From UHGV virus genome UHGV-0259093: a stretch of 32,840 bases of DNA; one strand, 5' to 3'. This document shows, one piece after another, positions 1-32,840 of the stretch. Position numbers and translations under genes: made by a program. Numbering within the stretch: position 1 is the stretch's first letter; the number at the start of each line of letters is the position of its first letter. The notes below the pieces were generated by a model. The model worked only from the letters and a program-made list of their open reading frames with translations. It made no database searches and was not told where the DNA came from. Origin of the DNA: a virus.

Positions 1-514
<514 letters not shown>

Positions 515-516
515 AT

Positions 517-546
517 AAAAAAGCCCGTATTCGGCTACGGGCTTTT
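517..546. terminator. bidirectional rho-independent terminator between convergent genes
   Basis: Perfect 8-bp stem agcccgta (522-529) / tacgggct (536-543) with 6-nt loop, flanked by an A-run upstream and T-run downstream. Confidence 0.6.
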
Positions 547-548
547 AT

Positions 549-1289
549 TCATTTATTTGATTCGAAGATATCGAAAATTGATGAATCATTGATATTTAAA
601 TTCTCAAACTCATTGTGTAAATCTTCTTTTAGCCTGATGATTTCACTAGAAAGGTCATAAGCTATAGATACATGTGGATTGTCAGTCAAATTCCATGTTA
701 AATCCTCAAACTCTTTAACTTCATTGTCATTTATAGTAATACCCCAATAACCCATTATTATAGTTAGAAGGGTGATAAGTTCTGTTTGTTTAGAATTAAT
801 TTGTTCAAACTGCTTTAAGATTTTTGAAAAACTATCTTTATTATGAGGTTTAACACTCCATCCCAAAATTTTCAATTTACTATATTCGCTAATCAAATCT
901 CTATAGTTTTTTGAAGATAACCCTATTACACTATCAAAAGATTTAATAAGACCATGCATAACTTTAACTTGTGTAAAACGCACCGACTTTGTATCGATTA
1001 AACAACATAACCATCTATTAAATGTATTTTCTAATATTGTAATTGTGAATTGCTTTTGTGTATTAGGTAAATGTGTAGATAAAATATTTGAAGAATGTTC
1101 AATAGCTAATTCTTGAGTAGCATCTCTTTTCCAGTTTTTAGCAATCAAAAAACCTTTATATGCAACAAAAGCCATAAAAATATTTGCTATTGATGAAAGC
1201 CAGTCGGCAAGACTTCCAATATCAGAATGGGTTCCATATAAAATTAAAACTGATATAAAACCTAAAATCACATAAGGAATCTTTTTCAT
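549..1289 (-). CDS. two-TM membrane protein of unknown function, paralog A of the 26318-27028 protein
   Basis: N-terminal hydrophobic helix (YVILGFISVLILY), then DIGSLADWLSSIANIFMAFVAY, nearly identical to DLGSLADWISSVSAIGTLGVAWLAY in ORF 26318-27028. C-terminal ~170 aa soluble. Confidence 0.7.
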   Translation of the reverse strand: MKKIPYVILGFISVLILYGTHSDIGSLADWLSSIANIFMAFVAYKGFLIAKNWKRDATQELAIEHSSNILSTHLPNTQKQFTITILENTFNRWLCCLIDTKSVRFTQVKVMHGLIKSFDSVIGLSSKNYRDLISEYSKLKILGWSVKPHNKDSFSKILKQFEQINSKQTELITLLTIIMGYWGITINDNEVKEFEDLTWNLTDNPHVSIAYDLSSEIIRLKEDLHNEFENLNINDSSIFDIFESNK

Positions 1290-1300
1290 GAATCCATCTC

Positions 1301-1329
1301 ATAGTAAAAAAAACAATGTTAAATCACAA
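1301..1329 (-). promoter_or_regulatory. candidate sigma70-like promoter for the 549-1289 gene
   Basis: On the minus strand, TTGTGA (plus 1324-1329), 17-nt spacer, TACTAT (plus 1301-1306), about 12 nt upstream of the ATG at 1289. Implies a very short leader. Confidence 0.25.
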
Positions 1330-1349
1330 TCTGCGACTATACAACAAAA

Positions 1350-1643
1350 TTAGCTTCCACCGACCATAATCAAAAGCACCTGTAAAAGTTGCCCTAGCGG
1401 TACTTGGATTACTGCGATACCGAACGCATCCAGTACAGGTACTATAATCCAGTTATAGAGAATGATTAGTGTCAGTACAAAACCTAGTGCATTACGCCAG
1501 TGAAATGATGCTCTTTCAATCTCTTCTTTGTTTACTTCTATTTGCCCTTCGGCGTTAGTTTTCTGTGCTTCTTTTTCAACTGTTTTTTTCTTTATGAAAA
1601 AATCCATACCAGATTTTATTAGTTCTACTAAGATACTAATCAC
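1350..1643 (-). CDS. small membrane protein, holin-like
   Basis: 97 aa with a charged N-terminal half and two hydrophobic segments in the C-terminal half (ALGFVLTLIILYNWIIVPVL, LGQLLQVLLIMVGG). Assignment as holin is by size and topology only. Confidence 0.4.
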   Translation of the reverse strand: MISILVELIKSGMDFFIKKKTVEKEAQKTNAEGQIEVNKEEIERASFHWRNALGFVLTLIILYNWIIVPVLDAFGIAVIQVPLGQLLQVLLIMVGGS

Positions 1644-1960
1644 GGTTTTACTCCTACTACGTATTGATAGAATTTCTTACCCTTAACACTAAGCATATGG
1701 GAATCAAGTAGTACAACTTCAAAAGGAATACTGTTGTATACCCATTCTAATGTATCTCCATCATTCCACTGTGTTTGGCGATAGCTAAAGACAATATTCA
1801 TATACGTCTTAGTATCTGGTGCTAGGGTTTTAATCTTCTTTTTGATTTTTTTATTATCTAACTGGAATAGATCAAACTGATAGGAGTTACCAAAAGGTTG
1901 TACTCCATCTAATGTAATCTTATCCACTTCTTCCCCATAGTGATGTTCTTCTAAATTCAT
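1640..1960 (-). CDS. hypothetical protein
   Basis: 106-aa ORF, 4-nt overlap with the downstream gene (operon-like packing). No motif recognised. Confidence 0.5.
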   Translation of the reverse strand: MNLEEHHYGEEVDKITLDGVQPFGNSYQFDLFQLDNKKIKKKIKTLAPDTKTYMNIVFSYRQTQWNDGDTLEWVYNSIPFEVVLLDSHMLSVKGKKFYQYVVGVKP

Positions 1961-1963
1961 AAC

Positions 1964-3466
<1,503 letters not shown>

Positions 3467-3468
3467 GA

Positions 3469-3498
3469 AAAGGGGCATTTTAAGCCCCTTTATTTTTT
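3469..3498 (+). terminator. rho-independent terminator after the endolysin
   Basis: Stem aaaggggc (3469-3476) / gccccttt (3484-3491), 7-nt loop, followed by a run of T. Confidence 0.6.
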
Positions 3499-3755
3499 TC
3501 AAGAATCGCTAATACGCGTTCTAATTTCACATCAACAATATGAATTTTAGAGCTTAGATCTTTAAGGCTACTCTCTAAATCATCTTGCCCTTTCTCCAGT
3601 CTCGCTACATCAGTTTTAACGTGTGTTAAATCTGATTCTAATTTAGCTAAACGAGAAGAAAGATCTTCTACATCGGCGGTTTTATCACGGAATATACTCC
3701 ATAAAAAACCACCTGCGGCAATTACCACCGCTGCGATACTCTCCCATCCTGTCAT
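3480..3755 (-). CDS. N-terminally membrane-anchored coiled-coil protein (holin or spanin-like candidate)
   Basis: 91 aa. IAAVVIAAGGFLWSIF hydrophobic helix, then heptad-like LAKLESDLTHVKTDVARLEKGQDDLESSLKDL. Last gene of the minus-strand tail operon. Confidence 0.45.
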   Translation of the reverse strand: MTGWESIAAVVIAAGGFLWSIFRDKTADVEDLSSRLAKLESDLTHVKTDVARLEKGQDDLESSLKDLSSKIHIVDVKLERVLAILEKNKGA

Positions 3756-3804
3756 TTATTATCCTTAATATAGTTATTGTAGTTACTATTATTTATTTTA
3801 GTTA

Positions 3805-4452
3805 CTAATAACCAGTAAATGAGGCTAACGCTATTTGTACTTGTGCTGAACCCATAGCCTGTGTATATGACATTTGATATCTATTTACATATTGAAGAGT
3901 GAAAGAAGTAGAGCTATTACGCTTAATCAAAATTCCAGAATAACCCGTTACCGTACCATCATCAGACACGTTACCCACACATTGAGAAATGCAAATCCAC
4001 GGATCAGCAAATGGTGATGTAACTGTAAGGGCTGTGCCTAAGTCGTGCCCTGCTGGAATAGTAAAGAAACCGCGTACACGTGGCATAGTACCAGCACTTG
4101 CCGCTGACCAGATAAGAGTACCAGCACTATTACGTACATCGAGATACCCAGAAGTTAAGGCCGCTGTATTGTTGGATAGCATAAAACGCCCTGTACCCGC
4201 TTCATAGAGCTGTGCACCGGGAAAGCAGTACCTACCATTACTTTGTAGTTGAAACCAGCGTAGGCCGTTTGCAGTGAAGAAATTAGCCCCTAAAAACCCT
4301 AGTGTAGAGCCATTACCAAAAGATGAGTTAATTAGATAGTACCCTGTATCGCTTAGAGTACCCATAGCTTTTACTTGAGATGATACCGTAGCTCTATTAT
4401 CTGAATCGATTGTTAATTTACCTGCATCATTATAACATTGAAAACCTGACAT
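3805..4452 (-). CDS. Gly/Ser/Thr-rich distal tail or receptor-binding-associated protein
   Basis: 215 aa. N-terminus MSGFQCYNDAGKLTIDSD is paralogous to the N-terminus of the upstream 97-aa protein. Location immediately downstream of the J-like gene. Confidence 0.5.
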   Translation of the reverse strand: MSGFQCYNDAGKLTIDSDNRATVSSQVKAMGTLSDTGYYLINSSFGNGSTLGFLGANFFTANGLRWFQLQSNGRYCFPGAQLYEAGTGRFMLSNNTAALTSGYLDVRNSAGTLIWSAASAGTMPRVRGFFTIPAGHDLGTALTVTSPFADPWICISQCVGNVSDDGTVTGYSGILIKRNSSTSFTLQYVNRYQMSYTQAMGSAQVQIALASFTGY

Positions 4453-4460
4453 ATATTCCT

Positions 4461-4754
4461 TTACTCAAAAGCATACAATTCAAACGATAGAGTACGTGCG
4501 GATATACCACCTGTGGGGGTATAGCGTACTGAAAAGCTATTAGTTTGAGGTACACAATAAAACTCACTAAAATTATTTGTTACTGGGATAATTAGCCAAC
4601 CTGTAGGACGTACACCCGTAAAATTAACTGTCCATACGTTTGTAGTACCTGCTGCAATTGCTAATGAAGCCGTACCCATAAAACGCATATTGTAATCACC
4701 TAGATCTACTACAAGCCTACCGGATGCATCCCAGCATTGTAGACCTTGTGCCAT
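4461..4754 (-). CDS. small tail-associated protein sharing an N-terminal motif with the 3805-4452 protein
   Basis: MAQGLQCWDASGRLVVDL versus MSGFQCYNDAGKLTIDSD in the next gene. Confidence 0.5.
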   Translation of the reverse strand: MAQGLQCWDASGRLVVDLGDYNMRFMGTASLAIAAGTTNVWTVNFTGVRPTGWLIIPVTNNFSEFYCVPQTNSFSVRYTPTGGISARTLSFELYAFE

Positions 4755-4929
4755 TATTCACCACCCTGTGTATTATCGTTCTGTACTAATAGTTTGGGTA
4801 GGTCATCCCATGAATGATTACCAGACTTAAGAATTAAAAACCCTTCGGCCTCTGCCATTTCTACATCGTCTGCTGTGAGCATTAAGCCCATAATCTGACC
4901 TTCTGAATTATAGATAAAATTGTACATTT
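4755..4929 (-). CDS. small hypothetical protein (57 aa, below the ORF-track cutoff)
   Basis: My translation MYNFIYNSEGQIMGLMLTADDVEMAEAEGFLILKSGNHSWDDLPKLLVQNDNTQGGE. RBS taggag upstream of ATG at 4929. Stop abuts the ATG of the next gene. Confidence 0.35.
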
Positions 4930-4980
4930 AAATATCTCCTAAAATAAAATGGGGAAGGTTAATCTCCTCCCCATTATTTA

Positions 4981-8671
<3,691 letters not shown>

Positions 8672-9295
8672 CTACTTCATTTTCCATTCTTGGTTTGCTT
8701 GGTTTACCTGTCCTAGTAAACTCATAAATTCATCTCCCGGATAATAAGACTGATAGACACTATTACTTGCAATAGTACGTGTCTGTACGTCTAACTTCTG
8801 GAATATACTGTTTATATTTACTGTAAGTTCGGTTGTTTTATTATTGGGATCTGCTACTGCTTGGCAATAGTCAATATACCCGCTAAACATTAACATTTGA
8901 TAAATCGGTGTGGTTGTATAGGGATCAAGGATAACCATAATGATATTTACTTTAGCCTTGAATAGACCACCCGATAGAGCTAACATCTGTACACTATTAT
9001 CAATATTACTTACTTTGAAGTTGATAGAGTTATTGCTAATTCCCTTTTCTTCATTAAATGCTGGTAGTGAGTCCTGAATAATATCAGGGAATGATTGATA
9101 GACTACGCTATTAAGTTCTAAGTTTTTAAATGCATCAGTCCAGTGAATACCATTTTGATTACGGGGGAATACATCAAAACACGTTACATGCTGCCCTAAA
9201 CTCATTACTTCTTGAATGGTTAATTCTGTCCTATTACCACCTCTTGTAAGATTCCAGTACTTAAGTAGATTTGGATTAGTTAGTAAATCATCCAT
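8672..9295 (-). CDS. minor tail protein (lambda gpL position)
   Basis: 207-aa ORF; assignment by synteny only. Confidence 0.45.
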   Translation of the reverse strand: MDDLLTNPNLLKYWNLTRGGNRTELTIQEVMSLGQHVTCFDVFPRNQNGIHWTDAFKNLELNSVVYQSFPDIIQDSLPAFNEEKGISNNSINFKVSNIDNSVQMLALSGGLFKAKVNIIMVILDPYTTTPIYQMLMFSGYIDYCQAVADPNNKTTELTVNINSIFQKLDVQTRTIASNSVYQSYYPGDEFMSLLGQVNQANQEWKMK

Positions 9296-9296
9296 A

Positions 9297-9848
9297 TTAT
9301 AGATTCTCCGTTGCCTTTAGTTTTAGTGTTACTACATTCGTGATAGGCGTCTTATATTCGTTATCTGCATCTAATACGGCGGTAAGTTGAATATTATTGT
9401 ACTTAATGATTTCCCCTGCCTGTACGCTGGAACGTAGAGCCGGGAATACAGTAATAGAAGTATTAGTACGGTCGATAATGCGATAGATTTTAGTATGATT
9501 GGTGAATTGAACCATATCACCCACACCTAGTAACTGTGAGTTAGTTGTGATTTGGATTGATCCCGCTGCTACTGCGTTTGTACTGGATACTGCACCAGTT
9601 TGTGTACCTGTGTATTTTGATAGGTGTCCTAAGTCCATAGGGAAAGGCTTACCTAGTGAATATGTAGAAATGAAATTATCCACTTGGCGACGGTCTTTAA
9701 TGTTATATGTTAGTGTAAATTCAACTTCATAGTATTGAATACCCGTTGCACGTTGTAACTTTTGCCCCGTCCATGATTGGTGTTCATACATTGGCTGTAC
9801 GCTATTTAAAGTAACACCAGATACTTTAATTGCATTTGTAAAATTCAT
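9297..9848 (-). CDS. minor or distal tail protein (lambda gpM position)
   Basis: 183-aa ORF immediately downstream of the tape measure gene; synteny only. Confidence 0.45.
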   Translation of the reverse strand: MNFTNAIKVSGVTLNSVQPMYEHQSWTGQKLQRATGIQYYEVEFTLTYNIKDRRQVDNFISTYSLGKPFPMDLGHLSKYTGTQTGAVSSTNAVAAGSIQITTNSQLLGVGDMVQFTNHTKIYRIIDRTNTSITVFPALRSSVQAGEIIKYNNIQLTAVLDADNEYKTPITNVVTLKLKATENL

Positions 9849-9885
9849 ATATATTTCCTCTTGGGTTGTATGATGTATTTATATA

Positions 9886-9910
9886 AGAAAAGGGGCATAA
9901 CGCCCCCTTT
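9886..9910 (-). terminator. hairpin, possible attenuator or terminator after the tape measure gene
   Basis: aaaggggc ataa cgcccccttt hairpin. Shares the 16-nt string ataagaaaaggggcat with the endolysin terminator at 3463-3478. T-richness after the stem on the minus strand is modest. Confidence 0.35.
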
Positions 9911-9913
9911 CAA

Positions 9914-12097
9914 TTATGAGTTTCTTCTCTGAGAATCACGTACAGCCTGTACAACACTGTTTTGATATTTCTTTAGATTAGCCTGAAATTGTTTATCATC
10001 GCTCATGCCGTAGTTATACATAGGGGCATTTACGATAATATCGCCACCACCAGTACCGTTACCGTTGCTATCTTGATTATCTAAGAATTGAGTTAGTTTC
10101 TTATTAGCCTCTGGTTGTACTACACGTTCACCCGCTTTAAGTACAAATGACTTATCATTATAGCTTGCAGGAAGGTTATCTACGCCGCCGTGGAATTGAC
10201 CGCTATTAGATGCACCTTTTGCTGTACTGATAATACTCATACCCATACCTGCAATCTGTGCATATGCCGCTAGGTTCTGTGGGAAACCTAAAGATAGTGC
10301 ACTTGCTAACGCCTCTTGAATCTTCATAATGGTCATAGAGATGGTAATACCCTTCTGTACTGCATAGAACGCCTGAGCCGCCCCGGATGACTCACCAAAA
10401 GCCGCCGCCATACCATCACCGATCTGTGTCATTGCAGATTCAGAAGTAGATAGAATATTCATGTACTCTTGATTCTGAATCTGTAGTGCTTTAGTTGCGT
10501 ACTGTGCTGTAATTGCCGCCTTACGCTTTTCAAAAGATTCTTTATCCTGAATTAGCAATTCATTCTGTTTTAGAATTGCATCTCTTTCTTCTTGCATACG
10601 TTCCATATCGTAAGAAGTGGTATCAAGTCCTAAAGATTGATCAAGTTGATTTCCTAAGTAATTAGACTGTTGTTTATTTAGATCACCGTTCGCAAGTAAA
10701 GCATTTTGATCTAGTGTCTGTTGGTTAGGGTTACTATAACCAATCATCTGATTGATCATATTAAGTCTACCCGCCGCCCCTGCTGTTAGTTGGTCGTTTA
10801 GTAATTCCTGTAGTTTTACATCAGATAAGCCTAATGTTTTTGCACTCTTCTTAATTACGTTTACGATTTCGTTTTGCTGGCGTTTGAATTCTGCTAACTG
10901 ACGTTCATTAGTACCTTCAGTCTGATCTACAAGTACCTTATCTAATGCGGCCTGTGCTGCAATGCGTTGTTGTGCTGCTTTAGCCTGTTCGCTGGCTGCT
11001 GCTTTAGCCGCTGCCGCTGCTGCCTTAGCTGCTTTCTCTGCGGCCTTTTTAGGATCTTCTAATGGTGTCCATGCTGCGTTACCACGTGGGTTAGTTACTG
11101 TGGCTTTACCAGTTGGTAAATTACTATTCAGTACAGGCATGTTATTTTTATTCTTTTCGGCGTTAGCTTGATCAATTAATGCAAGTGCATCATCACCTAA
11201 GCCAAAACCTAAGCCCATTGATTTTAGAAGTTTACTAAAGCTGGCTGCTCGGTTCATTTGAGTTTCCCAAAATCCCTTTGCTGTATCACCTTCTTTCATT
11301 GCTGCAATGAATTCATTAGTAGCAGATACAATAGGGTTTAATGTTTCAATCAAATATTCCTGGCCTGTATCCAGTAGAGTACGTAGATTATTATCGAATT
11401 CTTCATAGGCTTTAGCTTGATCTTCACTAACTGCTACAGTTTGTTTTTTAATATTCGCCATTGCTTCAGAGTAACTATTAAATTCACTGAGTACTCCAGT
11501 TAGACGGGAACCATTACTAGCTACTGCTTCCATTGCATAGGTTATTTCTGCTTGTGTTTTTCCTGCATCTCTCATTTTATAATAGAGATCTACCATTGCT
11601 TCAATACCGCCATTGGCTTTACCTACATATTTTGTAAAGTCATTAACGTTTAAACCCATCTCTTTTACGACGGTAATAAACTCACCTGTACCCGCTGCGT
11701 ACCCCTCACCCATTTTATCGGATGTATCTTGCGAAATATCCGCTAGACCTTCTGCATCTATACCAGTTTGTCTAAATGCCTTTTGTAGTTTCTGTAGGTC
11801 GGTTACTGATATACCAGATCGTGTAGAAAGTTGATTTAATTCACGTACTAACCCGTTAACCTTAAGTACAAGTGCACCTACTGCCGTTCCTGCACCTAGT
11901 GCTACTGCGGAAATACCACCGATACCCGTTGAAAGTTTCCCGAATACTTGAGAAGTATTAGATGCAAAACCACCTAATGATCCCCCGGCTTTTTTACCGA
12001 ATGCATCTACTCTTTGTTCTGCCTGTTGTAGTGCTTTAGATAGTCCTGTACTGTCACCATCTATTTCTACTTTAATTTTTTCGTTCTTCCTTGCCAT
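9914..12097 (-). CDS. tail tape measure protein
   Basis: 727 aa, largely alpha-helical and Ala/Gln/Lys-rich with poly-Ala stretch (AAEKAAKAAAAAAKAAASEQAKAAQQ). Located directly after the frameshifted chaperone pair. Confidence 0.85.
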   Translation of the reverse strand: MARKNEKIKVEIDGDSTGLSKALQQAEQRVDAFGKKAGGSLGGFASNTSQVFGKLSTGIGGISAVALGAGTAVGALVLKVNGLVRELNQLSTRSGISVTDLQKLQKAFRQTGIDAEGLADISQDTSDKMGEGYAAGTGEFITVVKEMGLNVNDFTKYVGKANGGIEAMVDLYYKMRDAGKTQAEITYAMEAVASNGSRLTGVLSEFNSYSEAMANIKKQTVAVSEDQAKAYEEFDNNLRTLLDTGQEYLIETLNPIVSATNEFIAAMKEGDTAKGFWETQMNRAASFSKLLKSMGLGFGLGDDALALIDQANAEKNKNNMPVLNSNLPTGKATVTNPRGNAAWTPLEDPKKAAEKAAKAAAAAAKAAASEQAKAAQQRIAAQAALDKVLVDQTEGTNERQLAEFKRQQNEIVNVIKKSAKTLGLSDVKLQELLNDQLTAGAAGRLNMINQMIGYSNPNQQTLDQNALLANGDLNKQQSNYLGNQLDQSLGLDTTSYDMERMQEERDAILKQNELLIQDKESFEKRKAAITAQYATKALQIQNQEYMNILSTSESAMTQIGDGMAAAFGESSGAAQAFYAVQKGITISMTIMKIQEALASALSLGFPQNLAAYAQIAGMGMSIISTAKGASNSGQFHGGVDNLPASYNDKSFVLKAGERVVQPEANKKLTQFLDNQDSNGNGTGGGDIIVNAPMYNYGMSDDKQFQANLKKYQNSVVQAVRDSQRRNS

Positions 12098-12432
12098 TAC
12101 TTTTTACCCTTTTTAATAGCCATGTTTTTAATCATCTCCCCAATAGAATTAATCTCCTGAGCTTGATTATTAATTTTTTGTTGTTCCCTTTTTAATCTAC
12201 GCTCTTTTGTAGTTAGAGAATCATCGAGCATATCCATGAAATCAAAATCACTGTACTTAAGGGTTTTCTTATAATTGGCTGGTAAGTTTGGATTGTACAT
12301 AGCCATTAGATAACAAGTATGAGTATGATAAAGCATATCCATTTTTTCTTGCTTACTACTCATACAAGATTTATAAACTTCTAATGCTTGGAATAAATCA
12401 GGATCTATATTCTCCATTTCGTCAATACTCAT
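12097..12432 (-). CDS. T portion of the tail assembly chaperone G-T frameshift product
   Basis: The reading frame of this ORF stays open upstream of its ATG through to the slippery site at 12486-12492 (no stop in any of the 20 codons I checked). It is in the -1 frame relative to the 12483-12782 ORF. Confidence 0.55.
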   Translation of the reverse strand: MSIDEMENIDPDLFQALEVYKSCMSSKQEKMDMLYHTHTCYLMAMYNPNLPANYKKTLKYSDFDFMDMLDDSLTTKERRLKREQQKINNQAQEINSIGEMIKNMAIKKGKK

Positions 12433-12482
12433 ACCCCTAGTACAGATAAGATCTAGATATGTGCGTAGTTCGTGATCCTCAA

Positions 12483-12782
12483 TTATTTTTTTTCGATTTC
12501 GTCCACTACATCAGATTCTTTATATAGATCCATAATAGCCATATATATTTTTGCTACTACTTCAGAATCGAGTACATTTAGGTTTACACGACCTTCAATA
12601 TCTTCAGTACTGAAAATTGGATCACCGATTTCATCACAAGTACATACGGATACGCATTCCATAGGATCGGTTAGTTTAGAAATATCTTTTGCACGTGCAC
12701 GGTGAATATATAGATCAATACCTTCAATACTATAAGTGTGTTTCTTTGGTGCTAGTTTGTTTAATACATCCTGTAGGTTCAT
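12483..12782 (-). CDS. tail assembly chaperone (lambda gpG equivalent)
   Basis: 99-aa acidic protein directly upstream of the tape measure gene, ending in GAA AAA AAA TAA. Confidence 0.6.
   Translation of the reverse strand: MNLQDVLNKLAPKKHTYSIEGIDLYIHRARAKDISKLTDPMECVSVCTCDEIGDPIFSTEDIEGRVNLNVLDSEVVAKIYMAIMDLYKESDVVDEIEKK
12486..12492 (-). other. programmed -1 ribosomal frameshift slippery heptamer A_AAA_AAA
   Basis: Minus-strand mRNA reads G AAA AAA A TAA (plus strand 12483-12494 ttattttttttc). Heptamer is in X_XXY_YYZ register with the G frame and sits immediately before its stop. Confidence 0.5.
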
Positions 12783-12844
12783 TATAATTTCCTTTTATTA
12801 TTGTAAAAAAATAGGGCGATAGAAAATACTATCACCCTTATTTA

Positions 12845-13303
12845 TTATTCTTTTGGTAGTAAACCAGATTCGATAGCTGCACCATCAACCGCTAGATTAA
12901 ACGATTTGGTAACTACTGCGTCTTTATCACCAGCGATAGTTGTAGAACTAACGAAACATGTATAGACAACATAGCAGCCTGTAGTTTCAGTAGCGTCTGT
13001 GTAGTAACTTAGACGAATCTGACAACGCTTCTGCTCATCTGCTAGTGTTTCTAGCAATTGGTGTGTCTCGTTATCTGGAAGATAGTTAACTTGTAGTTCA
13101 ATATCTGGAATTGATTTAGTACCTAATAGTTTACGGTTATAAGCACTATTGAATGTGACTACATCGATTACAACTGATTCAAAACCTGAAGTAGTGAAAG
13201 AGGCAACTTCTGGTACTTCTTTAAAGTCAGTAGCTAGGGTAGTACCCGCACTTGTACCTACTTCAACTTTTAAATTAGCACCTGAAAAGATATCCATTGG
13301 CAT
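12845..13303 (-). CDS. putative major tail tube protein
   Basis: 152 aa, positioned immediately upstream of the chaperone pair as in lambda V-G-GT-H order. About one third identical to the N-terminal ~150 aa of the 13370-16396 fiber. Confidence 0.45.
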   Translation of the reverse strand: MPMDIFSGANLKVEVGTSAGTTLATDFKEVPEVASFTTSGFESVVIDVVTFNSAYNRKLLGTKSIPDIELQVNYLPDNETHQLLETLADEQKRCQIRLSYYTDATETTGCYVVYTCFVSSTTIAGDKDAVVTKSFNLAVDGAAIESGLLPKE

Positions 13304-13369
13304 TTTTATATTTCCTTATATAAGTTTATTTCTAGTAGGGCAAGAATCCTTTCTTACCCTACGTTGTAT

Positions 13370-16300
13370 TTATTTATTCATTAGTTGTTGTACTAATGCT
13401 TTTAGTTCATCAATTTGTGATTGTTGATAATCATTATCTTTCTTCAATGATTGAACCGATCCCATTAAATCCATAACAATTGGGTTAACATCGATAGACG
13501 GTCTATCGCGTGTTAGTTGTTCTACTATGTTTCCTTCTTCATCAAGTACTTCATCATAGATTTCTGGATTGTGTTTCACATACTGAGGTGTGTTTATTTC
13601 TGACTCTTCGGCAATAATCCCAAAACGCTGGCGTTTTTGTTCATCATCTTTATAGACAAAATTAACCATTTTTTGAGATAAAATTCTTTCTAACGCTTCG
13701 TCGGTTTTTGCTTCTACAATATCTTCTTTATAGTCTCTACCGGATGTACCTTGTAAAGCCAATGCACCACCACCTAGCGGTAGTGAGATCCAATATTGTG
13801 GGCTTCCTGCTGCTGTGTAGGTCTGGAATCCGTAGTTGCCTACAGTTTCTGAAAAACCAGCACGGATACGTACAACACCATTTGATGCAAGATTACATGT
13901 ATAAGAGGCTGAACCGTTGGAACGTAGCATAATTGCATCAGTACCAGCACTTGAACCACCACACGTAACACGGTTGCTAGTTACATCGAATGTACCAGCA
14001 CATGTAGTATTACCTAATGCAGTAATAACACCGCCGAAATTCATGGTATTAGTAGTACGTGAATAGTTGAATAGAGCTACACCACCTGTATTATCACGGT
14101 TTAAACGGAATGATCCACCATCTGCTACAAATAGATATGTACTATCTGAGGAATCCGATTCTACAAATGATAAACATGGGTTTGTACTGGTAATAGTTAA
14201 TGGGTTTGACGCTGCGTTAGAGAATTTAGCAGTACCATTATTAGTTACGTTGATACCCGGCGTTGTAATTAGACTACTGAAATAAGAGCCACCATTACTA
14301 AAGGTCATTAAGCCCTGTCCAACGGTTGCGGAACCTTCACCAACATAGATACGTGCATCATAATCGTTTCCAGTACCGCTACTGTGAAAATCAATAAATG
14401 ATCCCGCCTTTGTTGTTGTACTGCCTAATTCAAAACCTACTGTACTTGTATTTAATGTACCAACCTGTAAGCCACCAGTTTTAATAGTTTGTGACCCGTT
14501 CCATTGGTTACCACCATCTAGCGTTGGGATAGTTACACCCAATTGATCATTCGTTAGGTATTCTTTCCATGCAGTCCACCCCGCCGTACCAGCTAATACA
14601 CGTCTCCATTTACGATTACTTGCGTAGGATGTATATTCTTGTACACAAGCCTGTGCGGTTCCTGCACCAGTTGGATATACGTATAAACCGCCAGCCTCGG
14701 CAATTGGGTATTTGTTAGCAGGGGTTGCACTTGCGTTTAGTGTTTGGTAATAGAATCCAGATTGAGCCGCACCCAATGTATCTAGGTTAACACTAGCGGC
14801 TAGTGCCGTCTGACTACGGTACATTGCCTGTAAATTATTACGGGCTGCATCTACACTATTTGCACCAGTACCGCCCTCTGTAATTGCAAGTTTATTCGTT
14901 AGTGTTAGTACACCATTGAAATGTAAACTTGCAGCCATAATATTCATTGAACCACTACCAGCCGCCGTAGTAGAACCGCCTGTAGATTGAATACGAGAAT
15001 CATAATCTACGGTACTACCGGAACTGTGAAAATCAATATAAGATGTACTAGCCGCTACTGTAGAGCCAATTTCAATACCGCCACCTGTGGAAGAATTAGC
15101 CGCAAATCTATTTTGATTGCCGTTAAATTGTTGGTTACCAGACCATGTATTTTCTGTACTTAATAGTGGGATTGTTGCACCAGAAGTACCAGTATTAATT
15201 ACTGCTGAAGTACCTAAGCCTAAGTTTGTACGTGCGTTAGCTACGTTAGTTAAATCAGATAGGTTACTTGCCTTAATAAGATACTTACCATCCATTGCAG
15301 TACTTGTAACGATACCTAAGTTTACTTGTGCCTGTGCAACGGTACTAGCACCTGTGCCACCGTTCGCCACTGGTACGATATCGAAAGTACCCGCCGCTTT
15401 AACGCCTAAGTTTGTACGTGCTTCTGCTGCCGTCTTAGCACCAGTACCGCCATTTGCTACCGTTAGAGCTTGACCTAAAGTTAATGATCCTGCACTTGCT
15501 ACGCCTAAAGTAGAAGTAGTGGTTTTAATACTTTCACCAGTGATTGCACCAGTTGCCTCTACATCTGCACCCGTAATTTTATTTGCAGAAATTAAGCTAT
15601 TGACTTTGACATTACCGGAAAATGTTTTATTCCCTGCAATAGTCTGATCACCAGTTAGAGCTACATACTTTGTATCACCTAGATTAGTTGTTAAAATACG
15701 TTGCCATGCGGTAGTCTGGTTTTTTGCATAGATTGCAAGTGAACCTGTTTTAGTCATTGCGATAGAACTAAAAGTAGTACCATCAATTAGACCTACACCC
15801 ATCATATCAGCACTGGCTGGATTACCCACTTGTGACGCTGGGATCTTGATAAAGCTGTTACCTAGTGGGCGTTCTGGTTGATACTGTGGTACATCACCAC
15901 CATTACTACCTACACCATAGGAACCTTCTACTAATGCTGCACTTGCTAACGCCGTACCATCACGTGTAATAACGTCTGTAGGTACAAAAGAATAGGTTTT
16001 CATTACTACGGTATCTTTATCACCAGATACGTTAGCTGATTGGATTTGACCATTAACCATTGAATAATTGATTAAACCATCTTCAATATTGTAGCGTAGT
16101 GTTAATTGAAATTCTTTTTGACTCTCGGTTGCAGCATCTAAGAAAGCATGTGTTTCATCATCTGGAATATAGTTAACAGTAATATCAATATTATCTACGT
16201 TTTGTTCTGCTGCTAGTTTAGATGAGTACTCACTATCGTATGTTTCAAGTGTTTGTATCTCACTTTCGATTCCAAATGACGGCATCGCTGCCAATTCGTT

Positions 16301-16396
16301 TATTTCTTCGTTGCCTGCATTATCGGGAATACGGTTAGCAGTATCATTATTATAGAATAACTTAAAGTTATTACCTGTAAAAATATCATTACTCAT
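13370..16396 (-). CDS. long side tail fiber with phage tail fiber repeats and C-terminal intramolecular chaperone (peptidase S74-type) domain
   Basis: Repeated ANGGTGAKTAAEARTNLG / ANGGTGASTVAQAQVNLG motifs. C-terminus GRDYKEDIVEAKTDEALERILSQKMVNFVYKDDEQKRQRFGIIAEE matches the auto-cleaving chaperone domain of endosialidase / L-shaped fibers. RBS aagga upstream. Confidence 0.8.
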   Translation of the reverse strand: MSNDIFTGNNFKLFYNNDTANRIPDNAGNEEINELAAMPSFGIESEIQTLETYDSEYSSKLAAEQNVDNIDITVNYIPDDETHAFLDAATESQKEFQLTLRYNIEDGLINYSMVNGQIQSANVSGDKDTVVMKTYSFVPTDVITRDGTALASAALVEGSYGVGSNGGDVPQYQPERPLGNSFIKIPASQVGNPASADMMGVGLIDGTTFSSIAMTKTGSLAIYAKNQTTAWQRILTTNLGDTKYVALTGDQTIAGNKTFSGNVKVNSLISANKITGADVEATGAITGESIKTTTSTLGVASAGSLTLGQALTVANGGTGAKTAAEARTNLGVKAAGTFDIVPVANGGTGASTVAQAQVNLGIVTSTAMDGKYLIKASNLSDLTNVANARTNLGLGTSAVINTGTSGATIPLLSTENTWSGNQQFNGNQNRFAANSSTGGGIEIGSTVAASTSYIDFHSSGSTVDYDSRIQSTGGSTTAAGSGSMNIMAASLHFNGVLTLTNKLAITEGGTGANSVDAARNNLQAMYRSQTALAASVNLDTLGAAQSGFYYQTLNASATPANKYPIAEAGGLYVYPTGAGTAQACVQEYTSYASNRKWRRVLAGTAGWTAWKEYLTNDQLGVTIPTLDGGNQWNGSQTIKTGGLQVGTLNTSTVGFELGSTTTKAGSFIDFHSSGTGNDYDARIYVGEGSATVGQGLMTFSNGGSYFSSLITTPGINVTNNGTAKFSNAASNPLTITSTNPCLSFVESDSSDSTYLFVADGGSFRLNRDNTGGVALFNYSRTTNTMNFGGVITALGNTTCAGTFDVTSNRVTCGGSSAGTDAIMLRSNGSASYTCNLASNGVVRIRAGFSETVGNYGFQTYTAAGSPQYWISLPLGGGALALQGTSGRDYKEDIVEAKTDEALERILSQKMVNFVYKDDEQKRQRFGIIAEESEINTPQYVKHNPEIYDEVLDEEGNIVEQLTRDRPSIDVNPIVMDLMGSVQSLKKDNDYQQSQIDELKALVQQLMNK

Positions 16397-16410
16397 TTCT
16401 CTATATTTCC

Positions 16411-16815
16411 TTATTGTTTTTGAGTTGCTACAATATTTATAGAGAATGATAAAGATTGATAACCAGTAGTCGGATCTGTAACTACTTCCCCATTGTCGAA
16501 TGCATATGATAATAGTGTTACTGCATTATCTTTAAATTCTTTAATTGTATTTGTTTTGAAATAATCCATAATTTCCCCGAAAATATCGGCGGGAAGTTTT
16601 ACTGATGGTTCGGGTACTAACAGGAATTGAAAATCAAATGTTCCCGTTTGTCTTTGAGTACCGAAATTTGTTAGGTTATAACTCTGGTTTACACTAACTA
16701 GAATGAATAGATCCTTACCTGCCTGAATATTCATAGCCTTTCGGATTGGTTGAATATTATTCAAACTCGTAATTATCGTGGTTTGTACGTCTTTTAACAG
16801 TGCCATAATTACCAC
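16411..16815 (-). CDS. head-tail connector or tail completion protein (by position)
   Basis: 134-aa ORF between the capsid and tail fiber genes. No motif recognised. Confidence 0.4.
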   Translation of the reverse strand: MVIMALLKDVQTTIITSLNNIQPIRKAMNIQAGKDLFILVSVNQSYNLTNFGTQRQTGTFDFQFLLVPEPSVKLPADIFGEIMDYFKTNTIKEFKDNAVTLLSYAFDNGEVVTDPTTGYQSLSFSINIVATQKQ

Positions 16816-17018
16816 CCATAGTTATTAATGGATGTTAGGCGTATATAGATTTCACTGATACCGCTTAAATCATCGTATACATTACTTACTGTATAACTAA
16901 CACCGCCGATACCTAGAATAGTACCTGCTGTAATATTATGCGTTTTAATATCTGCTGACTTTGCAGAAATAAACGTTTCTACACTTTCTACTAATCCTTC
17001 AGTACCGCTATCTAACAC
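16809..17018 (-). CDS. small hypothetical head-tail protein; track start is a GTG
   Basis: 69-aa ORF. The codon at 17016-17018 is GTG on the minus strand, so the true start is uncertain. Confidence 0.3.
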   Translation of the reverse strand: MLDSGTEGLVESVETFISAKSADIKTHNITAGTILGIGGVSYTVSNVYDDLSGISEIYIRLTSINNYGW

Positions 17019-17137
17019 AACGGGCGTACATCTACTATACCCGTAAATGACGCCCCGTTAATTGTGATAGGTTCACCAAAGGCATTTAAGAAAGTAGAAT
17101 CAATTTGATTACTTGTAAAATGCCTCATGGGTAATCC

Positions 17138-18988
17138 TTATGCTTGTAGTTTAATTTGTACGAATGCTTCCTCGTGACCGATTGCAGTGTCGAGATATTG
17201 GAAACTACGAATAGCGATAGTTTGAGCCGCACGATAAGTAGTATCGTCAAAATCTAGTTCTTGGCCTTCATTCCAGTTAGCGAAAATTAGCTCTGAGAAG
17301 TCACCGATTAGAATGGTATCTTGTGCAACGAAAGTAGATTCAATTACACGTACTTCATCGTTTAGCCACATGTCATAGCGATGACCTGCTACCATTGCTA
17401 CGGCTGCGGTATTGCTGAGAACTGCGGTTTGACGTAGTTTTGCTAGCATTGCTGGATGCACGATAGCTACACAACGATTAACATCAACGTTTGCTACACC
17501 TAGTGCCTCAATTGCTTTTTGTACGTCTGCTTCGGTTACTGTACCCGCTGCTGCTGTTTCTTGTACTGGTACTGCTAGTGCAATTTTATCAAATACTGCT
17601 TTTTCTAGACCGTTAGAGCAATGGCGTAGTAGTTCATCAGTTACATAACGTTCAGTTGCTGCATTGCTTAGTAGCATTGCTTTAGTAACTTTAATACCTG
17701 CTGCAAACATAGTAGGCTTTAGAGTGATCTTGTCGAAAGATTCAAAACCATCTACTACGGATTCATCTTCACCGTAGAATTTCGCTACAGGGTTCATACC
17801 TTTAGCACGTGGGATAGAGAAATTACCACGACCTGCTAGGCCACCAAATACAGTAACAGGTAGTTGACCTAGTACAGTACGTGCTAGTAGTTCACGTAGA
17901 TAAGAGTCGGCTAGTTGTTCTTTAACTAGACCTGCTGCGGTAACAGTAGAGGTAGTATCTGAAGTAGAACGTACCATTGCATTTAGATCAGCACTATAAC
18001 CACGTGAACCTTTATCAAAAGTTGCTAGTTGGTTATCTTCACCTTTAAGACTACGTAGACCTTCAGCGATTAGAGATTTATTTTCCATTTGTTTGATATC
18101 CTTATCAATTGATTTATCTTTATTTAGTAGTGAGCGTTTAAATTCATCTACGCTTACACCGTTTTTAATTGCTTCTTCGGTACTAATCCCTAGTACGTTA
18201 GAAATAGATTGAAGTTCGCGTACACGCTTATCTTCTACATCTTTATTTAGTTTTTCTTGAATATTGATTTCAGTAGTTGCAATAGAACGTTCTTCTACTA
18301 GTTCCACTTCTTGAAGTGGTTCGGATACTTCTTCTTTTACTTCTTCTTCTTTCACATCTTCAGCGACTACTACAACTTCTTCAGTAACTTCTAATTCTGG
18401 TTGTACTTCTACTTCCTGAATTTCTTCTACGGCTTCTACTTGTGGTAATTCTTGTTTTTGTTCTTCCATGATTGGTTGATCCTCTAAAGTGATTTCTTCA
18501 TTTCTATTTAGTGATCTTCCAATTCCTACTGTATTGTCTGCGGGGGTACTTACTGAACTTAATTCATATGGTTCCCATCGAGTTACATATAAATTATCAC
18601 CTTCAAAGTAATAATCTTTAATGTTGTAACCTACTGATACTTTCGGGCGAATGCCTTCTAAGATCATACCGAAAATAGTTGTAGCACTTCCTAAAGCACT
18701 AAAGCGTACTGTTGCACGACATACTTTATCCATATCTACGCGGGCGTTTTCTACTATTCCAACTTGACGCATTGCATCATGTTCTACTAGAACTGGTGCA
18801 CCATCATTAAGACGGTTTAAATCTACGTTCTCTGGATTGCATAGAAGGATCTCATTAAATAGAGATCCGTTGATTTCGCGAGTTACTGGAATTTCTGAGG
18901 CAAAAGATAATTCGACGGTACGATCATTTTCATCAATAGCATTACTGATCTGTGTTAGATTGATCGCCCTCTTCTGGTTCAATTCCAT
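17138..18988 (-). CDS. prohead protease - acidic scaffold-like linker - HK97-fold major capsid protein fusion
   Basis: N-terminal ~170 aa resemble HK97-type prohead protease (ELSFASEIPVTREI...VLVEHD). Highly acidic coiled region (EEQKQELPQVEAVEEIQEVEVQPELEVTEEVVVVAEDVKEEEVKEEV). C-terminal ~300 aa are capsid-like. Sits between portal and connector genes. Confidence 0.75.
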   Translation of the reverse strand: MELNQKRAINLTQISNAIDENDRTVELSFASEIPVTREINGSLFNEILLCNPENVDLNRLNDGAPVLVEHDAMRQVGIVENARVDMDKVCRATVRFSALGSATTIFGMILEGIRPKVSVGYNIKDYYFEGDNLYVTRWEPYELSSVSTPADNTVGIGRSLNRNEEITLEDQPIMEEQKQELPQVEAVEEIQEVEVQPELEVTEEVVVVAEDVKEEEVKEEVSEPLQEVELVEERSIATTEINIQEKLNKDVEDKRVRELQSISNVLGISTEEAIKNGVSVDEFKRSLLNKDKSIDKDIKQMENKSLIAEGLRSLKGEDNQLATFDKGSRGYSADLNAMVRSTSDTTSTVTAAGLVKEQLADSYLRELLARTVLGQLPVTVFGGLAGRGNFSIPRAKGMNPVAKFYGEDESVVDGFESFDKITLKPTMFAAGIKVTKAMLLSNAATERYVTDELLRHCSNGLEKAVFDKIALAVPVQETAAAGTVTEADVQKAIEALGVANVDVNRCVAIVHPAMLAKLRQTAVLSNTAAVAMVAGHRYDMWLNDEVRVIESTFVAQDTILIGDFSELIFANWNEGQELDFDDTTYRAAQTIAIRSFQYLDTAIGHEEAFVQIKLQA

Positions 18989-20435
18989 TTTCCATTTTTT
19001 CCTTTTGTATTTCTTCCATGACTACCGCCGGGTCATAACCCATTTCACTAATAACCATTGCTTTACTCTTAAGTCCTGAATCAATTGCAAGTACCTCAGT
19101 TTGAAGGTCTTTATATGGATCAAGTGAGATTTGGCGAGTTGGTACATATTGGGCATGAGTTAGATTATTGAAGTCACTAAAACTTAAATTGCTTAATGCA
19201 CTATTATTTATCATTGCTGCTTTCAACCACGTAACATAAAGAGGCTTAAGTACAGAAACGATTAACGCATTAGTACGAGTTTTAAATGTTGATTGTTGTA
19301 GTTTGTCCGTTAGTTTTGCTGCACTAAATGAAGCATTACTAGTATCAGAGGTTAGGGATTGTTTTGTAATATCAAGCCCCATTGCAATCATCATTAATTG
19401 GTTATCTACGAATTCACTAATACCATCTGTAGTTTGTGTAGGGTTAACAGTTTTAATATCCTGTCCTGCCTGTAGTTCTACGATAGCTGCCGGATTTAGA
19501 TAATCTTGTTCATAGTAAGAAACATCATCACCTTTTAGTAATTCGATTTCATCACTATCTGGATTAGTAATAAATGCCATTGCTGAAGCTGCTACTTTAC
19601 GAGAAGTAATAGCCGCAACCATGAATTCTTCTAATTCTTTTAATTTATCAGTACCTGCATGTACATCTGGAATACCGCGTTGCTGTGTTGGGTAGTCCTG
19701 CTGGAATAGGTGTAGAATCTCTTCTGCTGGTACTCGTTCACGTTCACCTAAAAGGTAGTTGTACATGATAGGGTTATAGCGAGTAATCCAATATGCAACC
19801 GGGCGATTAGTATCAATATCAAATTCAATACCATTACTGATATAGTTACCTGAAGGTAGAATCTGGTTTTCATATGTACTAATTCGCATTGAGTCGATGA
19901 TCTCTACCTGTGGCATACCATCACGCGTTTGGTGAATGCGGATAAAGCAATCTCCATCGATACTACGAGTACGTTCTACAAGGCGTTGGAATGTACTGAT
20001 ATCAAGCGTACCGCAACGGGAAAAGGCTTTAGGATCTTCGGCCCATGCATAAAAAGCATCTTCTAACTGTTTATTCACCTGTTGGTTTACTTTGTCATCC
20101 TGTGAACTATGCGAACAAGGGCGAATATATAGACCATCTGCACCAGTAACACCCGCTGAGTTAGTCGCAACGTACTTTTTAACGATACCGTTTTTAATAG
20201 ATAGTTCACGGCTTGCCGCTACCATCACTGGTAAAGTACGATTAATAATTGCGTTAATGTTCCCGGCTTGATTTCCTGCGGTGAATCCGAATGAAATAAC
20301 AGGACTACTTGAACCTAGATTTAGGGAAGTCATAGCACGTTTCATTGGGTTGTTTTTCATTAATGCAGTTTTATGTATTTGTACTTTTGGTTTTTCTGGT
20401 TCCTGTACTTTTTTATTTTTATTCCATCCGAACAT
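18942..20435 (-). CDS. portal protein
   Basis: 497-aa ORF immediately downstream of the large terminase and upstream of the protease-capsid gene. Size and synteny typical of lambda-family portals. Confidence 0.75.
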   Translation of the reverse strand: MFGWNKNKKVQEPEKPKVQIHKTALMKNNPMKRAMTSLNLGSSSPVISFGFTAGNQAGNINAIINRTLPVMVAASRELSIKNGIVKKYVATNSAGVTGADGLYIRPCSHSSQDDKVNQQVNKQLEDAFYAWAEDPKAFSRCGTLDISTFQRLVERTRSIDGDCFIRIHQTRDGMPQVEIIDSMRISTYENQILPSGNYISNGIEFDIDTNRPVAYWITRYNPIMYNYLLGERERVPAEEILHLFQQDYPTQQRGIPDVHAGTDKLKELEEFMVAAITSRKVAASAMAFITNPDSDEIELLKGDDVSYYEQDYLNPAAIVELQAGQDIKTVNPTQTTDGISEFVDNQLMMIAMGLDITKQSLTSDTSNASFSAAKLTDKLQQSTFKTRTNALIVSVLKPLYVTWLKAAMINNSALSNLSFSDFNNLTHAQYVPTRQISLDPYKDLQTEVLAIDSGLKSKAMVISEMGYDPAVVMEEIQKEKMENGIEPEEGDQSNTDQ

Positions 20436-20962
20436 TAACGCCCCCTATGAAATGTTGTAATAGATTTAATAGGGCTACCTGCGTTTAGTCCTTTCATATC
20501 TGAAATTAAATCGTTTGCCCTTTTAACATAGGTAGAACGTAGGCGTAGAAGTACTTCGCTTGATTCATAAGTTAGGGCTTTATTTTGTATTGATTGACTT
20601 AGTACACCACCACCTTTAATACGGTCTAGTGTAATTTGGTCAATATCTTTTATGATCTGAATTAGATCATTATATTCTGAGGCTTTACTAGTTGGATCAG
20701 TTACTTCAAATTGTTGTACACCGTATGCTTTAGGACTATCAATAATTGCAGTCCAGATACCCACGCCCCACGTATTAGTATCAATATCAGGGAATGGGTA
20801 AACATAGGAAGTTTTAACACCGTTAGGATCTATCAAATCGATATTAGTTCCTTCTGGATAGTTGAAAGTAATTGTTTCACCTTTGATAATATCGCCTTTT
20901 AAATCAACTTTGCGAACAATTGCCATTTGTTTTATTTCCTTATTTAAAGAATCCTCCACCAC
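20435..20962 (-). CDS. hypothetical head protein (occupies the gpW head-tail joining position between terminase and portal)
   Basis: 175-aa ORF; synteny only. Confidence 0.4.
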   Translation of the reverse strand: MVEDSLNKEIKQMAIVRKVDLKGDIIKGETITFNYPEGTNIDLIDPNGVKTSYVYPFPDIDTNTWGVGIWTAIIDSPKAYGVQQFEVTDPTSKASEYNDLIQIIKDIDQITLDRIKGGGVLSQSIQNKALTYESSEVLLRLRSTYVKRANDLISDMKGLNAGSPIKSITTFHRGR

Positions 20963-22868
20963 GTCTAGACGGACGTACTACACGACCTGTTTTTACTGGT
21001 GCTGGTTCTTCTTTATTTACTTCTTTATTTAGTCCTTTCTCTTTTTGTTTGGCGTTGAATTCGCGTAGTTTGCGGAATGGCTGATTACCTAATTTAGATA
21101 GATACCAGTGGAAACATATTAAAGCGTAGTTAAGACAATCAAGCGTTTCATTCCTTGCTGAACTAATTTTCTTAACCCATACCCACGCCCCAGCTTTAAT
21201 AACTCTCTTCTCACTTGATACCTGAATAAAGTAATCATCTGGTACTGAATGGCTGAAGTGTATTTGTACTTCACTACTATTACCACTATCCGATACTGCA
21301 CGGTTTAATAGTTGTCTAATATTACTTTTCCCTAAGTTTACGTTTAGGTTTATTAGACTATGACCACCAGCCGTAGAGCCTTTAAAGAGTGGGTTAGTAT
21401 TTGAAGTACCGCCCTTGATTGGTTTAAAGATTGTCGATGCACTACAATAGCGATATACCGTACTGGTTGCGTTACCGTTCGAACTATCTACAAAACCTGC
21501 AAGTACTTTAAGTGGTTTACCGGATACGGTTTTAAAGTTAGTTTGTGAAAATGCTGTTAGCTTATTCCATGCGGGAGCCTCTATTTTAGTACAGTCAATG
21601 CTATGAATACTGCGATGATCGAGTACATAAAGATTCTTTTCACTTATTCCTAACGTTGTTACTTCAAGGCGGTCTAACTGTTGGTCTACACCTAGTACGA
21701 TTCCTTGACAGTCATCCGGCACGGTATCTATATCTATTGAACTATCACGTAGGTTTTCAAGTAATACTAAATCATGATCGGTATTCTCTTTATCAATATA
21801 AGGAAGTCCTAAGACGTTATTGTAGAATGAGGCTAGATCAAATGTATAATGTGCTTCGGCAAAATCCTGTACTATTGATTTGATCGAGTTAATCGGGGAG
21901 TATAAACGGCTAATATGATACCCCATGATATCCGTTACTTCTGGTACTGTAGCTATCCATTCACCCTTACGTACCATTCTTACACGTTCGGCTTCTGTGA
22001 TTACATTATTACACTTAGGACATTGTAGTTTTGCTGTCTCTGCATCTGGAATGCGACGACGACCACCATCAATAATTTTCCAGTCGAATTTAACATTTTC
22101 AAATACTAATTCATGTGCATGATCACAATGTGGGCAAGGTACGTAGAACTTCTGTTTATTACTTTGCTCGTACTGCTGAGTGATTAAATCATTCTCATCA
22201 AGTGGTGTAGAACAAACCATAATAAGAGGGTTGCTAAAAGCCTTTGTACGCTGTTCTGCTAGCTTTAGTGGGTTCCCTTCATCACCATCTGCATCTACGT
22301 TAGATATTTCGTCAAGAAAGATACGGGGGGCTGTCAAGCCTCGCAAATTCGCACTACTACCCAATGTTAGGAAGTACGTAAAAGTACCGTCTAAGTTTTG
22401 TTGTGTCTTATCATTATTAGTATAGTTTTTATCATTCTTATTACTGACTAGATTTTTAAGTACTGCACATGCTTCGATTACTGATTGCCATTTACCAGTA
22501 CGAAACTTACTAGTAGTGCTGGCTGTTGCACCTGCGAAAATTAGATTGCTTGGATCATTTGCGAGGAAGTAGTACATACTATTCTGTAAAACTGTTGTTT
22601 TGAGAAGTTGTGCACTGCTCATCAAAACTATTTTTCTAATTCTTGGATTAGTAATGTCATTTATGGGCTTGTGCTGAAAGGAAAATAACTTTACGCGTTG
22701 TCCTTGTAGTTCCCCATCCGGGAATACTAAATTATTCTCTACCCATTCCGCTGGTAGTTGTCGCTTCGGAGGTAGGATCGACTTCGCCGCCCTCGTTAGT
22801 ACCTTCATCATCTTCTGGTAGTTGTTCATCCGTGTATGTTCCTTCATATTCATAGCTACCAATTTCAT
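20940..22868 (-). CDS. terminase large subunit, GpA family
   Basis: 642 aa. PCPHCDHAHELVF, GVDQQLDRLEVTTLG and ARNETLDCLNYALI parallel lambda gpA ACPHCGEEQYLKF, GIDSQLDRYEMRVWG and RRNEALDCFVYALA. Several in-frame Met near the N-terminus, so the true start may be later than 22868. Confidence 0.9.
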   Translation of the reverse strand: MKLVAMNMKEHTRMNNYQKMMKVLTRAAKSILPPKRQLPAEWVENNLVFPDGELQGQRVKLFSFQHKPINDITNPRIRKIVLMSSAQLLKTTVLQNSMYYFLANDPSNLIFAGATASTTSKFRTGKWQSVIEACAVLKNLVSNKNDKNYTNNDKTQQNLDGTFTYFLTLGSSANLRGLTAPRIFLDEISNVDADGDEGNPLKLAEQRTKAFSNPLIMVCSTPLDENDLITQQYEQSNKQKFYVPCPHCDHAHELVFENVKFDWKIIDGGRRRIPDAETAKLQCPKCNNVITEAERVRMVRKGEWIATVPEVTDIMGYHISRLYSPINSIKSIVQDFAEAHYTFDLASFYNNVLGLPYIDKENTDHDLVLLENLRDSSIDIDTVPDDCQGIVLGVDQQLDRLEVTTLGISEKNLYVLDHRSIHSIDCTKIEAPAWNKLTAFSQTNFKTVSGKPLKVLAGFVDSSNGNATSTVYRYCSASTIFKPIKGGTSNTNPLFKGSTAGGHSLINLNVNLGKSNIRQLLNRAVSDSGNSSEVQIHFSHSVPDDYFIQVSSEKRVIKAGAWVWVKKISSARNETLDCLNYALICFHWYLSKLGNQPFRKLREFNAKQKEKGLNKEVNKEEPAPVKTGRVVRPSRRGGGFFK

Positions 22869-23463
22869 TTAATTGATCATCTATTTTTTCCTGTAGTTTG
22901 ATTTTTAATTCTAATGCGTCTGCTGATTCGAATAATTCAACATAACTTGACGCGGGAATACTTCTTAATACTTGGCGTAGTTGGTAGAAGTATTGGGATA
23001 AAGTTTGCTGTACTACTGCTACTGGTATTAGCTCGCCGGATTGCTGACGTAATTCCATTTCTTTAATATCAGCTTCTGCTTCTAACTTACGTAGTGTTGC
23101 TTTTTGTATTTGGCCTTTTGTATCACCGCTTCTTAGTGGTTCGATTACGTTTGCAAGTAACCAATCGTCAACTAATTTCTTAGGCCAGGTGATATCTAAA
23201 CCTTTACCAGACCATATACGGCTAACAGTAGAATGCTCTACGCCGAAACGATCCGCGATTTCTTGCCACGTGTAGCGGGTTCCATCGTCTTTAATTTTTG
23301 CCATTTTGTTTAGTCCTTGTTTAGTACAATAAACCTGTACTTTCCTTTTATTTCGTTTTGTTTGTTTTCGATTAGAAATCCCACGAATTTTAAATACAAT
23401 TCGCGGCGAAAACTCGATTTTTTTGTTCTCAATTAGAGAACCTAAAGTTAAAACTTCACTCAC
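22732..23463 (-). CDS. terminase small subunit with HTH; likely true start at ATG 23304 (MAKIKDD...)
   Basis: YTWQEIADRFGVEHSTVSRIW helix-turn-helix, acidic C-terminus, directly upstream of the large terminase. The track start at 23463 is a GTG. aagga RBS precedes the internal ATG. Confidence 0.65.
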   Translation of the reverse strand: MSEVLTLGSLIENKKIEFSPRIVFKIRGISNRKQTKRNKRKVQVYCTKQGLNKMAKIKDDGTRYTWQEIADRFGVEHSTVSRIWSGKGLDITWPKKLVDDWLLANVIEPLRSGDTKGQIQKATLRKLEAEADIKEMELRQQSGELIPVAVVQQTLSQYFYQLRQVLRSIPASSYVELFESADALELKIKLQEKIDDQLNEIGSYEYEGTYTDEQLPEDDEGTNEGGEVDPTSEATTTSGMGRE

Positions 23464-23533
23464 GATTTTAATTTTTGATTTGTAATAATATTTATATTAT
23501 CATTGTATTATAAAGTAACAACAAGGACATGTA

Positions 23534-24472
23534 ATGAAACACATAATCCAAACCAGAAGTGTTTTTAAGGATATCGAAGACTCTTTATTTAGTGAGTTGC
23601 ATTCAGCTAAGACAAGTATCAAAATCTGTGTTGCATGGATAAACTTTGAGCTTTTTGAAAATATATTATTATCTAAGGCTAAAGAAGGTGTTGAAGTTGA
23701 GATATTAGTTAATAATGATTATATCAATACAAAATTTCTTGATAAAATATCTGATAATATAAAACCATTAATTAATCTAATTAAAAACCCTATTAGTAAC
23801 CACTTAATGCATCATAAATTTTGTATCATTGATGATGAAGTTTTGATTACTGGCAGTTATAATTGGTCAAAAAGAGCACCATATCATTATGAAAATATAA
23901 TAATCATCCGTAATGATTTCAATCTAATAATGCAATTTAAACATGAGTTTGCAGATTTAAAATACATGGGTGCAATGCCAAGTACAGAATTTAATGCATT
24001 TAAAGTAACCAAAAATCTCAATAGATTTGTTGTTGGCACATATAGTTCATCTGTGGGGATATATGAAACCGTCACATTGCAGTTATGGGAAATTGATATT
24101 AACAACTTAACTTTTGAACGACATGGCGAAATGGATATCCCTTTCTTCAATTATTTATTAGATATTAATACTGATGATCATTATCTTATTGATGAAAAAG
24201 AAAGGTACATCGATCTATATGATCAAGAGCGTAGACAGATGGAGACTATCCAAAGTCATTTTAGAAGATTAAATTGTTCAATTCATGCTTATGGAACAGC
24301 AATAATAGCGAACGAGAGCGAATACCTTGAAGGTTATGAAGAGCCTATTCGTGTAATTCACTTCAATTGGATAGATATGCGATTAAGCAAAGTATTACCC
24401 TCTTCTTTGCCCGCAACTATGGAACTTGAAGGATTATGGCACGAAATATATGCTCCAAATGGATATATTTAA
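23534..24472 (+). CDS. phospholipase D-family (single HKD motif, Nuc-like) nuclease with an uncharacterised ~160-aa C-terminal domain
   Basis: HHKFCIIDDEVLITGSYNWSKRA is a canonical HxK(x4)D(x6)GSxN motif. RBS aagga 6 nt before the ATG. Markedly AT-rich. Confidence 0.75.
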   Translation: MKHIIQTRSVFKDIEDSLFSELHSAKTSIKICVAWINFELFENILLSKAKEGVEVEILVNNDYINTKFLDKISDNIKPLINLIKNPISNHLMHHKFCIIDDEVLITGSYNWSKRAPYHYENIIIIRNDFNLIMQFKHEFADLKYMGAMPSTEFNAFKVTKNLNRFVVGTYSSSVGIYETVTLQLWEIDINNLTFERHGEMDIPFFNYLLDINTDDHYLIDEKERYIDLYDQERRQMETIQSHFRRLNCSIHAYGTAIIANESEYLEGYEEPIRVIHFNWIDMRLSKVLPSSLPATMELEGLWHEIYAPNGYI

Positions 24473-24489
24473 ATAATATTCTATAATTA

Positions 24490-24864
24490 ATGAGGAACGG
24501 TATTATGTCTAATTATCCTATACCACTTAGCCTTGAATTTAATAGTCAAGATACTGCTAATATCATTTGTAGTTATCTAGAAAAAAATCATCAAGATTCT
24601 ATTTTAAAAACCATATTAAATATAGATTTGTCTTTTATTGATTATCGTGCACAATCTTCTAATTACTTTATAATTAATGACGTTGAATATATTGGAGATA
24701 ATAATTATATTTTATATTATAAAATAAACTACTACATTTATAATCTCTGTAAAGATATGGATATTGATGATGACTACGAGACTTCGATAAATTTTACATT
24801 GAATAATGGATTTTTAGTATTTGATATAATTGATTGTGAAAGAAATATATCAGATGAAATATAG
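24490..24864 (+). CDS. small acidic protein, partner of the PLD nuclease; likely start at ATG 24505
   Basis: RBS gagga 8 nt upstream of the second ATG (MSNYPIPL...). Asp/Glu-rich (DMDIDDDYETS, DIIDCERNISDEI). 32-nt gap after the PLD gene. Confidence 0.55.
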   Translation: MRNGIMSNYPIPLSLEFNSQDTANIICSYLEKNHQDSILKTILNIDLSFIDYRAQSSNYFIINDVEYIGDNNYILYYKINYYIYNLCKDMDIDDDYETSINFTLNNGFLVFDIIDCERNISDEI

Positions 24865-24928
24865 CCATATTTAATTATCACTTAAGGATTTCAACATCAG
24901 GATTTAAATTTTAATTATATATAATAGT

Positions 24929-24960
24929 AAAAGCCTAATACTCATCAGTAATAGGCTTTT
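24929..24960. terminator. bidirectional terminator between convergent genes
   Basis: 9-bp stem aaaagccta (24929-24937) / taggctttt (24952-24960), 14-nt loop, with A and T runs forming part of the stem ends. Confidence 0.55.
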
Positions 24961-24967
24961 ACCTAAA

Positions 24968-25387
24968 TTATAATTGATTCAATCGATAGATATTAGATGT
25001 ACTTGAGCCATCGCTATACACCTCTGATATAGTCAGTTTGTTTCCATCCACTTTGTATTTTACTACACTATCAGCCGGATCATTTCTCCAACGACCTGAG
25101 CTATCTGGATTGTTTGATGCCCACATAACTTGATCATCAATCAGTTTGCACTTGATAGCCCATCTTGTGCTGTCATCTTTACGTATGTAATGGACATAGG
25201 CTACATCAGATTGAATCTTATCAAGCTTCATTATTTTATGATCTCGCCCAAACATAGATGCAGCCGCCGCTTTGCAGATCTGACCAACATTAGCTTCCGC
25301 TGCGTAGAGTGAAGAACTGAACAATAATGGCACAATCACTAATAACTTTATCATCGCATATCGTCTCGTAGTAAAAATTAATTTCAC
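24968..25387 (-). CDS. secreted or periplasmic protein of unknown function
   Basis: Signal-peptide-like N-terminus (MIKLLVIVPLLFSSSLYAAEA). Start 2 nt after the stop of the HNH endonuclease gene, implying co-transcription. Confidence 0.55.
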   Translation of the reverse strand: MKLIFTTRRYAMIKLLVIVPLLFSSSLYAAEANVGQICKAAAASMFGRDHKIMKLDKIQSDVAYVHYIRKDDSTRWAIKCKLIDDQVMWASNNPDSSGRWRNDPADSVVKYKVDGNKLTISEVYSDGSSTSNIYRLNQL

Positions 25388-25388
25388 C

Positions 25389-26114
25389 TTATTTCCTTAA
25401 TAACTTTTTTAATTCCTCAACTGTCTTCATTTCTTTTCCAATATGAATCATTGCATGACAGTTTGCACATAAAGGTATAAGATCTTCAATTGGGTCAATC
25501 TTATAGCGTTTACCAATAGTATGTAGTGGCACTATATGATGAACATGAATATAATTTTTTCCGTGACTTCCATACACTTCTTCAAAATTAAAACCACAGA
25601 CACCACAACTCAAACCATGTTTATCGATACATTCTTTTCTAGCCTTTGGATCTCTCTCATAGTACGTAGCAATCCTTTGATGCTTTTCACCTTCATAGTA
25701 TTCACTTTCTATTTCAGGTGTGAATGAATAGTAATCTTCATCGGTGGCATACCAATCTCCATCTTTTTTAGTAAGATATTTTCGTACTATTTTCTTTTCA
25801 AAATGTTTAATCCTAGCAGCACCATTTTCAGTTGTTTTCTCATGCCTAGTCTGGCTAAAGGTGAAAAGACTATACCCTTCATGTAAAATTTTATCTATGT
25901 GTTCGATAGATTGTGTATAACCATTTTTTTTGTGTCCATTTACATTTTCACGCCAACTGCTAGCCAAGATTAAAACTTTCTTACCATCATCTGATCTAAG
26001 ATCTTCCCAAGCTCCAAAAATTATTTTTTTGTTGATCTCATCAATAAATGACCAACTCCAGTTATCATTTTTACATGTAGCACCCAAAGAACGCATGAAC
26101 TCTGTTCGGGACAT
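25389..26114 (-). CDS. HNH-family endonuclease of restriction type (COG3183-like) with an uncharacterised N-terminal domain
   Basis: C-terminus ERDPKARKECIDKHGLSCGVCGF...IHVHHIVPL...DLIPLCANCHAMIH carries the Cys pair and His/Asn-type HNH motif of predicted HNH restriction endonucleases. Confidence 0.75.
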   Translation of the reverse strand: MSRTEFMRSLGATCKNDNWSWSFIDEINKKIIFGAWEDLRSDDGKKVLILASSWRENVNGHKKNGYTQSIEHIDKILHEGYSLFTFSQTRHEKTTENGAARIKHFEKKIVRKYLTKKDGDWYATDEDYYSFTPEIESEYYEGEKHQRIATYYERDPKARKECIDKHGLSCGVCGFNFEEVYGSHGKNYIHVHHIVPLHTIGKRYKIDPIEDLIPLCANCHAMIHIGKEMKTVEELKKLLRK

Positions 26115-26151
26115 TTTTCATCCTTAAAATATGTGACCTACATCACATGAA

Positions 26152-26232
26152 ACTATCGACTGTAGGAGGTTTCTATCCTTCGTAAAGCTAACAAACCTAC
26201 CCAAAGTAGATAGAAACCTCCTACAATCGATA
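26152..26232. repeat. 25-bp inverted repeat (24/25 match) with 31-bp spacer in a divergent intergenic region
   Basis: ctatcgactgtaggaggtttctatc (26152-26176) versus gatagaaacctcctacaatcgatag (26208-26232). Each arm contains aggagg. Confidence 0.6.
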
Positions 26233-26317
26233 GTGTATGTGTGTTCCTTTTGATGGTAAAGTATTAATATAGTGTTACCTAGACTGGGTGTACATATAAT
26301 CAATATTTGGGTTTGAT

Positions 26318-27028
26318 ATGCTTAATCTCACTAAATGTAATTTACTTTTGATCGGCACTGTAATAACTCTATTACTGATAGCTATTCTTGTAGGTATAAA
26401 AATACTATTCTCCGATTCTAATCCAGATCTAGGCAGCTTAGCAGATTGGATCAGTTCTGTATCCGCAATAGGGACTCTTGGTGTTGCCTGGTTAGCTTAT
26501 AGTAAAGCTGATGACTACATTGACAAAAAAGCTTCGGAAAGAGGAATTGATATCCTTGTCAATATGGTAACTGAATCATTCGTTGCTTATTTCAACTCAC
26601 TAAATGAAACTAATTTCCATGCTTCAAAACTTGAAAATAAAATGATATTGATTGGCTTGGTTGATGAAAAAGTAGATTGCAATATTGAACTACAATCATT
26701 AAGAGAAAAAATCATAACTCTCTTCGAAAATAGTCATCAAATAGACAAAGATTTTATAAAAATGAAAATAATGAAAATATCAAAACCCAGTGATATTTTC
26801 TACGATCCAGTAACTAGCGATGATACATTGCAAGCGTTAAAATTAGCATTTCATAAACTGAACACTGAAATTTGTGAGAATGAAAATCAATACAACATTA
26901 ATAATGATTTACTTAGCGAAAATATCAACTTTATTAAAAACACTACCGAAAAGTTAGCCCATGATATTCGCAAACAGTTCTTTACCTCGCCGAATACTTA
27001 TAAAGATTATTTTGGAAATCTGTCTTAA
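26318..27028 (+). CDS. two-TM membrane protein of unknown function, paralog B of the 549-1289 protein
   Basis: N-terminal helix LLLIGTVITLLLIAILVGI followed by DLGSLADWISSVSAIGTLGVAWLAY. Perfect TATAAT at 26294-26299 upstream. Confidence 0.7.
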   Translation: MLNLTKCNLLLIGTVITLLLIAILVGIKILFSDSNPDLGSLADWISSVSAIGTLGVAWLAYSKADDYIDKKASERGIDILVNMVTESFVAYFNSLNETNFHASKLENKMILIGLVDEKVDCNIELQSLREKIITLFENSHQIDKDFIKMKIMKISKPSDIFYDPVTSDDTLQALKLAFHKLNTEICENENQYNINNDLLSENINFIKNTTEKLAHDIRKQFFTSPNTYKDYFGNLS

Positions 27029-27073
27029 ATTATACGCTATCAAATATTCCATCAACATAAACAAGGAAAGTAG

Positions 27074-27772
27074 ATGACTACTCTCACTAGAACTTATAAT
27101 TTACCAAATGAGCTAGTTGAACATTTTTCAAATAACATTGTCTATTTCGAAAAACTTTTGTCTAAGGATTTTTCTGACTTAAATGTTAATGTAGCACCAG
27201 AAGACATTAAGAAAATAGAAAAATCTTTCGAAGTATCACATAGAATACGTGATTTCGAAATCAATCTGTATTGGCAAAGACTGAACTTCCTTTGGGCCAT
27301 TACAGCATTGCTATTTGCTGGATGGGGAACATTGATCTTTAAAATCATCGAATTCAATGGAGGGGAAGCACCTTATATTATATTTGCCGCCTTATCATTT
27401 CTCTCACTTATAGGTGGGATTGTAACTATATTCACAAGCTTTATCATTGAGGCAGGTAAGCATTGGCAAAAGGTTTGGGAGTTTCATGTTCACGCTCTTG
27501 AACCTTTTGTATCAGGTCATTTATATGCAATTCAGTTTTCTTATAAAAATAAAAAAAAGGCATCTATAAGTAGAAGCGTAGAAACTTTCAATTATGCTTT
27601 GCTGTTTCTTTGGGCATGTTCAGCAGTATTCGCCGCAATCATCCCTTCACAAATAGGGAACGGTCTTGCAGGCATTATCCAATTAGTTATTTCTCTTCTT
27701 ATAGTTGGTGCTTTTGTTTATATACGCAACTCTGTTACTAAAAAGGAGTCTATTAAAATTCAGCTTGATTAA
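27074..27772 (+). CDS. four-TM integral membrane protein of unknown function
   Basis: Hydrophobic segments FLWAITALLFAGWGTLIF, YIIFAALSFLSLIGGIVTIFTSFII, FNYALLFLWACSAVFAAII, GIIQLVISLLIVGAFVYI. Follows paralog B by 45 nt. Confidence 0.65.
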   Translation: MTTLTRTYNLPNELVEHFSNNIVYFEKLLSKDFSDLNVNVAPEDIKKIEKSFEVSHRIRDFEINLYWQRLNFLWAITALLFAGWGTLIFKIIEFNGGEAPYIIFAALSFLSLIGGIVTIFTSFIIEAGKHWQKVWEFHVHALEPFVSGHLYAIQFSYKNKKKASISRSVETFNYALLFLWACSAVFAAIIPSQIGNGLAGIIQLVISLLIVGAFVYIRNSVTKKESIKIQLD

Positions 27773-27792
27773 TGTAGCATAAGGCATCTACT

Positions 27793-28002
27793 TTAAGCAG
27801 CCCCATAATGGGGCTTTCTTTTTTTAGCATTTACTTTTTGAATGCTCATAAGAATCTCACGTACCTTTGCTTCATTATCACCTGCATCATATAGTACCCC
27901 ATCTTTCCAGTACTGACCCAGTAGTTCTACTTTTGGTAAGCCCGGCATTGCCCTTACTCCATCTTCGTGATCAATATGTAATTCAAGTGATCCAATAATC
28001 AT
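27793..28002 (-). CDS. small hypothetical protein
   Basis: 69-aa ORF overlapping the next gene by 4 nt. 3' end overlaps a plus-strand terminator hairpin, which lowers confidence. Confidence 0.35.
   Translation of the reverse strand: MIIGSLELHIDHEDGVRAMPGLPKVELLGQYWKDGVLYDAGDNEAKVREILMSIQKVNAKKRKPHYGAA
27799..27825 (+). terminator. rho-independent terminator after the membrane-protein pair
   Basis: Stem agcccca (27799-27805) / tggggct (27809-27815), 3-nt loop, then ttcttttttt. Confidence 0.6.
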
Positions 28003-28199
28003 TGCACGAAAGTTGTTAGGGTTAATTGAAAGTATTCTGCATCGTCTGGTTGTAGTTCAGCGTAATATTCTGGTGTGCTATCAAATGTAATTTCATTATT
28101 GATCATTACGCCCTGTGTATTTACTGCATATCTACGTTGTTTCATTCGGTCAAATAATAGTATTCCTTTCACGCGGTGATATGTTGTTAGTTCCCTCAT
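27999..28199 (-). CDS. small hypothetical protein
   Basis: 66-aa ORF in an overlapping three-gene string. Confidence 0.4.
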   Translation of the reverse strand: MRELTTYHRVKGILLFDRMKQRRYAVNTQGVMINNEITFDSTPEYYAELQPDDAEYFQLTLTTFVQ

Positions 28200-28525
28200 T
28201 TGGTTAGTCCTTGGTAGTAAGCCTTAGTAGCTCTGATATTGAATTCTTTGTTTAGGTGTGTATATGATGGCATATGCCCGTTATCCGTCATGTATCGCTC
28301 TATGTAGGCCGTAAGTAGTTCTAACTTGGTTGGGCTTACATCTGGTGTATCACTCAATAGAGAGCGTTTAGGGGCGTTATAGAGGCCATCACTTCGACCG
28401 CCTTGATTCTTGATATTGTGGCGTAGTGTATTCCACTTACCGGGCTTTTGTTTTGGCATAGTATTGTACTCCTGTACTGGTTGATTAATTGGGGCGGCGA
28501 CTCGTTCACACCTGCGGCGGTTCAC
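28196..28525 (-). CDS. small hypothetical basic protein; probable true start at ATG 28459 (MPKQKPGKW...)
   Basis: Track start is a GTG. The internal ATG has an aggag RBS about 10 nt upstream. Confidence 0.4.
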   Translation of the reverse strand: MNRRRCERVAAPINQPVQEYNTMPKQKPGKWNTLRHNIKNQGGRSDGLYNAPKRSLLSDTPDVSPTKLELLTAYIERYMTDNGHMPSYTHLNKEFNIRATKAYYQGLTK

Positions 28526-28764
28526 TGCGTGGCGACTTCAAGAGACTTTGAATAACTGACTTTCAGTAGTATCTCTTGAGTACTTACACCTACTGGAGTG
28601 AGCGAAAGCGAGAAAAGCACGCTTGCGGGTTTTCGATGCGATAGCGAGAAAAACGCAATGTGATACCCTTATGTGTTTTTTATAGGGATAATAGATAAGA
28701 CGCTTTAGCGGATTAGCTATTATCCCTCTGAATAATAGATATGGCGTATTTTATATCTGTTTTT

Positions 28765-28924
28765 CATCTTTCCATTAGAAAGTAGGATAATTATAATAGG
28801 TTGGAAAGATGCCATTTTGCCCCCCATTTTAACGGTAGAATGCGGGTTTCAGGGGTGTTGTTGGCCATATTTTCACACCATCTTTCCATCAAAGGGATTC
28901 CCACGCTAAACAGTTGGAAAGATG
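28765..28924. promoter_or_regulatory. two copies of an operator-like inverted-repeat pair in a ~400-bp non-coding region
   Basis: catctttccat at 28765-28775 and 28879-28889; ttggaaagatg at 28801-28811 and 28914-28924. Each pair is a 10/11 inverted repeat separated by 24-25 bp; the two pairs are ~114 bp apart. Confidence 0.5.
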
Positions 28925-28926
28925 AT

Positions 28927-29466
28927 TTATAGTGAATTTATGTATACCTTGATACTTCCTAAGCTAGTTCCATCCCTCATCATCTGGTGTACTTTCTTTT
29001 TTTCGTGCTGTGTTAGCTGTCGTGCATCACCCTTTAGTGCATACTTGATCATTACGCCGTGATTGTATGCCTCTAATAGTTCGTGTGCGGCCTTTACTGC
29101 AATGTTTCTATAATTATATAGCATTGACTTGTTTAGCGGCTTCTCGTTCCATTTCATGCGATTCTGGCGGCGAGTATTCACGGTATGTTGTACTTCCTCT
29201 ATTCCAATCATAGGACACTCTAAAACCAGCTTTAGGATCTCTAACCTACTAACCTTAGTACGGCTAGTGGTTCCTTCAAACTCTTTAGTAATGACTTCAT
29301 CAATAATATCTATTGCTTCTGGTGTAAACTGATTCAAAAACTTATAACCTGATAAAACGTTGTGTAAGTCTGTATTGTCGTATAATTTCTTTTTTCCTGC
29401 CATAATAAATACCTTTATAAAATGTGTTATGTTCCTTAATGGCGTTATGGTGTTTTCTCCCACCAT
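28927..29466 (-). CDS. hypothetical protein; probable start at ATG 29403 (MAGKKKLY...)
   Basis: aaagg RBS before the internal ATG. No motif recognised. Confidence 0.45.
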   Translation of the reverse strand: MVGENTITPLRNITHFIKVFIMAGKKKLYDNTDLHNVLSGYKFLNQFTPEAIDIIDEVITKEFEGTTSRTKVSRLEILKLVLECPMIGIEEVQHTVNTRRQNRMKWNEKPLNKSMLYNYRNIAVKAAHELLEAYNHGVMIKYALKGDARQLTQHEKKKVHQMMRDGTSLGSIKVYINSL

Positions 29467-29478
29467 AACGCCTTTTTA

Positions 29479-29964
29479 TTAGTTGTCTTTTGCAACCTTT
29501 GTATATGTCTGTCTATGTGTACTTCTATTGTACTTTTCATTCATGAATAGCGTGATATTGATACATGACATTCCACCAGTGTATAACGCCTTTACTTCAT
29601 CTTTTTGTACTGGTGTTAGACGTGGTTCATTTTGTTTCTTACGTACTGCCTTACATGAATTTTCACTATATGTAATCCACTGCAAATTAGAAATATTGTT
29701 GTCTCGTTTATCACTATTGATATTATCTACAACTAATCTTTTATTTGTTTGGGGTTTACTTAGAAATGTTTCTGCTACGAGTCTGTGTGTCTCTATCGGA
29801 TATGATTTAGATTTCCCATCCTCATAAACAGTTAAAGTAACTTTATAGTACCCATTACTTTTACTATAACTCTGTGTTAGATAATTACCCGTTTTAGTAT
29901 TGCGTACTTCTCCGTTACTACTTACTTCATAATTTACATATTGTGTTTGTTTCCATAATGTCAT
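29479..29964 (-). CDS. HNH homing endonuclease (NUMOD4-like N-terminus plus HNH_3 motif)
   Basis: YEVSSNGEVRNTKTGNYL and HRLVAETFLSKPQTNKRLVVDNINSDKRDNNISNLQWITYSEN are the hallmark motifs of phage-encoded HNH homing endonucleases. Confidence 0.8.
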   Translation of the reverse strand: MTLWKQTQYVNYEVSSNGEVRNTKTGNYLTQSYSKSNGYYKVTLTVYEDGKSKSYPIETHRLVAETFLSKPQTNKRLVVDNINSDKRDNNISNLQWITYSENSCKAVRKKQNEPRLTPVQKDEVKALYTGGMSCINITLFMNEKYNRSTHRQTYTKVAKDN

Positions 29965-30042
29965 TTTCTCTTCCTTGGACTATGGGGTACTGTGCAATCC
30001 TTGCAAGTACATGAGTAATACTTTTTACGATAGTATCAAACG

Positions 30043-30264
30043 TTATTGATTTTCGATTAGTAGTTTGAAAGTTGGAAAATTCATCCTTTCAAATAGTTCT
30101 GTATGTAGTTTACGTGTTGTGTGGTAATACTTCATATCTTTATAGAAATCAGAATGGATTACCGTATTACAGTACGTTTTACCATTTGGTTTAGATACAT
30201 CTGCAATTAGTACATTGTCGGTATCGGTACGTACATTGTTAAAATGGAATTCGCCAAAGTTCAT
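30043..30264 (-). CDS. small hypothetical protein, translationally coupled to the upstream RHH-like gene (toxin candidate)
   Basis: 73-aa ORF whose ATG overlaps the stop of the RHH-like ORF (TAATG arrangement). No motif recognised. Confidence 0.45.
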   Translation of the reverse strand: MNFGEFHFNNVRTDTDNVLIADVSKPNGKTYCNTVIHSDFYKDMKYYHTTRKLHTELFERMNFPTFKLLIENQ

Positions 30265-30419
30265 TACTTCTTTCCTCCTAAGATTACTTGTTGATTGAGT
30301 AGATATTGTAAAGCGGTACTCATTGATTTTGCTTTCCCTTCATCAATGATACTTTGTAGTACATTGTGTTGATGTTCGTTTAGACGTGCTGATACTTTGT
30401 ATTCTTTATTTTCTTTCAT
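30264..30419 (-). CDS. ribbon-helix-helix (CopG/Arc-like) small DNA-binding protein, 51 aa, below the ORF-track cutoff
   Basis: My translation MKENKEYKVSARLNEHQHNVLQSIIDEGKAKSMSTALQYLLNQQVILGGKK. Short beta-strand (KVSARL) followed by two helices fits the RHH layout. Confidence 0.45.
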   Translation of the reverse strand: MKENKEYKVSARLNEHQHNVLQSIIDEGKAKSMSTALQYLLNQQVILGGKK

Positions 30420-30467
30420 TGATTTTCCTTTTGTCTGCAAATCCTTAAAAATTTCATGTAAAAATCA

Positions 30468-30485
30468 CCCCGTAGGGATACGGGG
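30468..30485 (-). terminator. hairpin terminator for minus-strand transcription entering from the right
   Basis: Stem ccccgta / tacgggg with ggga loop; T-run follows on the minus strand. Confidence 0.4.
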
Positions 30486-30828
30486 TAATAACAAAATCTA
30501 AGGAGGAGGGATTTTAATATTCACACTTATTTATGAGATGAGAGCGGTCGCCCCCTTCATATACTATTATTATATCACATTTTGCCCATTTCGTCCCAGA
30601 AATCGACAAAATCAATTTTAAGTGGCTGATTTATATGTATTTATTACAGAAGTCGCGATTATCGCCATAATGCATAAGAAGAGATATACTAAAAATGCAA
30701 TGTATAGATAAACTATCCACCCGGTGATCATAAACACCATACCTACCACTAATACAAAAGCACTGACTAACCAATCTAACATAGTTTCCCCTTATAATTA
30801 TTATGTACAATTATTTATCAATAAGACG

Positions 30829-30867
30829 AAAAAAAGCCCCGTAATGCGACATCAATCGATACGGGGC
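30829..30867 (-). terminator. rho-independent terminator downstream of the serine recombinase gene
   Basis: Stem gccccgta (30836-30843) / tacggggc (30860-30867), followed on the minus strand by seven T (plus 30829-30835 aaaaaaa), ~75 nt after the recombinase stop. Confidence 0.5.
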
Positions 30868-30941
30868 ATAACAACTACTACTATATTATTTTTTGTTTAC
30901 GGTATTTCTAATCTACTTTCTAGGCCAAAATAAATGCCCGT

Positions 30942-32840
30942 CTAGATCTGGTCTATCCGATAACGCTCTATGAACTCTTTACGTGTTAAACCAGTCGATT
31001 CTAATGCAGTGGCTATATCCTTTGGAACTCGACCATTCAAGGCAATACTATATGTATTGCCTTCATACACAATGTCTACTCGATCATACTTTCCGGTATT
31101 AGGCCAGAATGAAGCCCCACTTATTTCACTATAACCAACCACTTCTAACATCTCATTAGCAGTATTGAACAGATCTAAATAACTTTGTTCAATTTTATCA
31201 AGTTGTTCCACTGCTTTATTAAATAATGGCAGATTGCTAGTGGTAAGAAATCCTTCATCTCTGATACTTACATTATCAACAGAAGAAAATTCAACTTTAA
31301 ACGCCCAATGTGGTTTTCTATCAGTTCCACCAAAAACTAACCATTCATCTTTAAAATGATACTTTATTTTTATCGTTATACACCCATCAGTTTTATCAAC
31401 TATAACACTTTCAATAATAGAACTAATTACTTTCCTTATTTTATTTCTATCCGTATCCTGCATATTTGTAAAAACCGCCCACTGAATAAGAATCATAAAT
31501 TCATTTATATCGACTTCTAGAGATCCTTTACCTTTCAGTGAATATAAGCGTTCTTTTAACTTATCAACTTCCAGAACAGTCTTTTTACGTTCCATATCAA
31601 ACGCATTTAGTTGAACTGCTAACGCACTAACATTAGGAGCAATTGCTATTGCTTGAGCCATGTTTGTTATGCGAGATTCCAGATCAGTTATCAACGTTTC
31701 TTTTCTACTGAGGTCTTCTTCTATCACAGTTGTGTCAATACCATCTTTTAGTCTCTTATTCATGTAACCGATCAGTAGTGAAATGATCGTACAGTGTTCA
31801 ACTAATTGTGCTGATATAGACCAGCCAGAACAGTTTTTTTGTAAGTGAACCCCATTAGTACAAATATAGCGAGCACTGCCATGATTCATGAAAGAATGCA
31901 TAGTTCCTCCACACTTGCTACACCGTAACACCTGCAACCCTGATAACAATTTAATTTCTTCTACTTTGTCTTTCTTAGCCTTGAAGTTGTTTTGCTGCTT
32001 ACGTTCAGCCAAGGTTAAATACTCTGCTTCATCTTTGCATAACCATGGATAGTAGTTATCAAGTTTGTAAGTAGCACCACCAGCATTGATAGTCCTTTCA
32101 CCAATCAACGCCCGATTATCACGCATCTTTTTCAATACCTGATAATCCCATTCTTTACCCTTTAAACCATTAGGATATTTTTTATCGAGATGACGCTTTA
32201 CTGTATAGATGCCATTCCCATCTAAAAACATGTCTATAGCTTCGCGAGCGATACTCCAGTAAACGGGATGTTCTTTTACTGCTTCATATTGCGAACCTGA
32301 ATCATCTATCCAAAATGGATGGCGACCAACTGACTTAATGTTTACTGGCAACCCTGCTTTATGACGTTCGACCAAGGCAACAACATTGCCTATGGTCCTG
32401 TTAGATTTCGTTTCTGATTCTTCATTGCCACGGATAAACATCAGAATAGAAATCATCAGATCAGTAGGGTTTTGTCTGATGGATTCTCTGTTATAGACCT
32501 TCCGATCCATTCCTGTGACAATCGTTAGCCCTAAACCAATCAATTCAAGGAATAAACGAAGTGCTTCATCCACCTGATCGCGTGATAGTCGGTCGAGGTT
32601 TTCACAGTAAAGCCAAGAGTCAGACGGTATAGCATTATTTTTTACGGCGTCTATGAAGTCACCCAACTTACCCGCCCTATTTTTTCCCCTGTAAGCACTC
32701 GTGCCAGGTTCCAAAATTTCAACCATTTCAAGCCCCGCTTCTTCAGCATAGGCTTTCGCTGCCGCTACCTGCCTGTTCTTGGTTGTTCCTTTTTCTTGGC
32801 GATCACTTGACCACCTGATATAGCTATAAAGTTGCGGCAT
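30942..32840 (-). CDS. large serine recombinase (phage integrase type)
   Basis: N-terminal YIRWSSDRQ with catalytic Ser and LDRLSRD typical of the resolvase domain. 632 aa, Cys-rich zinc-ribbon-like segment (CSKCGG...CTNG). ATG is the last three bases of the window. Confidence 0.9.
   Translation of the reverse strand: MPQLYSYIRWSSDRQEKGTTKNRQVAAAKAYAEEAGLEMVEILEPGTSAYRGKNRAGKLGDFIDAVKNNAIPSDSWLYCENLDRLSRDQVDEALRLFLELIGLGLTIVTGMDRKVYNRESIRQNPTDLMISILMFIRGNEESETKSNRTIGNVVALVERHKAGLPVNIKSVGRHPFWIDDSGSQYEAVKEHPVYWSIAREAIDMFLDGNGIYTVKRHLDKKYPNGLKGKEWDYQVLKKMRDNRALIGERTINAGGATYKLDNYYPWLCKDEAEYLTLAERKQQNNFKAKKDKVEEIKLLSGLQVLRCSKCGGTMHSFMNHGSARYICTNGVHLQKNCSGWSISAQLVEHCTIISLLIGYMNKRLKDGIDTTVIEEDLSRKETLITDLESRITNMAQAIAIAPNVSALAVQLNAFDMERKKTVLEVDKLKERLYSLKGKGSLEVDINEFMILIQWAVFTNMQDTDRNKIRKVISSIIESVIVDKTDGCITIKIKYHFKDEWLVFGGTDRKPHWAFKVEFSSVDNVSIRDEGFLTTSNLPLFNKAVEQLDKIEQSYLDLFNTANEMLEVVGYSEISGASFWPNTGKYDRVDIVYEGNTYSIALNGRVPKDIATALESTGLTRKEFIERYRIDQI

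Follow-up and report, generated by a model that had tools for sequence, protein, structure and literature searches.

A siphophage side fibre that begins with a tail-tube-fold domain, and its proposed mounting on the tail

Only for a few phages is it established how side fibres are fixed on non-contractile tails, and the authors of the T5 study point out that side-fibre anchoring must differ in other siphophages (PMC10038345). The window analysed here, the whole 32,840-nucleotide stretch of the viral genome UHGV-0259093, raises this question through a 1008-aa fibre protein that resembles, in its N-terminal part, the 152-aa product of the adjacent gene. What could a fibre gain from such a domain? 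We propose, with a probability of about 0.55, that the 1008-aa product is a side fibre of modular build, whose N-domains form one dedicated hexameric tube ring tethering two trimeric fibres. The features of the locus are collected in Table 1.

Table 1 Features of the tail locus and domains of the fibre
Feature	Position	Strand	Basis or remark
Side fibre / receptor-binding protein, 1008 aa, tube-fold N-terminal anchor	13370..16396	-	
Fibre residues 1-150, tail-tube-fold domain, paralogue of the 152-aa protein	15947..16396	-	
Fibre residues 151-175, low-confidence linker, probably flexible	15872..15946	-	pLDDT <50 at residues 155-174
Fibre residues 176-240, small conserved all-beta domain, YGVG...GNSFIK...NP..D motif	15677..15871	-	
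Fibre residues 241-884, shaft, GGTGA...ARxNLG-type fibre repeats and pyocin-knob-like region	13745..15676	-	
Fibre residues 885-1008, S74 intramolecular chaperone	13373..13744	-	Pfam PF13884, 8hqz_d
12-bp stem-loop without U-tract	13335..13362	-	7 nt past fibre stop codon, upstream of tube gene
Major tail tube protein, 152 aa	12845..13303	-	Pfam Phage_tail_3, PHROG 158, gene position
Intrinsic-terminator-like hairpin, then T-run	12813..12838	-	directly 3' of tube gene
Head-tail joining gene, 106 aa in relatives	16809..17130	-	broken by 1-nt deletion in C-run 17022-17024
Tail terminator protein, 131 aa from MALLKD	16411..16806	-	ORF list start: GTG 16815
Two tail assembly chaperone genes, 99 aa and 111 aa	12097..12782	-	
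Tape measure protein, 727 aa	9914..12097	-	PHROG 13674, 2e-77
Distal tail protein (Dit), 183 aa	9297..9848	-	PHROG 1302, 2.8e-17
Tail tip: hub N-domain protein (207 aa), 131-aa protein, J-like central fibre (1100 aa)	4981..9295	-	

Both open reading frames lie on the minus strand where a previous sequence-only reading had placed them, and the end-to-end alignment that it described was recovered. BLASTP aligns residues 1-149 of the 152-aa protein with residues 1-155 of the fibre (47/157 identities, 30%; 53% positives; E=1e-20), and the alignment contains the two segment pairs quoted earlier, VNYIPDDETH/VNYLPDNETH and GDKDTVVMKTY/GDKDAVVTKSF. Judged from the sequences, this similarity is far beyond chance. 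Between 44 fibres and 42 tube proteins the mean identity is 27.5%, versus 72% within the tube proteins and 50% within the fibre N-domains. PHROG 158 'major tail protein' is matched by the fibre at 2.9e-25 and by the 152-aa protein at 5.6e-20. In the Pfam scan the fibre N-domain had no tube match at E<=0.01, its tube match being at the PHROG level only. Sites that both families conserve are concentrated at the N-terminus (DIF.G), in a loop (T[YF].S.Y..KL) and in the motifs VNY.PD and GDKD.VV.K. In T5, ring-to-ring contacts are made by the N-terminus and long loops of the tube protein (PMC10038345). The fibre N-domain is also acidic like the tube protein, with a pI in the window of 4.05 versus 4.45 (family means 4.18 versus 4.53). 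The PHROG 158 matches, the tube fold and the paralogy thus support the idea, already put forward from the sequence, that a module resembling a tube subunit anchors the fibre. Fibre residues ~1-150 have a true tail-tube fold, and we lean towards their derivation from the neighbouring 152-aa tube gene by duplication.

The fibre is not a frameshift product of the tube gene: the two proteins share 30% identity, and their ORFs, separated by 66 nt, have individual starts and ribosome-binding sites. The two ribosome-binding regions are near-identical and, therefore, no translation signal indicates a low fibre copy number. A hairpin occupies an equivalent place in the fibre-to-tube spacer of 39/39 related loci folded, with stem sequences that differ.

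We identify the 152-aa protein as the tail tube protein: it has the tail-tube beta-sandwich fold, reaches 27.5 bits against Pfam Phage_tail_3 (cut-off 24.2) and is followed directly by the tail chaperones and the tape measure. Its counterparts in related loci reaching far enough are 58-98% identical. We found no other tube candidate in the window. We regard the earlier alternative of a collar or decoration protein, with the real tube gene elsewhere, as very improbable. The 131-aa protein encoded just upstream of the tube-fold genes has a terminator fold, as in lambda gpU and RcGTA g8. It was identified by fold comparison only; neither a profile search of the PDB nor Pfam scanning of 25 homologues pointed to a terminator. 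The fibre N-domain itself was rejected as the terminator, a separate terminator-fold gene being present. The 99-aa chaperone matches PHROG 344 and, weakly, Pfam TAC_13, and the 111-aa chaperone is assigned from position only. Tail-tip genes were named from Pfam, PHROG and the PGAP names on a related E. coli prophage. Terminator, major tube protein, Dit and J-like central fibre are all present, and the fibre N-domain is therefore an extra tube-like component. No Ig-like collar protein was detected in Pfam scans of ten ORFs (8672 to 18988) or PHROG scans of thirty ORFs.

Behind its tube domain and linker, the fibre carries a small domain with five predicted strands (pLDDT about 62-74, in a structure model of modest overall confidence, mean pLDDT 68). 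It contains residues that are nearly invariant in 19 homologues, and the domain is also kept in a distant lineage. Fold searches gave no class for this domain; the tube domain dominated the matches. The fibre repeats and C-terminal S74 chaperone recognised in the sequence-only reading were both confirmed. Fibre-type matches cover residues 266-404, through the solved fibres 7z47_D (residues 266-369) and 9zd7_AE (residues 352-404), and the protein also matches PHROG tail fibre families. The fibre part is expected to be trimeric because of these fibre-family matches. The pyocin-knob-like stretch (residues 531-633) gives weak PDB matches to 6ct8/6cl6. At the C-terminus, PF13884 (S74) is matched at residues 887-933 with 29.9 bits (cut-off 22), and residues 866-998 match PDB chain 8hqz_d, 'L-shaped tail fiber assembly', with E=2.6e-44. 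Self-cleavage is predicted before Ser885. In the segment S885-G-R-D-Y-K890, Ser and Lys are five residues apart, a spacing equal to that of SDIKLK in homologues; from endosialidase work, S885 and K890 are the putative catalytic pair.

A protein identical to the 1008-aa fibre occurs on 16 public contigs under the name 'pyocin knob domain-containing S74 family peptidase'. More generally, of 52 IMG/VR loci, the 40 with sequence extending far enough all have the gene order terminator, tube-domain fibre, tube protein, chaperones, tape measure, Dit, as does an E. coli chromosome. The phage is a temperate siphophage, here an enterobacterial prophage. The fibre N-domain is kept in all of the at least 120 homologues among the matches listed. 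A word-index search with the 166-aa N-domain gave a single match, and an exhaustive representative search gave 142 clusters, about 100 of which are proteins of 560-1563 aa beginning with the tube domain. Conservation covers the N-terminal ~240 aa, whereas relatives have exchanged fibre tips. The shaft (241-884) is mosaic, with a coverage that varies among homologues. The S74 chaperone ends 28 of 49 fibres, and small extra ORFs follow some of the others. In a distant lineage, the same locus encodes a shorter tube-domain protein and a separate fibre; this split fits an adaptor role of the tube-domain protein. Megablast of the locus gave no match among 50,697 phage records. Protein searches of cultured phages retrieved only Escherichia phage DCP80 and a few Vibrio tube proteins. 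DCP80, the sole cultured-phage record with a relative, looks like a chimeric assembly, and we found no paper on it.

From these data, we infer the following mode of attachment. Six fibre N-domains would form a single hexameric ring of their own, which makes up a layer of the tube and stacks onto ordinary tube rings. As each fibre is fused to a ring subunit, the fibres would be covalently tethered to the tail, and six chains would give two fibre trimers. The flexible linker 151-175 may absorb the 6-to-3 mismatch and the small beta domain 176-240 may start the fibre trimer. The exchangeable shaft and tip would then bind the host surface. The S74 chaperone would drive trimer folding, then cut itself off before Ser885. 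A bolder version has slightly less than even odds. It holds that a siphophage fibre is itself a tube subunit, that its ring forms part of the DNA conduit, and that this is a widespread, undescribed mounting mode; the module would be a plug-in anchor with swappable fibre tips in Enterobacterales prophages.

The position of such a ring was approached from the genes. Comparison of distance matrices over 15, then 31 loci, in which recombination blocks confound the correlations, gave r=0.82 between the fibre and Dit, 0.83 for the head-tail joining protein, 0.73 for the terminator and 0.70 for the tube protein. The correlations favour Dit over the terminator (bootstrap 99.9%) but are equally high for the head-tail joining protein, and they single out no partner. 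The fibre gene adjoins the terminator and tube genes, whereas the T5 p140 gene adjoins that of Dit. This location argues against the tail tip, an argument weakened by the fact that tandem duplication alone would explain it. Our tentative choice for the ring is the tail tip, adjacent to Dit, in the manner of T5 p140 and T4 gp54, though at somewhat under even odds. A ring under the terminator at the neck is a slightly weaker candidate. The remainder of our expectation goes to fibre-bearing subunits interspersed along the tube.

In this last arrangement, the tube-fold domain would compete with the 152-aa protein for incorporation at many points of the elongating tube, and fibres would decorate the tail along its length. 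Tubes mixing plain and C-terminally extended subunits are known, in SPP1 (gp17.1/gp17.1*) with a 3:1 ratio (PMC8718954) and in 936 phages (TpeX; PMC6669499), all with appendages far smaller than this fibre, and here both paralogues share contact-type motifs and similar ribosome-binding regions. However, the known mixed tubes arise by frameshifting of one gene and not from a diverged second gene. Moreover, the two paralogues are ~27% identical while each family is separately conserved (50%, 72%), which suggests specialised contacts, and the three chains of one trimer must insert close together, an awkward requirement for random insertion. We consider this arrangement unlikely. Still less probable, in our opinion, is that the tube-fold domain sits outside the DNA conduit, docking on the tail exterior, Dit or terminator, or serving as an assembly handle only. 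It draws weight from the other siphophage fibre anchors compared, T5 p132 (PMC10038345) and, in the 936 neck passage structure, a BppU-like N-domain, both wrapped around the tube and not built into it, and from the fact that ring formation by the fibre N-domain is a step that we infer.

A reversal of roles, with the 1008-aa protein as the main tube former and the 152-aa protein as a minor or accessory collar or decoration protein, appears very improbable. The fold is the same and PHROG 158 fits the fibre slightly better, but only the 152-aa protein passes the Pfam tube cut-off. It also has a normal size, a normal place before chaperones and tape measure and the higher conservation within its family, and its gene is bracketed by the conserved upstream hairpin and the downstream terminator-like site. 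A tube made of the 1008-aa protein alone would bear two large fibres per ring. We retain the dedicated hexameric ring as the preferred reading.

If this reading is true, a fibre covalently held in a tube ring would be a third solution beside Ig-like collars and tail-tip attachment. Receptor engagement could then pass mechanically straight into the tube lattice, a direct physical path that bears on the open question of how the ejection signal travels along the siphophage tail. With ~240 conserved residues to which exchangeable tips are joined, the anchor lends itself to use as a scaffold for host-range retargeting. An unannotated tube domain is present in proteins whose only name is "S74 family peptidase" or "tail fiber domain-containing protein".

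The closest analogue is found in T5, where a ring of the tube paralogue p140 carries the S74-type L-shaped fibres pb1 via the p132 collar (PMC10038345). In both systems, the tube-fold paralogue is distinct from the major tube protein. T5 uses three proteins held by non-covalent contacts, whereas here anchor and fibre are one chain. p140 is a fusion of two tube domains and trimerises into a pseudo-hexamer, while a single tube domain of about 150 aa is present here. In place of an Ig-like collar protein such as p132, which the Pfam and PHROG scans did not detect here, the present locus has a direct fusion of fibre and tube domain. Finally, the position of the p140 gene marks it as a baseplate component according to the T5 authors (PMC10038345), whereas the fibre gene here lies between the terminator and tube genes.

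Outward C-terminal adhesion modules on a tube-fold domain are also seen, as here, in the lambda gpV Ig domain, SPP1 gp17.1* FN3 and the carbohydrate-binding module of lactococcal 936 TpeX (PMC8718954, PMC6669499). Those are major tube proteins or their frameshift extensions, with small monomeric domains. In contrast, the present fibre has its own ORF and is not a frameshift-extended tube protein of the gp17.1* or TpeX kind; its gene is separate, its tube domain is about 30% identical to the tube protein, and its fibre part comprises ~640 residues between the anchor and the predicted cleavage site, plus a predicted self-cleaving chaperone. T4 gp54/gp48 and Pa193 gp37 'baseplate tube' are tube-initiator paralogues as well, without a fibre and in sheath-bearing tails. 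Outside phages, extended ('evolved') Hcp proteins of type VI secretion are tube-subunit paralogues with a C-terminal toxin domain. They resemble the present case as paralogues whose C-terminal module is loaded through tube assembly, but their cargo is lumen-facing or secreted and is not a receptor-binding fibre. The lactococcal neck passage structure and TP901-1 BppU are accessory fibre-like adhesins that share the combination of a conserved N-terminal anchor and variable distal modules. In these, an Ig-like beta-sandwich serves as the anchor and encircles the tube as an 18-mer ring, whereas the anchor here is a tube-fold domain. A full-text search, limited to the papers it covered, returned no description of a fusion of a tube domain to a fibre. 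In our reading, the present side fibre is probably a direct part of the tube wall.

BLASTP aligns the entire 152-aa protein with residues 1-155 of the 1008-aa fibre (30% identity over 157 columns, E=1e-20), and both proteins match PHROG 158 "major tail protein". The paralogy proposed in the sequence-only reading is thus borne out. The S74 chaperone that it placed at the fibre C-terminus was also recovered: the Pfam PF13884 score exceeds the cut-off, and residues 866-998 match the solved chain 8hqz_d, "L-shaped tail fiber assembly" (E=2.6e-44). The middle of the fibre matches solved fibres and a pyocin knob. Public annotation labels the protein by its C-terminal features only. The leaders and ribosome-binding regions of the two paralogues are nearly alike (ATAAGGAAATATA..AATG). 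The duplication may have taken in upstream sequence, or both genes may be under the same translational constraint.

An AlphaFold2 model of fibre residues 1-250, built on 20 sequences, has a confident core, with pLDDT of 76-92 over most of residues 11-150. Values are low in loop 44-64, in the linker 155-174 and at the ends. Fold comparison of the fibre N-terminus listed 80alpha gp53 (13.3), Sf11 gp24 (12.4), the tube proteins of Roseophage R4C (12.2) and RcGTA (11.3), and the T5 "minor tail protein" 7qg9_I (298 aa; 11.9), which we take to be p140. A Foldseek search against predicted viral structures again returned major tail proteins. Judged from these matches, the modelled N-domain (residues ~1-150) is a tube-fold domain and not the Ig-like decoration domain that had been its possible alternative.

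It had also been envisaged that the 152-aa protein is a collar or decoration protein, the true tube gene lying elsewhere. This is rejected because the protein scores 27.5 bits with Pfam Phage_tail_3 (curated cut-off 24.2), its gene directly precedes those of the chaperones and tape measure, its family is better conserved than the fibre N-domain (mean within-family identity 72% versus 50%), and no second tube candidate was found in the thirty ORFs scanned with PHROG, ten of them also with Pfam. The terminator protein is separate from the fibre. Since a terminator, a tube protein, a Dit and a central fibre are all present in the phage, the N-domain is an extra component and does not stand in for a missing one.

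The window holds the whole, or most, of a temperate siphophage genome from Enterobacteriaceae; its G+C content is ~28-42% (1-kb windows). Proteins 100% identical to the fibre have been recorded in E. coli and Enterobacter ludwigii, and one E. coli chromosome carries a related prophage within yegD. The minus strand encodes every late gene; after the J-like central fibre come lysis genes, accessory genes and a serine integrase. Genes resembling GIY-YIG-type and HNH-type homing endonucleases are present inside the prophage. The head-tail joining gene is broken: CCC replaces the CCCC found at this site in viral contig L003 (98-99% identical) and in the more distant L007, and this 1-nt difference leaves, in place of one 106-aa ORF, a short N-terminal piece and a 69-aa ORF. 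The break is either a homopolymer sequencing error or the mark of a defective prophage. The tail chaperone ORFs (99 and 111 aa) lie 50 nt apart without overlap, and the overlapping G/GT frameshift arrangement usual for tail chaperones is not evident there.

Late genes of the window in transcription order, followed by other features
Feature	Coordinates	Strand
Small terminase	22732-23463	-
Large terminase	20940-22868	-
175-aa connector protein	20435-20962	-
Portal	18942-20435	-
Protease-capsid fusion	17138-18988	-
Head-tail joining protein	16809-17130	-
131-aa protein (upstream of fibre)	16411-16806	-
1008-aa fibre	13370-16396	-
152-aa tube protein	12845-13303	-
Two tail chaperones	12097-12782	-
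Tape measure	9914-12097	-
Dit	9297-9848	-
Hub N-domain protein	8672-9295	-
131-aa protein (between hub N-domain protein and J-like fibre)	8276-8671	-
J-like central fibre	4981-8283	-
CCC in head-tail joining gene	17022-17024	-
Fibre leader	16397-16418	-
Post-fibre stem-loop	13335-13362	-
Tube gene leader	13304-13325	-
Terminator-like hairpin	12813-12838	-
Gap between chaperone ORFs	12433-12482	
GIY-YIG-type gene	2539-2976	
HNH-type gene	25389-26114	

A 12-bp stem-loop that lacks a U-tract is located 7 nt past the fibre stop codon. Spacers from 39 related loci were folded, and each has a hairpin there, with stems that differ in sequence (GTAGGG.., GGGATAAA.., CGGGGTAAA.., CAGGGGA..). Different stems in the same place suggest selection for structure, and the element may act in RNA processing or stability, separating expression of the tube protein from that of the fibre. 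Directly 3' of the tube gene, a terminator-like hairpin is followed by ATTTTTTT. Structured RNA elements thus flank the tube gene on both sides, an arrangement to be expected of a major structural gene with high expression.

The N-domain is present in all 120 listed fibre homologues. When 1.84 billion representatives were searched exhaustively with a 166-aa N-domain query, 142 clusters matched. In ~100 of these the proteins are 560-1563 aa long and begin with the N-domain; stand-alone tube proteins of ~150 aa come next, at ~25-35% identity. In 40 of 52 related IMG/VR loci the genes run head-tail joining, terminator, fibre, tube protein, chaperones, tape measure, Dit, hub; in the remaining 12, the contig ends too early or the fibre or tube gene is interrupted. 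The first ~240 fibre residues, comprising the tube domain and a small beta domain that has the motif YGVG...GNSFIK...NP..D, are conserved, and the remainder is mosaic. An S74 domain ends 28 of 49 fibres and the others have different tips, some being followed, before the tube gene, by an extra small ORF of 75 or ~125-130 aa (L017, L022, L023, L024, L040, L052). From its position, we guess that the ~125-130-aa product could be an assembly factor that takes the place of the built-in chaperone. A conserved N-terminus with a mosaic remainder is what a conserved virion anchor with exchangeable receptor-binding parts would be expected to show.

In a distant lineage (the siphophage part of Escherichia phage DCP80, Buttiauxella gaviniae, Atlantibacter subterraneus), the same locus splits the function over two genes: a terminator-position gene is followed by those of a 468-699-aa protein that combines the tube domain with the second (small beta) domain, a separate 745-1081-aa fibre and the tube protein. 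A small ORF precedes the tube protein in the two chromosomal loci and is absent from DCP80. Among cultured-phage records, DCP80 (L001/L055, PQ671644.1) contains the only relative, siphophage and T4-like genes being mixed. Classified as a T4-like member of Straboviridae (141 kb), it carries in its first ~26 kb a window-related module of siphophage structural and lysis genes, then T4-like genes, including two rIIA copies in opposite orientation. The record looks chimeric or mis-assembled.

We think that the N-domain is built into the tube as a ring. In T5, ring-to-ring contacts involve mainly the N-terminus, long loops and sandwich loops (PMC10038345). The positions conserved in both the fibre N-domain and the tube protein families are at the N-terminus, the long loop (T[YF].S.Y..KL), VNY.PD and GDKD.VV.K, and the N-domain is no less acidic than the tube protein. 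Once incorporated, six chains would give two trimeric fibres, and the low-confidence linker 151-175 would span the mismatch in symmetry. The S74 domain would act in folding of the trimer and then release itself by cleavage before Ser885, a site predicted from the motif position. Interspersed incorporation along the tube and peripheral docking are possible alternatives to the ring. The location of the fibre gene between the terminator and tube genes hints at a ring at the neck, but tandem duplication alone would place it there; considerations of assembly, and what side fibres usually do, speak for the Dit end. A distance-matrix comparison over 31 loci, with r of 0.83 for the head-tail joining protein, 0.82 for Dit, 0.73 for the terminator and 0.70 for the tube protein, does not separate the two positions.

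In lactococcal 936 phages, a BppU-like Ig domain anchors the neck passage structure. The nearest precedent for a tube paralogue ring carrying side fibres is T5, where a single ring of p140 separates the last tube ring from Dit and the p132 collar around it holds three pb1 fibres; the authors of that work state that anchoring must be different in other siphophages (PMC10038345). Unlike in T5, anchor and fibre are here one polypeptide, and no collar protein was found. No account of a long fibre fused to a tube-fold domain turned up in full-text literature searches. Rings of tube paralogues, tube proteins with decorations and S74 fibres are each known; it is their combination that appears to be new.

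Follow-up and report, generated by a model that had tools for sequence, protein, structure and literature searches.

The gene studied here lies in a 32,840-nucleotide stretch of viral DNA (UHGV virus genome UHGV-0259093; the window) and joins an HK97-type (S78) prohead serine protease, predicted to be active, to an HK97-fold capsid protein in one reading frame; in most of its relatives an in-frame ATG with its own ribosome-binding site follows the protease domain. This internal ribosome-binding site and ATG are what is new here; the fusion architecture is that of a catalogued family with thousands of members and is not unusual. The conserved internal signal suggests that the gene probably yields two products, a protease-scaffold-capsid protein and a scaffold-capsid protein. 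We found no mention of an internal start in protease-capsid fusions in the searchable annotations and literature; subscription journals were mostly outside our reach, and a prior description is possible.

An intact fusion gene in the head module

The earlier note had placed a single 616-amino-acid fusion frame here without giving a strand, and an intact ORF of 616 codons is present, without interruption, on the minus strand (Table 1); read on the plus strand, the interval is riddled with stops. It is a head-assembly gene of a lambda/HK97-like prophage, the terminase and portal being lambda-type by profile match (gpA and Phage_portal_2), and the overlap of the portal and fusion genes is also present in relatives. 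Neither the head module nor the rest of the window has a separate protease or scaffold gene. The gene directly next to the fusion gene, a head-tail joining gene, carries an apparent homopolymer frameshift at a C-run at about 17026-17032.

More than 120 close cluster representatives, from independent Escherichia coli, Citrobacter, Salmonella, and Shigella assemblies, have the same intact architecture; they are 73 to 99% identical, 585 to 621 amino acids long, and collinear with 96 to 100% of the query. Complete fusions also make up 71 of 82 IMG/VR relatives, the search for related loci being based on a 31-sequence N-terminal alignment. It is hardly credible that separate protease and capsid genes have been joined here by an assembly or sequencing error: the frameshift in the very next gene speaks for such an artifact, but the unbroken architecture recurs both in the close representatives and in thousands of distant ones, and the linker is in frame throughout.

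Table 1. Features of the fusion gene and its surroundings, in window coordinates
Feature	Coordinates	Strand	Basis or remark
Portal gene, lambda-family	18942..20435	-	PF05136, E=4e-62; 47-nt overlap of its 3' end with the fusion gene start
Full ORF, 616 aa, 68.2 kDa, long form: protease, linker, scaffold-like segment, and HK97-fold capsid protein	17138..18988	-	PHROG 617 over full length, E=7e-90
Prohead serine protease domain, residues 17-158, S78/HK97-type, assemblin fold	18515..18940	-	
His70 codon, predicted catalytic histidine (VLVEH70D...VG)	18779..18781	-	Invariant in 150 sequences; matches HK97 gp4 His65 (FFNH65K...PVG) by inspection
Ser118 codon, predicted catalytic serine (KVS118VGY)	18635..18637	-	Invariant in 150 sequences; paired by hhalign with HK97 gp4 Ser114 (GMS114VGF)
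Arg158 codon, end of invariant V-G-[VI]-G-R motif and domain boundary; speculative self-release site	18515..18517	-	
Disordered linker, residues 159-235	18284..18514	-	pLDDT 28-42; unconserved, gap-rich
Shine-Dalgarno-like GAGGA, -15 to -11 from the internal ATG	18480..18484	-	Anti-SD duplex -5.8 kcal/mol
Internal in-frame ATG (Met174), predicted second translation start	18467..18469	-	Conservation, RBS enrichment, relaxed mRNA structure
Predicted nested gene, short form Met174-Ala616, 443 aa, 48.8 kDa: acidic run, helical scaffold, and capsid protein	17138..18469	-	
Glu/Val-rich run, residues 174-233, pI 4.05	18290..18469	-	23 E and 14 V of 60; short imperfect 3-15 nt DNA repeats
Helical scaffold-like (HK97 delta-domain-like) segment, residues 236-330	17999..18283	-	AlphaFold helices; conserved Arg255, Ser279, Gly330
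Arg340-Ser341, inferred maturation cleavage site	17966..17971	-	Arg340 conservation; likeness to HK97 K103/S104
Predicted mature HK97-fold major capsid protein, residues 341-616, 276 aa, 29.9 kDa	17141..17968	-	PF05065, TIGR01554, 8GTA/HK97 profile and Foldseek matches

A catalogued family of protease-capsid fusions

Both domains stand in one ORF with the protease first. This layout is already represented by PHROG 617 and PHROG 4523, by NCBIfam NF045541, and by the actinophage "capsid and protease fusion," and is therefore no novelty. The PHROG 617 match extends over query residues 4 to 613 and positions 8 to 622 of the 626-column profile, and PHROG 4523 ("major head and protease protein") matches at E=1e-42. 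The NF045541 fusion model matches residues 18 to 290 only (E=3e-36; 125 bits, below its cutoff of 525); the architecture is the same, yet the protein lies outside this narrow NCBI "exception" model. Similarity to the R4C protein is collinear over the full length (E=7e-30), and the VP882 protein is 29% identical over 86% of the query; R4C has the identical domain order, as does VP882, in one ORF, and the head-module synteny of the catalogued fusions is the same as that seen here. The enterobacterial clade differs from the catalogued fusions in its divergent protease domain and its expanded Glu/Val-rich spacer. That divergent domain is missed by Pfam, which is why the NCBI name is only "phage major capsid protein." Although the fusion by itself is ordinary, it thus corrects the annotation of a widespread E. 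coli, Citrobacter, and Salmonella prophage gene. Protease-capsid fusions have been called common among small-genome siphoviruses (PMC9671004; PMC6606914), and the CBASS preprint has protease-scaffold, not protease-capsid, fusions as its subject.

The N-terminal protease domain

The N-terminal domain is the best-conserved part of the protein and has an assemblin/T4 gp21-like fold. Gly77, Tyr121, Asp151, and Arg158 are, like His70 and Ser118, invariant across 150 sequences. His65 and Ser114 of HK97 gp4, the counterparts of the last two, are the catalytic residues of that enzyme. At Arg158, the AlphaFold model loses confidence (pLDDT falls from residue 155 on), and the residue that would follow a cut there, P1', is Ser in 92 of the 150 sequences.

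A direct match to PF04586 (Peptidase_S78) is absent both for the whole protein (E≤0.01) and for residues 1 to 172 alone (E≤10); HK97 gp4, as a positive control, matches the same model at E=5e-30, and we read the missing match as a sensitivity failure of the model. The protease-like N-terminus described in the earlier note is instead borne out by relatives and by structure: 64 of 76 relatives (22 to 56% identical to the query over the full length and 40 to 59% over the N-terminal domain) match PF04586, with a best E value of 3e-13, 25 further relatives have both PF04586 and PF05065 among their precomputed domains, and VP882 gp07 is above the Pfam cutoff for PF04586. Of the two profiles that the note had named, Phage_capsid is therefore found directly (see below) and Peptidase_S78 is reached through relatives. 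With residues 1 to 172 as the query, 5,178 cluster representatives are recovered at E≤1e-3, and phrog_80 ("head maturation protease") matches the query directly at E=2e-4. An hhalign comparison of the profile with the single HK97 gp4 sequence is marginal (E=0.02 over 56 columns) and covers the Ser motif and the C-terminal motif only. Searched against the PDB, the single sequence gives only noise, and the profile finds capsid proteins only, without any solved structure related in sequence to the protease domain.

The failed direct S78 match might be taken to mean that the N-terminal domain is a dead protease fold serving only as a scaffold or spacer, with cleavage left to a host protease or to another phage protease. 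This is very unlikely, as the six invariant residues, the standing of the domain as the most conserved part of the protein, and a window with no other protease gene all argue against it.

Linker, scaffold segment, and capsid domain

The run dominated by Glu and Val over about 60 residues, which the earlier note had offered as a scaffold-like linker, has the composition claimed for it (Table 1), with an additional 6 Gln among residues 174 to 233. Its proposed role does not survive, however: the run is predicted to be disordered (pLDDT about 30), it has many indels even among relatives that are 75 to 99% identical, and in distant relatives its place is taken by a short Ala/Pro/Thr linker. It is a disordered, indel-rich, clade-specific spacer, and we rule it out as the scaffold. 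The scaffold-like part is the helical segment of approximately residues 236 to 330, in which AlphaFold places helices at residues 236 to 266, 271 to 275, 280 to 289, 294 to 300, and 303 to 315.

The C-terminus is an HK97-fold capsid protein, in keeping with the earlier reading of it as capsid-like; PF05065 (Phage_capsid) matches residues 354 to 613 (E=2.8e-16; 60.2 bits against a curated cutoff of 24.2) and TIGR01554 scores 49 bits against a cutoff of 27.5. A family profile searched against the PDB matches 8GTA (E=8e-73) and HK97 (E=1e-20), and Foldseek matches 8GTA (E=2e-13), HK97 structures (about 1e-11), and D3, with target TM-scores of 0.6 to 0.7. The hhalign alignment sets a Val opposite the crosslinking Lys169 of HK97, at about 12% identity and in an unreliable register; the chainmail crosslink residues Lys169 and Asn356 are specific to HK97 rather than a feature of the fold family.

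We infer that maturation cleavage follows Arg340. Of 110 full-length sequences, 109 relatives plus the query, 96% retain this residue, and it is invariant in one alignment (A4). The R4C gene is a collinear 629-residue fusion, of which the deposited virion chain (8GTA) comprises residues 362 to 629 only, starting 11 residues downstream of the equivalent of the Arg-Ser pair. This chain may simply reflect what was modelled rather than a mature end established by biochemistry, and the paper on the R4C structure has no discussion of a protease, cleavage, or processing.

A conserved, predicted internal start at Met174

Met174 is retained in all 117 close homologues while its neighboring residues vary. 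In the window, the anti-SD energy at this internal site is comparable to that at the annotated start (-5.8 and -5.6 kcal/mol, with the GG pair at -13/-12 and -14/-13, respectively), and the SD-like element, either GAGGA or AAGGA, persists across four sublineages of the window's clade; the change from GAGGA to AAGGA in one sublineage accompanies a Glu-to-Lys substitution and retains the anti-SD complementarity. The signal extends well beyond this clade. Among 61 dereplicated fusion genes, 56 have an in-frame ATG 3 to 60 codons past the protease domain, about 17 codons after it, and in a 34-codon test window, codons 3 to 36 after the domain end, such an ATG is found in 54 of the 61 against an expectation of 54% (p=1e-8). 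The internal ATGs have a median anti-SD energy of -6.2 kcal/mol (p~1e-21 versus controls), the control medians being -2.1 both for the other in-frame ATGs (n=754) and for codon positions (n=33,036), and -1.55 elsewhere in the same linkers (n=2,748). The complementarity peaks only at the canonical position of -15 to -7, and the mRNA near the internal ATG is less structured (-5.65) than in the linker (-10.4; p=6e-12) or in the gene (-12.0; p=5e-21). By this measure the internal site is no worse than the start of the long ORF, an anti-SD energy at or below -5 being seen in 80% of relatives at the former versus 63% at the latter.

Two alternatives were rejected. The within-linker control and the positional profile rule out that the SD signal is a by-product of Glu, Lys, and Gly codons. 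Met301, which also has an AAGGA upstream, is ruled out as a start; it lies within the conserved motif IG[M/L]S..E...YS, where relatives have either Met or Leu.

The earlier note had concluded that there is one fusion rather than separate genes. The first half of this stands, no separate protease or scaffold gene being present in the window, but the conserved internal ribosome-binding site and Met174 point to a nested, protease-free product as well. The gene could nonetheless be an obligate polyprotein in which the 616-residue chain is the only product, each subunit carrying its own protease and losing it after assembly. The ORF is continuous and free of stops, and its annotated start is conserved (Met1 in 96% of relatives). 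Moreover, the linker ATG is absent from 5 of the 61 relatives, a single sublineage whose linkers run to about 100 acidic residues, so a pure fusion is apparently workable without a nested start. In the window's clade, the SD-like core is also weak (4 to 5 nt) and 11 to 14 nt from the ATG, a spacing beyond the family optimum, and internal initiation could therefore be inefficient there. We nevertheless consider a single product rather unlikely, as it leaves unexplained why an ATG, a well-placed SD, and open mRNA recur in an otherwise unconserved linker in 45 to 56 of 61 diverse lineages, and why close homologues keep Met174 without exception although the residues around it vary.

It is also conceivable, although still less probable, that the internal SD and ATG do not act as a start and are instead a relic of an ancestral gene fusion or an SD-like pause that aids cotranslational folding of the protease. 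The HK97 genes are adjacent, with gp4 ending 2 nt before gp5, and loss of that stop codon would leave exactly such a relic. A relic would be expected to decay in lineages that are at 25 to 30% identity and have no other conservation in the linker, however, and a pause site needs neither a canonically spaced ATG nor locally unstructured mRNA; the Glu-to-Lys substitution that keeps the complementarity further argues for selection on the RNA.

A two-product model

The reading that we favor, and consider likely though well short of certain, is that two proteins are made from one frame: a protease-bearing long form and a short form from Met174, with the protease tethered and the cut made at Arg340. 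A 68-kDa long form would be translated from the annotated ATG and a 49-kDa short form, without the protease, from Met174 by means of its own ribosome-binding site. The two would coassemble through their common capsid and scaffold parts. Some of the subunits would thus bring the protease into the procapsid as a covalent attachment, in an amount governed by the relative rates of initiation at the two starts. Once enclosed by the shell, the protease would cleave after Arg340, with further cuts probably falling after Arg158 and inside the scaffold; everything N-terminal would be removed, leaving the mature capsid protein of 276 residues (30 kDa). Under this scheme, the Glu/Val run of the enterobacterial clade would serve as the N-terminal tail of the short form instead of linking two domains.

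We lean, with slightly less assurance, toward extending this to the thousands of protease-capsid "fusion" genes of tailed phages, which would be two-product nested genes in which a minority long form delivers the protease, a majority short form corresponds to an HK97 gp5-like precursor, and the dose comes from two competing ribosome-binding sites only. Taken literally, a fusion means that every capsid subunit brings its own protease, or roughly 415 in a T=7 shell. HK97 packages far fewer proteases than capsid subunits, and the number implied by a literal fusion is hard to square with this. A nested start, if used, removes the puzzle and also accounts for protease targeting in the absence of a dedicated tail. 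The two-product reading predicts precursors of 68 and 49 kDa together with the 30-kDa mature protein, and if it is true, the annotation and engineering of such genes would change, for example for capsid or encapsulin-like nanocontainers.

Comparison with known systems

HK97 gp4 and gp5 are close counterparts of the two halves of the fusion, with the same protease family and fold, the same catalytic His and Ser motifs, and the same gene order of portal, protease, and capsid. The N-terminal helical scaffold (delta) of HK97 gp5 is cut between a basic residue and a Ser (K103/S104), as is predicted here for R340/S341, and the mature capsid proteins are of similar size, with 282 of 385 residues in HK97 (1OHG chain) and 276 here. 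HK97 differs in its terminase and portal types, which are lambda-type in the window, and in using two genes, the stop codon of the first lying 2 nt ahead of the gp5 start; that stop is absent from the fusion gene, and ribosomes from upstream therefore continue into the capsid protein. In HK97, a C-terminal tail of about 65 residues directs gp4 into the procapsid; here the covalent tether would stand in for it. T4 gp21 and the herpesvirus assemblins are structural relatives, but with only 13 to 15% identity, and they belong to other families and gene contexts.

The predicted internal start has parallels in lambda C/Nu3, herpes simplex virus 1 UL26/UL26.5, and gp17/gp17.5 of the archaeal virus HFTV1, all of which have an in-frame start downstream of a protease domain and a shorter, protease-free form, presumably the more abundant one, whose C terminus is common to the protease form. 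Unlike the protease of the fusion gene, lambda gpC belongs to a ClpP/S49-like family. In lambda, SD sequences are present at both nested starts (bioRxiv 10.64898/2026.09.13.751334), and at the fusion gene Met174 likewise follows the protease domain with a ribosome-binding site of its own. Two products have been demonstrated in the three nested pairs and are predicted here, and the common C-terminal part is scaffold only in those pairs, with a separate capsid gene, whereas here it comprises scaffold and capsid, so the shorter product is not a scaffold apart from the capsid protein. The locus would thus work like a nested pair without being a member of the C/Nu3 family, and by this analogy appears functionally nearer to lambda C/Nu3 than the earlier note assumed. 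If the nested start is used, the adjacent genes of HK97, the nested protease and scaffold genes of lambda and the herpesviruses, and the protease-capsid fusions are linked as one theme.

A protease-capsid fusion within a lambda-like head module

The interval proposed in the earlier note to hold a protease, an acidic linker, and a capsid protein in a single gene is indeed one unbroken minus-strand ORF of 616 codons, and its plus-strand reading meets stop codons throughout. An artefactual single frame is ruled out by more than 120 collinear cluster representatives (73-99% identity, 585-621 aa) from independent E. coli, Shigella, Citrobacter, Salmonella, and Enterobacter assemblies; the arrangement is shared with E. 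coli chromosomes and Vibrio phage VP882. The surrounding head module is lambda-like and lies entirely on the minus strand, and no distinct gene for a protease, a scaffold, or a decoration protein was found in the window. The overlap between the portal and fusion genes has similar counterparts in the related loci L001 of E. coli (53 nt), L085 (56 nt), and L086 (47 nt) and in VP882 (44 nt), which suggests that translation of the full-length product (the long form) is coupled to that of the portal.

Features of the window, including the head module and the predicted internal start
Feature	Coordinates	Strand	Remarks
Serine recombinase-type integrase, large	30942-32840	-	Gene runs to window end
HNH endonuclease	29479-29964	-	
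HNH endonuclease	25389-26114	-	
Small terminase	22732-23463	-	
Large terminase, gpA-type	20940-22868	-	
Head-tail joining protein	20435-20962	-	
Portal, lambda-family	18942-20435	-	3' end overlaps fusion ORF start by 47 nt (18942-18988), different frame
Fusion ORF	17138-18988	-	After portal
Met174 ATG, predicted internal start	18467-18469	-	GAGGA at -15 to -11, pairing -5.8 kcal/mol
Conserved scaffold-segment motif	~18053-18106		Residues ~295-312
Head-tail joining genes and tail genes	After fusion ORF	-	
Split head-tail joining gene	16809-17127	-	1-nt deletion in C-run near 17026-17032
Tail fibre, 1008 aa	13370-16396	-	Between head-completion genes and tail tube gene

The capsid part is readily recognized. 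Residues 354-613 match Pfam Phage_capsid (E=2.8e-16), TIGR01554 also matches, and the family profile finds HK97-fold capsid proteins among solved structures (8GTA, the virion capsid chain of roseophage R4C, E=8e-73; HK97, about 1e-20). By Foldseek, the full-length AlphaFold model matches the 8GTA, HK97, D3, and GTA capsids.

The N-terminal protease domain

Pfam Peptidase_S78 matched neither the fusion ORF nor residues 1-172 searched alone at E<=10, and because the earlier note took such a failure to count against a protease, its identity was examined by other tests. The ORF matches PHROG 4523 ('major head and protease protein', E=1e-42), phrog_80 ('head maturation protease', E=2e-4), and, across residues 18-290, NCBIfam NF045541 ('prohead protease/major capsid protein fusion protein', E=3e-36). 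An exhaustive search with residues 1-172 recovered 5,178 cluster representatives, and most of the best matches are 570-680 aa long and align at their N-termini; 64 of 76 relatives from this search independently match PF04586, and both Pfam domains occur together in another 25 relatives, which JGI names 'major capsid protein/prohead protease'. VP882 gp07 also scores above the Pfam cutoff, with HK97 gp4 as the positive control.

Conservation within the fusion protein is highest in this domain, where all of 150 sequences share His70, Gly77, Ser118, Tyr121, Asp151, and Arg158. Alignment by hhalign places Ser118 (KVSVGY) on HK97 gp4 Ser114 (GMSVGF) and YELSSVSTPAD on REISVCTFPAN of the same protease, and His70 (LVEHD...VG) was matched by inspection to His65 (FFNHK...PVG). 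We conclude from these sequence comparisons that the N-terminal domain is probably a divergent but intact S78-type serine protease.

Spacer, scaffold, and processing sites

The run of about 60 residues noted for its Glu and Val content is as described (23 Glu and 14 Val among the 60 residues at 174-233), but its proposed scaffold-like role is not borne out. The full-length model is disordered at residues 155-240 (pLDDT about 30), alignments of the run are rich in indels even among close relatives, one of which lacks ~35 residues, and in distant relatives its place is taken by no more than a short Ala/Pro/Thr linker; the run is thus a clade-specific spacer. Its DNA has short imperfect repeats only. 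The conserved scaffold-like element is instead the helical segment at residues 236-315, comparable to the 102-residue delta domain of HK97, followed by a low-confidence stretch (331-361) and then the HK97 fold. Within this segment lies a conserved motif, '[ED][IV]G[ML][ST]xxExxxYS[LF]' in distant relatives and 'IKQMENKSLIAEGL' in the window. Met301 belongs to this motif and is therefore probably not a start, despite an upstream AAGGA.

Arg340 lies shortly before the capsid N-arm and occurs in 96% of a set of 110 full-length sequences (109 diverse relatives plus the query); in a 31-sequence alignment it is invariant. The local MVR|STSDTTSTV resembles the HK97 maturation site FNK103|SLGSDADSAG; the mature HK97 chain (1OHG) has 282 of 385 residues. 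In the best solved relative, roseophage R4C, the gene has 629 codons and is collinear with the fusion ORF, protease motifs included (E=7e-30), whereas the deposited virion chain holds residues 362-629 only, its first residue aligning to 351/352 here, 11 residues past the equivalent R-S pair. The R4C paper is silent on processing, and these data are consistent with, and not proof of, removal of the N-terminal 340-350 residues in the family. A second invariant arginine, Arg158, closes the motif V-G-[VI]-G-R158 exactly at the end of the protease fold, and the next residue is Ser in 92 of the 150 sequences; we speculate that Arg158 may be a self-release site.

A predicted internal start

Met174 is kept in 117 of 117 close homologues while neighboring residues vary, and its anti-Shine-Dalgarno (anti-SD) pairing is practically identical to that at the gene's annotated start (AAGGA, -5.6). 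In a Salmonella/Citrobacter sublineage, a Glu-to-Lys change converts GAGGA to AAGGA and complementarity is kept. The SD-to-ATG spacing in the window's clade is long, and this is a main weakness of the mechanism proposed below.

The pattern extends across the family. Across the linkers of 115 relatives, a Met recurs 7-35 residues past the protease domain, and the residue after it is usually E, D, S, T, N, or P. The 80 related loci with DNA in IMG/VR yielded 71 complete fusion genes; dereplication reduced these to 61, of which 56 have an in-frame ATG 3-60 codons past the GxGR motif (median, 17 codons). In a test window of 34 codons (codons 3-36 past the protease-domain end), 54 of 61 have an ATG, versus 54% expected from Met frequency (p=1e-8).

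Anti-SD pairing energies in 61 fusion genes, scored over -18 to -4 (kcal/mol)
Position	n	Median	<=-5
First linker ATG	56	-6.2	80%
Other in-frame ATGs	754	-2.1	14%
All codon positions	33,036	-2.1	13%
Other positions, same linkers (Glu/Lys/Gly codon-composition control)	2,748	-1.55	11%
Long ORF first ATG (positive control)	60	-5.45	63%

Pairing at the linker ATG is stronger than at the control positions (Mann-Whitney p about 1e-21; median within-gene rank, 0.03) and no weaker than at the start of the long ORF. Complementarity is seen only for 7-mers that begin between -16 and -10, with no peak at other positions. Structure of the mRNA in the 50 nt around the linker ATG is far weaker (median MFE, -5.65) than at other linker positions (-10.4, p=6e-12) or in the rest of the gene (-12.0, p=5e-21).

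We note that one IMG/VR sublineage (loci L008-L011 and L013, N-termini 52-55% identical) has linkers of ~100 residues rich in Glu, Asp, Thr, Asn, and Gln in which an in-frame ATG is absent, and these may be obligate single-product fusions. A close relative, L006 (IMGVR_UViG_2859253449_000003; N-terminus 83% identical), has one extra T in a T-run ~60 nt past the protease domain. Its protease ORF therefore stops 21 codons past the GxGR motif, and its scaffold-capsid part is read in a different frame that continues from the same Met, that of 'FMEEQENK'. Either the fusion has split naturally at the predicted internal start, or the extra T is a sequencing error.

In the mechanism that we propose, the fusion gene would yield two products, a long form of 68 kDa and, from Met174, a short form of 49 kDa, which would co-assemble on the portal through their common scaffold and capsid parts. 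The protease would enter the procapsid tethered to some subunits and cut away all of the chain ahead of about Ser341, so that a capsid protein of 30 kDa remains.

Other features of the window

The split head-tail joining gene, which comes directly after the fusion gene, has a 38-aa ORF from ATG 17127 with the other 69 aa in another frame, whereas its homologues are single genes of 103-106 aa with a weak Pfam Phage_attach match; three homologues have CGCCCCGT where the window has CGCCCGT. Either the frameshift is a sequencing error in the homopolymer, or the prophage is decaying and the gene has been inactivated by mutation. The tail fibre gene is unusually placed, and its E. coli homologue is annotated as a 'pyocin knob domain-containing S74 family peptidase', which indicates a C-terminal intramolecular chaperone.

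Genomes of E. coli, Citrobacter, Salmonella, and Shigella have about 50% G+C; the window, whose closest relatives are prophages of these bacteria, has 36.8%. Among 5,426 complete E. coli genomes, the head region found a counterpart in only 2, with 78% DNA identity. The integrase matches PHROG 95 (E=2e-45), and the E. coli relative is integrated beside yegD/yegI, with yegD truncated.

Comparison with known systems

Protease-capsid fusions are already well known, being catalogued in PHROG and NCBIfam families and JGI product names, annotated in GenBank (for example, 'major capsid protein and protease'), and described in the actinobacteriophage literature as 'common in small-genome siphoviruses' (PMC9671004; PMC6606914), and the fusion ORF is thus a poorly annotated instance of a known architecture. 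Our literature searches, which took in few subscription journals, turned up no mention of a nested start in such fusions, although one may already have been published. Nested protease and scaffold genes are themselves established in lambda C/Nu3, HSV-1 UL26/UL26.5, and HFTV1 gp17/gp17.5 (bioRxiv 10.64898/2026.09.13.751334).

Follow-up and report, generated by a model that had tools for sequence, protein, structure and literature searches.

The 312-residue phospholipase D (PLD)-family protein encoded by this prophage is, on the explanation that we favour with moderate confidence, a stand-alone prophage-borne nuclease with a novel acidic control domain, acting in defence or exclusion. With the same moderate confidence we read the small acidic gene that follows it as no obligate partner of the PLD gene; judged from the company that its homologs keep, it would be an accessory gene that moves independently, goes with the 2-TM and 8xMP genes at 26318–27772 and abuts the PLD gene in the lineage of the window (the whole stretch of 32,840 nucleotides that was analysed). 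A preliminary description of this DNA had presented the two genes as a two-gene cassette carried as accessory cargo. Of that reading, the nuclease and the accessory cargo have found support; the pairing of the two genes has not, because across homologs they do not consistently co-occur.

Both open reading frames lie on the plus strand where they had been described, the PLD-family gene at 23534–24472 and the small gene, encoding a protein of 119 aa, at 24505–24864, with a gap of 32 nt and no terminator between them. The PLD product has neither a signal peptide nor a TM segment, and its ATG at 23534 is preceded at 7 nt by AGGA, the ribosome-binding site that had been attributed to it. An in-frame ATG at 24490 would extend the small protein to 124 aa; the start was taken at 24505 because the spacing of GAGGA (24492–24496, plus strand, 8 nt before the ATG) fits the latter codon. 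The strongly acidic character reported for the small protein is borne out by its pI of 4.05 and net charge of −14. As had also been noted, the pair is AT-rich: GC content is 30% in the PLD gene and 22% in the small gene, as compared with 36.8% in the window and 38% in the structural module. Comparison with the copies in a second locus, L103 (79% and 77% identical, respectively), gave dN/dS values of 0.21 for the PLD gene and 0.18 for the small gene, indicating that both are real coding genes under purifying selection.

The pair is divergent from terS (22732–23463, minus strand) and terL, a GpA terminase by Pfam, and lies in an accessory region of ∼9 kb whose far end is occupied by a large serine recombinase (30942–32840, minus strand), in agreement with the position between packaging genes and recombinase first given for it. 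The divergent spacer between terS and the PLD gene contains a candidate sigma-70 promoter, TTGATT-17-TATCAT (23475–23503, plus strand, 9 of 12 matches); we regard it as a candidate only, since such matches are not above chance in AT-rich DNA, 16 promoter-like sites having been found as against 14.6 expected from shuffled sequence. Downstream, a stem-loop between convergent genes (24927–24962; 15-bp stem, z = −3.9, with none of 200 shuffles folding as well) is probably a bidirectional terminator, closing the PLD/small-gene unit against the convergent gene at 24968–25387. Rfam and tRNA scans of the whole window found nothing. At the DNA level, positions 23000–25400 had no match among GenBank phages, and 23400–24960 had none at megablast level among RefSeq complete E. 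coli genomes. The prophage as a whole (window 1–32840) has 36.8% GC, yet is resident in genomes of E. coli, Citrobacter and Klebsiella, which have ∼50% GC or higher.

The first 147 residues of the PLD protein (23534–23974, plus strand) form a Nuc/NucT-like nuclease domain. One HxK(x4)D(x6)GSxN catalytic motif, HHKFCIIDDEVLITGSYNWSKRA, was read from the sequence at 23810–23863 (plus strand; H93 to N110), and its residues H93, K95, D100, G107, S108 and N110 are invariant across 37 aligned homologs. Pfam PLDc_2 (PF13091) matches residues 19–141 with E = 5e-20 (72 bits against a cutoff of 27), confirming the single HKD motif that had been placed in the N-terminal ∼140 residues. The protein thus has the catalytic motif of the PLD superfamily together with its alpha/beta sandwich fold, and the nearest folds to the domain are Nuc and NucT. 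The top NCBIfam models are likewise NucT nucleases (∼3e-9), at 36–37 bits as against equivalog cutoffs of 211–351, which are not reached. The N-terminus, MKHIIQTRSVFKDIEDS, carries no hydrophobic signal sequence. This absence, together with the Nuc/NucT-like profile and fold, argues that the domain is cytoplasmic and of nuclease type rather than a lipid synthase.

Searches for a family that covers the whole protein gave little. In PHROGs it falls in a family annotated as of unknown function, our literature search found no paper describing the family, and PADLOC 2.0 has no model that covers it, the matches being weak and at the level of the PLD domain (MkoC, 1.9e-8; DpdK, 1.4e-6; DrmC, 8.5e-6). 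The earlier failure to recognise a named defence system here is in keeping with these results.

The remaining ∼165 residues (148–312; 23975–24469, plus strand) form a domain that is exclusive to this family. A Pfam scan of 26 family members returned no recurring family within it, as expected from the first reading of a C-terminal part of ∼160 residues without assignment, and a profile of the domain had no match among PDB sequences. When the same profile was run against 1.84 billion cluster representatives, 61 proteins only were returned, essentially all of them of ∼300–325 aa with the domain at ∼150–310, or fragments; the domain is therefore confined to a rare PLD family. Its predicted elements are three strands and a helix, after which strand and helix alternate twice. 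Acidity is a family-wide trait of the domain (net charge −9 on average, pI 5.3), and the residues conserved in at least 90% of members are structural only (G175, W185, A252, G254, W279 and P289), the family alignment containing no invariant polar residue and no enzymatic signature. Because the domain is non-catalytic, acidic and unlike the DNA readers of BfiI and the END nucleases, we regard it as a probable regulatory, protein-binding or autoinhibitory part.

Two other identities were considered for this domain. A mobile sensor module common to other effectors was rejected, since the domain is found in the PLD family only, and a BfiI-like architecture with a B3-type DNA-binding C-terminal domain was rejected because the alignment was limited to the N-terminal domain. 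BFVD gave matches to the PLD domain only, plus weak, partial and unsubstantiated matches to viral Holliday-junction resolvases. In most of the distant PLD members, a Cys/Cys…Cys/His set occurs at the start of the C-terminal domain (alignment columns ∼165–225), which is probably a structural zinc site; in the window protein and the enteric prophage clade all four positions are replaced (window residues ∼155–195).

The PLD gene is kept beside terS/terL in at least five prophage lineages, in which TerL is 43–49% identical, and across related prophages PLD identity tracks TerL identity. Decayed prophages keep it too. In E. coli L008 (CP126295.1), terL is truncated and the structural genes are gone, while the full accessory island, PLD gene included, is kept; in Klebsiella michiganensis (L001), a remnant holds a 54%-identical PLD gene, an IS and part of a resolvase, which shares 94% identity with the window recombinase. 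Both of these loci adjoin GSDH and YliH (PF10799) genes, and the Klebsiella remnant has, in addition, a flanking radical-SAM/TRAM gene with RimO-like domains. No full-length copy was found among sequenced GenBank phages.

Full-length homologs are not confined to prophages: chromosomal defence islands carry them, and so does a megaplasmid. In five of nine distinct non-prophage chromosomal contexts, a known or candidate defence gene is found at a distance of about two predicted genes or less from the PLD gene; this is a handful of loci and not a statistical enrichment test. The neighbours are PifA (6e-96), PDC-S54 (6e-132, in L016), a SIR2 PDC-S25 candidate (in L003), type I R-M M and S subunits with a NERD protein, and a UvrD/GajB-like helicase. 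The PLD family is mobile and patchily distributed.

In the explanation that we favour, the PLD gene would be a stand-alone accessory gene of a temperate phage, with a cytoplasmic, single-HKD product of the Nuc/NucT/Zucchini type. The protein would homodimerise, as all single-HKD enzymes must, to form one active site, and the dimer would cut phosphodiester bonds through a covalent phospho-histidine intermediate without need of metal. The prophage would express it from its own promoter, on the strand opposite the late operon, and it would act as a single-gene defence or superinfection-exclusion nuclease whose C-terminal domain may hold the nuclease inactive, or select its target, until an infection cue is received. 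A host-protective role is favoured by the opposite strand, lower GC and own ribosome-binding site and terminator of the gene, by its retention in the two decayed prophages, by the proximity of defence genes in five of the nine non-prophage contexts and by the precedent of the END nucleases (PMC12191111). The defence reading is weakened by the stability of the gene beside the terminase and by the way in which its identity tracks that of TerL, which is unusual for defence cargo and suggests that the phage may need the protein. Target recognition is also left unexplained by a defence role, given that the acidic C-terminal domain does not resemble the domains with which BfiI and the END nucleases read DNA.

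That same stability is the main argument for a role in the phage life cycle, in host nucleic-acid degradation, in the processing of DNA for replication or packaging, or in counter-defence. A gene held beside terS/terL in at least five lineages, with an identity that follows TerL, behaves as a stable lineage gene rather than as swappable cargo. Nevertheless, it is on the strand opposite all flanking phage genes and has a lower GC content; decayed prophages that have lost or truncated their structural genes keep it; and full-length homologs occur in defence islands and on a megaplasmid while sequenced GenBank phages have yielded none. On balance we consider a life-cycle role unlikely.

Somewhat less likely again is that the protein is a restriction endonuclease on the model of BfiI, NgoAVII, SauUSI or the END nucleases, either modification-dependent (type IV-like) or sequence-specific, whose C-terminal domain would read DNA. 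The protein is built like the members of that class, which has been described as modular (PMC12191111), with the PLD nuclease at the N-terminus and a C-terminal domain of comparable size after it; a McrA-like HNH gene lies 0.5 kb away, and there is no methyltransferase nearby, as expected for a type IV enzyme. The window protein shares with BfiI, NgoAVII and END an N-terminal single-HKD PLD nuclease domain; none of the DNA-recognition domains that stand at the C-terminus in that class (B3-like pseudobarrel, inactive EndoIII, EVE or winged helix) was found in it.

The remaining reading of substance is that the PLD and the 119-aa protein make up a two-component unit, either a toxin–immunity pair, in which the small protein would be an acidic DNA-mimic inhibitor, or an effector–sensor pair. 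Tight operon linkage is present (32 nt, same strand, common terminator hairpin), in the window lineage only, and the gap and the lack of a terminator within it make co-transcription probable there. The two genes occur together in the window's prophage lineage in E. coli, Citrobacter and metagenomes (L005–L009, L014 and L109) and in L103, where both are under purifying selection at 79% and 77% identity. The acidity of the small protein, pI 4.05, would suit an inhibitor, and the part of it that is most conserved is modelled poorly, as would be the case for a motif that folds on a partner.

The distribution of the two genes argues against such a unit, and the claim of a toxin–immunity or sensor–effector cassette fails on co-occurrence. 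The small gene adjoins the PLD gene only within a lineage in which PLD identity is at least 79%. Some 14 independent PLD contexts have no small-gene homolog: a Klebsiella prophage remnant (L001), Pseudomonas (L003/4, L018, L019 and L021), Photobacterium (L015), Marinomonas (L016), Campylobacterales (L017), Achromobacter (L020), Azospirillum (L023), an Aliarcobacter megaplasmid (L108), an IMG/VR contig whose PLD resembles Acinetobacter homologs (L113) and four related prophage lineages (L095/L111, in Pectobacterium; L098/L110; L096; and L112). The last four are the most telling and weigh most against pairing, for in each the PLD gene occupies the same accessory region, next to terS and in the orientation opposite to that of the terminase genes; L095/L111 and L112 have it immediately divergent from terS. 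Conversely, there are four independent contexts in which the small gene is present without a PLD gene, in Enterobacter (L010–13 and L105–107), in Proteus (L100) and on metagenomic contigs (L101/102).

A naturally disrupted copy points the same way. In Citrobacter freundii (L014), a degenerate IS-like insert of ∼1 kb parts codons 1–27 of the small gene from the remainder, and the PLD gene beside it is intact and 96% identical, which argues against a neutralising partner. The insert itself (L014:5025–6016) is GC-rich, with short broken ORFs and transposase-like remnants, and the annotated 124-aa product begins inside it. Carriage of the PLD gene is therefore not dependent on the small protein. 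No other gene takes the place of a conserved partner in an all-against-all comparison of neighbours at 10 loci; the ORFs of ∼420–440 aa upstream of the PLD gene are not one family, that of L003 being SIR2, that of L016 PDC-S54 and those of L018 and L021 being without an assigned family. A two-component unit is thus improbable for the family as a whole, although the probable co-transcription leaves room for a functional link between the two proteins that is specific to the window lineage.

Least probable of all, to the point of being negligible, is a housekeeping or lipid-directed enzyme (cardiolipin or phosphatidylserine synthase, or phospholipase), the identity that a profile match could have established: the NCBIfam cardiolipin synthase matches that favour it are weak (E = 4e-3, with a score of 16 bits where the cutoffs are 290 and 787), and it was rejected because the protein has one HKD motif and not two, its C-terminal domain gave no alignment to a second PLD domain, TM helices are absent and the nearest folds are Nuc and NucT, in a gene that is mobile and patchily distributed.

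Homologs of the small protein form a tiny family, restricted to Enterobacterales, and tblastn against GenBank phages gave no match. The stretch YYIYNLCKDMDI (residues 76–87; 24730–24765) is invariant within the family and has the lowest AF2 confidence in the protein, with pLDDT ∼44; on this model it may be a motif that becomes ordered only on a binding partner. Where the small gene occurs without a PLD gene, it keeps other company. In Enterobacter L105–107 a CI-type repressor gene lies directly upstream of an operon that consists of the small protein, then after 10 nt a 251-aa 2-TM protein, DUF2971 and 8xMP. A 2-TM protein follows the small-gene homolog after 9 nt in L102 and is encoded by the second gene downstream of it in L010. 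Both kinds of neighbour are present in the window. A 236-aa 2-TM protein (26318–27028, plus strand) matches those of L105, L102 and L010 by phmmer at 3e-11, 5e-11 and 8e-5, respectively, and an 8xMP membrane protein (PF24838; 27074–27772, plus strand; Pfam E = 1.3e-16) shares 49% identity with the product of the gene that ends the L105 operon. The stretch in which 2-TM and 8xMP genes come after the small-gene homolog in Enterobacter is L105:5001–7938. The array of small protein, 2-TM, DUF2971 and 8xMP may constitute a membrane module of prophages that is as yet undescribed; the 2-TM/8xMP module had no match in PADLOC, and a literature search on 8xMP found nothing relevant.

A bolder version of the favoured explanation, which we put forward tentatively and as a whole, is that this DNA holds two undescribed entities. 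The first would be a single-gene anti-phage family of ∼310 aa, Nuc-like PLD plus acidic domain, carried over the long term by enterobacterial temperate phages and scattered in defence islands of Pseudomonas, Vibrio, Acinetobacter and others, in which the acidic domain, as autoinhibitor or infection sensor, would license a nuclease that is otherwise non-specific. The second would be a separate prophage module, led by the 119-aa protein (small protein, 2-TM, 8xMP) and transcribed next to a CI repressor gene.

In the window, two minus-strand genes separate the small gene from the 2-TM/8xMP genes. The first (24968–25387) encodes a secreted protein of 139 aa with an N-terminal signal-like hydrophobic stretch and no family match; its positional counterpart in Pectobacterium L095, convergent there on the PLD gene, encodes a 138-aa LprI-domain protein. 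The second (25389–26114) encodes an HNH protein of 241 aa, of which the C-terminal ∼90 residues match E. coli McrA (PDB 6ghc, 4.4e-8). The same C-terminal part also matches the PADLOC type IV methyl-directed REase model (1.6e-9), the N-terminal ∼140 aa being without a match; the protein could be a restriction enzyme of type IV or, alternatively, one of the packaging-associated HNH proteins. The 2-TM family is also found 3' of PLD genes that lack the small gene (L096 and L095), so that the region as a whole behaves like a mosaic in which each accessory gene is optional. Another gene shuffled within this array belongs to a family of 136–143 aa (33% identity, 2e-19), found directly after the small-gene homolog in one Enterobacter prophage (L010:6371–6802) and directly before the PLD homolog in another prophage (L096:5534–5944). 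In the early region there is also a NUMOD4/HNH_3 homing-endonuclease-like ORF of 161 aa (29479–29964, minus strand; PADLOC HEase, 7e-18).

Exchange of the island is apparent from comparison of positions 20940–27772 with L103, in which the secreted protein is 89%, the HNH protein 95% and 8xMP 88% identical, besides the PLD and small proteins, as compared with 46% for TerL and 30% for TerS. On these identities the accessory island has moved between diverged phages as a block, having been exchanged relative to the packaging module.

Should the PLD protein indeed protect lysogens, it would be a compact 0.9-kb, single-gene, metal-independent nuclease system with a control domain that has no known relatives, and through the acidic domain one could study in a new way what prevents a non-specific nuclease from doing harm in the cytoplasm. 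Its unusually stable carriage by one phage lineage bears on whether it serves the phage or the host. There is also a lesson for genome scans: adjacency and a suggestive charge do not make a toxin–immunity pair, and here it was comparative context that parted the two genes and pointed the small one towards a membrane-protein module.

Among known proteins, the N-terminal domain resembles Nuc (pKM101/Salmonella, PDB 1bys) and NucT (Helicobacter pylori, PDB 6ehi), which are single-HKD PLD nucleases. These are secreted or periplasmic proteins of ∼150–180 aa with a signal peptide and no extra domain, whereas the window protein has 312 aa, no signal peptide and an additional acidic C-terminal domain of 165 aa. 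The likeness to Mokosh MkoC, DISARM DrmC and Dpd DpdK covers the PLD domain only. The partner genes of Mokosh, DISARM and Dpd were sought with PADLOC at 24968–27772 and in three ORFs of the interval 28196–29964, without a match, and the ten proteins from 20940 to 32840 that were scanned with Pfam include neither a helicase nor a methylase. [quoted passage not shown] The END nucleases, of which END-PaCF1 is one, are single-gene anti-phage PLD endonucleases of a modular class with variable C-terminal domains, and they occur in defence islands, where they are missed by both PADLOC and DefenseFinder (PMC12191111). Their N-terminal domain is BfiI-like and is followed at the C-terminus by an EndoIII/OGG fold, all-helical and inactivated, with which they read hypermodified DNA (PMC12191111); the window protein, in contrast, combines a Nuc-like N-terminal domain with an acidic alpha/beta C-terminal domain without detectable relatives. 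The 312-residue protein would thus join the theme of a PLD nuclease with a variable C-terminal domain, as seen in BfiI, SauUSI and the END nucleases, and would bring to it a previously undescribed acidic domain.

Follow-up and report, generated by a model that had tools for sequence, protein, structure and literature searches.

Type IV restriction enzymes are a main bacterial answer to phages with modified-base DNA. Modification-dependent restriction enzymes have been described as a combinatorial set, in which different sensor domains are joined to different nuclease domains (PMC6765204, PMC7641849, PMC12191111). In EcoKMcrA, encoded by the e14 element of E. coli, an N-terminal recognition domain that binds 5mC is followed by a McrA-type HNH domain; the gene is carried by a prophage-like element and lacks a methyltransferase partner (PMC12707154). 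Other described combinations are SRA-HNH (TagI, ScoA3IV/Sco5333 and TbiR51I), SBD-SRA-HNH (ScoMcrA), EVE-HNH (VcaM4I and TspA15I) and EVE-DUF3427-DUF3883 (YenY4I), and the genes of PUA-type enzymes do not adjoin methyltransferases (PMC6765204). The nuclease described here is encoded in a 32,840-nt stretch of viral DNA (UHGV-0259093; hereafter the window). It resembles EcoKMcrA and the PUA-type enzymes in these genetic features, and shares the modular sensor-plus-nuclease logic of the EVE-HNH enzymes and YenY4I. It falls outside the SRA-HNH, EVE-HNH, SBD-HNH and McrA-orthologue groups, however, because its putative sensor half is a different, uncatalogued module.

The initial annotation of this region had proposed two ORFs, encoding an HNH endonuclease with an unknown N-terminal domain and a secreted protein. 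Both are present on the minus strand (Table 1). The nuclease has 285 full-length homologues (best E = 5e-163) and is thus not the product of a chance ORF. Residues 170–224 correspond to Pfam HNH (PF01844, E = 3.6e-8, 33.9 bits against a curated cut-off of 21.4), and the likeness to type IV-like HNH restriction enzymes that had been suggested was borne out by the PADLOC type IV model mREase_IV, which matches residues 146–235 (1.6e-9). The best solved relative is E. coli McrA (6ghc, E = 4.4e-8), aligned over residues 146–234 alone; when the family profile was used as the query, ScoMcrA (5zmm) was the next structural relative. In an alignment of 47 homologues with 44–92% identity, C170, C173, C216, C219, H192, H193, N218 and H220 are invariant. 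Together with the Pfam and McrA matches, this corroborates the C-terminal cysteine pair and HNH motif of the initial annotation, and, as judged from sequence, the zinc site and catalytic motif of the HNH domain are intact. As in EcoKMcrA, the four-cysteine zinc site belongs to a C-terminal McrA-type HNH domain with a preceding YxRD helix, and the protein has two domains with the presumed recognition domain at the N-terminus. We considered the possibility that the two proteins constitute a colicin-type toxin and its immunity partner. This was rejected, as the HNH domain is of the four-cysteine McrA type, while the neighbor is exported and matches no known families, including immunity proteins. 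An AlphaFold model built on the 47-sequence alignment had a mean pLDDT of 81, compared to only 36 for the single-sequence model. The HNH domain was confidently predicted, block means for the N-terminal domain ranged from 74 to 93, and linker residues 132–149 fell below 50.

Table 1. Features of the nuclease locus in the window, with counterparts of the leader hairpin in other loci.
Feature	Position	Strand	Details and basis
Hairpin between convergent genes, likely bidirectional terminator of the HNH-secreted unit	24927–24962	.	16-bp stem, 4-nt loop; 94% complementary inverted repeat
Secreted (periplasmic) protein gene	24968–25354	−	128 aa; ORF list; gene calls of 128 aa (L001) and 129 aa (L004)
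Alternative GTG start of secreted gene	25387 (24968–25387)	−	139 aa
N-domain+HNH nuclease gene	25389–26114	−	241 aa; stop codon 25389–25391; ORF list, homologues, AlphaFold model
McrA-type HNH domain with four-cysteine zinc site, residues 150–241	25392–25667	−	Pfam HNH, 6ghc, ScoMcrA 5zmm, invariant residues
Linker, residues 129–149	25668–25730	−	Residues 132–149 low-confidence in model; variable in 47-homologue alignment
N-terminal domain, residues 1–128	25731–26114	−	Uncatalogued conserved module; putative DNA/modified-base sensor
Perfect TGTGA-N6-TCACA palindrome (CRP-core-like; TGTGA-CCTACA-TCACA)	26132–26147	.	Between leader hairpin and HNH ribosome-binding site
Long leader hairpin upstream of HNH gene	26152–26234	−	26-nt arms; conserved loop TTGGGTAGGTTTGTTA, covarying stem; RNA fold
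Leader hairpin counterparts	L147 2974–3068; L151 7446–7538; L148 5640–5700		
Candidate sigma-70 promoter of HNH unit, TGTACA-17-TATATT	26266–26294	−	Consensus scan, 9/12 matches; weak evidence

The N-terminal part of the protein had been called unrecognizable, and this held true for the databases searched: residues 1–~128 (the N-domain) have no match in Pfam, NCBIfam, PHROGs, PADLOC or PDB sequences, and Pfam scans of the 47 family members at E ≤ 5 revealed no consistent N-domain family. Neither the profile of the whole family nor that of the N-domain alone found an N-domain relative in the PDB, the best chance match being ribosomal protein S6 (E = 0.48). A Foldseek search of the model against the PDB and BFVD returned nothing at E ≤ 1e-3. 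SRA and EVE were among the reader folds proposed for comparison, and at the sequence level both were negative (hhalign probabilities of 0.25% and 0.35%, respectively). The initial annotation had also raised a homing-endonuclease DNA-binding module as an alternative, but no NUMOD, AP2 or IENR module was found in the protein. The N-domain is the best-conserved part of the nuclease protein, with the motif GATCxNWxWSWSF...IIFGAW(D/E)...W54...QSxEH. Near-invariant residues are F6, G11, W21, S22, F33, W36, I49, W54, G60, L83, F86, I102 and L114, with W21 invariant even in a broad set of 49 sequences.

When a profile of the N-domain alone was run against 1.84 billion cluster representatives, 311 proteins were matched at E ≤ 1e-3, 97 of them at E ≤ 1e-30. 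Among the proteins fetched, 225 matched the N-domain over its full length; 147 represent the N-domain+HNH form of 231–290 aa, and 33 exceed 290 aa. Among 20 longer proteins scanned against Pfam, the N-domain occurs together with EVE and HNH in either order (P0206, P0260 and P0271), with SAD_SRA and HNH_2 (P0333), with a weak DUF3427 match and NOV_C, which is DUF3883, a PD-(D/E)XK domain (P0254), with a GIY-YIG-like MUG113 domain (P0258) and with VWA (P0265). EVE was the only other domain in P0238, and NOV_C in P0218 and P0262. This pattern of sensor and nuclease fusions is that described for modification-dependent restriction enzymes.

These fusions also separate the N-domain from the known readers. 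P0206, P0260 and P0271 contain EVE and the N-domain as two distinct modules, and our protein differs from the EVE-HNH enzymes in having no EVE (PF01878) match. The N-domain and SRA must likewise be distinct modules, since they stand side by side in P0333, and, unlike in the SRA-HNH enzymes and ScoMcrA, SAD_SRA (PF02182) was found in 0 of 47 family members. The model for phosphorothioate-dependent SBD-HNH enzymes of the ScoMcrA type (NF045808) gave 13.9 bits against a cut-off of 180 and covered only residues 150–181. EcoKMcrA orthology is contradicted by the confinement of the 6ghc alignment to the HNH half, so that the N-terminal 5mC-binding domain of McrA is not covered. MspJI, LpnPI, AbaSI and PvuRts1I have SRA-like readers that go undetected by sequence search, but their nuclease domains are PD-(D/E)XK or Vsr-like rather than HNH, their domain order is different and similarity scores were low. 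P0254 has the layout of YenY4I with the N-domain replacing EVE, although its DUF3427 match is weak. YenY4I itself, suspected from the Yersinia origin, was rejected as the identity of our enzyme, being an EVE-DUF3427-PD-(D/E)XK enzyme of 595–601 aa; CMoRE and END nucleases were rejected on account of their other architectures. Our literature search found no publication describing the N-domain+HNH family, nor did we find a Pfam model or solved structure for it.

The better superpositions of the N-domain model were with SRA domains, with ≈100 residues matched at 3.3–3.4 Å. AbaSI, PvuRts1I, LpnPI, UHRF1, SauUSI and MspJI were lower-scoring, and Hjc superimposed over 86 residues at 5.2 Å. The order of elements in the model is compatible with the alpha-beta-beta-beta-alpha-beta core of a PD-(D/E)XK fold, and matches to Hjc and EcoRV are weak. 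In the homologue alignments, neither a conserved D...(D/E)xK catalytic signature nor any other acidic/lysine signature was found in the N-domain. Judging from the model, the N-domain is most likely an SRA/PUA-like reader, an assignment that is not yet established. We tentatively raise the possibility, which we rate below an even chance, that it represents a new class of DNA-modification sensor, SRA-like or with a fold of its own, for a mark poorly covered by known readers; candidates would be hypermodified pyrimidines, derivatives of 7-deazaguanine and other bases specific to phages.

The nuclease had been taken to be prophage-borne. Indeed, both proteins are 100% identical to those of a chromosomal locus in Pseudocitrobacter faecalis DSM 27453 (L023), as well as to those of IMG/VR contig UViG_2770939623_000002, showing that the element is an integrated temperate phage. 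The gene lies in a 4.3-kb accessory island (23534–27772) between the small terminase gene (22732–23463; phrog_57) and further minus-strand phage genes. A megablast search of this island against deposited phages gave no match. The nuclease gene is a loner on mobile DNA. It occurs beside terS/terL in lambdoid prophages (window/L001 and L004), in the same slot in E. coli shared with SMODS+SLATT (L007), in a prophage with a serine recombinase (L008), in a Yersinia conjugative region adjoining MobA (L009–L012), in an E. coli island (L013) that also has resolvases and, at a distance of 1.4 kb, an N6_N4 methylase, in a Pseudomonas island together with Gabija-like and GmrSD genes (L133), between gpD and ogr of a Xanthomonas P2-like prophage (L134), in Azotobacter with an IS110 flank (L136) and on an IncFII Klebsiella plasmid. 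L013 is the only one of 11 annotated contexts with a DNA methyltransferase within 5 kb. There is no fixed partner: in a Pfam census of 148 neighbors (the 25 commonest of 62 families), no neighbor family recurred in more than 4 of 28 viral loci. The family is present in 63 of 5426 complete E. coli genomes (≈1%), where it is always annotated as "HNH endonuclease", and on 124 plasmids, more than 100 of them from Klebsiella and Enterobacter; 94 of the 124 are conjugative.

The gene downstream of the nuclease had been placed 2 nt after its stop codon. This position is that of the GTG start of the longest ORF, whereas the favored ATG at 25354 is separated from the HNH stop by 34 nt. The ATG is favored by gene callers (L001 and L004) and by where most family members in the alignment begin; the GTG, which some gene calls use (P0121, 139 aa), is preceded by the better Shine-Dalgarno sequence (AAGGA, 6-nt spacer). 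The signal peptide reported previously was confirmed upon reading the sequence as one of classical Sec type (MIKLLVIVPLLFSSSLYA/AEA, with the slash marking cleavage). A Tat signal (TRRYAM) in the 139-aa version was considered and rejected, because the family N-termini favor the shorter, Sec-type start. The cleavage site is of AxA type, two cysteines are invariant and there is a GRWRxDPxD motif. The protein belongs to a family of 77 proteins restricted to Enterobacterales; it has no Pfam, PHROG or PDB relative and no tblastn match in deposited phages. With either start, the two genes likely form one transcription unit, as had been suggested, since there is no terminator between them and a 16-bp hairpin follows the second gene. 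This hairpin has no T-run and was therefore missed by a simple terminator scan.

Small Sec-signal proteins are encoded in the same slot in L008 (5745–6158), where the protein is 19% identical to that of the window, and in L148 (5730–6149), and this site may be one where small exported proteins recur as cargo. After a fixed copy of the secreted family on an Enterobacter chromosome (L020 4001–5331) come an unrelated ORF of 128 aa and an immunity protein of the CdiI_ImmP type, a layout that hints at a link to contact-dependent competition loci.

The leader hairpin upstream of the HNH gene has a predicted folding energy of −60.9 kcal/mol (z = −7.4). Four phage lineages share an identical 16-nt loop core, TTGGGTAGGTTTGTTA, on differing stems; in the three lineages compared, 8 of 34 stem pairs showed compensatory double changes. 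The loop recurs in L148 on an unrelated, G+C-rich stem that precedes entirely different cargo, with no HNH gene, indicating that the hairpin belongs to the phage cargo slot and not to the nuclease gene. An Rfam search gave no family, only sub-threshold miRNA-precursor look-alikes. The hairpin may be a structured regulatory RNA or a processing site of the accessory-gene slot. The palindrome, ≈20 nt upstream of the HNH start, is the sole perfect match in the window and is partly kept as AGTGA...TCACA in L004 and L008. Its position is unfit for class I or class II activation of the HNH gene, and its role may be that of an operator or of a small RNA hairpin.

Several other genes of the prophage were noted. 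The ORF at 23534–24472 (+) encodes a PLD-family nuclease domain in residues 19–141 (PLDc_2, 5e-20; NucT-, DpdK- and DrmC-like), followed by ≈170 residues without a family match, a layout that resembles that of PLD-based modification-dependent nucleases with variable C-terminal sensors (PMC12191111). From this resemblance, the island may hold two modification-dependent enzymes. A 124-aa ORF (24490–24864, +; phrog_13663) follows. Divergent from the HNH unit are a 236-aa protein of no family with an N-terminal transmembrane helix (26318–27028, +) and a 232-aa 8xMP octameric membrane protein (27074–27772, +; PF24838, 1.3e-16; weak SLATT_5 match); this pair is kept in the related phages L001 and L148 and may be a membrane effector module. 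A large serine recombinase lies at 30942–32840 (Resolvase/Recombinase in the L001 annotation). The ≈30-kb prophage is AT-rich, with ≈37% G+C and 28–35% in the accessory island. Enterobacteriaceae hosts have G+C contents above 50%, against which that of the prophage seems low.

On balance, we favor the view that the nuclease is a stand-alone restriction endonuclease of the type IV-like, modification-dependent kind, and that a temperate phage carries it as accessory cargo. By analogy, it would work like McrA, TagI or VcaM4I. The N-domain would bind invading DNA that contains a non-canonical base, perhaps flipped into a tryptophan-lined pocket (W21, W36 and W54), and this binding would tether the nuclease to the marked DNA. 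The McrA-type HNH domain, stabilized by its four-cysteine zinc site, would then nick or cut close by, probably as a dimer, as McrA and TagI do. By analogy with other HNH nucleases, H192/H193 may act as the general base; N218 and H220/H224 are part of the same invariant motif. Host and prophage DNA would be spared by the absence of the mark, making a methyltransferase unnecessary in this scheme, and a lysogen would gain protection from phages whose DNA carries it. Dam methylation of GATC and Dcm methylation of CCWGG are found in most E. coli, and the enzyme therefore presumably tolerates these marks.

A rather unlikely alternative is that the protein is a defense nuclease whose N-domain does not read modified bases, but senses a structure or sequence in DNA, a phage protein or some other cue of infection, or serves as a DNA clamp or dimerization module of a catalytically dead, PD-(D/E)XK-like type, so that the enzyme acts like an abortive-infection or otherwise gated nuclease. 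The SRA superpositions, however, are better than that with Hjc, and no D...(D/E)xK signature is conserved. The N-domain furthermore sits where EVE sits in YenY4I-type proteins, and it is the sole non-catalytic domain in the ≈245-aa majority form. Without gating, a non-specific nuclease that had neither an immunity gene nor a methylase would be lethal, yet the gene has no fixed partner. It is far less probable still that the phage itself makes use of the enzyme, whether as a packaging HNH associated with the terminase (HK97 gp74 type) or as a homing endonuclease. Terminase-adjacent HNH genes are common in cos phages, and in the window, L004 and L007 the gene is found just upstream of terS/terL. 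The terminase here, however, is of the lambda GpA type with its own nuclease domain (PF05876, PF20454), and in relatives the same slot is occupied by unrelated cargo: SMODS+SLATT in L007, and in L148 other small proteins. Plasmids, ICEs and chromosomal islands frequently carry the family without a terminase close by, while tblastn against 50,697 deposited phage genomes gave matches to the HNH half only and no full-length homologue. The window also contains a second, ordinary phage-type HNH gene (29479–29964, −; 161 aa; phrog_59, 2.4e-26, and phrog_959), which is unrelated and lacks the N-domain, and the homing reading is further disfavored by the absence of NUMOD, AP2 and IENR modules.

The nuclease and the secreted protein might also form a functional two-gene system, for example, a nuclease with an envelope-located sensor, exclusion or immunity factor, which we consider improbable. 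The genes are only 34 nt (or 1 nt) apart, and the pair has moved jointly between two phage backbones, that of the window (also L001) and that of L004–L006, in which the two proteins are 92% and 98% identical to those of the window. In the non-phage loci L014–L016, the genes are adjacent in the opposite order (HNH 62% and secreted protein 73% identical), and in L008 a 72%-identical nuclease is also followed by a small signal-peptide protein, albeit an unrelated one. Against this, only 2 of 36 viral N-domain+HNH loci contain the secreted gene, and it is missing beside the nuclease gene in all other annotated contexts, those of E. coli, Yersinia, Pseudomonas, Xanthomonas, Azotobacter and the Klebsiella plasmid among them. 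Conversely, 28 of 31 loci with the secreted gene lack HNH (17 of the 18 genome loci and 11 of the 13 viral ones); a stable chromosomal site in Enterobacter and a Yersinia defense island belong to these. The HNH family is spread over many phyla, while the secreted family is confined to a single order, and direct contact between a periplasmic protein and a cytoplasmic nuclease is impossible. The secreted protein is thus probably an independent periplasmic cargo hitch-hiking with the nuclease gene, and a functional link keeps its small probability because of the reversed-order case.

If the N-domain is not a modification reader, the enzyme is an ordinary McrA-like accessory nuclease. Earlier sensor domains gave insight into the phage–bacterium arms race as well as mapping tools, with MspJI, AbaSI and PvuRts1I used for 5mC and 5hmC, and END nucleases have provided tools for hypermodified DNA (PMC12191111). 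If the N-domain does read a modification, it would join the sensors SRA, EVE, YTH, ASCH, DUF3427, winged helix, SBD, McrA-N and inactive EndoIII. Should it prove to be a new sensor class, it would define a family of type IV nucleases comprising ≈300 clusters, located on prophages and on conjugative plasmids in Enterobacterales, Pseudomonas, Xanthomonas and other taxa, and the enzyme could be used as a reagent to map its mark. Such a system would also bear on phage therapy and on plasmid transfer in clinical Enterobacterales.

Follow-up and report, generated by a model that had tools for sequence, protein, structure and literature searches.

A promoter-linked RNA hairpin with an invariant loop as a likely regulatory leader beside the packaging genes of temperate phages

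Introduction

The described elements that lie nearest to the one reported here are promoter-proximal structured RNAs and phage cis-antisense RNAs. Among the former, 5'-terminal stem-loops of the ompA/papA type are said to stabilise mRNAs of E. coli, a description credited to Emory, Bouvet and Belasco in 1992. Among the latter, lambda OOP RNA is a short cis-antisense RNA of 77 nt, which is convergent with the 3' end of cII and carries a terminator hairpin at its end. Accessory genes of temperate phages are reportedly organised as moron cassettes, in which the accessory gene has its own promoter and terminator, as set out under the names Juhala/Hendrix in 2000. The put RNAs of HK022 are nascent RNAs of ~70 nt with two stem-loops, which act on the beta' zinc-binding domain of RNA polymerase and render the enzyme refractory to pausing and termination; putL lies just downstream of PL (PMC9378689).

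The element analysed in the current study is an inverted repeat upstream of an HNH endonuclease gene in a prophage. No Rfam family matches it, and a regulatory RNA leader that has not been described before is its most likely identity. Rfam release 15 gave no match at gathering thresholds across the whole window (the entire 32.8-kb stretch of DNA analysed here), and in E-value mode returned generic hairpins only, i.e. miRNA precursors at no more than 27 bits (thresholds 70-211) and traJ_5 at 18.9 against 50. The elements of two relatives gave nothing meaningful in Rfam, a literature search by core sequence returned human mitochondrial primers only, and a BLAST search with the 161-nt module found no match in E. 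coli genomes, phage records or plasmids. Both arms of the repeat occur at only one locus in the genome of Pseudocitrobacter faecalis and once in the window, and this copy number, together with the lack of BLAST matches, does not fit a MITE or another dispersed repeat.

Results and Discussion

A whole-window repeat search identified the strongest short-range inverted repeat of the window at 26152-26177 and 26209-26234, with arms of 26 nt that are 25/26 (96%) complementary and 31 nt apart. The initial annotation had described a 24/25 repeat with a 31-bp spacer at 26152-26232, too long to have arisen by chance. The repeat is real, those coordinates fall 1-2 nt short at its outer end, and it lies far beyond chance expectation; as RNA, the - strand folds at -57.4 kcal/mol, whereas 200 dinucleotide shuffles give -25.4 +/- 3.1 (z = -10.3), and the + strand folds at -47.2 kcal/mol (z = -7.7). 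The lone mismatch of the stem is G:U on the - strand and C.A on the + strand. A search of the whole window found no second occurrence of the arm sequence.

On the - strand, which is the sense strand of the HNH gene, the 5' arm of the hairpin is 26209..26234 (originally the right arm), the loop of 31 nt is 26178..26208 (originally the spacer) and the 3' arm is 26152..26177 (originally the left arm). The loop holds an invariant core, TTGGGTAGGTTTGTTA (26189..26204, - strand), which is present as a single copy in the window and as an exact 16-mer in 6 independent lineages. The string aacctaccc that had been remarked on in the spacer is indeed there, at 26194-26202, and is part of this core, the sole strongly conserved piece of the element. 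The AGGAGG motif that had been reported for both arms is likewise present, on the + strand in the left arm and on the - strand in the right arm, but as a meaningful feature it does not survive comparison. It is confined to the lineage of the window and the related locus L063 and is missing from L064 and all other lineages, so it is lineage-specific and incidental. Sequestration of a Shine-Dalgarno sequence was rejected, as AGGAGG is not found in the other lineages and no start codon follows the motif.

As had been stated at the outset, the repeat lies between divergent genes. On one side is the HNH endonuclease gene (25389..26114, - strand; Pfam HNH 3.6e-08, PADLOC mREase_IV 1.6e-09), the first gene downstream of the element, and on the other side is a gene for a 236-aa membrane protein (26318-27028, + strand), which is followed by a gene for a protein of the 8xMP family (Pfam 8xMP; 27074-27772, + strand). 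The order on the - strand is the conserved module, a CRP-like palindrome, the HNH ribosome-binding site AAGGAT (26120-26125, - strand), the HNH gene, a gene for a 139-aa predicted secreted protein (24968..25387, - strand), which also follows HNH in L063, and an inverted repeat at 24927-24962 that is likely to be a bidirectional terminator. The palindrome, ATGTGA-N6-TCACAT (26131..26148), fits the CRP core consensus TGTGA-N6-TCACA or makes a small hairpin; it is kept as GTGAT-N4-ATCAC in L005, L063 and L064 and is not found in versions without HNH, and travels with the HNH cassette only. The flanking genes form a low-GC island (~23.5-27.8 kb, GC 0.28-0.33) directly upstream of the prophage genes for the small and large terminases. 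The divergent membrane-gene pair (26318..27772) is not part of the element; the neighbour on that side varies between phages, and L063 has a different gene of 304 aa in its place.

Conservation of the element was assessed in 80 related loci from IMG/VR, which were retrieved via alignment of small-terminase proteins. The module is found in ~40 related phage loci, almost always on the strand of the small-terminase gene (terS) and 1.5-4.8 kb upstream of it, and consists of a sigma70-like promoter (ACTTTACCA, 17-18 nt, then a TACACT-like hexamer), no more than 7 nt, and a hairpin of 13-29 bp around the core. The core, with the family consensus GGGT(A/T)GGTTTGTT, has at most 1-3 changes in these loci. 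In its strict form (at most one change) it occurs in 31 of the 80 loci, a sequence profile added 7 loci with a diverged core (GGGGTTTGGTTTGTT, GGGTGGTTTGTT), and among the loci having at least 5.5 kb of upstream sequence it is present in 28/52. The terS strand carries 31 of 32 strict cores, at a median distance of 2.8 kb, the sole exception being L218, and the same orientation bias is seen in 43/44 matches of a covariance model. One core copy (L078/L265 at 2784) is without a stem. The small terminases of the core-bearing phages are only ~35% identical, the best large-terminase match of the family is 36% identical and it has no close cultured relative; the hosts are of the Gammaproteobacteria type, Pseudocitrobacter faecalis being the only one named here. 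Near-identical prophages in Pseudocitrobacter faecalis DSM 27453 and in one IMG/VR isolate genome are too close to be informative. A scan of metagenome contigs with the 16-mer yielded mostly chance matches inside genes; the matches listed also included at least one further lineage, L093, as well as L078 in duplicate.

The closest informative relatives keep the element, and its possible absence from phages with the same flanking genes, which would have spoken against a function, is not what we found. The hairpin lies in the same place upstream of HNH in L063 (HNH 93% identical in amino acids) and in L064 (72%), and its homologous arms show compensatory changes. In L063, GTAGG/CCTAC of the stem has become GTTGG/CCAAC, which still pairs, and in L064 most of the stem has been rewritten with pairing kept, while the 16-nt loop core is identical in the window, L063 and L064. 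The arms vary while the loop core stays the same, and therefore the conserved part of the element is the spacer and not the arms. The arm ends of the window are ACTATCG.../...CGATAGT, and those of most relatives are TCACGCC.../...GGCGTGA.

The variation of the arms has preserved their pairing across the family. A hairpin of at least 12 pairs encloses 32 of the 33 distinct cores, in 24 lineages with less than 75% flank identity, and in most lineages the 5' arm is C-rich and the 3' arm is G/U-rich. Hairpins formed by a lineage's own arms have a mean of -31.6 kcal/mol, compared to -19.7 kcal/mol for chimeras of a 5' flank with another lineage's 3' flank. The covariance model, which was set up on a hand-specified stem of 13 pairs, gave 44 matches in which 89.1% of cells are standard pairs, in an alignment that was fitted to the model and whose pair counts thus lean towards the modelled structure. 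In 12 of the 13 modelled pairs there are changes on both sides. Within the same fitted alignment, compensatory cells number 83 against 22.6 +/- 3.5 in shuffles (0/500 reach the observed value), the covariation score is 0.472 against 0.196 +/- 0.014 (0/500 shuffles), and paired cells fall to 37-54% when the 3' partners are slid by 1-3 columns, so that the helix covaries beyond both the shuffled and the slid controls, as is characteristic of a conserved structured RNA. Both the chimera test and the sequences themselves are in line with these counts. RNAalifold on a plain MAFFT alignment, in which the arms were mis-registered, did not recover the stem.

The stems also indicate which strand folds. 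On the sense strand of terS and HNH, the stems of the 24 lineages contain 462 Watson-Crick pairs, 39 G:U pairs and 2 single A.C mismatches, and this strand is more stable than its complement in 17/24 lineages (Wilcoxon p = 0.027). The large excess of G:U over A.C shows that it is the sense strand that folds. Such an asymmetry would not arise from a protein site in double-stranded DNA or from a symmetric cruciform. RNA is the simplest interpretation, but G:T is tolerated in folded single-stranded DNA too, so that the asymmetry identifies the strand and not the molecule. Of the possibilities raised at first, i.e. an operator, a recombination site at which cargo was acquired and a large RNA hairpin, the last is favoured by a stem kept through compensatory changes in ~40 loci and by wobbles that mark the - strand as the folding strand. 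Stem lengths are 21-29 bp in the window, L063, L064 and L265, and mostly 13-17 bp with bulges in the other relatives; RNase III processing sites are almost perfect RNA duplexes of at least ~20 bp.

A predicted promoter is attached to the hairpin. The -35-like block TACTTTACC (26255..26263, - strand; TTTACC at 26260-26255) belongs to the exact 12-mer TACTTTACCATC at 26252-26263 (- strand), and the -10-like hexamer TACACT (26232..26237, - strand) follows TTTACC after 17 nt, its last 3 nt overlapping the outer end of the 5' arm. In 26/40 elements, ACTTTACCA (hexamer TTTACC) occupies the same relative place and is followed after 17/18 nt by TA(C/A/T)A(C/A)T, with a drifting spacer between the two blocks; most of the remaining elements have TATACT, TATAAT or TACAAT at the -10 position. 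The hexamers are thus spaced and positioned as in a conserved sigma70-type promoter, here predicted by sequence. The promoter of the window scores 8/12 against the sigma70 consensus and was therefore unlisted by a simple scan with a threshold of 9/12, and a scan of viral contigs with the promoter pattern gave 119 matches, of which 3 were real and the rest due to chance. As read by eye from the sequences against the predicted structures, the stem base lies at most 7 nt beyond the last nucleotide of the -10 hexamer in ~40 instances (range about -4 to +7). Such a tight distance is hard to explain unless promoter and hairpin act jointly. The arm reaches 3-4 nt into the -10 hexamer in the window, L063 and L064, and therefore the outer ~7-9 bp of the 26 would lie outside the RNA and ~17-19 bp inside it. 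The extra perfect outer pairs may be due to templated quasi-palindrome correction or to a role at the DNA level.

The genes that follow the hairpin differ between phages. In the basal arrangement, the module points convergently into the 3' end of ORF-X, a conserved gene of ~100 aa (phrog_2100, no Pfam) on the opposite strand, with 5-25 nt between the hairpin and the stop codon of the next gene; no terminator was found after the hairpin in this arrangement. The hairpin abuts the stop codon of ORF-X (2-12 nt) in at least 15 instances. Across the family, the next gene is convergent in 24/41 instances, ending no more than ~100 nt from the 3' arm, and ORF-X accounts for 15 of the 24. A canonical LexA box (CTGT-N8-ACAG) precedes the start of ORF-X by 33-56 nt in 25/27 copies, which suggests that ORF-X is probably SOS-controlled, and we regard it as a candidate antirepressor. 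Neither ORF-X nor a LexA box was found in the window, where no convergent gene abuts the hairpin. In other phages, cargo of either orientation follows immediately on the 3' arm and separates the hairpin from ORF-X or terS. The distance from the hairpin to the start of a co-oriented gene is ~20-250 nt in the window, L209, L203, L230, L270/277, L093 and L276; co-oriented cargo comprises HNH (window, L063, L064) and secreted or membrane proteins (L074, L093, L270), and an OLD-type ATPase-nuclease in L231 is an example of convergent cargo. The core and promoter stand ahead of genes other than HNH in L074 and L093, and the core also precedes unrelated genes in L078. We considered whether the hairpin belongs to the HNH gene; an E. 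coli homologue of HNH (75.5% nucleotide identity, in an island by ybiT) has no upstream hairpin, and therefore the element is not a property of that gene. An inverted repeat downstream of that homologue shares ATCGATTGT with the window arm, but it lacks the core and has the T-run of an ordinary terminator, and the similarity was dismissed as chance.

The explanation that we favour, and consider somewhat better supported than all others together, is that the element is a promoter with a 5'-terminal RNA hairpin, which serves as a leader or, in the basal layout, as a cis-antisense RNA, and which expresses the HNH operon in the window. Promoter, hairpin and invariant G/U-rich loop appear to form one portable module of temperate phages with lambda-type (GpA) terminases, and this module is located upstream of the packaging genes, pointing towards them, at the border of an accessory-gene hotspot. 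We infer that the promoter fires, and that the transcript from TTTACC, 17 nt, TACACT (26260-26232, - strand) would carry the repeat as a hairpin stem at its 5' end. With a start ~5-8 nt after the -10 hexamer, the RNA would begin at the base of the stem or inside it and have no single-stranded 5' tail, and the 5'-terminal hairpin would protect the transcript against 5'-end-dependent decay. For the exposed, invariant loop (UGGGUAGGUUUGUU) we propose a conserved binding partner, either a host factor or RNA polymerase. Protection and the loop partner together would allow expression of downstream cargo from the prophage, or production of an antisense RNA against the convergent gene. The next gene is convergent in more than half of the instances, and therefore a cargo promoter cannot be the sole role of the module.

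This predicted leader resembles the ompA/papA stabilisers in several respects. Its hairpin begins a few nucleotides from the predicted 5' end, with no more than 7 nt between the -10 hexamer and the stem, the sequence of the stem is free as long as it pairs, and it precedes unrelated genes. Unlike those stabilisers, which need no specific loop, it has a loop core of 13-16 nt that is G/U-rich and nearly invariant, and in three lineages the DNA repeat reaches upstream of the likely start. A role as a 5' stabiliser, which needs no particular loop, does not explain the invariant loop. In the basal layout the module is similar to lambda OOP, in that a small conserved promoter is convergent into the 3' end of a regulator gene of the lysis-lysogeny type (ORF-X). 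It is unlike OOP in carrying its hairpin at the 5' end with no terminator after it, and in the window ORF-X and its LexA box are lacking; neither the sequence nor Rfam relates the element to OOP. In the fashion of the put RNAs of HK022, it is a structured RNA just after a phage promoter that heads a long string of genes, and a host partner such as RNA polymerase would explain the invariance of the loop. Unlike put, which has two stem-loops, it is a single hairpin with a large loop, and no sequence similarity to put was found. The HNH and 139-aa genes resemble a moron in standing behind their own promoter and ahead of a terminator-like repeat (24927-24962) within a low-GC island (0.28-0.33). 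The promoter and leader are unlike those of a moron in that they are family-wide and persist without co-oriented cargo, and are not specific to one cassette.

The loop is invariant across phages whose small terminases are very divergent, which suggests that it has a conserved partner and that this partner is a component of the host. A further and rather unlikely reading takes this point beyond the leader, in that hairpins with a UGGGU(A/U)GGUUUGUU loop would constitute a new class of phage regulatory RNA that engages a conserved host machine. In one variant, a nascent RNA with a single put-like hairpin would modify RNA polymerase for read-through of cargo and convergent genes towards the packaging genes; in another, the G/U-rich loop would be a seed that acts in trans on C/A-rich targets. 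Under either variant, the RNA of the basal phages would counter the SOS-controlled (LexA-box), antirepressor-like gene within a lysis-lysogeny circuit. Within the window, the only complement of the loop is of 11 nt at ~4793-4805 (- strand), which is not significant given the multiple k-mers searched.

Some narrower readings of the core were rejected. A small ORF across the hairpin has an STLGRFV frame that mirrors the nucleotide conservation of the core, and its start codon and downstream sequence are not conserved. The core shares GGTAG with the RfaH ops element GGCGGTAGCGTG, as well as the G(-10)/Y(-1)/G(+1) pause pattern; an ops-like site was dismissed, as natural core variants (GGGTTGG, GGGGTTTGG) lose the A. 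On inspection, neither the sigma54 nor the IHF consensus fits the core.

Several observations can also be read as those of a site for DNA recombination or cargo exchange, at which the core, presented on one strand in a hairpin or cruciform, would be the point where cassettes are inserted or swapped. The exchange could be catalysed on folded single-stranded DNA, as at attC sites, by an enzyme of the site-specific or HUH type, or could simply result from homologous recombination between the modules of co-infecting phages. In lineages with a common hairpin (L222, L229, L231, L247, L248), similarity stops within 2-3 nt of the 3' arm, and cargo starts there in both orientations. L093 and L265 each have the element twice, in direct orientation, with genes bracketed between the copies, and L063 and the window cease to be homologous immediately upstream of the -35-like block. 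Stems that vary around a conserved loop are typical of attC sites and nick sites, and an asymmetry that tolerates G:T fits a folded DNA strand as well. The earlier suggestion that cargo was acquired here thus holds insofar as the base of the hairpin's 3' arm is the point at which cargo diverges and two phages have bracketing copies; its other part, site-specific recombination, did not find support. The element has no linked gene for a recombinase or HUH enzyme, and the sole recombinase of the window, a large serine recombinase (serine integrase) of 632 aa, is encoded ~5 kb away and showed no link to it. Serine recombinase sites have a crossover centre of 2 bp, unlike the 31-nt spacer. The element is comparable to integron attC sites in being an imperfect inverted repeat of variable length and sequence at cassette boundaries of which one folded strand matters, but its conserved part is the loop rather than the stem ends and it is coupled to a promoter. 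The arms contain no R''/R' pair (RYYYAAC/GTTRRRY), and no tyrosine integrase was found among the ORFs scanned. The linkage to a promoter of sigma70 spacing and the orientation bias of the module are unexpected of a recombination site, and with a basal gap of 5-25 nt between hairpin and stop codon, tolerated insertions must fall there anyway. Overall, we consider an exchange site unlikely.

The position of the hairpin close behind convergent genes, with the stop codon of ORF-X 2-12 nt away in 15 cases, and its stable, GC-rich stem in most lineages would suit an insulator or terminator that ends or processes transcripts from ORF-X or cargo and from upstream early genes. Intrinsic terminators have a GC-rich stem, a loop of 3-8 nt and a U-tract directly after it. 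The loops observed here are of 20-31 nt, most lineages have no U-tract after the hairpin on either strand, and in the window a 31-nt loop is followed by no T-run on either strand; terminator scans do not call the hairpin. The wobbles favour the strand opposite to the mRNA of the convergent gene, and in the window there is no such gene at the hairpin, which makes this explanation decidedly unlikely.

A role of the repeat in DNA itself, as an operator or a supercoil-dependent cruciform that regulates the divergent HNH and membrane-gene promoters, would rely on a dimeric regulator bound to both arms or on extrusion over the -10 hexamer. It would be in keeping with the divergent intergenic location, with the overlap of about 3 nt between arm and -10-like hexamer in the window, L063 and L064, and with a repeat that is longer and more perfect than an RNA from this promoter would need. 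The arms are the part that an operator needs conserved, and it is they that differ completely between lineages, in sequence and in length (13-29 bp), whereas the non-palindromic spacer is kept. The preference for G:U over A.C is not expected from a double-stranded binding site, the window holds a single pair of arms, and the divergent neighbour is not constant. We therefore regard an operator, which had been one of the first suggestions, as very improbable, and the element as most likely a regulatory RNA leader instead. A packaging site (cos or pac) is scarcely credible, since, although the large terminase is GpA-like and the element lies upstream of terS and is conserved family-wide, it lies at a variable distance from terS (1.5-4.8 kb), separated from it by cargo, the hairpin is duplicated in some phages, and the cos sites of phages with lambda-type terminases normally lie directly upstream of terS, where another conserved block, (GGTACTCC...)CGAGTTTTCGSC, is found ~90-110 nt upstream of the terS start in 5/5 lineages compared.

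Conclusions

Accessory-gene hotspots of prophages are mined for defence systems, and the expression of their cargo is little understood. Here, a compact, portable module marks such a hotspot across a family of temperate phages and precedes nucleases as well as secreted and membrane proteins. If the module provides a stabilising or processivity leader, it would explain how diverse cargo is expressed in the lysogen and give a sequence tag for these hotspots. If the loop binds RNA polymerase or serves as the seed of an sRNA, it would represent a new class of regulatory RNA. The convergent LexA-box gene in relatives points to a possible induction circuit and, should the new-class reading hold true, the element would belong to the circuitry that governs lysis and lysogeny in a widespread and unstudied prophage family.

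Accessory genes and a second HNH gene

A gene pair encoding a membrane protein and a protein of the 8xMP family (PF24838) occupies 26318-27772 on the + strand of the window, and the same pair recurs in five related phage loci (L063 1847-2584, L064 2036-2830, L074 4051-5577, L078 1272-2695 and L231 4187-5675). Gene order and copy number vary, and the hairpin module adjoins the pair in every case. The membrane protein carries the conserved motif DW(F/I)SA..GT...A..AY(R/K)(K/Q)AP.W. A further pair, a 312-aa PLD-family nuclease-like gene (PLDc_2 match, 5e-20) and a 124-aa gene, lies at 23534-24864 (+) and runs opposite to the packaging genes; it is convergent with the 139-aa gene (24968-25387, - strand), with a terminator-like repeat at the junction (24927-24962). 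PADLOC matches of the PLD-family gene to MkoC, DpdK and DrmC are weak, and the pair is a candidate defence cargo. A second HNH gene (29479-29964, - strand) was found among the early genes; it belongs to the NUMOD4 + HNH_3 class of homing endonucleases and is unrelated to the HNH gene downstream of the hairpin.

Putative regulatory sites

Between the hairpin and the ribosome-binding site of the HNH gene lies a palindrome, ATGTGA-N6-TCACAT (26131-26148), that matches the CRP core consensus TGTGA-N6-TCACA perfectly. The HNH-linked versions of the element in the related loci L005, L063 and L064 keep it as GTGAT-N4-ATCAC, and it is missing from versions other than the HNH-linked ones. The palindrome could form a small RNA hairpin or be a site for CRP or another regulator. 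A perfect 11-nt match to the complement of the loop core (ACCUACCCAAA) was also seen at ~4793-4805 (- strand), in the intergenic stretch that separates the 1100-aa tail-fibre-like gene from the 97-aa gene after it; on its own this match carries no significance.

Upstream of the small-terminase gene, terS, a conserved block (~23380-23420, - strand) contains CGAGTTTTCGCCGCGAATTG; CGAGTTTTCGSC is common to five divergent relatives. The block precedes the true start of terS by ~90-110 nt and is a candidate for a cos site or for the region of a late promoter. The listed terS ORF (22732-23463, GTG start) probably begins ~53 codons too early; the homologous start lies near 23304.

A large imperfect palindrome (28667-28744; 38-nt arms, 76% complementary, separated by 2 nt) occupies a 400-bp gap between a 109-aa gene, whose product has a weak LexA-DNA-binding-like match, and a 179-aa gene, and may act as a control region for the early genes.

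ORF-X (phrog_2100), a conserved gene of ~100 aa convergent with the hairpin module, is absent from the window and is known from related loci such as L219 (3457-3768, - strand). In 25 of the 27 copies the start is preceded, 33-56 nt upstream, by a canonical LexA box (CTGT-N8-ACAG), and ORF-X is a candidate SOS-controlled antirepressor for the prophage family that carries the module.

What the first reader, a model, noticed from the sequence alone, without database searches (positions are those of the whole stretch)
26318..27772. Two-TM protein plus four-TM protein operon; the two-TM protein is duplicated at the other end of the phage
Paralog B (26318-27028) and paralog A (549-1289, opposite strand, ~25 kb away) share an N-terminal helix, a near-identical D-x-G-S-L-A-D-W-x-S-S motif and a second hydrophobic segment, then diverge in their ~170-aa soluble C-terminal domains. 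B is followed by a four-TM protein and a strong terminator. Two diverged copies of a membrane-anchored protein with variable soluble domains resembles exclusion or abortive-infection factors, but this is inference only.
Basis: partly seen in the sequence, partly recalled or inferred. Interest (0 to 1): 0.65.

Follow-up and report, generated by a model that had tools for sequence, protein, structure and literature searches.

The report
Prophage membrane sensor family with 8xMP partner
Two distant copies of an undescribed, fast-diverging membrane-anchored protein sit at both accessory-gene sites of an enterobacterial prophage, one in an operon with an "8xMP/RipA-type" four-helix membrane protein; this is most likely a new phage-defence module, but no function has been tested.

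Summary
Genes B (26318-27028, +) and A (549-1289, -) are real but distant paralogs. Only the N-terminal ~45-60 residues align (BLASTP E 5e-6). A profile built without A's group still retrieves A (E 7e-24).

They belong to an undescribed family of about 190 clusters, all in Enterobacterales, mostly in related ~30 kb serine-integrase prophages. There is no Pfam, PHROG, PADLOC or NCBIfam model for it. The family has a conserved membrane hairpin with the signature E-[WLF]-G-S-x-[ST]-D-W-x-S and a stripe of small residues on TM2. This is joined to a hypervariable cytoplasmic four-helix bundle (AF2 pLDDT 91).

The downstream four-TM gene is Pfam PF24838 "8xMP", which sources name "RipA family octameric membrane protein".

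Family members lie next to 8xMP in 8 of 34 independently fetched contigs. They are fused to it in two diverged natural proteins. They usually occur in tandem arrays of 2-4 genes in one prophage hotspot.

8xMP relatives also pair with a DUF2971 (Aristaios-like) protein or a GTPase, and one sits inside a type I R-M operon.

Best reading (about 0.45): a lysogen-expressed sensor plus membrane-effector defence module. Function is inferred, not shown.

The parts
26318..27028 (+). Gene B, 236 aa. Layout: cytoplasmic N-tail, TM1 (aa ~8-31), short acidic periplasmic loop carrying the signature, TM2 (aa 44-61, rich in small residues), cytoplasmic four-helix bundle (aa ~62-236).
   Evidence: ORF and translation. 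Family HMM E 7.6e-47. AF2 pLDDT 90.8, helices 4-30, 38-114, 122-151, 164-187, 196-222. Charge statistics over 150 family representatives support N-in/C-in topology.
26426..26458 (+). Family signature in B (D37-L-G-S-L-A-D-W-I-S-S47).
   Evidence: Column counts over 150 representatives: G39 134/145, D43 146/150, W44 130/150, S46 128/150.
27074..27772 (+). Four-TM membrane protein of Pfam PF24838 (8xMP). Sources name close relatives 'RipA family octameric membrane protein'. AGGA Shine-Dalgarno 6-7 nt upstream.
   Evidence: Pfam 61.1 bits against a cut-off of 30, E 1.3e-16. Names from sources. Hydropathy peaks at 74-92, 102-120, 172-190, 197-215. AF2 model pLDDT 70. Invariant residues lie in the pre-TM1 helix and the TM2-TM3 cytoplasmic segment.
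27799..27825 (+). Intrinsic terminator closing the B-8xMP unit. It overlaps the 3' end of the convergent minus-strand ORF 27793-28002.
   Evidence: Terminator scan: AGCCCCATAATGGGGCT followed by TTCTTTTTTT.
26295..26300 (+). Perfect TATAAT, 17 nt before the ATG of B. Candidate -10 element only, with no good -35.
   Evidence: Read directly from the sequence. The consensus scan did not list it. Unverified.
549..1289 (-). Gene A, 246 aa, a distant paralog of B. It is the last gene of the late-gene strand, about 1.5 kb from the prophage-host junction on the bssR side.
   Evidence: ORF and translation. Family HMM E 1.7e-44. Retrieved at E 6.8e-24 by a profile that excludes its own group. Position relative to host genes in L071.
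1191..1223 (-). Family signature in A (D23-I-G-S-L-A-D-W-L-S-S33).
519..546 (.). Bidirectional hairpin terminator just downstream of A's stop codon.
   Evidence: Terminator scan: 11-bp stem with A-run and T-run flanks.

Best explanation
B and the 8xMP protein form a lysogen-expressed, membrane-embedded accessory module of the prophage, most likely an anti-phage system of the abortive-infection or exclusion type.

Proposed working (inferred):
- The conserved hairpin of B docks on the oligomeric 8xMP ring, probably 1:1. The hairpin comprises TM1, the periplasmic E-x-G-S-x-[ST]-D-W loop and TM2, whose small-residue face runs through positions 46-50-53-57-60-64-67-71.
- The hypervariable cytoplasmic four-helix bundle of B acts as the specificity or sensor domain for a component of an infecting phage.
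- Sensing changes the state of the 8xMP assembly, for example by opening a pore or leak, and this stops the infection.
- Paralog A is a second sensor of the same family with a different C-domain, kept at the other accessory site. It either works on its own, as most family members appear to, or uses the same 8xMP in trans.

Shown: family membership, topology statistics, conserved anchor versus variable domain, genomic linkage and fusion with 8xMP, hotspot location, operon signals.

Inferred: physical contact, sensing, pore activity, any phenotype.
For: 1. Linkage of B-type genes with 8xMP.
- The pair is conserved at 53% (B) and 70% (8xMP) identity in L010.
- 8xMP lies within 4 kb in 8 of 34 unique contigs fetched with B-family seeds only: L025, L029, L046, L049, L055, L059, L064, L069.
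- Two natural fusions carry a full 8xMP followed by a full B-type protein: Serratia plymuthica WP_212559562.1 and L055:3278-4615. They are 67% identical over residues 1-327, after which the C-domains cannot be aligned.
- The fusion order fits the predicted topologies: 8xMP C-terminus in, B N-terminus in.

2. Conserved anchor, variable domain. N-modules are detectable by BLASTP in 7546 of 9045 pairs, C-domains in 594 of 9045. The signature and small-residue stripe are conserved.

3. Accessory-gene behaviour.
- There are 1-4 tandem copies in the same hotspot, beside TerS and the HNH gene on the side towards the integrase, in related prophages. 19 of 34 contigs hold two or more copies.
- B-8xMP is on the strand opposite to both flanking gene blocks and has its own terminator.
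- A is at the prophage end next to bssR.

4. Defence context of 8xMP.
- In Enterobacter prophages it follows a DUF2971 protein by 46 nt. A lactococcal DUF2971 protein is the validated Abi system Aristaios (PMC11381338).
- It follows a GTPase in L018/L019.
- A distant homolog sits inside a type I R-M operon, hsdR-hsdM-[8xMP]-GIY-YIG-hsdS-AAA, on Sphingobium pKN1.
- Another follows an HNH nuclease on a B. thuringiensis plasmid.
- Another lies near RelA/SpoT and YfbU genes on a Raoultella plasmid.

5. The window's own hotspot also holds a PLD-family nuclease and an HNH protein with PADLOC hits to MkoC/DpdK/DrmC and mREase_IV.
Against: - No experiment supports any function, and no hit to any PADLOC, Pfam or NCBIfam defence model was found for A, B or (in PADLOC) 8xMP.
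- 26 of the 34 B-seeded contigs show no 8xMP within the fetched 4 kb flanks, and A has none nearby. The family can evidently work without an adjacent 8xMP.
- The function of 8xMP itself is unknown to me. I could not trace the source of the name 'RipA' or of 'octameric' (ten paper searches). No solved relative was found.
- Hotspots also collect non-defence morons, so neighbourhood evidence is only suggestive.
- The promoter of B is not identified.
Confidence: 0.45

Rival explanations
1. B-family proteins are self-sufficient prophage morons. For example, they could be superinfection-exclusion proteins acting at the inner membrane, or single-protein Abi factors whose own hairpin damages the membrane. 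In this reading 8xMP is a separate defence gene that merely shares the hotspot.
For: Most B-seeded contigs (26 of 34) and paralog A lack an 8xMP within the flanks. Family members often occur as long-form plus short-form pairs without 8xMP. 8xMP also occurs with unrelated partners or alone.
Against: Two diverged natural fusions of 8xMP with a complete B-type protein exist. Intergenic gaps are short, about 18-45 nt, with an SD before 8xMP. Co-occurrence is far higher than expected for a rare family: the 8xMP seed patterns confirmed only 7 loci in 2.9 million viral contigs.
Confidence: 0.25
2. A membrane toxin with a partner (antitoxin or regulator) that stabilises the prophage or acts as an addiction module. 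8xMP would be the toxic pore and B its inhibitor, with no role in sensing phages.
For: The layout is a two-gene operon with the variable gene first and the conserved membrane protein second. 8xMP is widespread on plasmids and other mobile elements.
Against: An antitoxin would not be expected to be hypervariable, to be amplified to four copies around one toxin gene, or to be common without the toxin. 8xMP occurs alone in L004 and L016.
Confidence: 0.1
3. Lysis-timing proteins of the phage itself, holin- or antiholin-like.
For: A lies directly downstream of a 97-aa holin-like ORF on the late strand. The proteins have two TM helices, and TM2 is rich in small residues, as in some holins.
Against: No holin family is matched in Pfam or PHROGs. 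At 200-280 aa with a large cytoplasmic bundle they are atypical for holins. B is transcribed against the phage operons and has its own terminator. The hypervariability and 1-4 copy arrays are unlike lysis genes. No homolog was found in 50,697 isolated phage genomes.
Confidence: 0.07
4. Chance similarity, or a generic signal-anchor motif with no common origin.
For: The pairwise alignment is short (62 residues, E 5e-6).
Against: The family profile search is specific: 193 hits in 1.84 billion representatives, and the listed hits share one architecture. Retrieval of A by a profile that excludes its group is strong, and no other window ORF is hit. The ordered signature is conserved across 150 representatives.
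Confidence: 0.01

Closest known systems
Pfam PF24838 '8xMP' / 'RipA family octameric membrane protein' (name given by NCBI and UniRef)
   Same: The downstream gene 27074-27772 is a clear member: 61 bits against a cut-off of 30. All 22 relatives also match.
   Different: The family carries a name but, as far as I could find, no described function. Its pairing with the B family has not been described in any library I could search.
Lambda RexA/RexB (from my own knowledge: prophage-encoded Abi with a cytoplasmic sensor, RexA, activating a four-TM membrane protein, RexB, that depolarises the cell)
   Same: A prophage-expressed two-gene unit of a sensor-like protein plus a four-TM inner-membrane protein. 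The proposed logic is the same.
   Different: No sequence relationship was detected; there is no PADLOC or Pfam hit. The sensor here is itself membrane-anchored, hypervariable and multi-copy.
SLATT 2TM effector domains of conflict systems (Pfam PF18160 SLATT_5; from my own knowledge, Burroughs et al. 2015)
   Same: A helical membrane effector paired with variable upstream partners on mobile elements. There is a weak SLATT_5 hit over TM1-TM2 of 8xMP.
   Different: The hit is below threshold (14.4 bits against 29.5) and is seen in only 3 of 22 relatives. No nucleotide-signalling enzyme is nearby.
Aristaios (lactococcal DUF2971 single-gene Abi system, PMC11381338)
   Same: In Enterobacter prophages a DUF2971 protein occupies the position of B, directly upstream of a 63%-identical 8xMP.
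   Different: It is not present in this window, and B is unrelated to DUF2971. Aristaios was shown to act as a single gene without an 8xMP.
SieB / Sie-type prophage exclusion proteins (from my own knowledge: N-terminal TM helices plus a soluble domain)
   Same: The architecture and prophage origin are similar, and variable soluble parts are a shared feature.
   Different: No Pfam SieB match for A, B or 72 family members.
Four-helix-bundle sensor domains of chemoreceptors and histidine kinases (Tar, Tsr, 4k0d)
   Same: These are the best Foldseek matches for B's soluble domain, with the same up-down four-helix bundle continuing from a TM helix.
   Different: E-values of 0.08-0.5 are not significant, and there is no Pfam 4HB_MCP hit. 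Here the bundle is predicted to be cytoplasmic and C-terminal.

Membership tests
Pfam PF24838 8xMP (four-TM gene 27074-27772) | Score above the curated gathering threshold of the family HMM | tested here: met
   61.1 bits against 30, profile positions 3-134 of 136. All 22 aligned relatives match.
Pfam PF24838 8xMP | Octameric assembly in the membrane | not testable with these tools
   Only monomer prediction was available. No solved relative was found by sequence or by fold.
SLATT 2TM effectors (PF18160 and relatives) | Score above the gathering threshold | tested here: not met
   14.4 bits against 29.5. SLATT_5 is hit in 3 of 22 relatives and Saf_2TM in 1 of 22.
Known defence systems in PADLOC-DB v2 (this rests on my assumption, not checked, that it holds Rex, Kiwa, Zorya and Abi models) | Any component HMM match for A, B or 8xMP | tested here: not met
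   No hit at E<=0.1 for the three proteins. Only scattered single hits among 72 family members.
SieB / holin / other Pfam or PHROG membrane families (for A and B) | HMM match | tested here: not met
   No Pfam or PHROG family for B. A has only two weak PHROG hits (phrog_1773 at E 0.0014, phrog_25664 at E 0.03). No family is shared by more than 2 of 72 members.
New 'B family' (membrane hairpin with E-x-G-S-x-[ST]-D-W-x-S signature plus variable four-helix bundle) | Signature and TM2 small-residue stripe, 200-280 aa, matched by the family profile | tested here: met
   Both A and B match.
Abortive-infection or exclusion systems in the functional sense | Reduced phage propagation when expressed; cell death or blocked entry on infection | not testable with these tools
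   Requires plaque, growth and membrane-potential assays.

The most novel reading that the evidence does not exclude
A new kind of modular membrane immune complex. An oligomeric 8xMP ring would serve as a shared effector, gated 1:1 by interchangeable membrane-anchored receptors whose cytoplasmic four-helix bundles diversify rapidly. One prophage could then carry a small repertoire of sensors feeding one pore: here B in cis and A in trans, 25 kb away, and up to four copies elsewhere. DUF2971 and GTPase partners would be alternative inputs to the same effector.
Probability: 0.2. Interest if true: 0.75.

Novelty: new variant of a known kind. Interest (0 to 1): 0.55.

Why it matters
If the reading is right, it adds three things:
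- A previously unnamed protein family of about 190 clusters in Enterobacter, Escherichia, Klebsiella, Citrobacter, Serratia and relatives.
- A first functional context for the Pfam-only 8xMP/RipA-type membrane proteins.
- A clear example of a conserved membrane docking module carrying a hypervariable sensor domain.

It would also give a testable case of several paralogous sensors sharing one membrane effector. The hotspot in this prophage family (beside TerS and the HNH gene, on the side towards the integrase) would be marked as a place to mine further systems.

If the reading is wrong, the family is still a well-defined set of prophage accessory membrane proteins of unknown role.

Tried and rejected
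- **Origin of the name 'RipA' / '8xMP'.** Ten paper searches found nothing relevant. Most hits were to RIPA buffer, mycobacterial RipA or Francisella RipA. A Francisella RipA paper says nothing on oligomers, so I make no claim that it is the same family.
- **Foldseek of the B model.** Only non-significant four-helix-bundle sensor domains were found.
- **Near-identical DNA.** There is none in 50,697 phage genomes. In complete E. coli genomes only the HNH gene matches, at 75%.
- **tblastn against isolated phages.** No match for B or 8xMP.
- **tblastn of B against plasmids.** No match.
- **SLATT relationship.** Below threshold.
- **Locus search with the full 72-sequence alignment.** It failed because the alignment has no conserved stretch long enough to search with, so three sub-alignments were used instead.
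- **Genome-contig scan.** It found only 4 close relatives of 8xMP.

Full report
**1. Setting**

The window is a siphovirus-type prophage of about 32 kb. On the minus strand it carries:
- a large serine integrase (30942-32840);
- small early genes;
- TerS (22732-23463) and TerL (20940-22868);
- portal and capsid genes;
- a tape measure protein (9914-12097) and a gpJ-like tip protein (4981-8283);
- a holin-like ORF (1350-1643).

The 8xMP gene is 100% identical, and its flanking genes 95-100% identical, to Pseudocitrobacter faecalis DSM 27453. Close relatives in E. coli lie between rimO and bssR, with the integrase next to rimO and gene A about 1.5 kb from bssR. Neither the DNA nor proteins B and 8xMP have a match in 50,697 isolated phage genomes.

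**2. The observation**

B (26318-27028, +), the four-TM gene (27074-27772, +) and A (549-1289, -) exist as described. B and A share the motif D-[LI]-G-S-L-A-D-W-[IL]-S-S followed by a hydrophobic helix.
- Pairwise BLASTP gives E 5e-6 over 62 residues. The C-terminal domains do not align.
- Profile-profile comparison gives 88% probability over 42 columns.
- A profile seeded on B and trained without A and its three closest relatives finds A at E 6.8e-24. No other window ORF is hit.

The paralogy is therefore real but ancient. The terminator after the four-TM gene (27799-27815 plus a T-run) is confirmed. The 45-nt gap carries an AGGA ribosome-binding site. A also ends at a hairpin terminator, 519-546.

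**3. The family behind A and B**

An exhaustive HMMER search with a profile of A, B and their five close relatives against 1.84 billion representatives returned 193 proteins at E<=1e-3 and 45 at E<=1e-10. The ten clusters I looked up hold only proteins named 'hypothetical' (apart from the fusion described in section 4, which UniRef names after its 8xMP half). They come from Enterobacter, Escherichia, Citrobacter, Klebsiella and Serratia. No Pfam, PHROG, PADLOC or NCBIfam model covers the family.

Over 150 representatives the ordered signature is E-[WLF]-G-S-x-[ST]-D-W-[IVLF]-S. Counts are G39 134/145, D43 146/150 and W44 130/150.

After the signature, one helical face is conserved: S46, [SAGC]49, [TN]50, [TM]53, A57 (149/150), A60, A64, W67 and K71. 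The 3-4 residue spacing of these mostly small residues is what a helix-packing interface looks like.

Charge statistics fit an N-in, loop-out, C-in topology:

| Segment | mean K+R | mean D+E |
|---|---|---|
| N-terminal tail | 1.78 | 0.32 |
| Loop | 0.78 | 2.26 |
| After TM2 | 3.27 | 2.07 |

Of the 150 representatives, 133 have TM1. The other 17 start at the signature and have only the second helix.

The N-terminal module is detectable by BLASTP in 83% of pairs, the C-terminal domain in 6.6%. AlphaFold2 with a 72-sequence alignment models B at pLDDT 90.8 and pTM 0.74. TM2 continues into the first helix of a four-helix bundle. The best PDB matches are Tar/Tsr-type four-helix sensor domains, but they are not significant.

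**4. The partner gene and the linkage**

The four-TM protein matches Pfam PF24838 '8xMP' at 61 bits against a cut-off of 30. NCBI and UniRef name close relatives 'RipA family octameric membrane protein'. Its invariant residues lie in the amphipathic helix before TM1 and in the cytoplasmic segment after TM2, G-K-H-W-Q-x-V-W-E-x-H...L-E-P-F-x-S-G.

Evidence for linkage with the B family:
- The pair is kept in L010 at 53% (B) and 70% (8xMP) identity.
- Of 34 unique contigs fetched with B-family seeds alone, 8 carry an 8xMP gene within 4 kb.
- In Erwinia (L020/L039), four B-type genes flank one 8xMP gene.
- Two natural proteins fuse a complete 8xMP to a complete B-type protein. They are 67% identical over the first 327 residues, and their C-domains are then unalignable. 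The fusion has therefore been kept while the sensor-like domain was exchanged.

The link is not obligatory. 26 of the 34 contigs, and paralog A itself, have no 8xMP nearby.

**5. Context**

The B-family genes occupy one hotspot in related prophages. It lies beside TerS and an HNH gene, on the side towards the integrase. 19 of 34 contigs carry two or more copies, often a long two-TM form directly followed by a short one-TM form.

8xMP relatives keep the downstream position while the upstream partner changes:
- a DUF2971 protein, 46 nt upstream, in lambda-like Enterobacter prophages;
- a GTPase;
- a 183-190 aa TM protein;
- no obvious partner.

A lactococcal DUF2971 protein is the validated Abi system Aristaios (PMC11381338).

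Distant 8xMP homologs are also found in defence-like settings:
- inside a type I R-M operon on a Sphingobium plasmid;
- after an HNH nuclease in B. thuringiensis;
- near RelA/SpoT and YfbU genes in Raoultella.

In the window the same hotspot holds a PLD-family nuclease and an HNH protein with weak PADLOC hits.

**6. Interpretation**

The pattern is the usual signature of prophage-borne anti-phage genes under an arms race:
- lysogen-type transcription units at both accessory sites;
- a conserved docking module joined to a hypervariable domain;
- copy-number expansion;
- a conserved membrane protein that accepts different upstream partners;
- defence neighbours.

I commit to a sensor (B, A) plus membrane-effector (8xMP) model with confidence of about 0.45. 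Contact, sensing and pore activity are all inferred.

The main rival is that B-type proteins act alone and 8xMP is only a neighbour (0.25). The fusions argue against it; the many 8xMP-less loci argue for it. Addiction-module (0.1) and lysis-timing (0.07) readings fit less well. Chance similarity is excluded.

**7. Comparison and novelty**

By function, the closest analogues are lambda RexAB-type sensor plus four-TM modules and SLATT-type membrane effectors. Membership in either was tested and not met. The 8xMP gene is a member of a named but, as far as I could find, functionally undescribed Pfam family. The B family is unnamed. I rate this a new variant of a known kind, of moderate interest (0.55).

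**8. Limits**

- No phenotype data exist.
- The promoter of B is not located.
- Only 4 kb flanks were examined.
- The meaning of 'RipA' and the basis of 'octameric' could not be traced (section 'tried and rejected').
- Oligomer modelling was not available.

Noticed in passing
window 23534-24472 (+), 24490-24864 (+), 24968-25387 (-), 25389-26114 (-): The same hotspot holds a PLD-family nuclease (PLDc_2 E 5e-20; weak PADLOC hits to MkoC, DpdK and DrmC). It also holds two small unknown ORFs and an HNH protein whose best PADLOC hit is a type IV methyl-directed restriction enzyme model. These may be further defence candidates, or the HNH may serve terminase.
   Followed up: partly
window 26152-26177 / 26209-26234: A 26-nt inverted repeat, 96% complementary with a 31-nt spacer, lies between the HNH gene and B. 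It is unique in the window. In the E. coli relative L008 an IS (DDE transposase) is inserted in this same intergenic region. It could be an operator, a terminator or a recombination site.
   Followed up: partly
window 1-256; L071 7034-7747: The ORF at 77-256 (-) is the N-terminal 46 residues of a 237-aa protein that is intact in L071 and carries GxGxL and NPPF motifs. I read this as an N6-adenine DNA methyltransferase, from my own knowledge of the motifs; it was not scanned. In the window it is cut off at about position 117 by DNA whose first 76 bases read like the end of an IS3-type transposase gene.
   Followed up: partly
window 3014-3466 (+), hairpin 3461-3499: The lysozyme gene lies on the strand opposite to all its late-gene neighbours and has its own hairpin terminator. 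The same inversion is present in L071, but not in the more distant relative L009.
   Followed up: partly
L001-L003 and L037, 5106-6708 / 3106-4708: A DUF2971 (Aristaios-like) gene plus a 63%-identical 8xMP gene form a two-gene insert between the tape measure gene and the minor tail gene of lambda-like Enterobacter prophages. In L003 the insert sits beside nSTAND, DndB-like and KAP NTPase genes.
   Followed up: partly
L010 9555-10535, L013 801-1781, L036 4794-5774: A second, longer 8xMP paralog (326 aa, about 26% identity) directly follows the first 8xMP gene in some relatives. In L010 and L036 a 183-190 aa single-TM helical protein that is not hit by the B-family profile lies upstream.
   Followed up: no
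L020 3397-7242; L038 2254-3755; L065 3188-6140: B-family genes come in two forms: a long two-TM form (WGSxSDW) and a short one-TM form (Y-D-x-[TS]-G-[TN]-x-A-D-W). The short form usually follows the long one directly or with a 4-nt overlap, which suggests heteromeric pairs. L065 has four copies and no 8xMP.
   Followed up: partly
window 12845-13303 (-) and 13370-16396 (-): Both ORFs match the N-terminal part of the same major-tail-protein PHROG (phrog_158). The 1008-aa one continues into tail-fibre-like domains. This may be a duplicated or extended major tail protein.
   Followed up: no
whole window: No recognisable replication module was seen among the ORFs I scanned, and the element has no relative among isolated phages. 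Whether it is an inducible phage is open.
   Followed up: no

What the first reader, a model, noticed from the sequence alone, without database searches (positions are those of the whole stretch)
28526..28926. About 400 bp of non-coding DNA with duplicated operator-like inverted repeats, direct repeats and a 10-bp perfect hairpin
Contains (i) two copies of catctttccat-N24/25-ttggaaagatg spaced ~114 bp apart, (ii) direct repeats gcgagaaaa at 28608 and 28644 plus agcga units, and (iii) a perfect 10-bp inverted repeat gggataatag (28685-28694) / ctattatccc (28717-28726). It sits upstream of a three-gene minus-strand string of small proteins. This is the densest regulatory-looking region in the window: a likely operator/promoter hub, possibly an origin, or an attP candidate for the serine recombinase.
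Basis: seen in the sequence. Interest (0 to 1): 0.55.

Follow-up and report, generated by a model that had tools for sequence, protein, structure and literature searches.

The report
Orphan-protein binding array, probable phage origin
A 466-bp gene-free stretch of a prophage carries four copies of a 10-bp site that change in step with the unknown 158-residue protein encoded next to it, followed by a conserved hairpin-rich segment; it is most likely the phage's replication origin, or else its main on/off promoter, and it is not the integration site.

Summary
CATCTTTCCA occurs five times in 32.8 kb, four of them here as two inverted pairs. The 10-bp hairpin and the GCGA(A/T)AGCGAGAAAA repeats are at the stated coordinates.

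Eighteen related loci from Enterobacteriaceae prophages share one layout, read on the minus strand:
- an orphan ~160-aa helical protein gene;
- 2-7 copies of a type-specific site starting just after its stop codon;
- a spacer, then one more site abutting an A+T-only box;
- a family-wide conserved ~300-nt non-coding segment with two conserved hairpins, CTCGC and TCAAAGT repeats and a G+C-rich block.

The sites follow the 160-aa protein, not the nearby ribbon-helix-helix (RHH) protein.

In three sister loci (two distinct sequences) a 650-aa helicase-like gene plus a perfect inverted repeat around a 26-bp A+T box replaces the whole cassette.

The region stays intact inside integrated prophages, so it is not attP. 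A lambda-like cos motif lies upstream of the terminase small-subunit gene (terS) instead.

Best reading (about 0.4): an initiator-iteron replication origin. Main rival (about 0.33): an operator/promoter with a structured leader.

No known protein or RNA family matches. This is a new variant of a known kind, of moderate interest.

The parts
28927..29403 (-). Gene for the orphan 158-aa all-helical protein, the presumed binder of the repeats. Its stop codon lies 2 nt before the first repeat.
28879..28924 (.). Gene-proximal inverted pair: CATCTTTCCA, 26 nt, TGGAAAGATG.
   Evidence: Unchanged in L002 although the surroundings differ by about 19%.
28831..28858 (.). 28-bp spacer element ACACCCCTGAAACCCGCATTCTACCGTT (minus strand). 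It carries TAGAAT on the plus strand. Relatives have it in either orientation.
   Evidence: Same orientation in L002 and L150, inverted in L003 and L031. Other types carry CACTATATATAGTG palindromes or IHF (integration host factor)-consensus sites at this place.
28765..28811 (.). Second inverted pair: CATCTTTCCA, 27 nt, TGGAAAGATG. It brackets the A+T box.
   Evidence: Same geometry as the perfect 14-15-bp inverted repeats around a 26-bp A+T box in the helicase-type relatives.
28787..28798 (.). A+T-only box TATTATAATTAT (minus strand). It holds TATAAT on both strands. It marks the boundary between the type-specific and the family-conserved DNA.
   Evidence: An A+T-rich, mostly A+T-only box of 12-19 bp directly follows the last repeat in 17 of 18 loci. 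The plus-strand promoter-like match TTTCCA-17-TATAAT is at 28769-28797. No -35 on the minus strand (read from the sequence).
28685..28726 (-).
   Evidence: A hairpin sits at the equivalent place in the relatives with at least 7 different stem sequences. In 10 of 16 distinct loci it folds better than 95% of dinucleotide shuffles, mean z -1.9. It is not terminator-like on either strand.
28623..28658 (-). Hairpin H2: TTGCG-TTTTTC...GAAAAC-CCGCAA.
   Evidence: 93% of cells paired against 31-52% when the partner is slid. 3 pairs show changes on both sides. Covariation 0.208 against 0.081 in shuffles, 0 of 500 reaching it.
28600..28617 (-). Pyrimidine-rich CTTTTCTCGCTTTCGCTC, the second copy of the direct repeat. 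It belongs to a family-wide excess of CTCGC motifs.
   Evidence: repeat family D1. CTCGC occurs 37 times in 18 regions against 7.8 +/- 2.7 in shuffles.
28545..28566 (-). CTGAAAGT / TCAAAGT direct repeats, 14 bp apart.
   Evidence: TCAAAGT occurs 25 times in 18 regions against 1.7 expected, 23 of them on the gene strand.
28491..28536 (-). G+C-rich block with tandem CGCC..CAGGTGTGAAC units, ending in GAGTCGCCGCCCC.
   Evidence: Conserved in most relatives. On the plus strand GGGCGGCGAC equals lambda bases 1-10. A 64-bp copy survives in three E. coli genomes next to an IS3 element.
28196..28462 (-). First downstream gene: a conserved 88-aa protein with a C-terminal helix-turn-helix-like domain. 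Its ribosome-binding site sits in the loop of a small GTAC/GTAC hairpin.
29441..29480 (+). Conserved intrinsic terminator oriented to stop transcription antisense to the 158-aa gene.
   Evidence: 12-pair stem followed by TTTTTATT on the plus strand. The stem shows compensatory changes and the A-run is always on the gene strand in 7 relatives.

Best explanation
The gene-free stretch 28463-28926, read on the minus strand, is the cis-acting partner of the orphan 158-aa protein encoded immediately upstream. It is most likely the prophage's origin of replication.

Shown:
- Four copies of CATCTTTCCA(AC) start 2 nt after the gene's stop codon, as two inverted pairs. The second pair brackets a 12-bp A+T-only box.
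- In relatives the repeat sequence changes whenever the protein type changes.
- The repeats occur nowhere else in a complete E. coli relative of this prophage.
- Downstream lies a family-wide conserved ~300-nt segment with two structurally conserved hairpins, short strand-specific repeats and a G+C-rich block.

Inferred:
- The protein is a type-specific origin-binding initiator.
- Copies bound on the two sides of the spacer face each other. In some relatives a host-factor bend in the spacer may help them meet. The complex opens the A+T box.
- The conserved hairpin segment is where host replication or priming functions enter, possibly through transcription from the A+T box.
- Sister phages do the same job with a different cassette: a self-contained helicase-like protein plus a perfect inverted repeat around an A+T box.
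- A conserved antisense terminator on the far side of the gene suggests that a countertranscript controls initiator level.
For: 1. Repeats and protein covary. At least 9 repeat types go with at least 9 protein types.
   - L005 and L020 share a 92%-identical RHH protein, but their 160-aa proteins are 20% identical and their repeats differ.
   - L020 and L156 have 85%-identical 160-aa proteins and the same repeats, while their RHH proteins are 54% identical.
2. The layout matches rep-ori cassettes. Sites lie immediately 3' of the ORF, on both sides of a spacer that is A+T-rich in most types, and point towards each other. This is how the ori of staphylococcal pathogenicity islands (SaPIs) is described in PMC9371898.
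3. The sites are confined to this one locus. All four ATTAGCCC copies in 43 kb of the E. coli relative lie here.
4. In three sister loci (L022/L023 and L154/L160, two distinct sequences) of the same phage family the cassette is replaced. These phages have the same recombinase type, L160 is in the same yegD target, and L160 has the same Nu1/GpA terminase.
   - The replacement is a 645-664-aa protein with GTGKS and DECH motifs and sub-threshold DEAD, ResIII and Helicase_C matches.
   - It is followed by a perfect 14-15-bp inverted repeat around a 26-bp A+T box.
   - There is no 160-aa gene and no conserved segment.
5. Neither this phage nor its complete E. coli relative has any recognisable replication gene.
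6. A small Yersinia island carries the cassette alongside its own CI/Cro pair, so there the cassette is not needed as the immunity repressor.
7. Up to 7 sites per locus (L151) is iteron-like.
8. Four relatives have IHF-consensus sites in the spacer: 5 found in all against 0.7 expected.
Against: - The 158-aa protein has no recognisable initiator, winged-helix or helicase feature and no fold match.
- The A+T box is only 12-19 bp, short for an unwinding element, and nearly always contains a good -10 hexamer. It could simply be a promoter.
- There are no DnaA boxes.
- The window's own spacer is not A+T-rich.
- The helicase assignment in the sister phages rests on sub-threshold matches. 'Same position' may reflect a hot spot for gene exchange rather than the same function.
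- Covariation of repeats with the adjacent gene could partly reflect physical linkage.
- Nothing here shows replication.
Confidence: 0.4

Rival explanations
1. Operator/promoter hub. The 158-aa protein is a type-specific transcription factor, either the immunity repressor of a phage that has no CI, or an activator. It binds the four half-sites around a minus-strand promoter whose -10 is the A+T box. That promoter drives the 88-aa gene and, beyond it, the packaging and structural genes. The conserved ~300 nt is a structured 5' leader RNA that acts as an attenuator, an antitermination target or a translational control.
For: - One repeat ends 4-5 nt before a TATAAT- or TAATAT-like hexamer in nearly every locus, and the second half-site falls at about +8 to +18.
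- All downstream genes are on the same strand and start right after the segment.
- H1 and H2 are conserved as structures, and the ribosome-binding site lies in a hairpin loop.
- The many specificities among close relatives resemble immunity groups.
- No CI-like repressor was found in this phage.
Against: - There is no -35 (at most 3 of 6 bases) in the loci I inspected by eye (WIN, L007, L015, L022, L154).
- The site centre near -22 is unusual for an activator.
- The 28-bp spacer element flips orientation between relatives.
- The conserved segment is missing in helicase-type sister phages that keep the same 82-91-aa downstream gene, so that gene does not need it.
- A helicase-like protein is an odd substitute for a transcription factor.
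- Structural relatives of the protein occur in virulent phages, which need no lysogeny repressor.
- The Yersinia island has CI/Cro as well.
- G-U against C-A counts in H2 give no strand signal.
Confidence: 0.33
2. The conserved segment encodes a stand-alone regulatory RNA. Either it is a processed small RNA that acts in trans, or a plus-strand countertranscript starts in the region, runs antisense through the 158-aa gene and stops at the conserved terminator at 29441-29480.
For: - The folding z-score is -3.65 on the minus strand and -3.16 on the plus strand.
- H1 and H2 are conserved structures.
- The best sigma-70-type match in the region is on the plus strand, TTTCCA-17-TATAAT at 28769-28797.
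- The antisense-oriented terminator is conserved, with compensatory stem changes.
Against: - No Rfam family matches, even at E <= 10.
- The segment contains no terminator.
- The plus-strand promoter is not recognisably conserved in other types.
- A countertranscript would fit both main hypotheses, so it does not compete with them.
Confidence: 0.12
3. cos packaging site. The G+C-rich block is cosN, and the neighbouring repeats are terminase small-subunit sites like those of lambda cosB.
For: - The terminase is lambda-like (GpA large subunit, Nu1-like small subunit).
- The window plus strand has GGGCGGCGAC, equal to lambda 1-10, at 28492.
- It also has GCGGGTTTTCG, equal to lambda 14-24, at 28625.
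- The block is G+C-rich in a 36% G+C genome.
- A small Yersinia island without packaging genes carries the cassette.
Against: - The helicase-type sister phage L160 has the same terminase type but lacks the whole segment.
- CGAGTTTTCGC is conserved about 90 nt upstream of terS in the window, in the E. coli relative and in L160. That is where lambda has cos.
- The motif here points the opposite way relative to the terminase genes and lies 5 kb from them.
- The E. coli relative has a different block.
- This reading would not explain the type-specific repeats at all.
Confidence: 0.05
4. attP for the serine recombinase.
For: Only the presence of inverted repeats within about 4 kb of a serine recombinase gene.
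Against: - The region is intact and flanked by phage genes in chromosomally integrated copies: E. coli, Yersinia and the Pseudocitrobacter contig.
- In E. coli the two halves of the split yegD gene flank the prophage, and the junction is 38 bp from the recombinase start codon.
- The same cassette occurs next to a tyrosine integrase.
Confidence: 0.01

Closest known systems
Rep-ori cassettes of phage satellites (staphylococcal SaPI pri-rep-ori), as described in PMC9371898
   Same: - The repeats lie immediately downstream of the initiator ORF.
- They sit on both sides of a central region and point in opposite directions.
- Protein and repeats are type-specific and swap together.
   Different: - SaPI Rep is a helicase of about 500 aa or more with a winged-helix domain. 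Here the protein is a 158-aa all-helical orphan.
- A helicase-like protein appears only in the sister cassette.
- SaPI iterons are 5-6 nt. Here the sites are 10-17 bp.
- SaPI origins have no conserved hairpin segment attached.
Phage lambda ori with the O protein (my own knowledge of the system)
   Same: - A type-specific initiator with its own repeats.
- An adjacent A+T-rich stretch and then a palindrome.
- Dependence on host helicase, and on transcription nearby.
   Different: - Lambda ori lies inside the O gene.
- O is 299 aa.
- Lambda also encodes P, the helicase loader. No counterpart was recognised here.
Repressor-operator immunity regions of temperate phages (lambda CI/OR, P22 immI with Arc and Mnt; my own knowledge)
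   Same: - Dyad-symmetric sites overlapping a promoter core.
- Many specificities among close relatives.
- An RHH gene nearby.
   Different: - The sites lie downstream of the regulator gene, not upstream or divergent from it.
- The half-sites are 36-37 bp apart centre to centre.
- The protein belongs to no known repressor family.
- The RHH protein does not covary with the sites.
Lambdoid Q gene, PR' promoter with qut site, and late-operon leader (my own knowledge)
   Same: - A small type-variable protein gene immediately upstream of the late operon.
- A binding element inside the promoter spacer.
- A long non-coding leader before the late genes.
   Different: - No match to any Q family in Pfam or the PDB.
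- No -35, whereas PR' is a strong constitutive promoter.
- No clear terminator in the leader.
- Up to 7 binding sites.
Transcription-primed origins (ColE1 RNA II, T7 primary origin, T4 oriF/oriG, lactococcal phage c2 ori; my own knowledge)
   Same: A promoter-like A+T box followed by a structured non-coding stretch, in a gene-free region between early and late genes.
   Different: Those systems lack an array of type-specific protein sites next to a dedicated gene. Nothing here shows that a transcript primes DNA synthesis.

Membership tests
Iteron-type origin with adjacent initiator gene (rep-ori cassette) | Repeated initiator-binding sites immediately next to the initiator gene, specific to the initiator type | tested here: met
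   The sites start 1-10 nt after the stop codon in the 160-aa-type loci. At least 9 site types track at least 9 protein types, and not the RHH protein. Binding itself is inferred.
Iteron-type origin with adjacent initiator gene (rep-ori cassette) | Sites on both sides of an A+T-rich, easily melted region, in opposite orientation | tested here: inconclusive
   The opposite orientation is met in most loci, and an A+T box abuts the last site in 17 of 18. The box is only 12-19 bp, and the window's own spacer is not A+T-rich.
Iteron-type origin with adjacent initiator gene (rep-ori cassette) | Initiator of a recognised family (winged-helix Rep, O-like, helicase or primase fusion) | tested here: not met
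Iteron-type origin with adjacent initiator gene (rep-ori cassette) | Supports autonomous replication that depends on the initiator | not testable with these tools
   This needs a plasmid replication assay or marker-frequency sequencing.
Serine-integrase attP | The site is split into attL and attR in the integrated prophage and lies at the prophage ends | tested here: not met
   The region is intact and internal in integrated copies. In E. coli the junction within yegD is 38 bp from the recombinase gene.
Lambda-type cos site | Present in every phage that uses the same terminase, next to the Nu1-like small-subunit gene | tested here: not met
   L160 has the Nu1/GpA terminase but lacks the segment. 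The motif conserved in the window, L026 and L160 lies upstream of terS.
Lambda-type cos site | Virion DNA ends map to the site | not testable with these tools
   No virion read data are available. There is only 10- and 11-nt identity to lambda bases 1-24.
Sigma-70 promoter with flanking operators | -35 and -10 hexamers 16-18 bp apart on the strand of the downstream genes | tested here: not met
   The scan finds no minus-strand promoter in the region. The only match, 10 of 12, is on the plus strand. A -10 is present on the minus strand, but the -35 matches at most 3 of 6 bases in the loci I inspected by eye.
Lambdoid Q antiterminator with qut site | The protein belongs to a Q family, and the late promoter is strong and followed by a terminator | tested here: not met
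   No Q-family hit. There is no -35, and no canonical terminator in the window's segment.
Any Rfam RNA family | Covariance-model match at or near the gathering score | tested here: not met
   No match at gathering score over the whole window. The best match in the region at E <= 10 scores 15.6 bits against cut-offs of 39-117.

The most novel reading that the evidence does not exclude
A previously unrecognised replicon type in an uncharacterised lineage of ~32-kb serine-integrase prophages and small islands of Enterobacteriaceae. It would consist of:
- a 150-190-aa all-helical initiator family with no known relatives, diversified into many DNA specificities;
- its iterons, placed around an A+T box;
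- an obligatory conserved hairpin-bearing entry or priming element.

The whole unit would be interchangeable as a cassette with a helicase-plus-inverted-repeat origin.
Probability: 0.33. Interest if true: 0.7.

Novelty: new variant of a known kind. Interest (0 to 1): 0.55.

Why it matters
This prophage lineage has no cultured relative: a DNA search of the 50,697-record phage collection with window 8000-32840 found no match, and its terminase is at best 36% identical to a known one. It also has no recognisable replication or immunity genes.

The cassette described here is the best candidate for one of those two core functions. It comes with a natural experiment: at least nine protein/site specificities on a constant background, plus a helicase-type replacement.

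If it is an origin, it adds a new initiator family, and it supplies orthogonal protein-DNA pairs that could be used as compatible replicons or switches in enterobacteria.

If it is the lysis-lysogeny operator, it defines a new repressor fold and new immunity groups.

Either way, it would let annotation pipelines give a provisional name to a gene now labelled 'hypothetical' and to a ~470-bp stretch they now leave blank.

Tried and rejected
**RNA and tRNA searches**
- Rfam at gathering score on the whole window, and at E <= 10 on the region: nothing.
- tRNA and tmRNA: none.

**DNA searches**
- The region against phages and plasmids: no match. Window 8000-32840 against phages: no match.
- The region against E. 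coli genomes: only 4 short matches, one in a true relative and three in a remnant next to an IS3 element.
- The exact 15-mer TTGCGTTTTTCTCGC in viral contigs: mostly chance hits, which I did not use.

**Protein searches**
- 158-aa protein, Foldseek against viral models: only uncharacterised proteins of phage RaK2 and Pseudomonas phages.
- The afdb50 structure library was not available.
- Helicase-like protein: no relative in isolated phages, PHROGs or the PDB, and no further viral-contig loci.
- No homology between that protein and the 160-aa family.

**Motif, coding and strand tests**
- DnaA boxes: none.
- Small ORFs in the region on both strands: rejected as coding.
- RNAalifold on the MAFFT alignment recovered only H2. 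H1 is too variable in sequence to align, so I tested it locus by locus against shuffles.
- Strand of the hairpins: G-U against C-A counts and the folding energy of the two strands are uninformative.

**Hypotheses set aside**
- A type III toxin-antitoxin or retron reading: there are only two 15-nt repeats, no 36-nt units, no reverse transcriptase and no toxin gene.
- A CRISPR-repeat mimic: GTTCACTGC matches the start of what I recall of the type I-F repeat, but the repeat's hairpin is absent.
Full report
**The observation**

- CATCTTTCCA at 28765-28774 pairs with TGGAAAGATG at 28802-28811.
- The same pair recurs at 28879-28888 and 28915-28924.
- GCGA(A/T)AGCGAGAAAA lies at 28602 and 28638.
- A perfect 10-bp inverted repeat lies at 28685-28694 and 28717-28726, inside a longer imperfect palindrome.

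The 10-mer is exact five times in the 32.8-kb window, four times here.

The gene-free stretch is really 28463-28926. The downstream gene most likely starts at the ATG at 28462 (88 aa, preceded by AGGAG). The upstream gene starts at 29403 (158 aa), as its homologues do.

Small ORFs on either strand are not conserved. Substitutions against a relative fall 4/5/6 on the three codon positions.

**Context**

The window is essentially a whole prophage.
- It carries a serine recombinase at its right edge, a lambda-type terminase (GpA), a lambda-family portal, a capsid, a tail, and cargo genes. Almost everything is on the minus strand.
- An identical 88-aa protein is encoded in a 528-kb contig of Pseudocitrobacter faecalis DSM 27453.
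- No isolated phage is related at the DNA level.
- A complete E. coli relative is 32.5 kb long and splits the host gene yegD. The junction is 38 bp from the recombinase start codon.
- Neither genome has a recognisable replication gene or a CI-type repressor.

**Relatives and shared anatomy**

Protein and DNA searches gave 18 distinct related regions from Enterobacter, Citrobacter, Salmonella, Yersinia, Escherichia and metagenomes. Read on the gene strand, they share one plan:
1. A gene for a 150-190-aa protein.
2. Beginning 1-10 nt after its stop codon, 2-7 copies of a 10-17-bp site in mixed orientation.
3. A 50-90-bp spacer.
4. One more copy, usually facing the cluster, directly followed by an A+T-rich, mostly A+T-only box of 12-19 bp. 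Examples are TATTATAATTAT, TTAATATAATAT and TATATTAATATTAA.
5. About 300 nt that is conserved across the family whatever the site type.

**Which protein goes with the sites**

The site sequence differs between types:
- CATCTTTCCAAC in the window and L002
- ATTAGCCC(A/C) in L007, L019 and L151
- TACCCTAAT in L005 and L010
- ACTTCGCAAGATG in L011, L020 and L156
- TTATTCCGATAATGGAA in L009
- GTG(T/C)CCGTTTT in L015 and L031
- CTTAATTCGGGGTG in L024
- CCGTAAC in L012
- TTTTTCCAAC in L003

The sites follow the 160-aa protein and not the nearby RHH protein.
- L005 and L020 have 92%-identical RHH proteins, 20%-identical 160-aa proteins, and different sites.
- L020 and L156 have 85%-identical 160-aa proteins, the same sites, and 54%-identical RHH proteins.

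Against L002 (19% divergent overall), none of the 16 substitutions in the first 165 nt hits the 46 site positions (P = 0.004). The stretch from the second pair to H1 is almost identical in the two, so recent exchange may contribute to this.

In the complete E. coli relative, all four copies of its 8-mer within 43 kb lie in this region.

I infer that the repeats are the binding sites of the adjacent protein. Physical linkage could produce part of this pattern, and binding has not been shown.

**The proteins**

The 158-aa protein is an orphan.
- It has no Pfam, PHROG or PDB-sequence match, singly or as a profile.
- A profile search of 1.84 billion proteins finds only 42 clusters, nearly all 150-186 aa.
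- Foldseek against viral models finds uncharacterised proteins of Klebsiella phage RaK2 (E 1.4e-8, TM 0.68-0.70) and of Pseudomonas phages.

The 88-aa protein has a confidently folded C-terminal helix-turn-helix-like domain. Its only matches are weak ones to LexA, TetR and CapW-type DNA-binding domains.

**The conserved segment**

In 10 of 16 distinct loci it folds better than 95% of dinucleotide shuffles. An A-rich tract follows it, so it is not a terminator in either direction.

The gcgagaaaa repeats are, respectively:
- the 5' arm of a second hairpin, H2, at 28623-28658;
- a pyrimidine-rich motif just after it.

H2 is paired in 93% of cells against 31-52% for slid partners. It shows U-A to C-G and C-G to G-C exchanges, and no shuffle out of 500 reaches its covariation score.

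Further on come strand-specific TCAAAGT repeats (25 found, 1.7 expected), an excess of CTCGC (37 against 7.8), and a G+C-rich block of tandem units just before the ribosome-binding site.

No Rfam family matches. Counts of G-U against C-A pairs do not say which strand, or whether RNA or DNA, forms the hairpins.

**What excludes attP and weakens cos**

attP is excluded. The region is intact and internal in integrated copies in three genera. It also occurs next to a tyrosine integrase in Yersinia.

For cos I noticed two identities on the plus strand:
- GGGCGGCGAC at 28492 equals lambda bases 1-10;
- GCGGGTTTTCG at 28625 equals lambda bases 14-24.

Three facts argue against cos here:
- Sister phage L160 has the same Nu1/GpA terminase but lacks the whole conserved segment.
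- A different lambda-like motif, CGAGTTTTCGC, is conserved about 90 nt upstream of terS in the window, the E. coli relative and L160. That is where lambda keeps cos.
- The E. coli relative has a different G+C block.

I therefore give cos a low probability here.

**Origin or operator?**

The decisive comparison is with three sister loci, L022/L023 and L154/L160, which represent two distinct sequences.
- L160 lies in the same yegD target.
- They share the recombinase type, and L160 the terminase type.
- They keep the 82-91-aa downstream gene.

At the position of the 160-aa gene they encode a 645-664-aa protein with GTGKS and DECH motifs. Its DEAD, ResIII and Helicase_C matches are consistent but sub-threshold.

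Immediately after that gene lies a perfect 14-15-bp inverted repeat around a 26-bp A+T box (GAGTATTATAATATATA). The conserved segment is absent. The window's second pair has the same geometry: 10-bp arms around a 27-bp A+T-rich spacer.

So a helicase-like protein with facing sites around an A+T box replaces a small protein with facing sites, an A+T box and a hairpin segment. This reads most naturally as two versions of a replication module.

The layout also matches the published description of SaPI origins. There the iterons lie immediately downstream of rep, on both sides of an A+T-rich centre, and point in opposite directions (PMC9371898).

The Yersinia island carries the cassette beside its own CI/Cro pair, so there it is not the immunity repressor.

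Against the origin reading:
- The A+T box is short and nearly always contains a good -10 hexamer.
- One half-site would lie at about -28 to -17 and the other at about +8 to +18, as operators around a promoter would.
- There are no DnaA boxes.
- The protein has no initiator hallmark.

The two readings are not exclusive. A transcription-activated or transcription-primed origin would satisfy both.

I put the origin reading at about 0.4 and the pure operator/promoter reading at about 0.33.

**Other points bearing on mechanism**

A conserved intrinsic terminator lies just upstream of the 158-aa gene. It is oriented to stop antisense transcription, and its stem shows compensatory changes. The best promoter-like match in the region is on the plus strand. 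Together these suggest a countertranscript across the gene. That is a common way to limit an initiator or a regulator, but it is untested here.

The spacer between the site clusters varies by type:
- a 28-bp element found in either orientation in different relatives;
- or TATATATA palindromes;
- or IHF-consensus sites.

This fits a bent nucleoprotein complex better than a simple unidirectional promoter.

**Verdict**

The finding is real and functional, and it is conserved as a cassette. The interpretation as a protein-binding control region holds. attP is refuted, and cos is unlikely.

The thing itself is a new variant of a known kind. It is either an initiator-iteron origin or an operator, built around an orphan protein family and an unusual conserved hairpin segment, in a prophage lineage that nobody has characterised. 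Simple experiments, listed under next steps, would decide between the two readings.

Noticed in passing
window 30460-30577 (minus strand): An extended -10 promoter TGATATAAT (30577-30569) is followed about 80 nt later by an intrinsic terminator: ACCCCGTA-TCCC-TACGGGGT plus GATTTTT, at 30486-30460. This lies just before the RHH gene, whose likely start is the ATG at 30419. It could be a small RNA or an attenuator.
   Followed up: no
window 29441-29480 (plus strand): An intrinsic terminator is oriented against the 158-aa gene. It is conserved in 7 relatives, with compensatory stem changes and the A-run always on the gene strand. This implies a transcript antisense to the gene.
   Followed up: partly
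window 23401-23416, and the matching places L026 ~32050-32070 and L160 ~10390-10410: CGAGTTTTCGC(C/T) is conserved about 90 nt upstream of the Nu1-like terminase small-subunit gene in three phages. It resembles lambda bases 12-25. This is the likelier cos site of the family.
   Followed up: partly
L022 289-2283 and 2284-2635; L160 3553-5490 and 5491-5591: Sister phages replace the 160-aa cassette. They carry a 645-664-aa SF2-helicase-like orphan protein (GTGKS, DECH) and a perfect 14-15-bp inverted repeat around GAGTATTATAATATATA. The two helicases are 74% identical, but their repeat arms differ.
   Followed up: partly
window 28831-28858: The 28-bp element ACACCCCTGAAACCCGCATTCTACCGTT lies between the two repeat pairs. 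L002 and L150 have it in the same orientation. L003 and L031 have it inverted. It reads TAGAAT or TATAAT on one strand.
   Followed up: partly
window 27900-27909: A fifth exact copy of CATCTTTCCA lies inside the 69-aa ORF, about 860 bp downstream of the array. It may be chance or an outlying site.
   Followed up: no
L006 8001-8064 (E. coli NZ_CP016404.1 and two other genomes): A 64-bp copy of the G+C-rich block, 95% identical, survives beside an IS3 element and a lipoprotein gene like that of L002. It looks like a decayed prophage of this family inside a defence island.
   Followed up: partly
L159 7256-16030 (Yersinia intermedia CP119768.1): The cassette also sits in a region of about 8 kb with no structural genes. 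That region holds a tyrosine integrase, CI/Cro, three small ORFs and defence-type cargo (mSLOG, DUF488, DuOB). It is either a satellite-like island or a remnant.
   Followed up: no
window 29479-29964, 25389-26114, 27074-27772, 23534-24472: There are two HNH endonuclease genes. The one next to the 158-aa gene is replaced by other homing-endonuclease-like genes in relatives. Plus-strand cargo includes an 8xMP membrane protein and a PLD-like protein.
   Followed up: no
window 1-1300: Homology to the E. coli relative starts near 1455, and that prophage's end corresponds to about 1300 in the window. The first ~1.3 kb, with ORFs at 221-514 and 549-1289, may therefore be extra cargo or host flank.
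   Followed up: no

Follow-up and report, generated by a model that had tools for sequence, protein, structure and literature searches.

The window analysed here, the whole 32,840-nt stretch of the virus genome UHGV-0259093, is a low-GC siphovirus-like prophage which carries a large serine integrase and adjoins rimO. Its mean G+C content is about 36% and varies between 32 and 42% across sections of 2 kb. It harbors structural genes for a large terminase, portal, major head protein, tape measure and tail fibre as well as lysis genes for a lysozyme and a holin. Read along the minus strand, the integrase gene with its own terminator is followed by a gene for a small hydrophobic protein, a promoter-like element, a leader and a hairpin. 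Behind the hairpin lie a 51-aa gene, a 73-aa gene, an HNH endonuclease gene, a 158/179-aa gene and further small genes, and the packaging, head, tail and lysis genes come last. In detail, the locus comprises the following features:

30942..32840, minus strand: large serine recombinase (prophage integrase) of 632 aa, matching PHROG 95 (integrase, E 1.6e-45); Resolvase and Recombinase Pfam families are recorded for the same protein.
30618..30782, minus strand: gene for a 54-aa hydrophobic (membrane-type) protein, located behind the integrase gene and ahead of the leader, with synteny across all lineages.
30569..30598, minus strand: conserved promoter-like element composed of a TGGGACGAA box (30598-30590) and a TGATATAAT extended -10 (30577-30569).
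30490..30562, minus strand: leader from the promoter-like element to the hairpin, containing a ATAAATAAGTGTGAATA box (30534-30518) and a pyrimidine CCCTCCTCCTTAGATT box (30510-30495).
30464..30489, minus strand: GC-rich hairpin with T-run, resembling an intrinsic terminator and separated from the downstream 51-aa ATG by 44 nt.
30264..30419, minus strand: 51-aa gene, stop included (ATG 30419-30417, TAA 30266-30264), the first gene of the early operon.
30274..30279, minus strand: AGGAGG ribosome binding site (RBS) of the 73-aa gene, read from the sequence, within the 3' end of the 51-aa gene.
30043..30264, minus strand: 73-aa gene, stop included (ATG 30264-30262, TAA 30045-30043).
29479..29964, minus strand: NUMOD4-HNH homing-type endonuclease gene, directly downstream of the 51-aa/73-aa pair.

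The two small open reading frames which the initial annotation had proposed are both read on the minus strand, the stop of the first and the start of the second overlapping by one base (TAATG). The 51-aa protein has the sequence MKENKEYKVSARLNEHQHNVLQSIIDEGKAKSMSTALQYLLNQQVILGGKK and a net charge of about +3. Its gene is preceded by a modest RBS (AAGGA, six nt ahead of the ATG), while the AGGAGG of the 73-aa gene is a strong site located nine nt ahead of its start codon. Both reading frames are intact across relatives at 55-77% nucleotide identity, and pairwise dN/dS ratios range from 0.12 to 0.70 for the 51-aa gene and from 0.20 to 0.49 for the 73-aa gene. Both are real genes under purifying selection and not chance open reading frames.

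The prophage family is widespread in Enterobacterales and has no close isolated phage in GenBank. Neither the region nor the two proteins gave a match by megablast and tblastn against 50,697 phage records; among sequenced phages, the best-matching terminase shows 36% identity and the best-matching capsid about 30%. In complete E. coli genomes, matches were limited to fragments of 50-78 nt, and an Rfam scan of positions 29900-31000 returned chance-level matches only. In contigs encoding an identical 73-aa protein the element lies beside rimO, both in surroundings of E. coli type and in Pseudocitrobacter faecalis, of which strain DSM 27453 has an identical 51-aa/73-aa pair. A literature search yielded only the general mention that some integrative elements target rimO. 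No part of the window was recognised as encoding a CI-type or other lysogeny repressor.

Several further properties of the prophage were recorded. It contains three homing-endonuclease-type genes of the NUMOD4-HNH, HNH and GIY-YIG SegE-like types (29479-29964, 25389-26114 and 2539-2976, all on the minus strand), which is uncommon in a temperate element of this size (33 kb). Two cassettes (23534-24864 and 26318-27772) are located on the plus strand, every other gene being on the minus strand. One of these opposite-strand cassettes consists of a PLD-like nuclease with weak PADLOC matches to MkoC/DpdK/DrmC and a 124-aa protein, and the other of a 236-aa protein and an 8xMP membrane protein; both are likely defence or moron genes expressed in the lysogen. 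[quoted passage not shown] The true start of this frame is probably the ATG at 29403, giving 158 aa in accordance with the calls in relatives.

The 51-aa gene is preceded by a non-coding unit which is conserved throughout the family. In all lineages, TTGGGAC and TATAAT are found upstream of the hairpin with a spacing of 18-19 nt, and this promoter-like pattern is present once in the window at zero mismatches. Its positions form invariant columns in a five-sequence alignment (A3) and in the printed lineage sequences. A leader of 75-115 nt separates TATAAT from the hairpin, which in the window has an 11-bp stem (-16.1 kcal/mol); the hairpin placed at 30468-30485 by the initial annotation falls within this stem and its T-run (30489..30464). 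An equivalent hairpin exists in all seven lineages compared, which preserve the structure (-12 to -19 kcal/mol) despite differing stem sequences. Consensus folding of the leader revealed the terminator hairpin as the only shared element. Equivalents of the whole unit were located at 30598-30464 in the window, at 9790-9965 in L013 and at 7660-7800 in L021, as well as in L024, L025 and L028. It had been supposed from the hairpin that the pair possesses a promoter of its own; the 44 nt from the hairpin to the 51-aa ATG, however, contain no sigma-70-like site. Because the promoter-like element is located upstream of the hairpin, the pair appears to be reached by read-through of the conserved terminator and would be transcribed from this element, about 150 nt upstream, instead of from an own promoter. 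The conservation of the unit suggests control by attenuation or antitermination, or alternatively the production of a terminated RNA of about 100 nt.

Other sequence elements of this region were inspected as well. The motif ATAAATAANTGTNNATA occurs exactly twice in the 32.8 kb, at 30818-30802 and 30534-30518, and thus flanks the gene of the 54-aa membrane protein. The upstream copy (TTGATAAATAATTGTACATAATA) is identical in 22 of 23 positions to a leader element of Citrobacter relatives, and the motif may be a promoter or an operator. Together with an inverted repeat around TGGGAC, it belongs to the candidate operator repeats. None of these could be tied to the 51-aa protein, and no operator was identified for it; the TGGGAC box is constant while the putative DNA-reading strand residues of the 51-aa family vary. 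A reading of TGGGACGAAATGGGCA as a sigma-54 promoter was discarded since the GC at -12 is not conserved, and a small antisense open reading frame in the leader was rejected as a coding gene, its length being 3, 6, 9, about 36 or 51 codons depending on the lineage.

Relatives of the 51-aa protein, two by word-indexed search and 48 by profile search, all derive from Enterobacterales, with Citrobacter, Enterobacter, Raoultella, Kluyvera, Pantoea, Pectobacterium, E. albertii and Salmonella as hosts. In an assembly collection, the Salmonella variant appears in 308 index blocks and the E. albertii variant in 427. Two members of the family are labelled as Arc/MetJ-type or CopG-family (RHH/CopG) by their database sources. 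An alignment of 40 sequences gave the consensus MKExKxHxVxVKLNDxQxxLLxKLIxxGKAKTxASAIQYLINQxxILGxK, in which a strand-like segment of alternating polar and hydrophobic residues (KVSARL) is followed by two helices joined by a G-x-x-x-S/T turn.

This resembles the layout of a ribbon-helix-helix (RHH) protein, as the initial annotation had suggested, and for the family the suggestion is moderately supported. The Pfam model RHH_1 (PF01402) matches 13 of the 40 members with a best E-value of 2.6e-4, all of them below the gathering score; members checked individually reached 14-18.5 bits against a cutoff of 20.5 bits and covered at most positions 2-37 of the 39 in the model. In a profile-profile comparison (hhalign) with seven classic RHH proteins (Arc, Mnt, CopG, ParD, RelB, NikR and CcdA, whose sequences were entered by hand), the family profile scored a probability of 78% and an E-value of 1.8e-5. 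The alignment sets KVSARL on the β-strand of Arc and covers residues 4-41, leaving about ten residues over. The window protein taken alone, on the other hand, has no match in Pfam (E<=1), PHROGs, NCBIfam, PADLOC or the PDB sequences, and its AlphaFold2 monomer model, built from an alignment of three sequences, comprises helices at residues 5-26 and 33-46 and no strand, with a pLDDT of 66 for residues 1-10. A fold search with this model was uninformative, as a helical hairpin matches anything.

The strandless model leaves room for a different reading, in which the 51-aa protein would be a protein-binding or structural factor made of two helices, such as a partner of the replication proteins, and its resemblance to RHH proteins would be a coincidence. 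The sub-threshold scores of all RHH_1 matches and a PDB profile search with the family that brought up no RHH chain point in the same direction. However, the model is a monomer predicted from three sequences, whereas the strand of RHH proteins forms only in the dimer. Furthermore, the order of KVSARL segment, helix, turn and second helix is kept across 40 diverse members, several of which independently match the same Pfam family, near full length at most, and hhalign agrees with them. We regard a non-RHH protein as improbable. The RHH fold is accordingly rated as probable and not as proven, given that its strand exists only in the dimer and the model is a three-sequence monomer, and membership of the 51-aa protein in the RHH superfamily is likewise probable.

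A comparison of nine lineages revealed a common gene order, in which a serine integrase (521-632 aa) is followed by a small membrane protein (54-63 aa), the promoter-like box, the leader, the hairpin, the RHH gene and helicase/primase-like genes. The elements are integrated at four sites, at or next to rimO, ybhA/modC, msyB and yegD, and the RHH gene is always located within about 0.6 kb downstream of the serine integrase gene. The helicase/primase-like protein of 645-951 aa, with visible Walker motifs and weak matches to ResIII/DEAD and CyRepA1, occupies in relatives the position of the HNH gene in the window. A locus search with a 5-sequence alignment found the genomes of only two species.

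The 73-aa family was detected by HMM in window-type loci, L001, L019/20, L021 and L022a only. In Salmonella, the RHH gene is followed by an 82-aa gene, which is probably a distant homologue (hhalign probability 79%). A 73-aa-type gene directly follows the RHH gene in all five lineages possessing one. The RHH gene is found without it in Citrobacter (L013-L018), Mangrovibacter (L024), E. albertii (L025-L027) and the second L022 copy. An HNH gene lies 85 nt behind the RHH gene in Citrobacter, the helicase gene follows directly in E. albertii, and other genes are found in Mangrovibacter. In the second element of contig L022 a different 72-aa gene is present at this place; the 72-aa gene of L021 was discarded as a paralogue of the 73-aa family because hhalign gave a probability of only 12%. 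From this distribution the RHH gene is the constant and the 73-aa gene the optional component, and both families are confined to one fixed position in one prophage family, unlike a mobile two-gene cassette.

Contig L022 (4471-5767) joins two related elements, either as a hybrid or in tandem. Its helicase gene breaks off after about 110 codons, where it runs into the 3' end of an L021-type integrase gene, behind which a second membrane-protein gene, an RHH gene, the 72-aa gene and a primase set are located. The 51-aa protein encoded on L022 is 98% identical to that of the window and stands beside a clearly different integrase (589 vs 632 aa, with a visibly diverged sequence).

The 73-aa protein could not be placed in any known toxin family, as had been stated before, neither by sequence nor by predicted structure. 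Searches of Pfam, PHROGs, PADLOC and NCBIfam returned no toxin, antitoxin, defence or other family. A word-indexed search found three relatives and exhaustive HMMER against 1.84 billion representatives two more (46-47% identity), so that only five true relatives were found among 1.8-5.8 billion proteins. The AlphaFold2 model predicts a β3-α3 fold (pLDDT 88.5), for which a fold search gave no match. A local similarity to the toxin MqsR of the RelE superfamily, centred on SDFYKxMxxY (SDFYK-M--Y), was followed up: pairwise hhalign yielded a probability of 75% over 41 columns with 39% identity, and in the PDB-wide profile search MqsR appeared with an E-value of 0.65 among evidently random matches. 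An MqsR-like toxin was rejected, as this score is at noise level given the size of the database. Moreover, the matched stretch is predicted as strand-strand-helix here, compared with helix-helix-strand in MqsR, and corresponds to MqsR residues 21-64 only. It leaves out the C-terminal strands which bear most of the catalytic residues, and the C-terminal third of MqsR would have no counterpart in the 73-aa protein.

At the DNA level, the window and the E. coli variant L001 do not differ in the RHH gene or in codons 1-23 of the 73-aa gene, share about 60% identity over codons 24-62 (30195-30078 vs L001 10070-10186) and agree fully again over the last 11 codons. The divergent stretch inside the gene is a mosaic patch, as is typical for accessory genes of phages. 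The gene further downstream also differs, with HNH and 158-aa genes in the window vs a gene for a 645-aa helicase-like protein in L001. A triple ACAATGTAC repeat was treated as a coincidence because it falls on N-V codons of the coding sequence and is not conserved in Citrobacter.

Taken together, we consider it somewhat more probable than otherwise that the pair consists of an Arc/CopG-like RHH regulator of the early operon and an accessory orphan early protein, and is not a toxin-antitoxin (TA) pair. The 51-aa protein would be a minimal RHH protein of the Arc/CopG size class, encoded by the conserved first gene of an early operon which includes replication genes. We infer that as a dimer or tetramer it most likely binds operator DNA and represses early or neighbouring promoters, including its own by autoregulation. 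Transcription would have to read through the conserved terminator hairpin in order to reach the pair. The 73-aa protein would be an accessory early product expressed from its strong AGGAGG site, possibly also by coupling through TAATG, and not a toxin held by the 51-aa protein; any function assigned to it is a guess.

Comparable repressors stand at the head of known operons, Arc in arc-ant of phage P22 and CopG in copG-repB of plasmid pMV158. The immI region of P22 combines the arc-ant operon with the antisense RNA sar. Like Arc, the 51-aa protein would be an RHH-domain-only protein of about 50 aa, and it is encoded first in a phage operon with a second gene directly behind it, and the complementarity of the window leader to the RBS region of this second gene recalls sar over the RBS of ant. 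The differences are that no direct sequence similarity to Arc was detected, the profile-profile match being to a mixed RHH set only; that the partner is a 73-aa orphan instead of a 300-aa antirepressor, and a Mnt-like partner is missing; and that the complementary RNA lies in the leader of the same strand, in contrast to the opposite strand for sar. The copG-repB operon of pMV158 is accompanied by the antisense RNA II. CopG (RepA) is similarly minimal (45 vs 51 aa) and heads the operon of a replication protein, just as genes for helicase/primase-like proteins of 645-951 aa follow the RHH gene in the relatives of the window. The predicted design, an RHH autorepressor plus an RNA that sets the level of a replication protein, would be alike as well. 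In contrast, the window belongs to a phage and not to a rolling-circle plasmid, operator and repression are here predicted only, and in the window copy the place held by the helicase gene in relatives is taken by the genes for an HNH endonuclease and a 158-aa protein.

The leader offers a lead of its own. The RBS region of the 73-aa gene (30285-30273) finds its complement, with one mismatch in 13 nt, in the pyrimidine CCCTCCTCCTTAGATT box (30510-30495), and the reverse complement of this box resembles a translation-initiation region with RBS and start codon. In relatives, leader boxes match the starts of downstream genes, with 12 nt exact at the primase/helicase gene of L021 (7735-7760 vs 8440-8460), 10 nt exact at the helicase gene of E. 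albertii L025 (vs 6190-6210) and 9 nt exact at a 161-aa gene of Citrobacter L013 (vs 10855-10875). An ungapped complementarity test with shuffling in six lineages gave p = 0.03, 0.004 and 0.006 in three of them and 0.88, 0.14 and 0.25 in the others. With this mixed significance, the complementarity is an unexplained lead.

It could fit a circuit in which the early operon of this prophage family, devoid of a recognisable CI-type repressor, is controlled by RNA in the manner of P4 CI RNA, P1 c4 or RNA II of pMV158. Under such control, the constitutive-looking promoter may produce a leader that stops at the conserved hairpin after about 100 nt, the pyrimidine box may pair with downstream starts (that of the 73-aa gene, and those of helicase/primase genes in relatives), and the RHH and 73-aa proteins may be the first products once the block is lifted. 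We give this circuit a small chance.

Slightly smaller still is the chance that the 51-aa protein, the 73-aa protein or both act in excision as a recombination directionality factor (RDF) for the adjacent serine integrase, which would be produced only once the early operon is turned on. RDFs of serine integrases include very small proteins of early operons such as TP901-1 Orf7 and SPβ SprB, and in phages P2 and 186 the first early gene product (Cox and Apl, respectively) is both repressor and excisionase. The position of the RHH gene, within about 0.6 kb of the integrase gene and at the head of an operon expected to fire on induction, would suit such a role. However, the 98% identical 51-aa protein of L022 stands beside a divergent integrase, and the 73-aa gene is missing in lineages which should still need excision. 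Similarity to a known RDF was not found either; RDFs share no common sequence signature and are too diverse for this to carry much weight.

The least probable reading, and one we consider very unlikely, is that of a type II TA or abortive-infection pair, in which the 51-aa RHH protein would neutralise a 73-aa toxin and also autoregulate the operon. The initial annotation had proposed a TA or small repressor pair, and the RHH_1 matches and the hhalign result favour the RHH/repressor half of that proposal. The layout is the classic one of RelB, ParD, CcdA and DinJ, with the RHH gene first, a small partner second, small sizes and a one-base overlap of stop and start. The 73-aa-type gene moreover directly follows the RHH gene wherever it exists, and the MqsR similarity, at noise level, would point to a RelE-family toxin. 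Nevertheless, of five defining features four are lacking, namely a toxin family or fold, joint inheritance, a neutralising region and an own promoter. No toxin, antitoxin or defence family was matched, and the partner is dispensable, being absent from four of the nine lineages, all of which keep the RHH gene. Known RHH antitoxins have about 70-95 aa including a toxin-binding tail; the 51-aa protein would be a DNA-binding domain only, without a C-terminal extension. The downstream gene has the stronger Shine-Dalgarno sequence, the opposite of the usual antitoxin excess, and both families stay at one fixed locus of one prophage family instead of spreading as a cassette. Membership in a TA family is thus not supported.

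With the Arc/CopG-like regulator as the preferred reading, the feature is an ordinary kind of regulator in an uncharacterised prophage family, which occurs in E. coli, Salmonella, Citrobacter, Enterobacter, Pectobacterium and relatives. A false TA candidate is removed, and a likely role is assigned to a 48-member family of unannotated proteins of 50 aa which mark the start of the early operon. In addition, the conserved unit of promoter, leader and terminator provides a starting point for studying how these prophages, in which no repressor is recognisable, keep their lytic genes silent. RNA-based control, if true, would represent a new circuit of immunity and replication control for temperate phages of Enterobacterales.

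Follow-up and report, generated by a model that had tools for sequence, protein, structure and literature searches.

Phage JC1 has been shown experimentally to integrate into the 5' end of rimO; its attP precedes the serine recombinase gene by 41 bp (PMC9144972). The attP of JC1 reads CTCGGG-TG-CCCGAG and encodes ...SLGCP, and that of Bcep22 reads GGC-TG-CCC and encodes ISLGCP. Integrative elements at rimO that do not disrupt a domain have also been noted computationally in a study that characterised the rimO clade no further (PMC7192596). The dusA-specific integrases, described as a novel, separate integrase family, likewise target a conserved housekeeping gene at its 5' end, and the element restores the frame (PMC4482086).

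Here we report the attachment sites of a large serine recombinase (LSR) encoded at the end of a viral sequence of 32,840 nucleotides (UHGV-0259093; hereafter the window). Sequence comparison indicates that the window is very probably a temperate, siphovirus-like prophage of ~33.8 kb that resides in Escherichia coli and neighbouring genera, lies within the 5' end of rimO, and carries a serine integrase recombining at a TG dinucleotide. A first-pass annotation had left the attachment site unassigned; concrete attP, attB, attL and attR sequences are now available for this uncharacterised integrase.

The integrase is an ordinary new case of the rimO target already known from Burkholderia phages, and the current understanding of serine integrases is unchanged. 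As in JC1 (gp1) and Bcep22 (gp06; Lessievirus), the LSR gene lies at the genome end with attP tens of bp upstream, the target is the rimO 5' end at the L-G-C-P codons, attP is a GGG-TG-CCC-centred dyad, and a phage ATG and N-terminus hold rimO in frame (PMC9144972). The locus thus combines an attB in the rimO 5' end with an attP that lies upstream of the integrase gene and brings a replacement start. In contrast, JC1 and Bcep22 are unrelated podoviruses of 61–64 kb and 65% GC with hosts among the Betaproteobacteria, whereas the phage described here is siphovirus-like, 33.8 kb long, has ~36% GC and encodes an integrase with an extra C-terminal domain. Phage-database searches with the LSR placed JC1 and Bcep22 among the best matches (31–34% identity across 42–55% of the protein); Bcep176, Rb1 and LPPA36 match at a similar level and have no rimO mimic.

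The recombinase and the region downstream of its gene

The LSR (632 aa) is encoded at positions 30942–32840 on the minus strand and was identified by Pfam and PHROGs matches, alignments, an AlphaFold2 (AF2) model and Foldseek. As the first-pass annotation had stated, its start codon (ATG; cat at 32838–32840) forms the final triplet of the window, and the reading frame is intact. Longer copies have an in-frame TAG stop directly upstream of this ATG, which is therefore the true start. The protein matched the Pfam families Resolvase (PF00239; E = 1e-12, 48.8 bits, cut-off 23.3) and Recombinase (PF07508; E = 1.3e-6, 29.0 bits, cut-off 21.1), and the PHROGs integrase family phrog_95 (1.6e-45); the match to Zn_ribbon_recom (PF13408) was sub-threshold (22.4 bits, cut-off 25.3).

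The catalytic domain (approximately residues 1–125) is followed by a long alphaE helix (residues 125–161 in the AF2 model), the recombinase domain (DBD1, residues ~165–285, with a helical domain at 194–284 in the model), a zinc-ribbon domain (DBD2), a coiled-coil hairpin (residues ~371–437, modelled as helices 371–400 and 405–437), and an extra C-terminal alpha/beta domain of ~50 aa (residues 583–632). In an alignment of 17 homologues, the catalytic residues R9, S11, D83, R84 and R87 (motifs Y-x-R-W-S11 and D83-R84-x-x-R87) and the four zinc-ligand cysteines of DBD2 (C307, C310, C327 and C337) were invariant. The cysteines were also invariant among 93 sequences, in which S11 and R9 were conserved to at least 90%, partial sequences being among the 93.

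A PDB sequence search with the LSR yielded no match passing E = 0.01, and coiled-coil matches to hairpin 371–437 in a PDB profile search were marginal (best E 0.019). Since sequence searches of the PDB were uninformative, a fold search was needed. With the AF2 model (pLDDT 80) as query, the top Foldseek matches were full-length serine integrases (E ~1e-14) with the same multidomain fold, including those of phiC31, Bxb1 and Listeria A118 (LI integrase) and the att-bound structures 9dxh and 9dxf. The LSR resembles phiC31/Bxb1-type integrases in its 2-bp non-palindromic central dinucleotide, its short att sites and the expected directionality factor, and differs from them in sequence (13–17% identity), host range and target gene. 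We infer that the enzyme is active and unidirectional, and that it requires a directionality factor for excision, as previously assumed.

Small serine resolvases and invertases, such as the Tn3/gamma-delta resolvase and Hin/Gin/Pin, are proteins of ~180–200 aa with a C-terminal HTH, whose res or inversion sites lie beside a transposase or an invertible segment. The probability that the LSR is such a transposon or plasmid resolvase or DNA invertase, acting on sites in the ~500 bp downstream of its gene, is negligible, and this reading is effectively refuted. The match of the N-terminal domain to the Resolvase family and a weak match to phrog_125 ('DNA invertase', E = 4.8e-6) would fit it, but the protein is 632 aa long, has the recombinase, zinc-ribbon and coiled-coil domains of large serine recombinases, and adopts a serine-integrase fold over its whole length. 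Its gene lies at the exact end of the prophage, adjoining the mapped attL and attR junctions, and the sole transposase sequence, an IS3 fragment, is 32 kb distant; no res-like repeats were seen. The assignment as a phage integrase, on which the first-pass annotation had staked its reading, thus holds.

The palindrome gcgat-t-atcgc, reported near 30665 and a conceivable resolvase site, is present at 30655–30665, where no role can be ascribed to it: about 32 palindromes of the 5-1-5 type are expected arithmetically in 32.8 kb, its fold energy is like that of shuffled sequence (z -0.6 and 0.05), and it lies within a small coding ORF. It was accordingly rejected as an att or res site; no att site was found in the ~500 bp downstream of the LSR gene, and an Rfam scan of 30200–31100 gave chance-level matches only.

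The next well-supported gene starts at 30419 or 30440, leaving a gap of 501–522 bp. This gap had been described as having a strong terminator and no confident gene. Two intrinsic-terminator-like hairpins were found, both on the minus strand. T1 (30829–30867), ~75 nt past the LSR stop, has an 8-bp GC-rich outer stem and a U7 tract (fold of 30867–30829: dG -19.4 kcal/mol, z -2.9). T2 (30455–30489) consists of an 11-bp stem that leads into a T-rich tail (hairpin 30489–30464: dG -16.1, z -3.9; none of 200 shuffled sequences folded as well). The view that the gap is free of genes was not upheld: between T1 and T2, on the minus strand, lies a hydrophobic 54-aa ORF with two predicted transmembrane helices (30618–30782), which contains the palindrome and is called in public assemblies. 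Its Pseudocitrobacter counterpart shares 96% identity with it and that of the related E. coli GF3-3 phage 37%, and hydrophobic ORFs occupy the syntenic position at four related loci (L023, L030, L031 and L054).

Attachment sites and the crossover

The attachment site and the promoter region upstream of the LSR had been predicted to lie outside the window. The sequence beyond position 32840 was read from other assemblies that encode the same LSR protein, from which the missing flanks were recovered, and both predictions were borne out, the att site being found ~75 bp outside the window. The crossover TG of attL (in rimO sense) occupies virtual positions 32914–32915, 74–75 bp past the window edge, and the rimO start codon supplied by the prophage lies 44–46 bp past it; at one such locus (L003), the TG is at 9926–9927 and the LSR ATG at 10001. 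In E. coli assemblies and metagenomes, the gene for the identical LSR protein lies 43 bp from a divergent rimO frame of 435 aa, which is the product of integration. The opposite end of the prophage adjoins the native rimO 5' fragment and bssR, and in the empty E. coli site rimO and bssR are adjacent.

The junctions read ...TTAGGG-TG-TCCGAAAAACC (attL) and ...CTTGGC-TG-CCCTAAGAATC (attR), and the empty site ...CTTGGC-TG-TCCGAAAAACC (attB), which gives a reconstructed attP of ...ATATCATTAGGG-TG-CCCTAAGAATCAAG... The longer sites are AAGATTGGTTTTATATCATTAGGG-TG-CCCTAAGAATCAAGAAATAAAGTCAGCTTG for attP (~56 bp) and AAAATCGGCTTTGTTTCCCTTGGC-TG-TCCGAAAAACCTTGTTGATTCAGAGC for attB (~50 bp). On either side of TG, the adjacent base differs between phage and host. 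The crossover is thereby confined to TG, with which the codon for RimO Cys17 begins. This assignment is comparative rather than biochemical and was made from the attL, attR and attB sequences, population haplotypes and symmetry; the right-hand boundary of the core is set by the haplotypes. The attP dyad TTAGGG-TG-CCCTAA is a perfect 6-2-6 dyad centred on TG; chance alone would produce such a dyad roughly every 4 kb.

In our first reading, the same integrase and site were assigned a central dinucleotide shifted rightwards by two bases, to CC (attP read as GGGTGT-CC-TAAG). CC is common to attP and attB, and because ~8% of complete E. coli genomes have a TGC attB allele, attR (GGCTGCCC) could be entirely host-derived. 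However, five lysogens would then need a TGC+GTT host haplotype, which was found exactly in none of 5426 genomes (TGC was found with GTC), whereas the attB haplotype TGT+GTT was found exactly in 1871 of the 5426. The attL of lysogens in other genera (GGGTGCCC) would need a separate phage variant, yet the LSR there is 100% identical, and a CC core breaks the 6-2-6 dyad seen in this phage and in JC1. After the allele counts and the lysogens of other genera were considered, CC was dropped in favour of TG, and we now regard it as quite improbable.

The window begins inside an insertion sequence of the IS3 family, of which it retains the 3' end (1–117, plus strand); transposase ends of this family in many E. 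coli records match these bases with 100% identity. The insertion splits a prophage gene of 237 aa and separates the window from attR and the final ~1 kb of the prophage; copies without the IS run 996 bp further, up to the attR core. When 50,697 phage records were searched with the region by megablast, none matched, and there was no close isolated phage (top TerL match 36% identical, top LSR match 34%). Because megablast was empty and tblastn returned only distant LSRs, no isolated phage supplies attP. Two contigs of ~30–37 kb with close LSRs were ruled out as circular phage genomes, as both are integrated adjoining rimO.

It is unlikely, on balance, that the junctions are genuine while the element, or at least the copy in the window, is decaying or domesticated, in which case there would be no excision by the integrase and a functional directionality factor would be needless. 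The IS3 insertion within a prophage gene points that way, and the window's own copy may be crippled by it. So does the attP junction, for which IMG/VR and JGI metagenome contigs gave 0 matches, leaving excision and circular forms undocumented; the attP right arm alone also had 0 matches in the JGI contigs, a search that missed attR as well, so this collection may lack this end of the prophage. Genes for a recognisable repressor or a replication module were likewise not found in the phage. Against decay, three host backgrounds (E. coli, Pseudocitrobacter and one other) have an intact, 100% identical LSR, and neighbouring proteins are 96–100% identical across hosts, which implies recent horizontal spread. 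The packaging, head, tail and lysis genes form a full, intact set, and the IS is absent from the uninterrupted copies; IS-free lysogens include the strain of CP126295.1 and Pseudocitrobacter faecalis DSM 27453.

Candidate directionality factors

In serine integrases, the recombination directionality factor (RDF) for excision binds the coiled-coil/DBD2 region. RDF candidates were sought in the gene content shared with elements that carry LSRs of 70–86% identity. The small proteins at 27793–28525 and 30043–30419 had been proposed as candidates in the first-pass annotation; comparative support was found only for one ORF within 30043–30419. This encodes a conserved protein of 51 aa (30264–30419, minus strand; 58 aa if it starts at a TTG at 30440) and is, judged from gene neighbourhood, the best if weak candidate for an RDF or regulator. 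Its homologues lie 0.1–1.7 kb downstream of related LSR genes at 10 loci, including those of cousins with other att sites, and, among early genes, the GF3-3 phage shares only this protein and the ORF of 54 aa. The protein is missing from a Klebsiella island whose LSR, 80% identical, is the sole gene shared with the phage. Since RDFs show neither sequence conservation nor synteny with the integrase gene (PMC12286644), neighbourhood evidence of this kind is weak either way.

By sequence pattern only, the 51-aa protein is ribbon-helix-helix-like, with a basic N-terminal segment of alternating residues and, after it, two helices on either side of a G-x-x-K loop. It had no Pfam match even at E ≤ 1, its AF2 monomer consists of two helices with no Foldseek match better than E = 2.8, and a large protein search returned only two close homologues. 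The remaining proposed candidates, all on the minus strand, are an ORF of 73 aa without a family match (30043–30264) and three small ORFs of 109, 66 and 69 aa (27793–28525); both sets occur only in near-identical copies of the phage. The 109-aa protein has a LexA-type winged-helix match below the cut-off (LexA_DNA_bind, E = 0.037). None of the small ORFs matched an RDF family in Pfam or PHROGs.

Probable replacement of the RimO N-terminus and distribution of the element

Judging from the junctions, the integrase would recombine attP, just upstream of its own gene, with attB in the first 20 codons of rimO, strand exchange taking place at the TG of the Cys17 codon. The left arm of attP encodes an alternative RimO N-terminus with its own ATG (MSKIGFISLGC), so that rimO stays open; integration would swap the native 17-codon N-terminus for this 11-codon phage version, and the chimeric RimO is presumably functional. 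The rimO elements thereby illustrate how a conserved gene can receive a serine-integrase element in its 5' end and yet not be inactivated. A candidate int promoter (TTGATT-18 nt-TATAAA; a single match, 9/12 to consensus) would span the attP core and be dismantled by integration; a standard promoter scan of attL found none.

The 43-bp divergent arrangement of LSR gene and rimO, with an element-supplied M[SAP]KIGF[ILV]SLGCPKN, was found in Pseudocitrobacter, Pseudescherichia, Enterobacter, Silvania, Edaphovirga, Serratia, Kosakonia, Klebsiella, Leclercia, Kluyvera and Aeromonas, and, with a syntenic phage, in seven RefSeq E. coli genomes. The observation made for JC1 and Bcep22 in Burkholderia is thus tied to a far wider set of enterobacterial phages and islands. 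A possible but doubtful extension is that the LSR represents one branch of an old integrase lineage of Beta- and Gammaproteobacteria with the TG of the Fe-S-ligand cysteine codon of rimO as a fixed target, that cousins were retargeted to other housekeeping 5' ends (rlmI-like, satP/yaaH) by swapping the attP mimic, and that the int promoter exists only in intact attP. If so, expression of the integrase would be switched off upon integration and on again after excision.

The prophage of E. coli GF3-3 and of six other RefSeq genomes uses the same site with the same 43-bp spacing and TG core (attP GGC-TG-CCCAAAAAATCAAG) and has a syntenic genome of ~33 kb. Its LSR (581 aa, WP_047667738.1) is 70% identical and lacks the C-terminal domain of ~50 aa, its early region encodes a 958-aa protein where the phage described here has HNH and small ORFs, and its cargo is SLATT+SMODS as opposed to PLD-like.

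A 41-nt probe over the natural attB, with no more than one mismatch allowed, matched ~94% of complete E. coli genomes, and elements in many other Enterobacterales and in Aeromonas use the rimO site too. Tools for single-copy chromosomal integration thus have a ready-made candidate site in this attB.

The serine recombinase and its prophage

The large serine recombinase (LSR) is encoded by a single ORF (30942..32840, minus strand; 632 aa), and reading of the ORF confirmed that it begins, with an ATG, at the window's final triplet. The start is genuine because longer copies of the same DNA carry an in-frame TAG codon directly upstream. Resolvase, Recombinase and Zn_ribbon_recom form the domain trio typical of large serine recombinases; Pfam detected the first with E=1e-12, the second with 29 bits (over the cut-off) and the third with 22.4 bits (slightly under the cut-off), and PHROGs assigned the protein to phrog_95 'integrase' (1.6e-45). 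The catalytic motif (Y-x-R9-W-S11, D83-R84-x-x-R87) was invariant in an alignment of 17 sequences; among 93 sequences, D83, R84 and R87 were invariant and R9 and S11 at least 90% conserved. The Zn-ligand cysteines C307, C310, C327 and C337 were invariant in both alignments of homologues.

The structure was modelled with AlphaFold2 (pLDDT 80). The model comprises, in order, the catalytic domain, the long alphaE helix (125-161), the helical recombinase domain and the zinc ribbon, followed by a two-helix coiled-coil hairpin (371-437) and a small extra C-terminal alpha/beta domain. A search of the PDB by sequence alone was uninformative; the best Foldseek matches of the model were full-length serine integrases (E~1e-14), among them phiC31 integrase, Bxb1 integrase and att-bound complexes with and without a directionality factor (9dxh, 9dxf). 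Domains, conserved residues and fold matches together identify the protein as a large serine recombinase and rule out a small resolvase or invertase; the core of the serine integrase reading in the first-pass annotation was right. The system is of a known kind, ordinary and well behaved, and its practical value is that of an integrase with a natural target in nearly all E. coli. The extra C-terminal domain (~50 aa, residues ~583-632; 30942-31095, minus strand) is restricted to a subgroup of the LSR family of ~630-660 aa, and 581-aa forms with the same attB do not have it.

The window is a siphovirus-like prophage with a G + C content of 28-42%, whose same-strand genes include the small and large terminase, portal, protease-capsid fusion, tape measure, tail-tip and fibre proteins and lysozyme. 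Megablast against isolated phages gave no match to the window region, and the best matches of TerL and LSR to isolated phages were 36% and 34% identical, respectively; the lineage has no cultured representative. A 237-aa prophage gene is disrupted by an IS3-family element, of which positions 1-117 are the 3' end. Copies free of this element extend 996 bp past the left edge of the window to attR, through the rest of the 237-aa gene, a DUF2188 gene and a terminator, and one metagenome scaffold with both ends gives a prophage length of 33.8 kb core to core. With a G + C content of ~36%, the phage lies far below its E. coli host. Unusually for a temperate phage of comparable size, no repressor or replication genes were recognised. 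It also has genes for two HNH endonucleases and for a SegE-like GIY-YIG protein (29479-29964, 25389-26114 and 2539-2976, all minus strand) and two cargo islands on the opposite strand (23534-24864 and 26318-27772). One island encodes a PLD-family nuclease-like protein with a 124-aa partner (weak PADLOC matches to MkoC/DpdK/DrmC), the other a 236-aa protein and an 8xMP membrane protein. The first cargo slot looks like a defence-gene hotspot, since it holds SLATT and SMODS genes in the GF3-3 phage, a related rimO-integrated E. coli prophage.

Attachment sites in rimO

Public assemblies yielded ten loci for the exact LSR protein; in all of them the LSR start lies 43 bp from a divergent 435-aa rimO. 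The neighbours of rimO are dgcI, pdeI and gsiABCD, as in E. coli synteny, or, in two of the ten, gsiD directly. The flanking rimO is 99.9% identical to that of E. coli, and one source gives E. coli for the protein. The other prophage end came from searching with the leftmost window gene: where the insertion sequence is absent, the left-end terminator is followed by a native rimO 5' fragment and then bssR. In an unoccupied E. coli genome, rimO and bssR are adjacent.

In rimO sense, attB reads ...GGCTTTGTTTCCCTTGGC-TG-TCCGAAAAACCTTGTTGAT..., attL ...GGTTTTATATCATTAGGG-TG-TCCGAAAAACCTTG... and attR ...GTTTCCCTTGGC-TG-CCCTAAGAATCAAGAAATAAAGTCAGC...; the base left of TG is C in the host and G in the phage. 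The codon with TG occurs in E. coli as both TGT and TGC. In every host background the attR junction is TGC, and the attL junction is the host's own right-hand sequence. TGT haplotypes predominate: among 5426 complete E. coli genomes, TGT+GTT was exact in 1871 and differed by one base in a further 2807 (most likely the GTC variant), TGC was linked to GTC in 436, and TGC+GTT was never exact. Five lysogens have GTT on the right side and must have had TGT before integration, so that the C of attR is phage-derived. Lysogens of other genera, whose rimO has TGC, show attL GGGTGCCC despite a 100% identical LSR. On these comparisons, the crossover is confined to TG.

The crossover TG lies 74-75 bp upstream of the LSR ATG (9926-9927 in L003, a longer copy; virtual window positions 32914-32915), which bears out the earlier proposal of an att site beyond the window edge; the attL junction with rimO was found where that proposal had suggested looking, past 32840. 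The reconstructed attP, ...AAGATTGGTTTTATATCATTAGGG-TG-CCCTAAGAATCAAGAAATAAAG..., has a perfect 6-2-6 dyad (TTAGGG/CCCTAA) with TG at its centre, and about ten comparable dyads occur in the whole window. TG represents the first two bases of the RimO Cys17 codon in the motif SLGCPKN. Cys17 is presumably one of three ligands of the N-terminal Fe-S cluster, as in methylthiotransferases, and the dinucleotide would then be hard for the host to change.

The attP left arm (ATG TCT AAG ATT GGT TTT ATA TCA TTA GGG TG) encodes a start codon and N-terminus, so that integration swaps the native MSKVTPQPKIGFVSLGC for MSKIGFISLGC and keeps rimO in frame. The 435-aa product in related E. coli lysogens is annotated as RimO (NCBI pipeline; predicted). 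The LSR start is overlapped by an exact TATAAT hexamer read in the direction of rimO, and TATAAT or TATACT is kept at this place in divergent relatives; a two-hexamer promoter scan found no promoter there. Read in the direction of int, the reconstructed attP has a promoter-like TTGATT-18 nt-TATAAA across its core; the scan that picked it out found nothing in attL. Both hexamers also occur in the attP of the GF3-3 phage. Since the -35 box is on the arm that goes to attR, integration would part the integrase gene from this element; from this single consensus-level match we infer only that the putative int promoter may be dismantled on integration.

The Burkholderia phage JC1 integrates in the 5' end of rimO, as shown by lysogen isolation and junction sequencing; 41 bp separate attP from the serine recombinase downstream, and an ATG from the phage holds rimO in frame (PMC9144972). 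Its sequence at the att position, ...ATAGTATCCCTCGGG-TG-CCCGAGAGATATC, encodes MSKKYSIGIVSLGCP; codon and TG are the same as in the window phage, and the dyad, likewise perfect, is CTCGGG/CCCGAG. Bcep22 has ...ATATCACTAGGC-TG-CCCCTGA, encoding ISLGCP. The LSRs of JC1 and Bcep22 are only 31-34% identical to that of the window, and JC1 is independent support from a CHARACTERISED phage. No rimO mimic was found in Bcep176, Rb1 and LPPA36, whose LSRs match at a similar level. The att sites, assigned by comparative evidence, agree with those of this experimentally characterised distant relative.

Distribution and relatives

Members of the LSR family occur widely in Enterobacterales and Aeromonas. 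In a scan of one genome per species, the divergent arrangement 43 bp from rimO, with an element-supplied N-terminus, was found at twelve loci with recombinase matches of about 48-100% identity, and a 100% identical LSR occurs in Pseudocitrobacter faecalis. The 100% identical LSR and 96-100% identical neighbouring proteins across host backgrounds imply that the phage spread recently across genera. The P. faecalis locus (DSM 27453, L022, 6001-12523) holds the same phage as L005 and L009; three or more host backgrounds, one of them another genus, have it at rimO.

Distant cousins (32-57% identical over the matched part) likewise adjoin other genes, namely an rlmI-like gene (PUA_3 domain) and a satP/yaaH-family gene, named from Pfam domains and reading of the translations. 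These lie upstream of position 6001 in each locus (L034-L036 and L045; L037 and L043, respectively); the recombinases are oriented divergently from the conserved genes, and the element provides the N-termini of the latter. Entry at a 5' end with a coding mimic thus looks like a family habit.

Among the complete genomes of E. coli in RefSeq (5426), none contains the window phage, and seven contain a syntenic relative whose LSR, of 581 aa, lies at the same site (attP GGC-TG-CCCAAAAAATCAAG). An 80% identical LSR, common in Klebsiella pneumoniae, is at rimO in a quite different element with a Cap4-nuclease region (L059, K. pneumoniae, 3300-13000; L061, a metagenome contig, 11900-21900), of which the L059 copy has a cI-like repressor. 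The integrase module has evidently been exchanged between phages and islands. In L059 and L060 that element has the cI-like repressor together with an HTH_35 protein, neither of which was called in L061; common to all its copies are an AAA_23/Cap4-nuclease block, a small resolvase and AbiGi.

Small ORFs and the region downstream of the recombinase gene

Directionality factors (RDFs) show neither sequence conservation nor synteny to the integrase gene (PMC12286644), and for this reason we assign the role to no ORF. Searches of the small ORFs against Pfam and PHROGs gave no family match. The 73-aa ORF and the three ORFs at 27793-28525 are restricted to near-identical copies. Besides a 54-aa ORF, a 51-aa protein (30264-30419) is the only early protein that recurs near related LSRs. 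Ten loci encode it, some of them belonging to cousins with other targets, as does the GF3-3 phage; it is absent from the Klebsiella element with the 80% identical LSR. Its sequence pattern resembles a ribbon-helix-helix, an identity for which Pfam and fold searches gave no support. It is unlikely to be the RDF; the odds that it is an early transcriptional regulator are no lower.

The ~500 bp downstream of the LSR gene contained no att site, and an Rfam scan found nothing there. The first-pass description of this region named one strong terminator and no confident gene. Two terminators were found, T1 (30867-30829, minus strand, dG -19.4, U7 tail) and T2 (30489-30464, minus strand, dG -16.1), and a 54-aa ORF with two hydrophobic (transmembrane) helices lies between them (30782-30618, minus strand). 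The identity of this ORF is 96% to its counterpart in Pseudocitrobacter and 37% to that in the GF3-3 phage, and four further loci have comparable hydrophobic ORFs at this place; the 54-aa ORF is probably a real gene. The palindrome at 30655-30665, to which attention had been drawn, is no better than chance and lies inside this ORF. The layout of the 54-aa ORF resembles that of a moron or a small toxin/exclusion gene, and the sole promoter-like match upstream would leave it nearly no leader.
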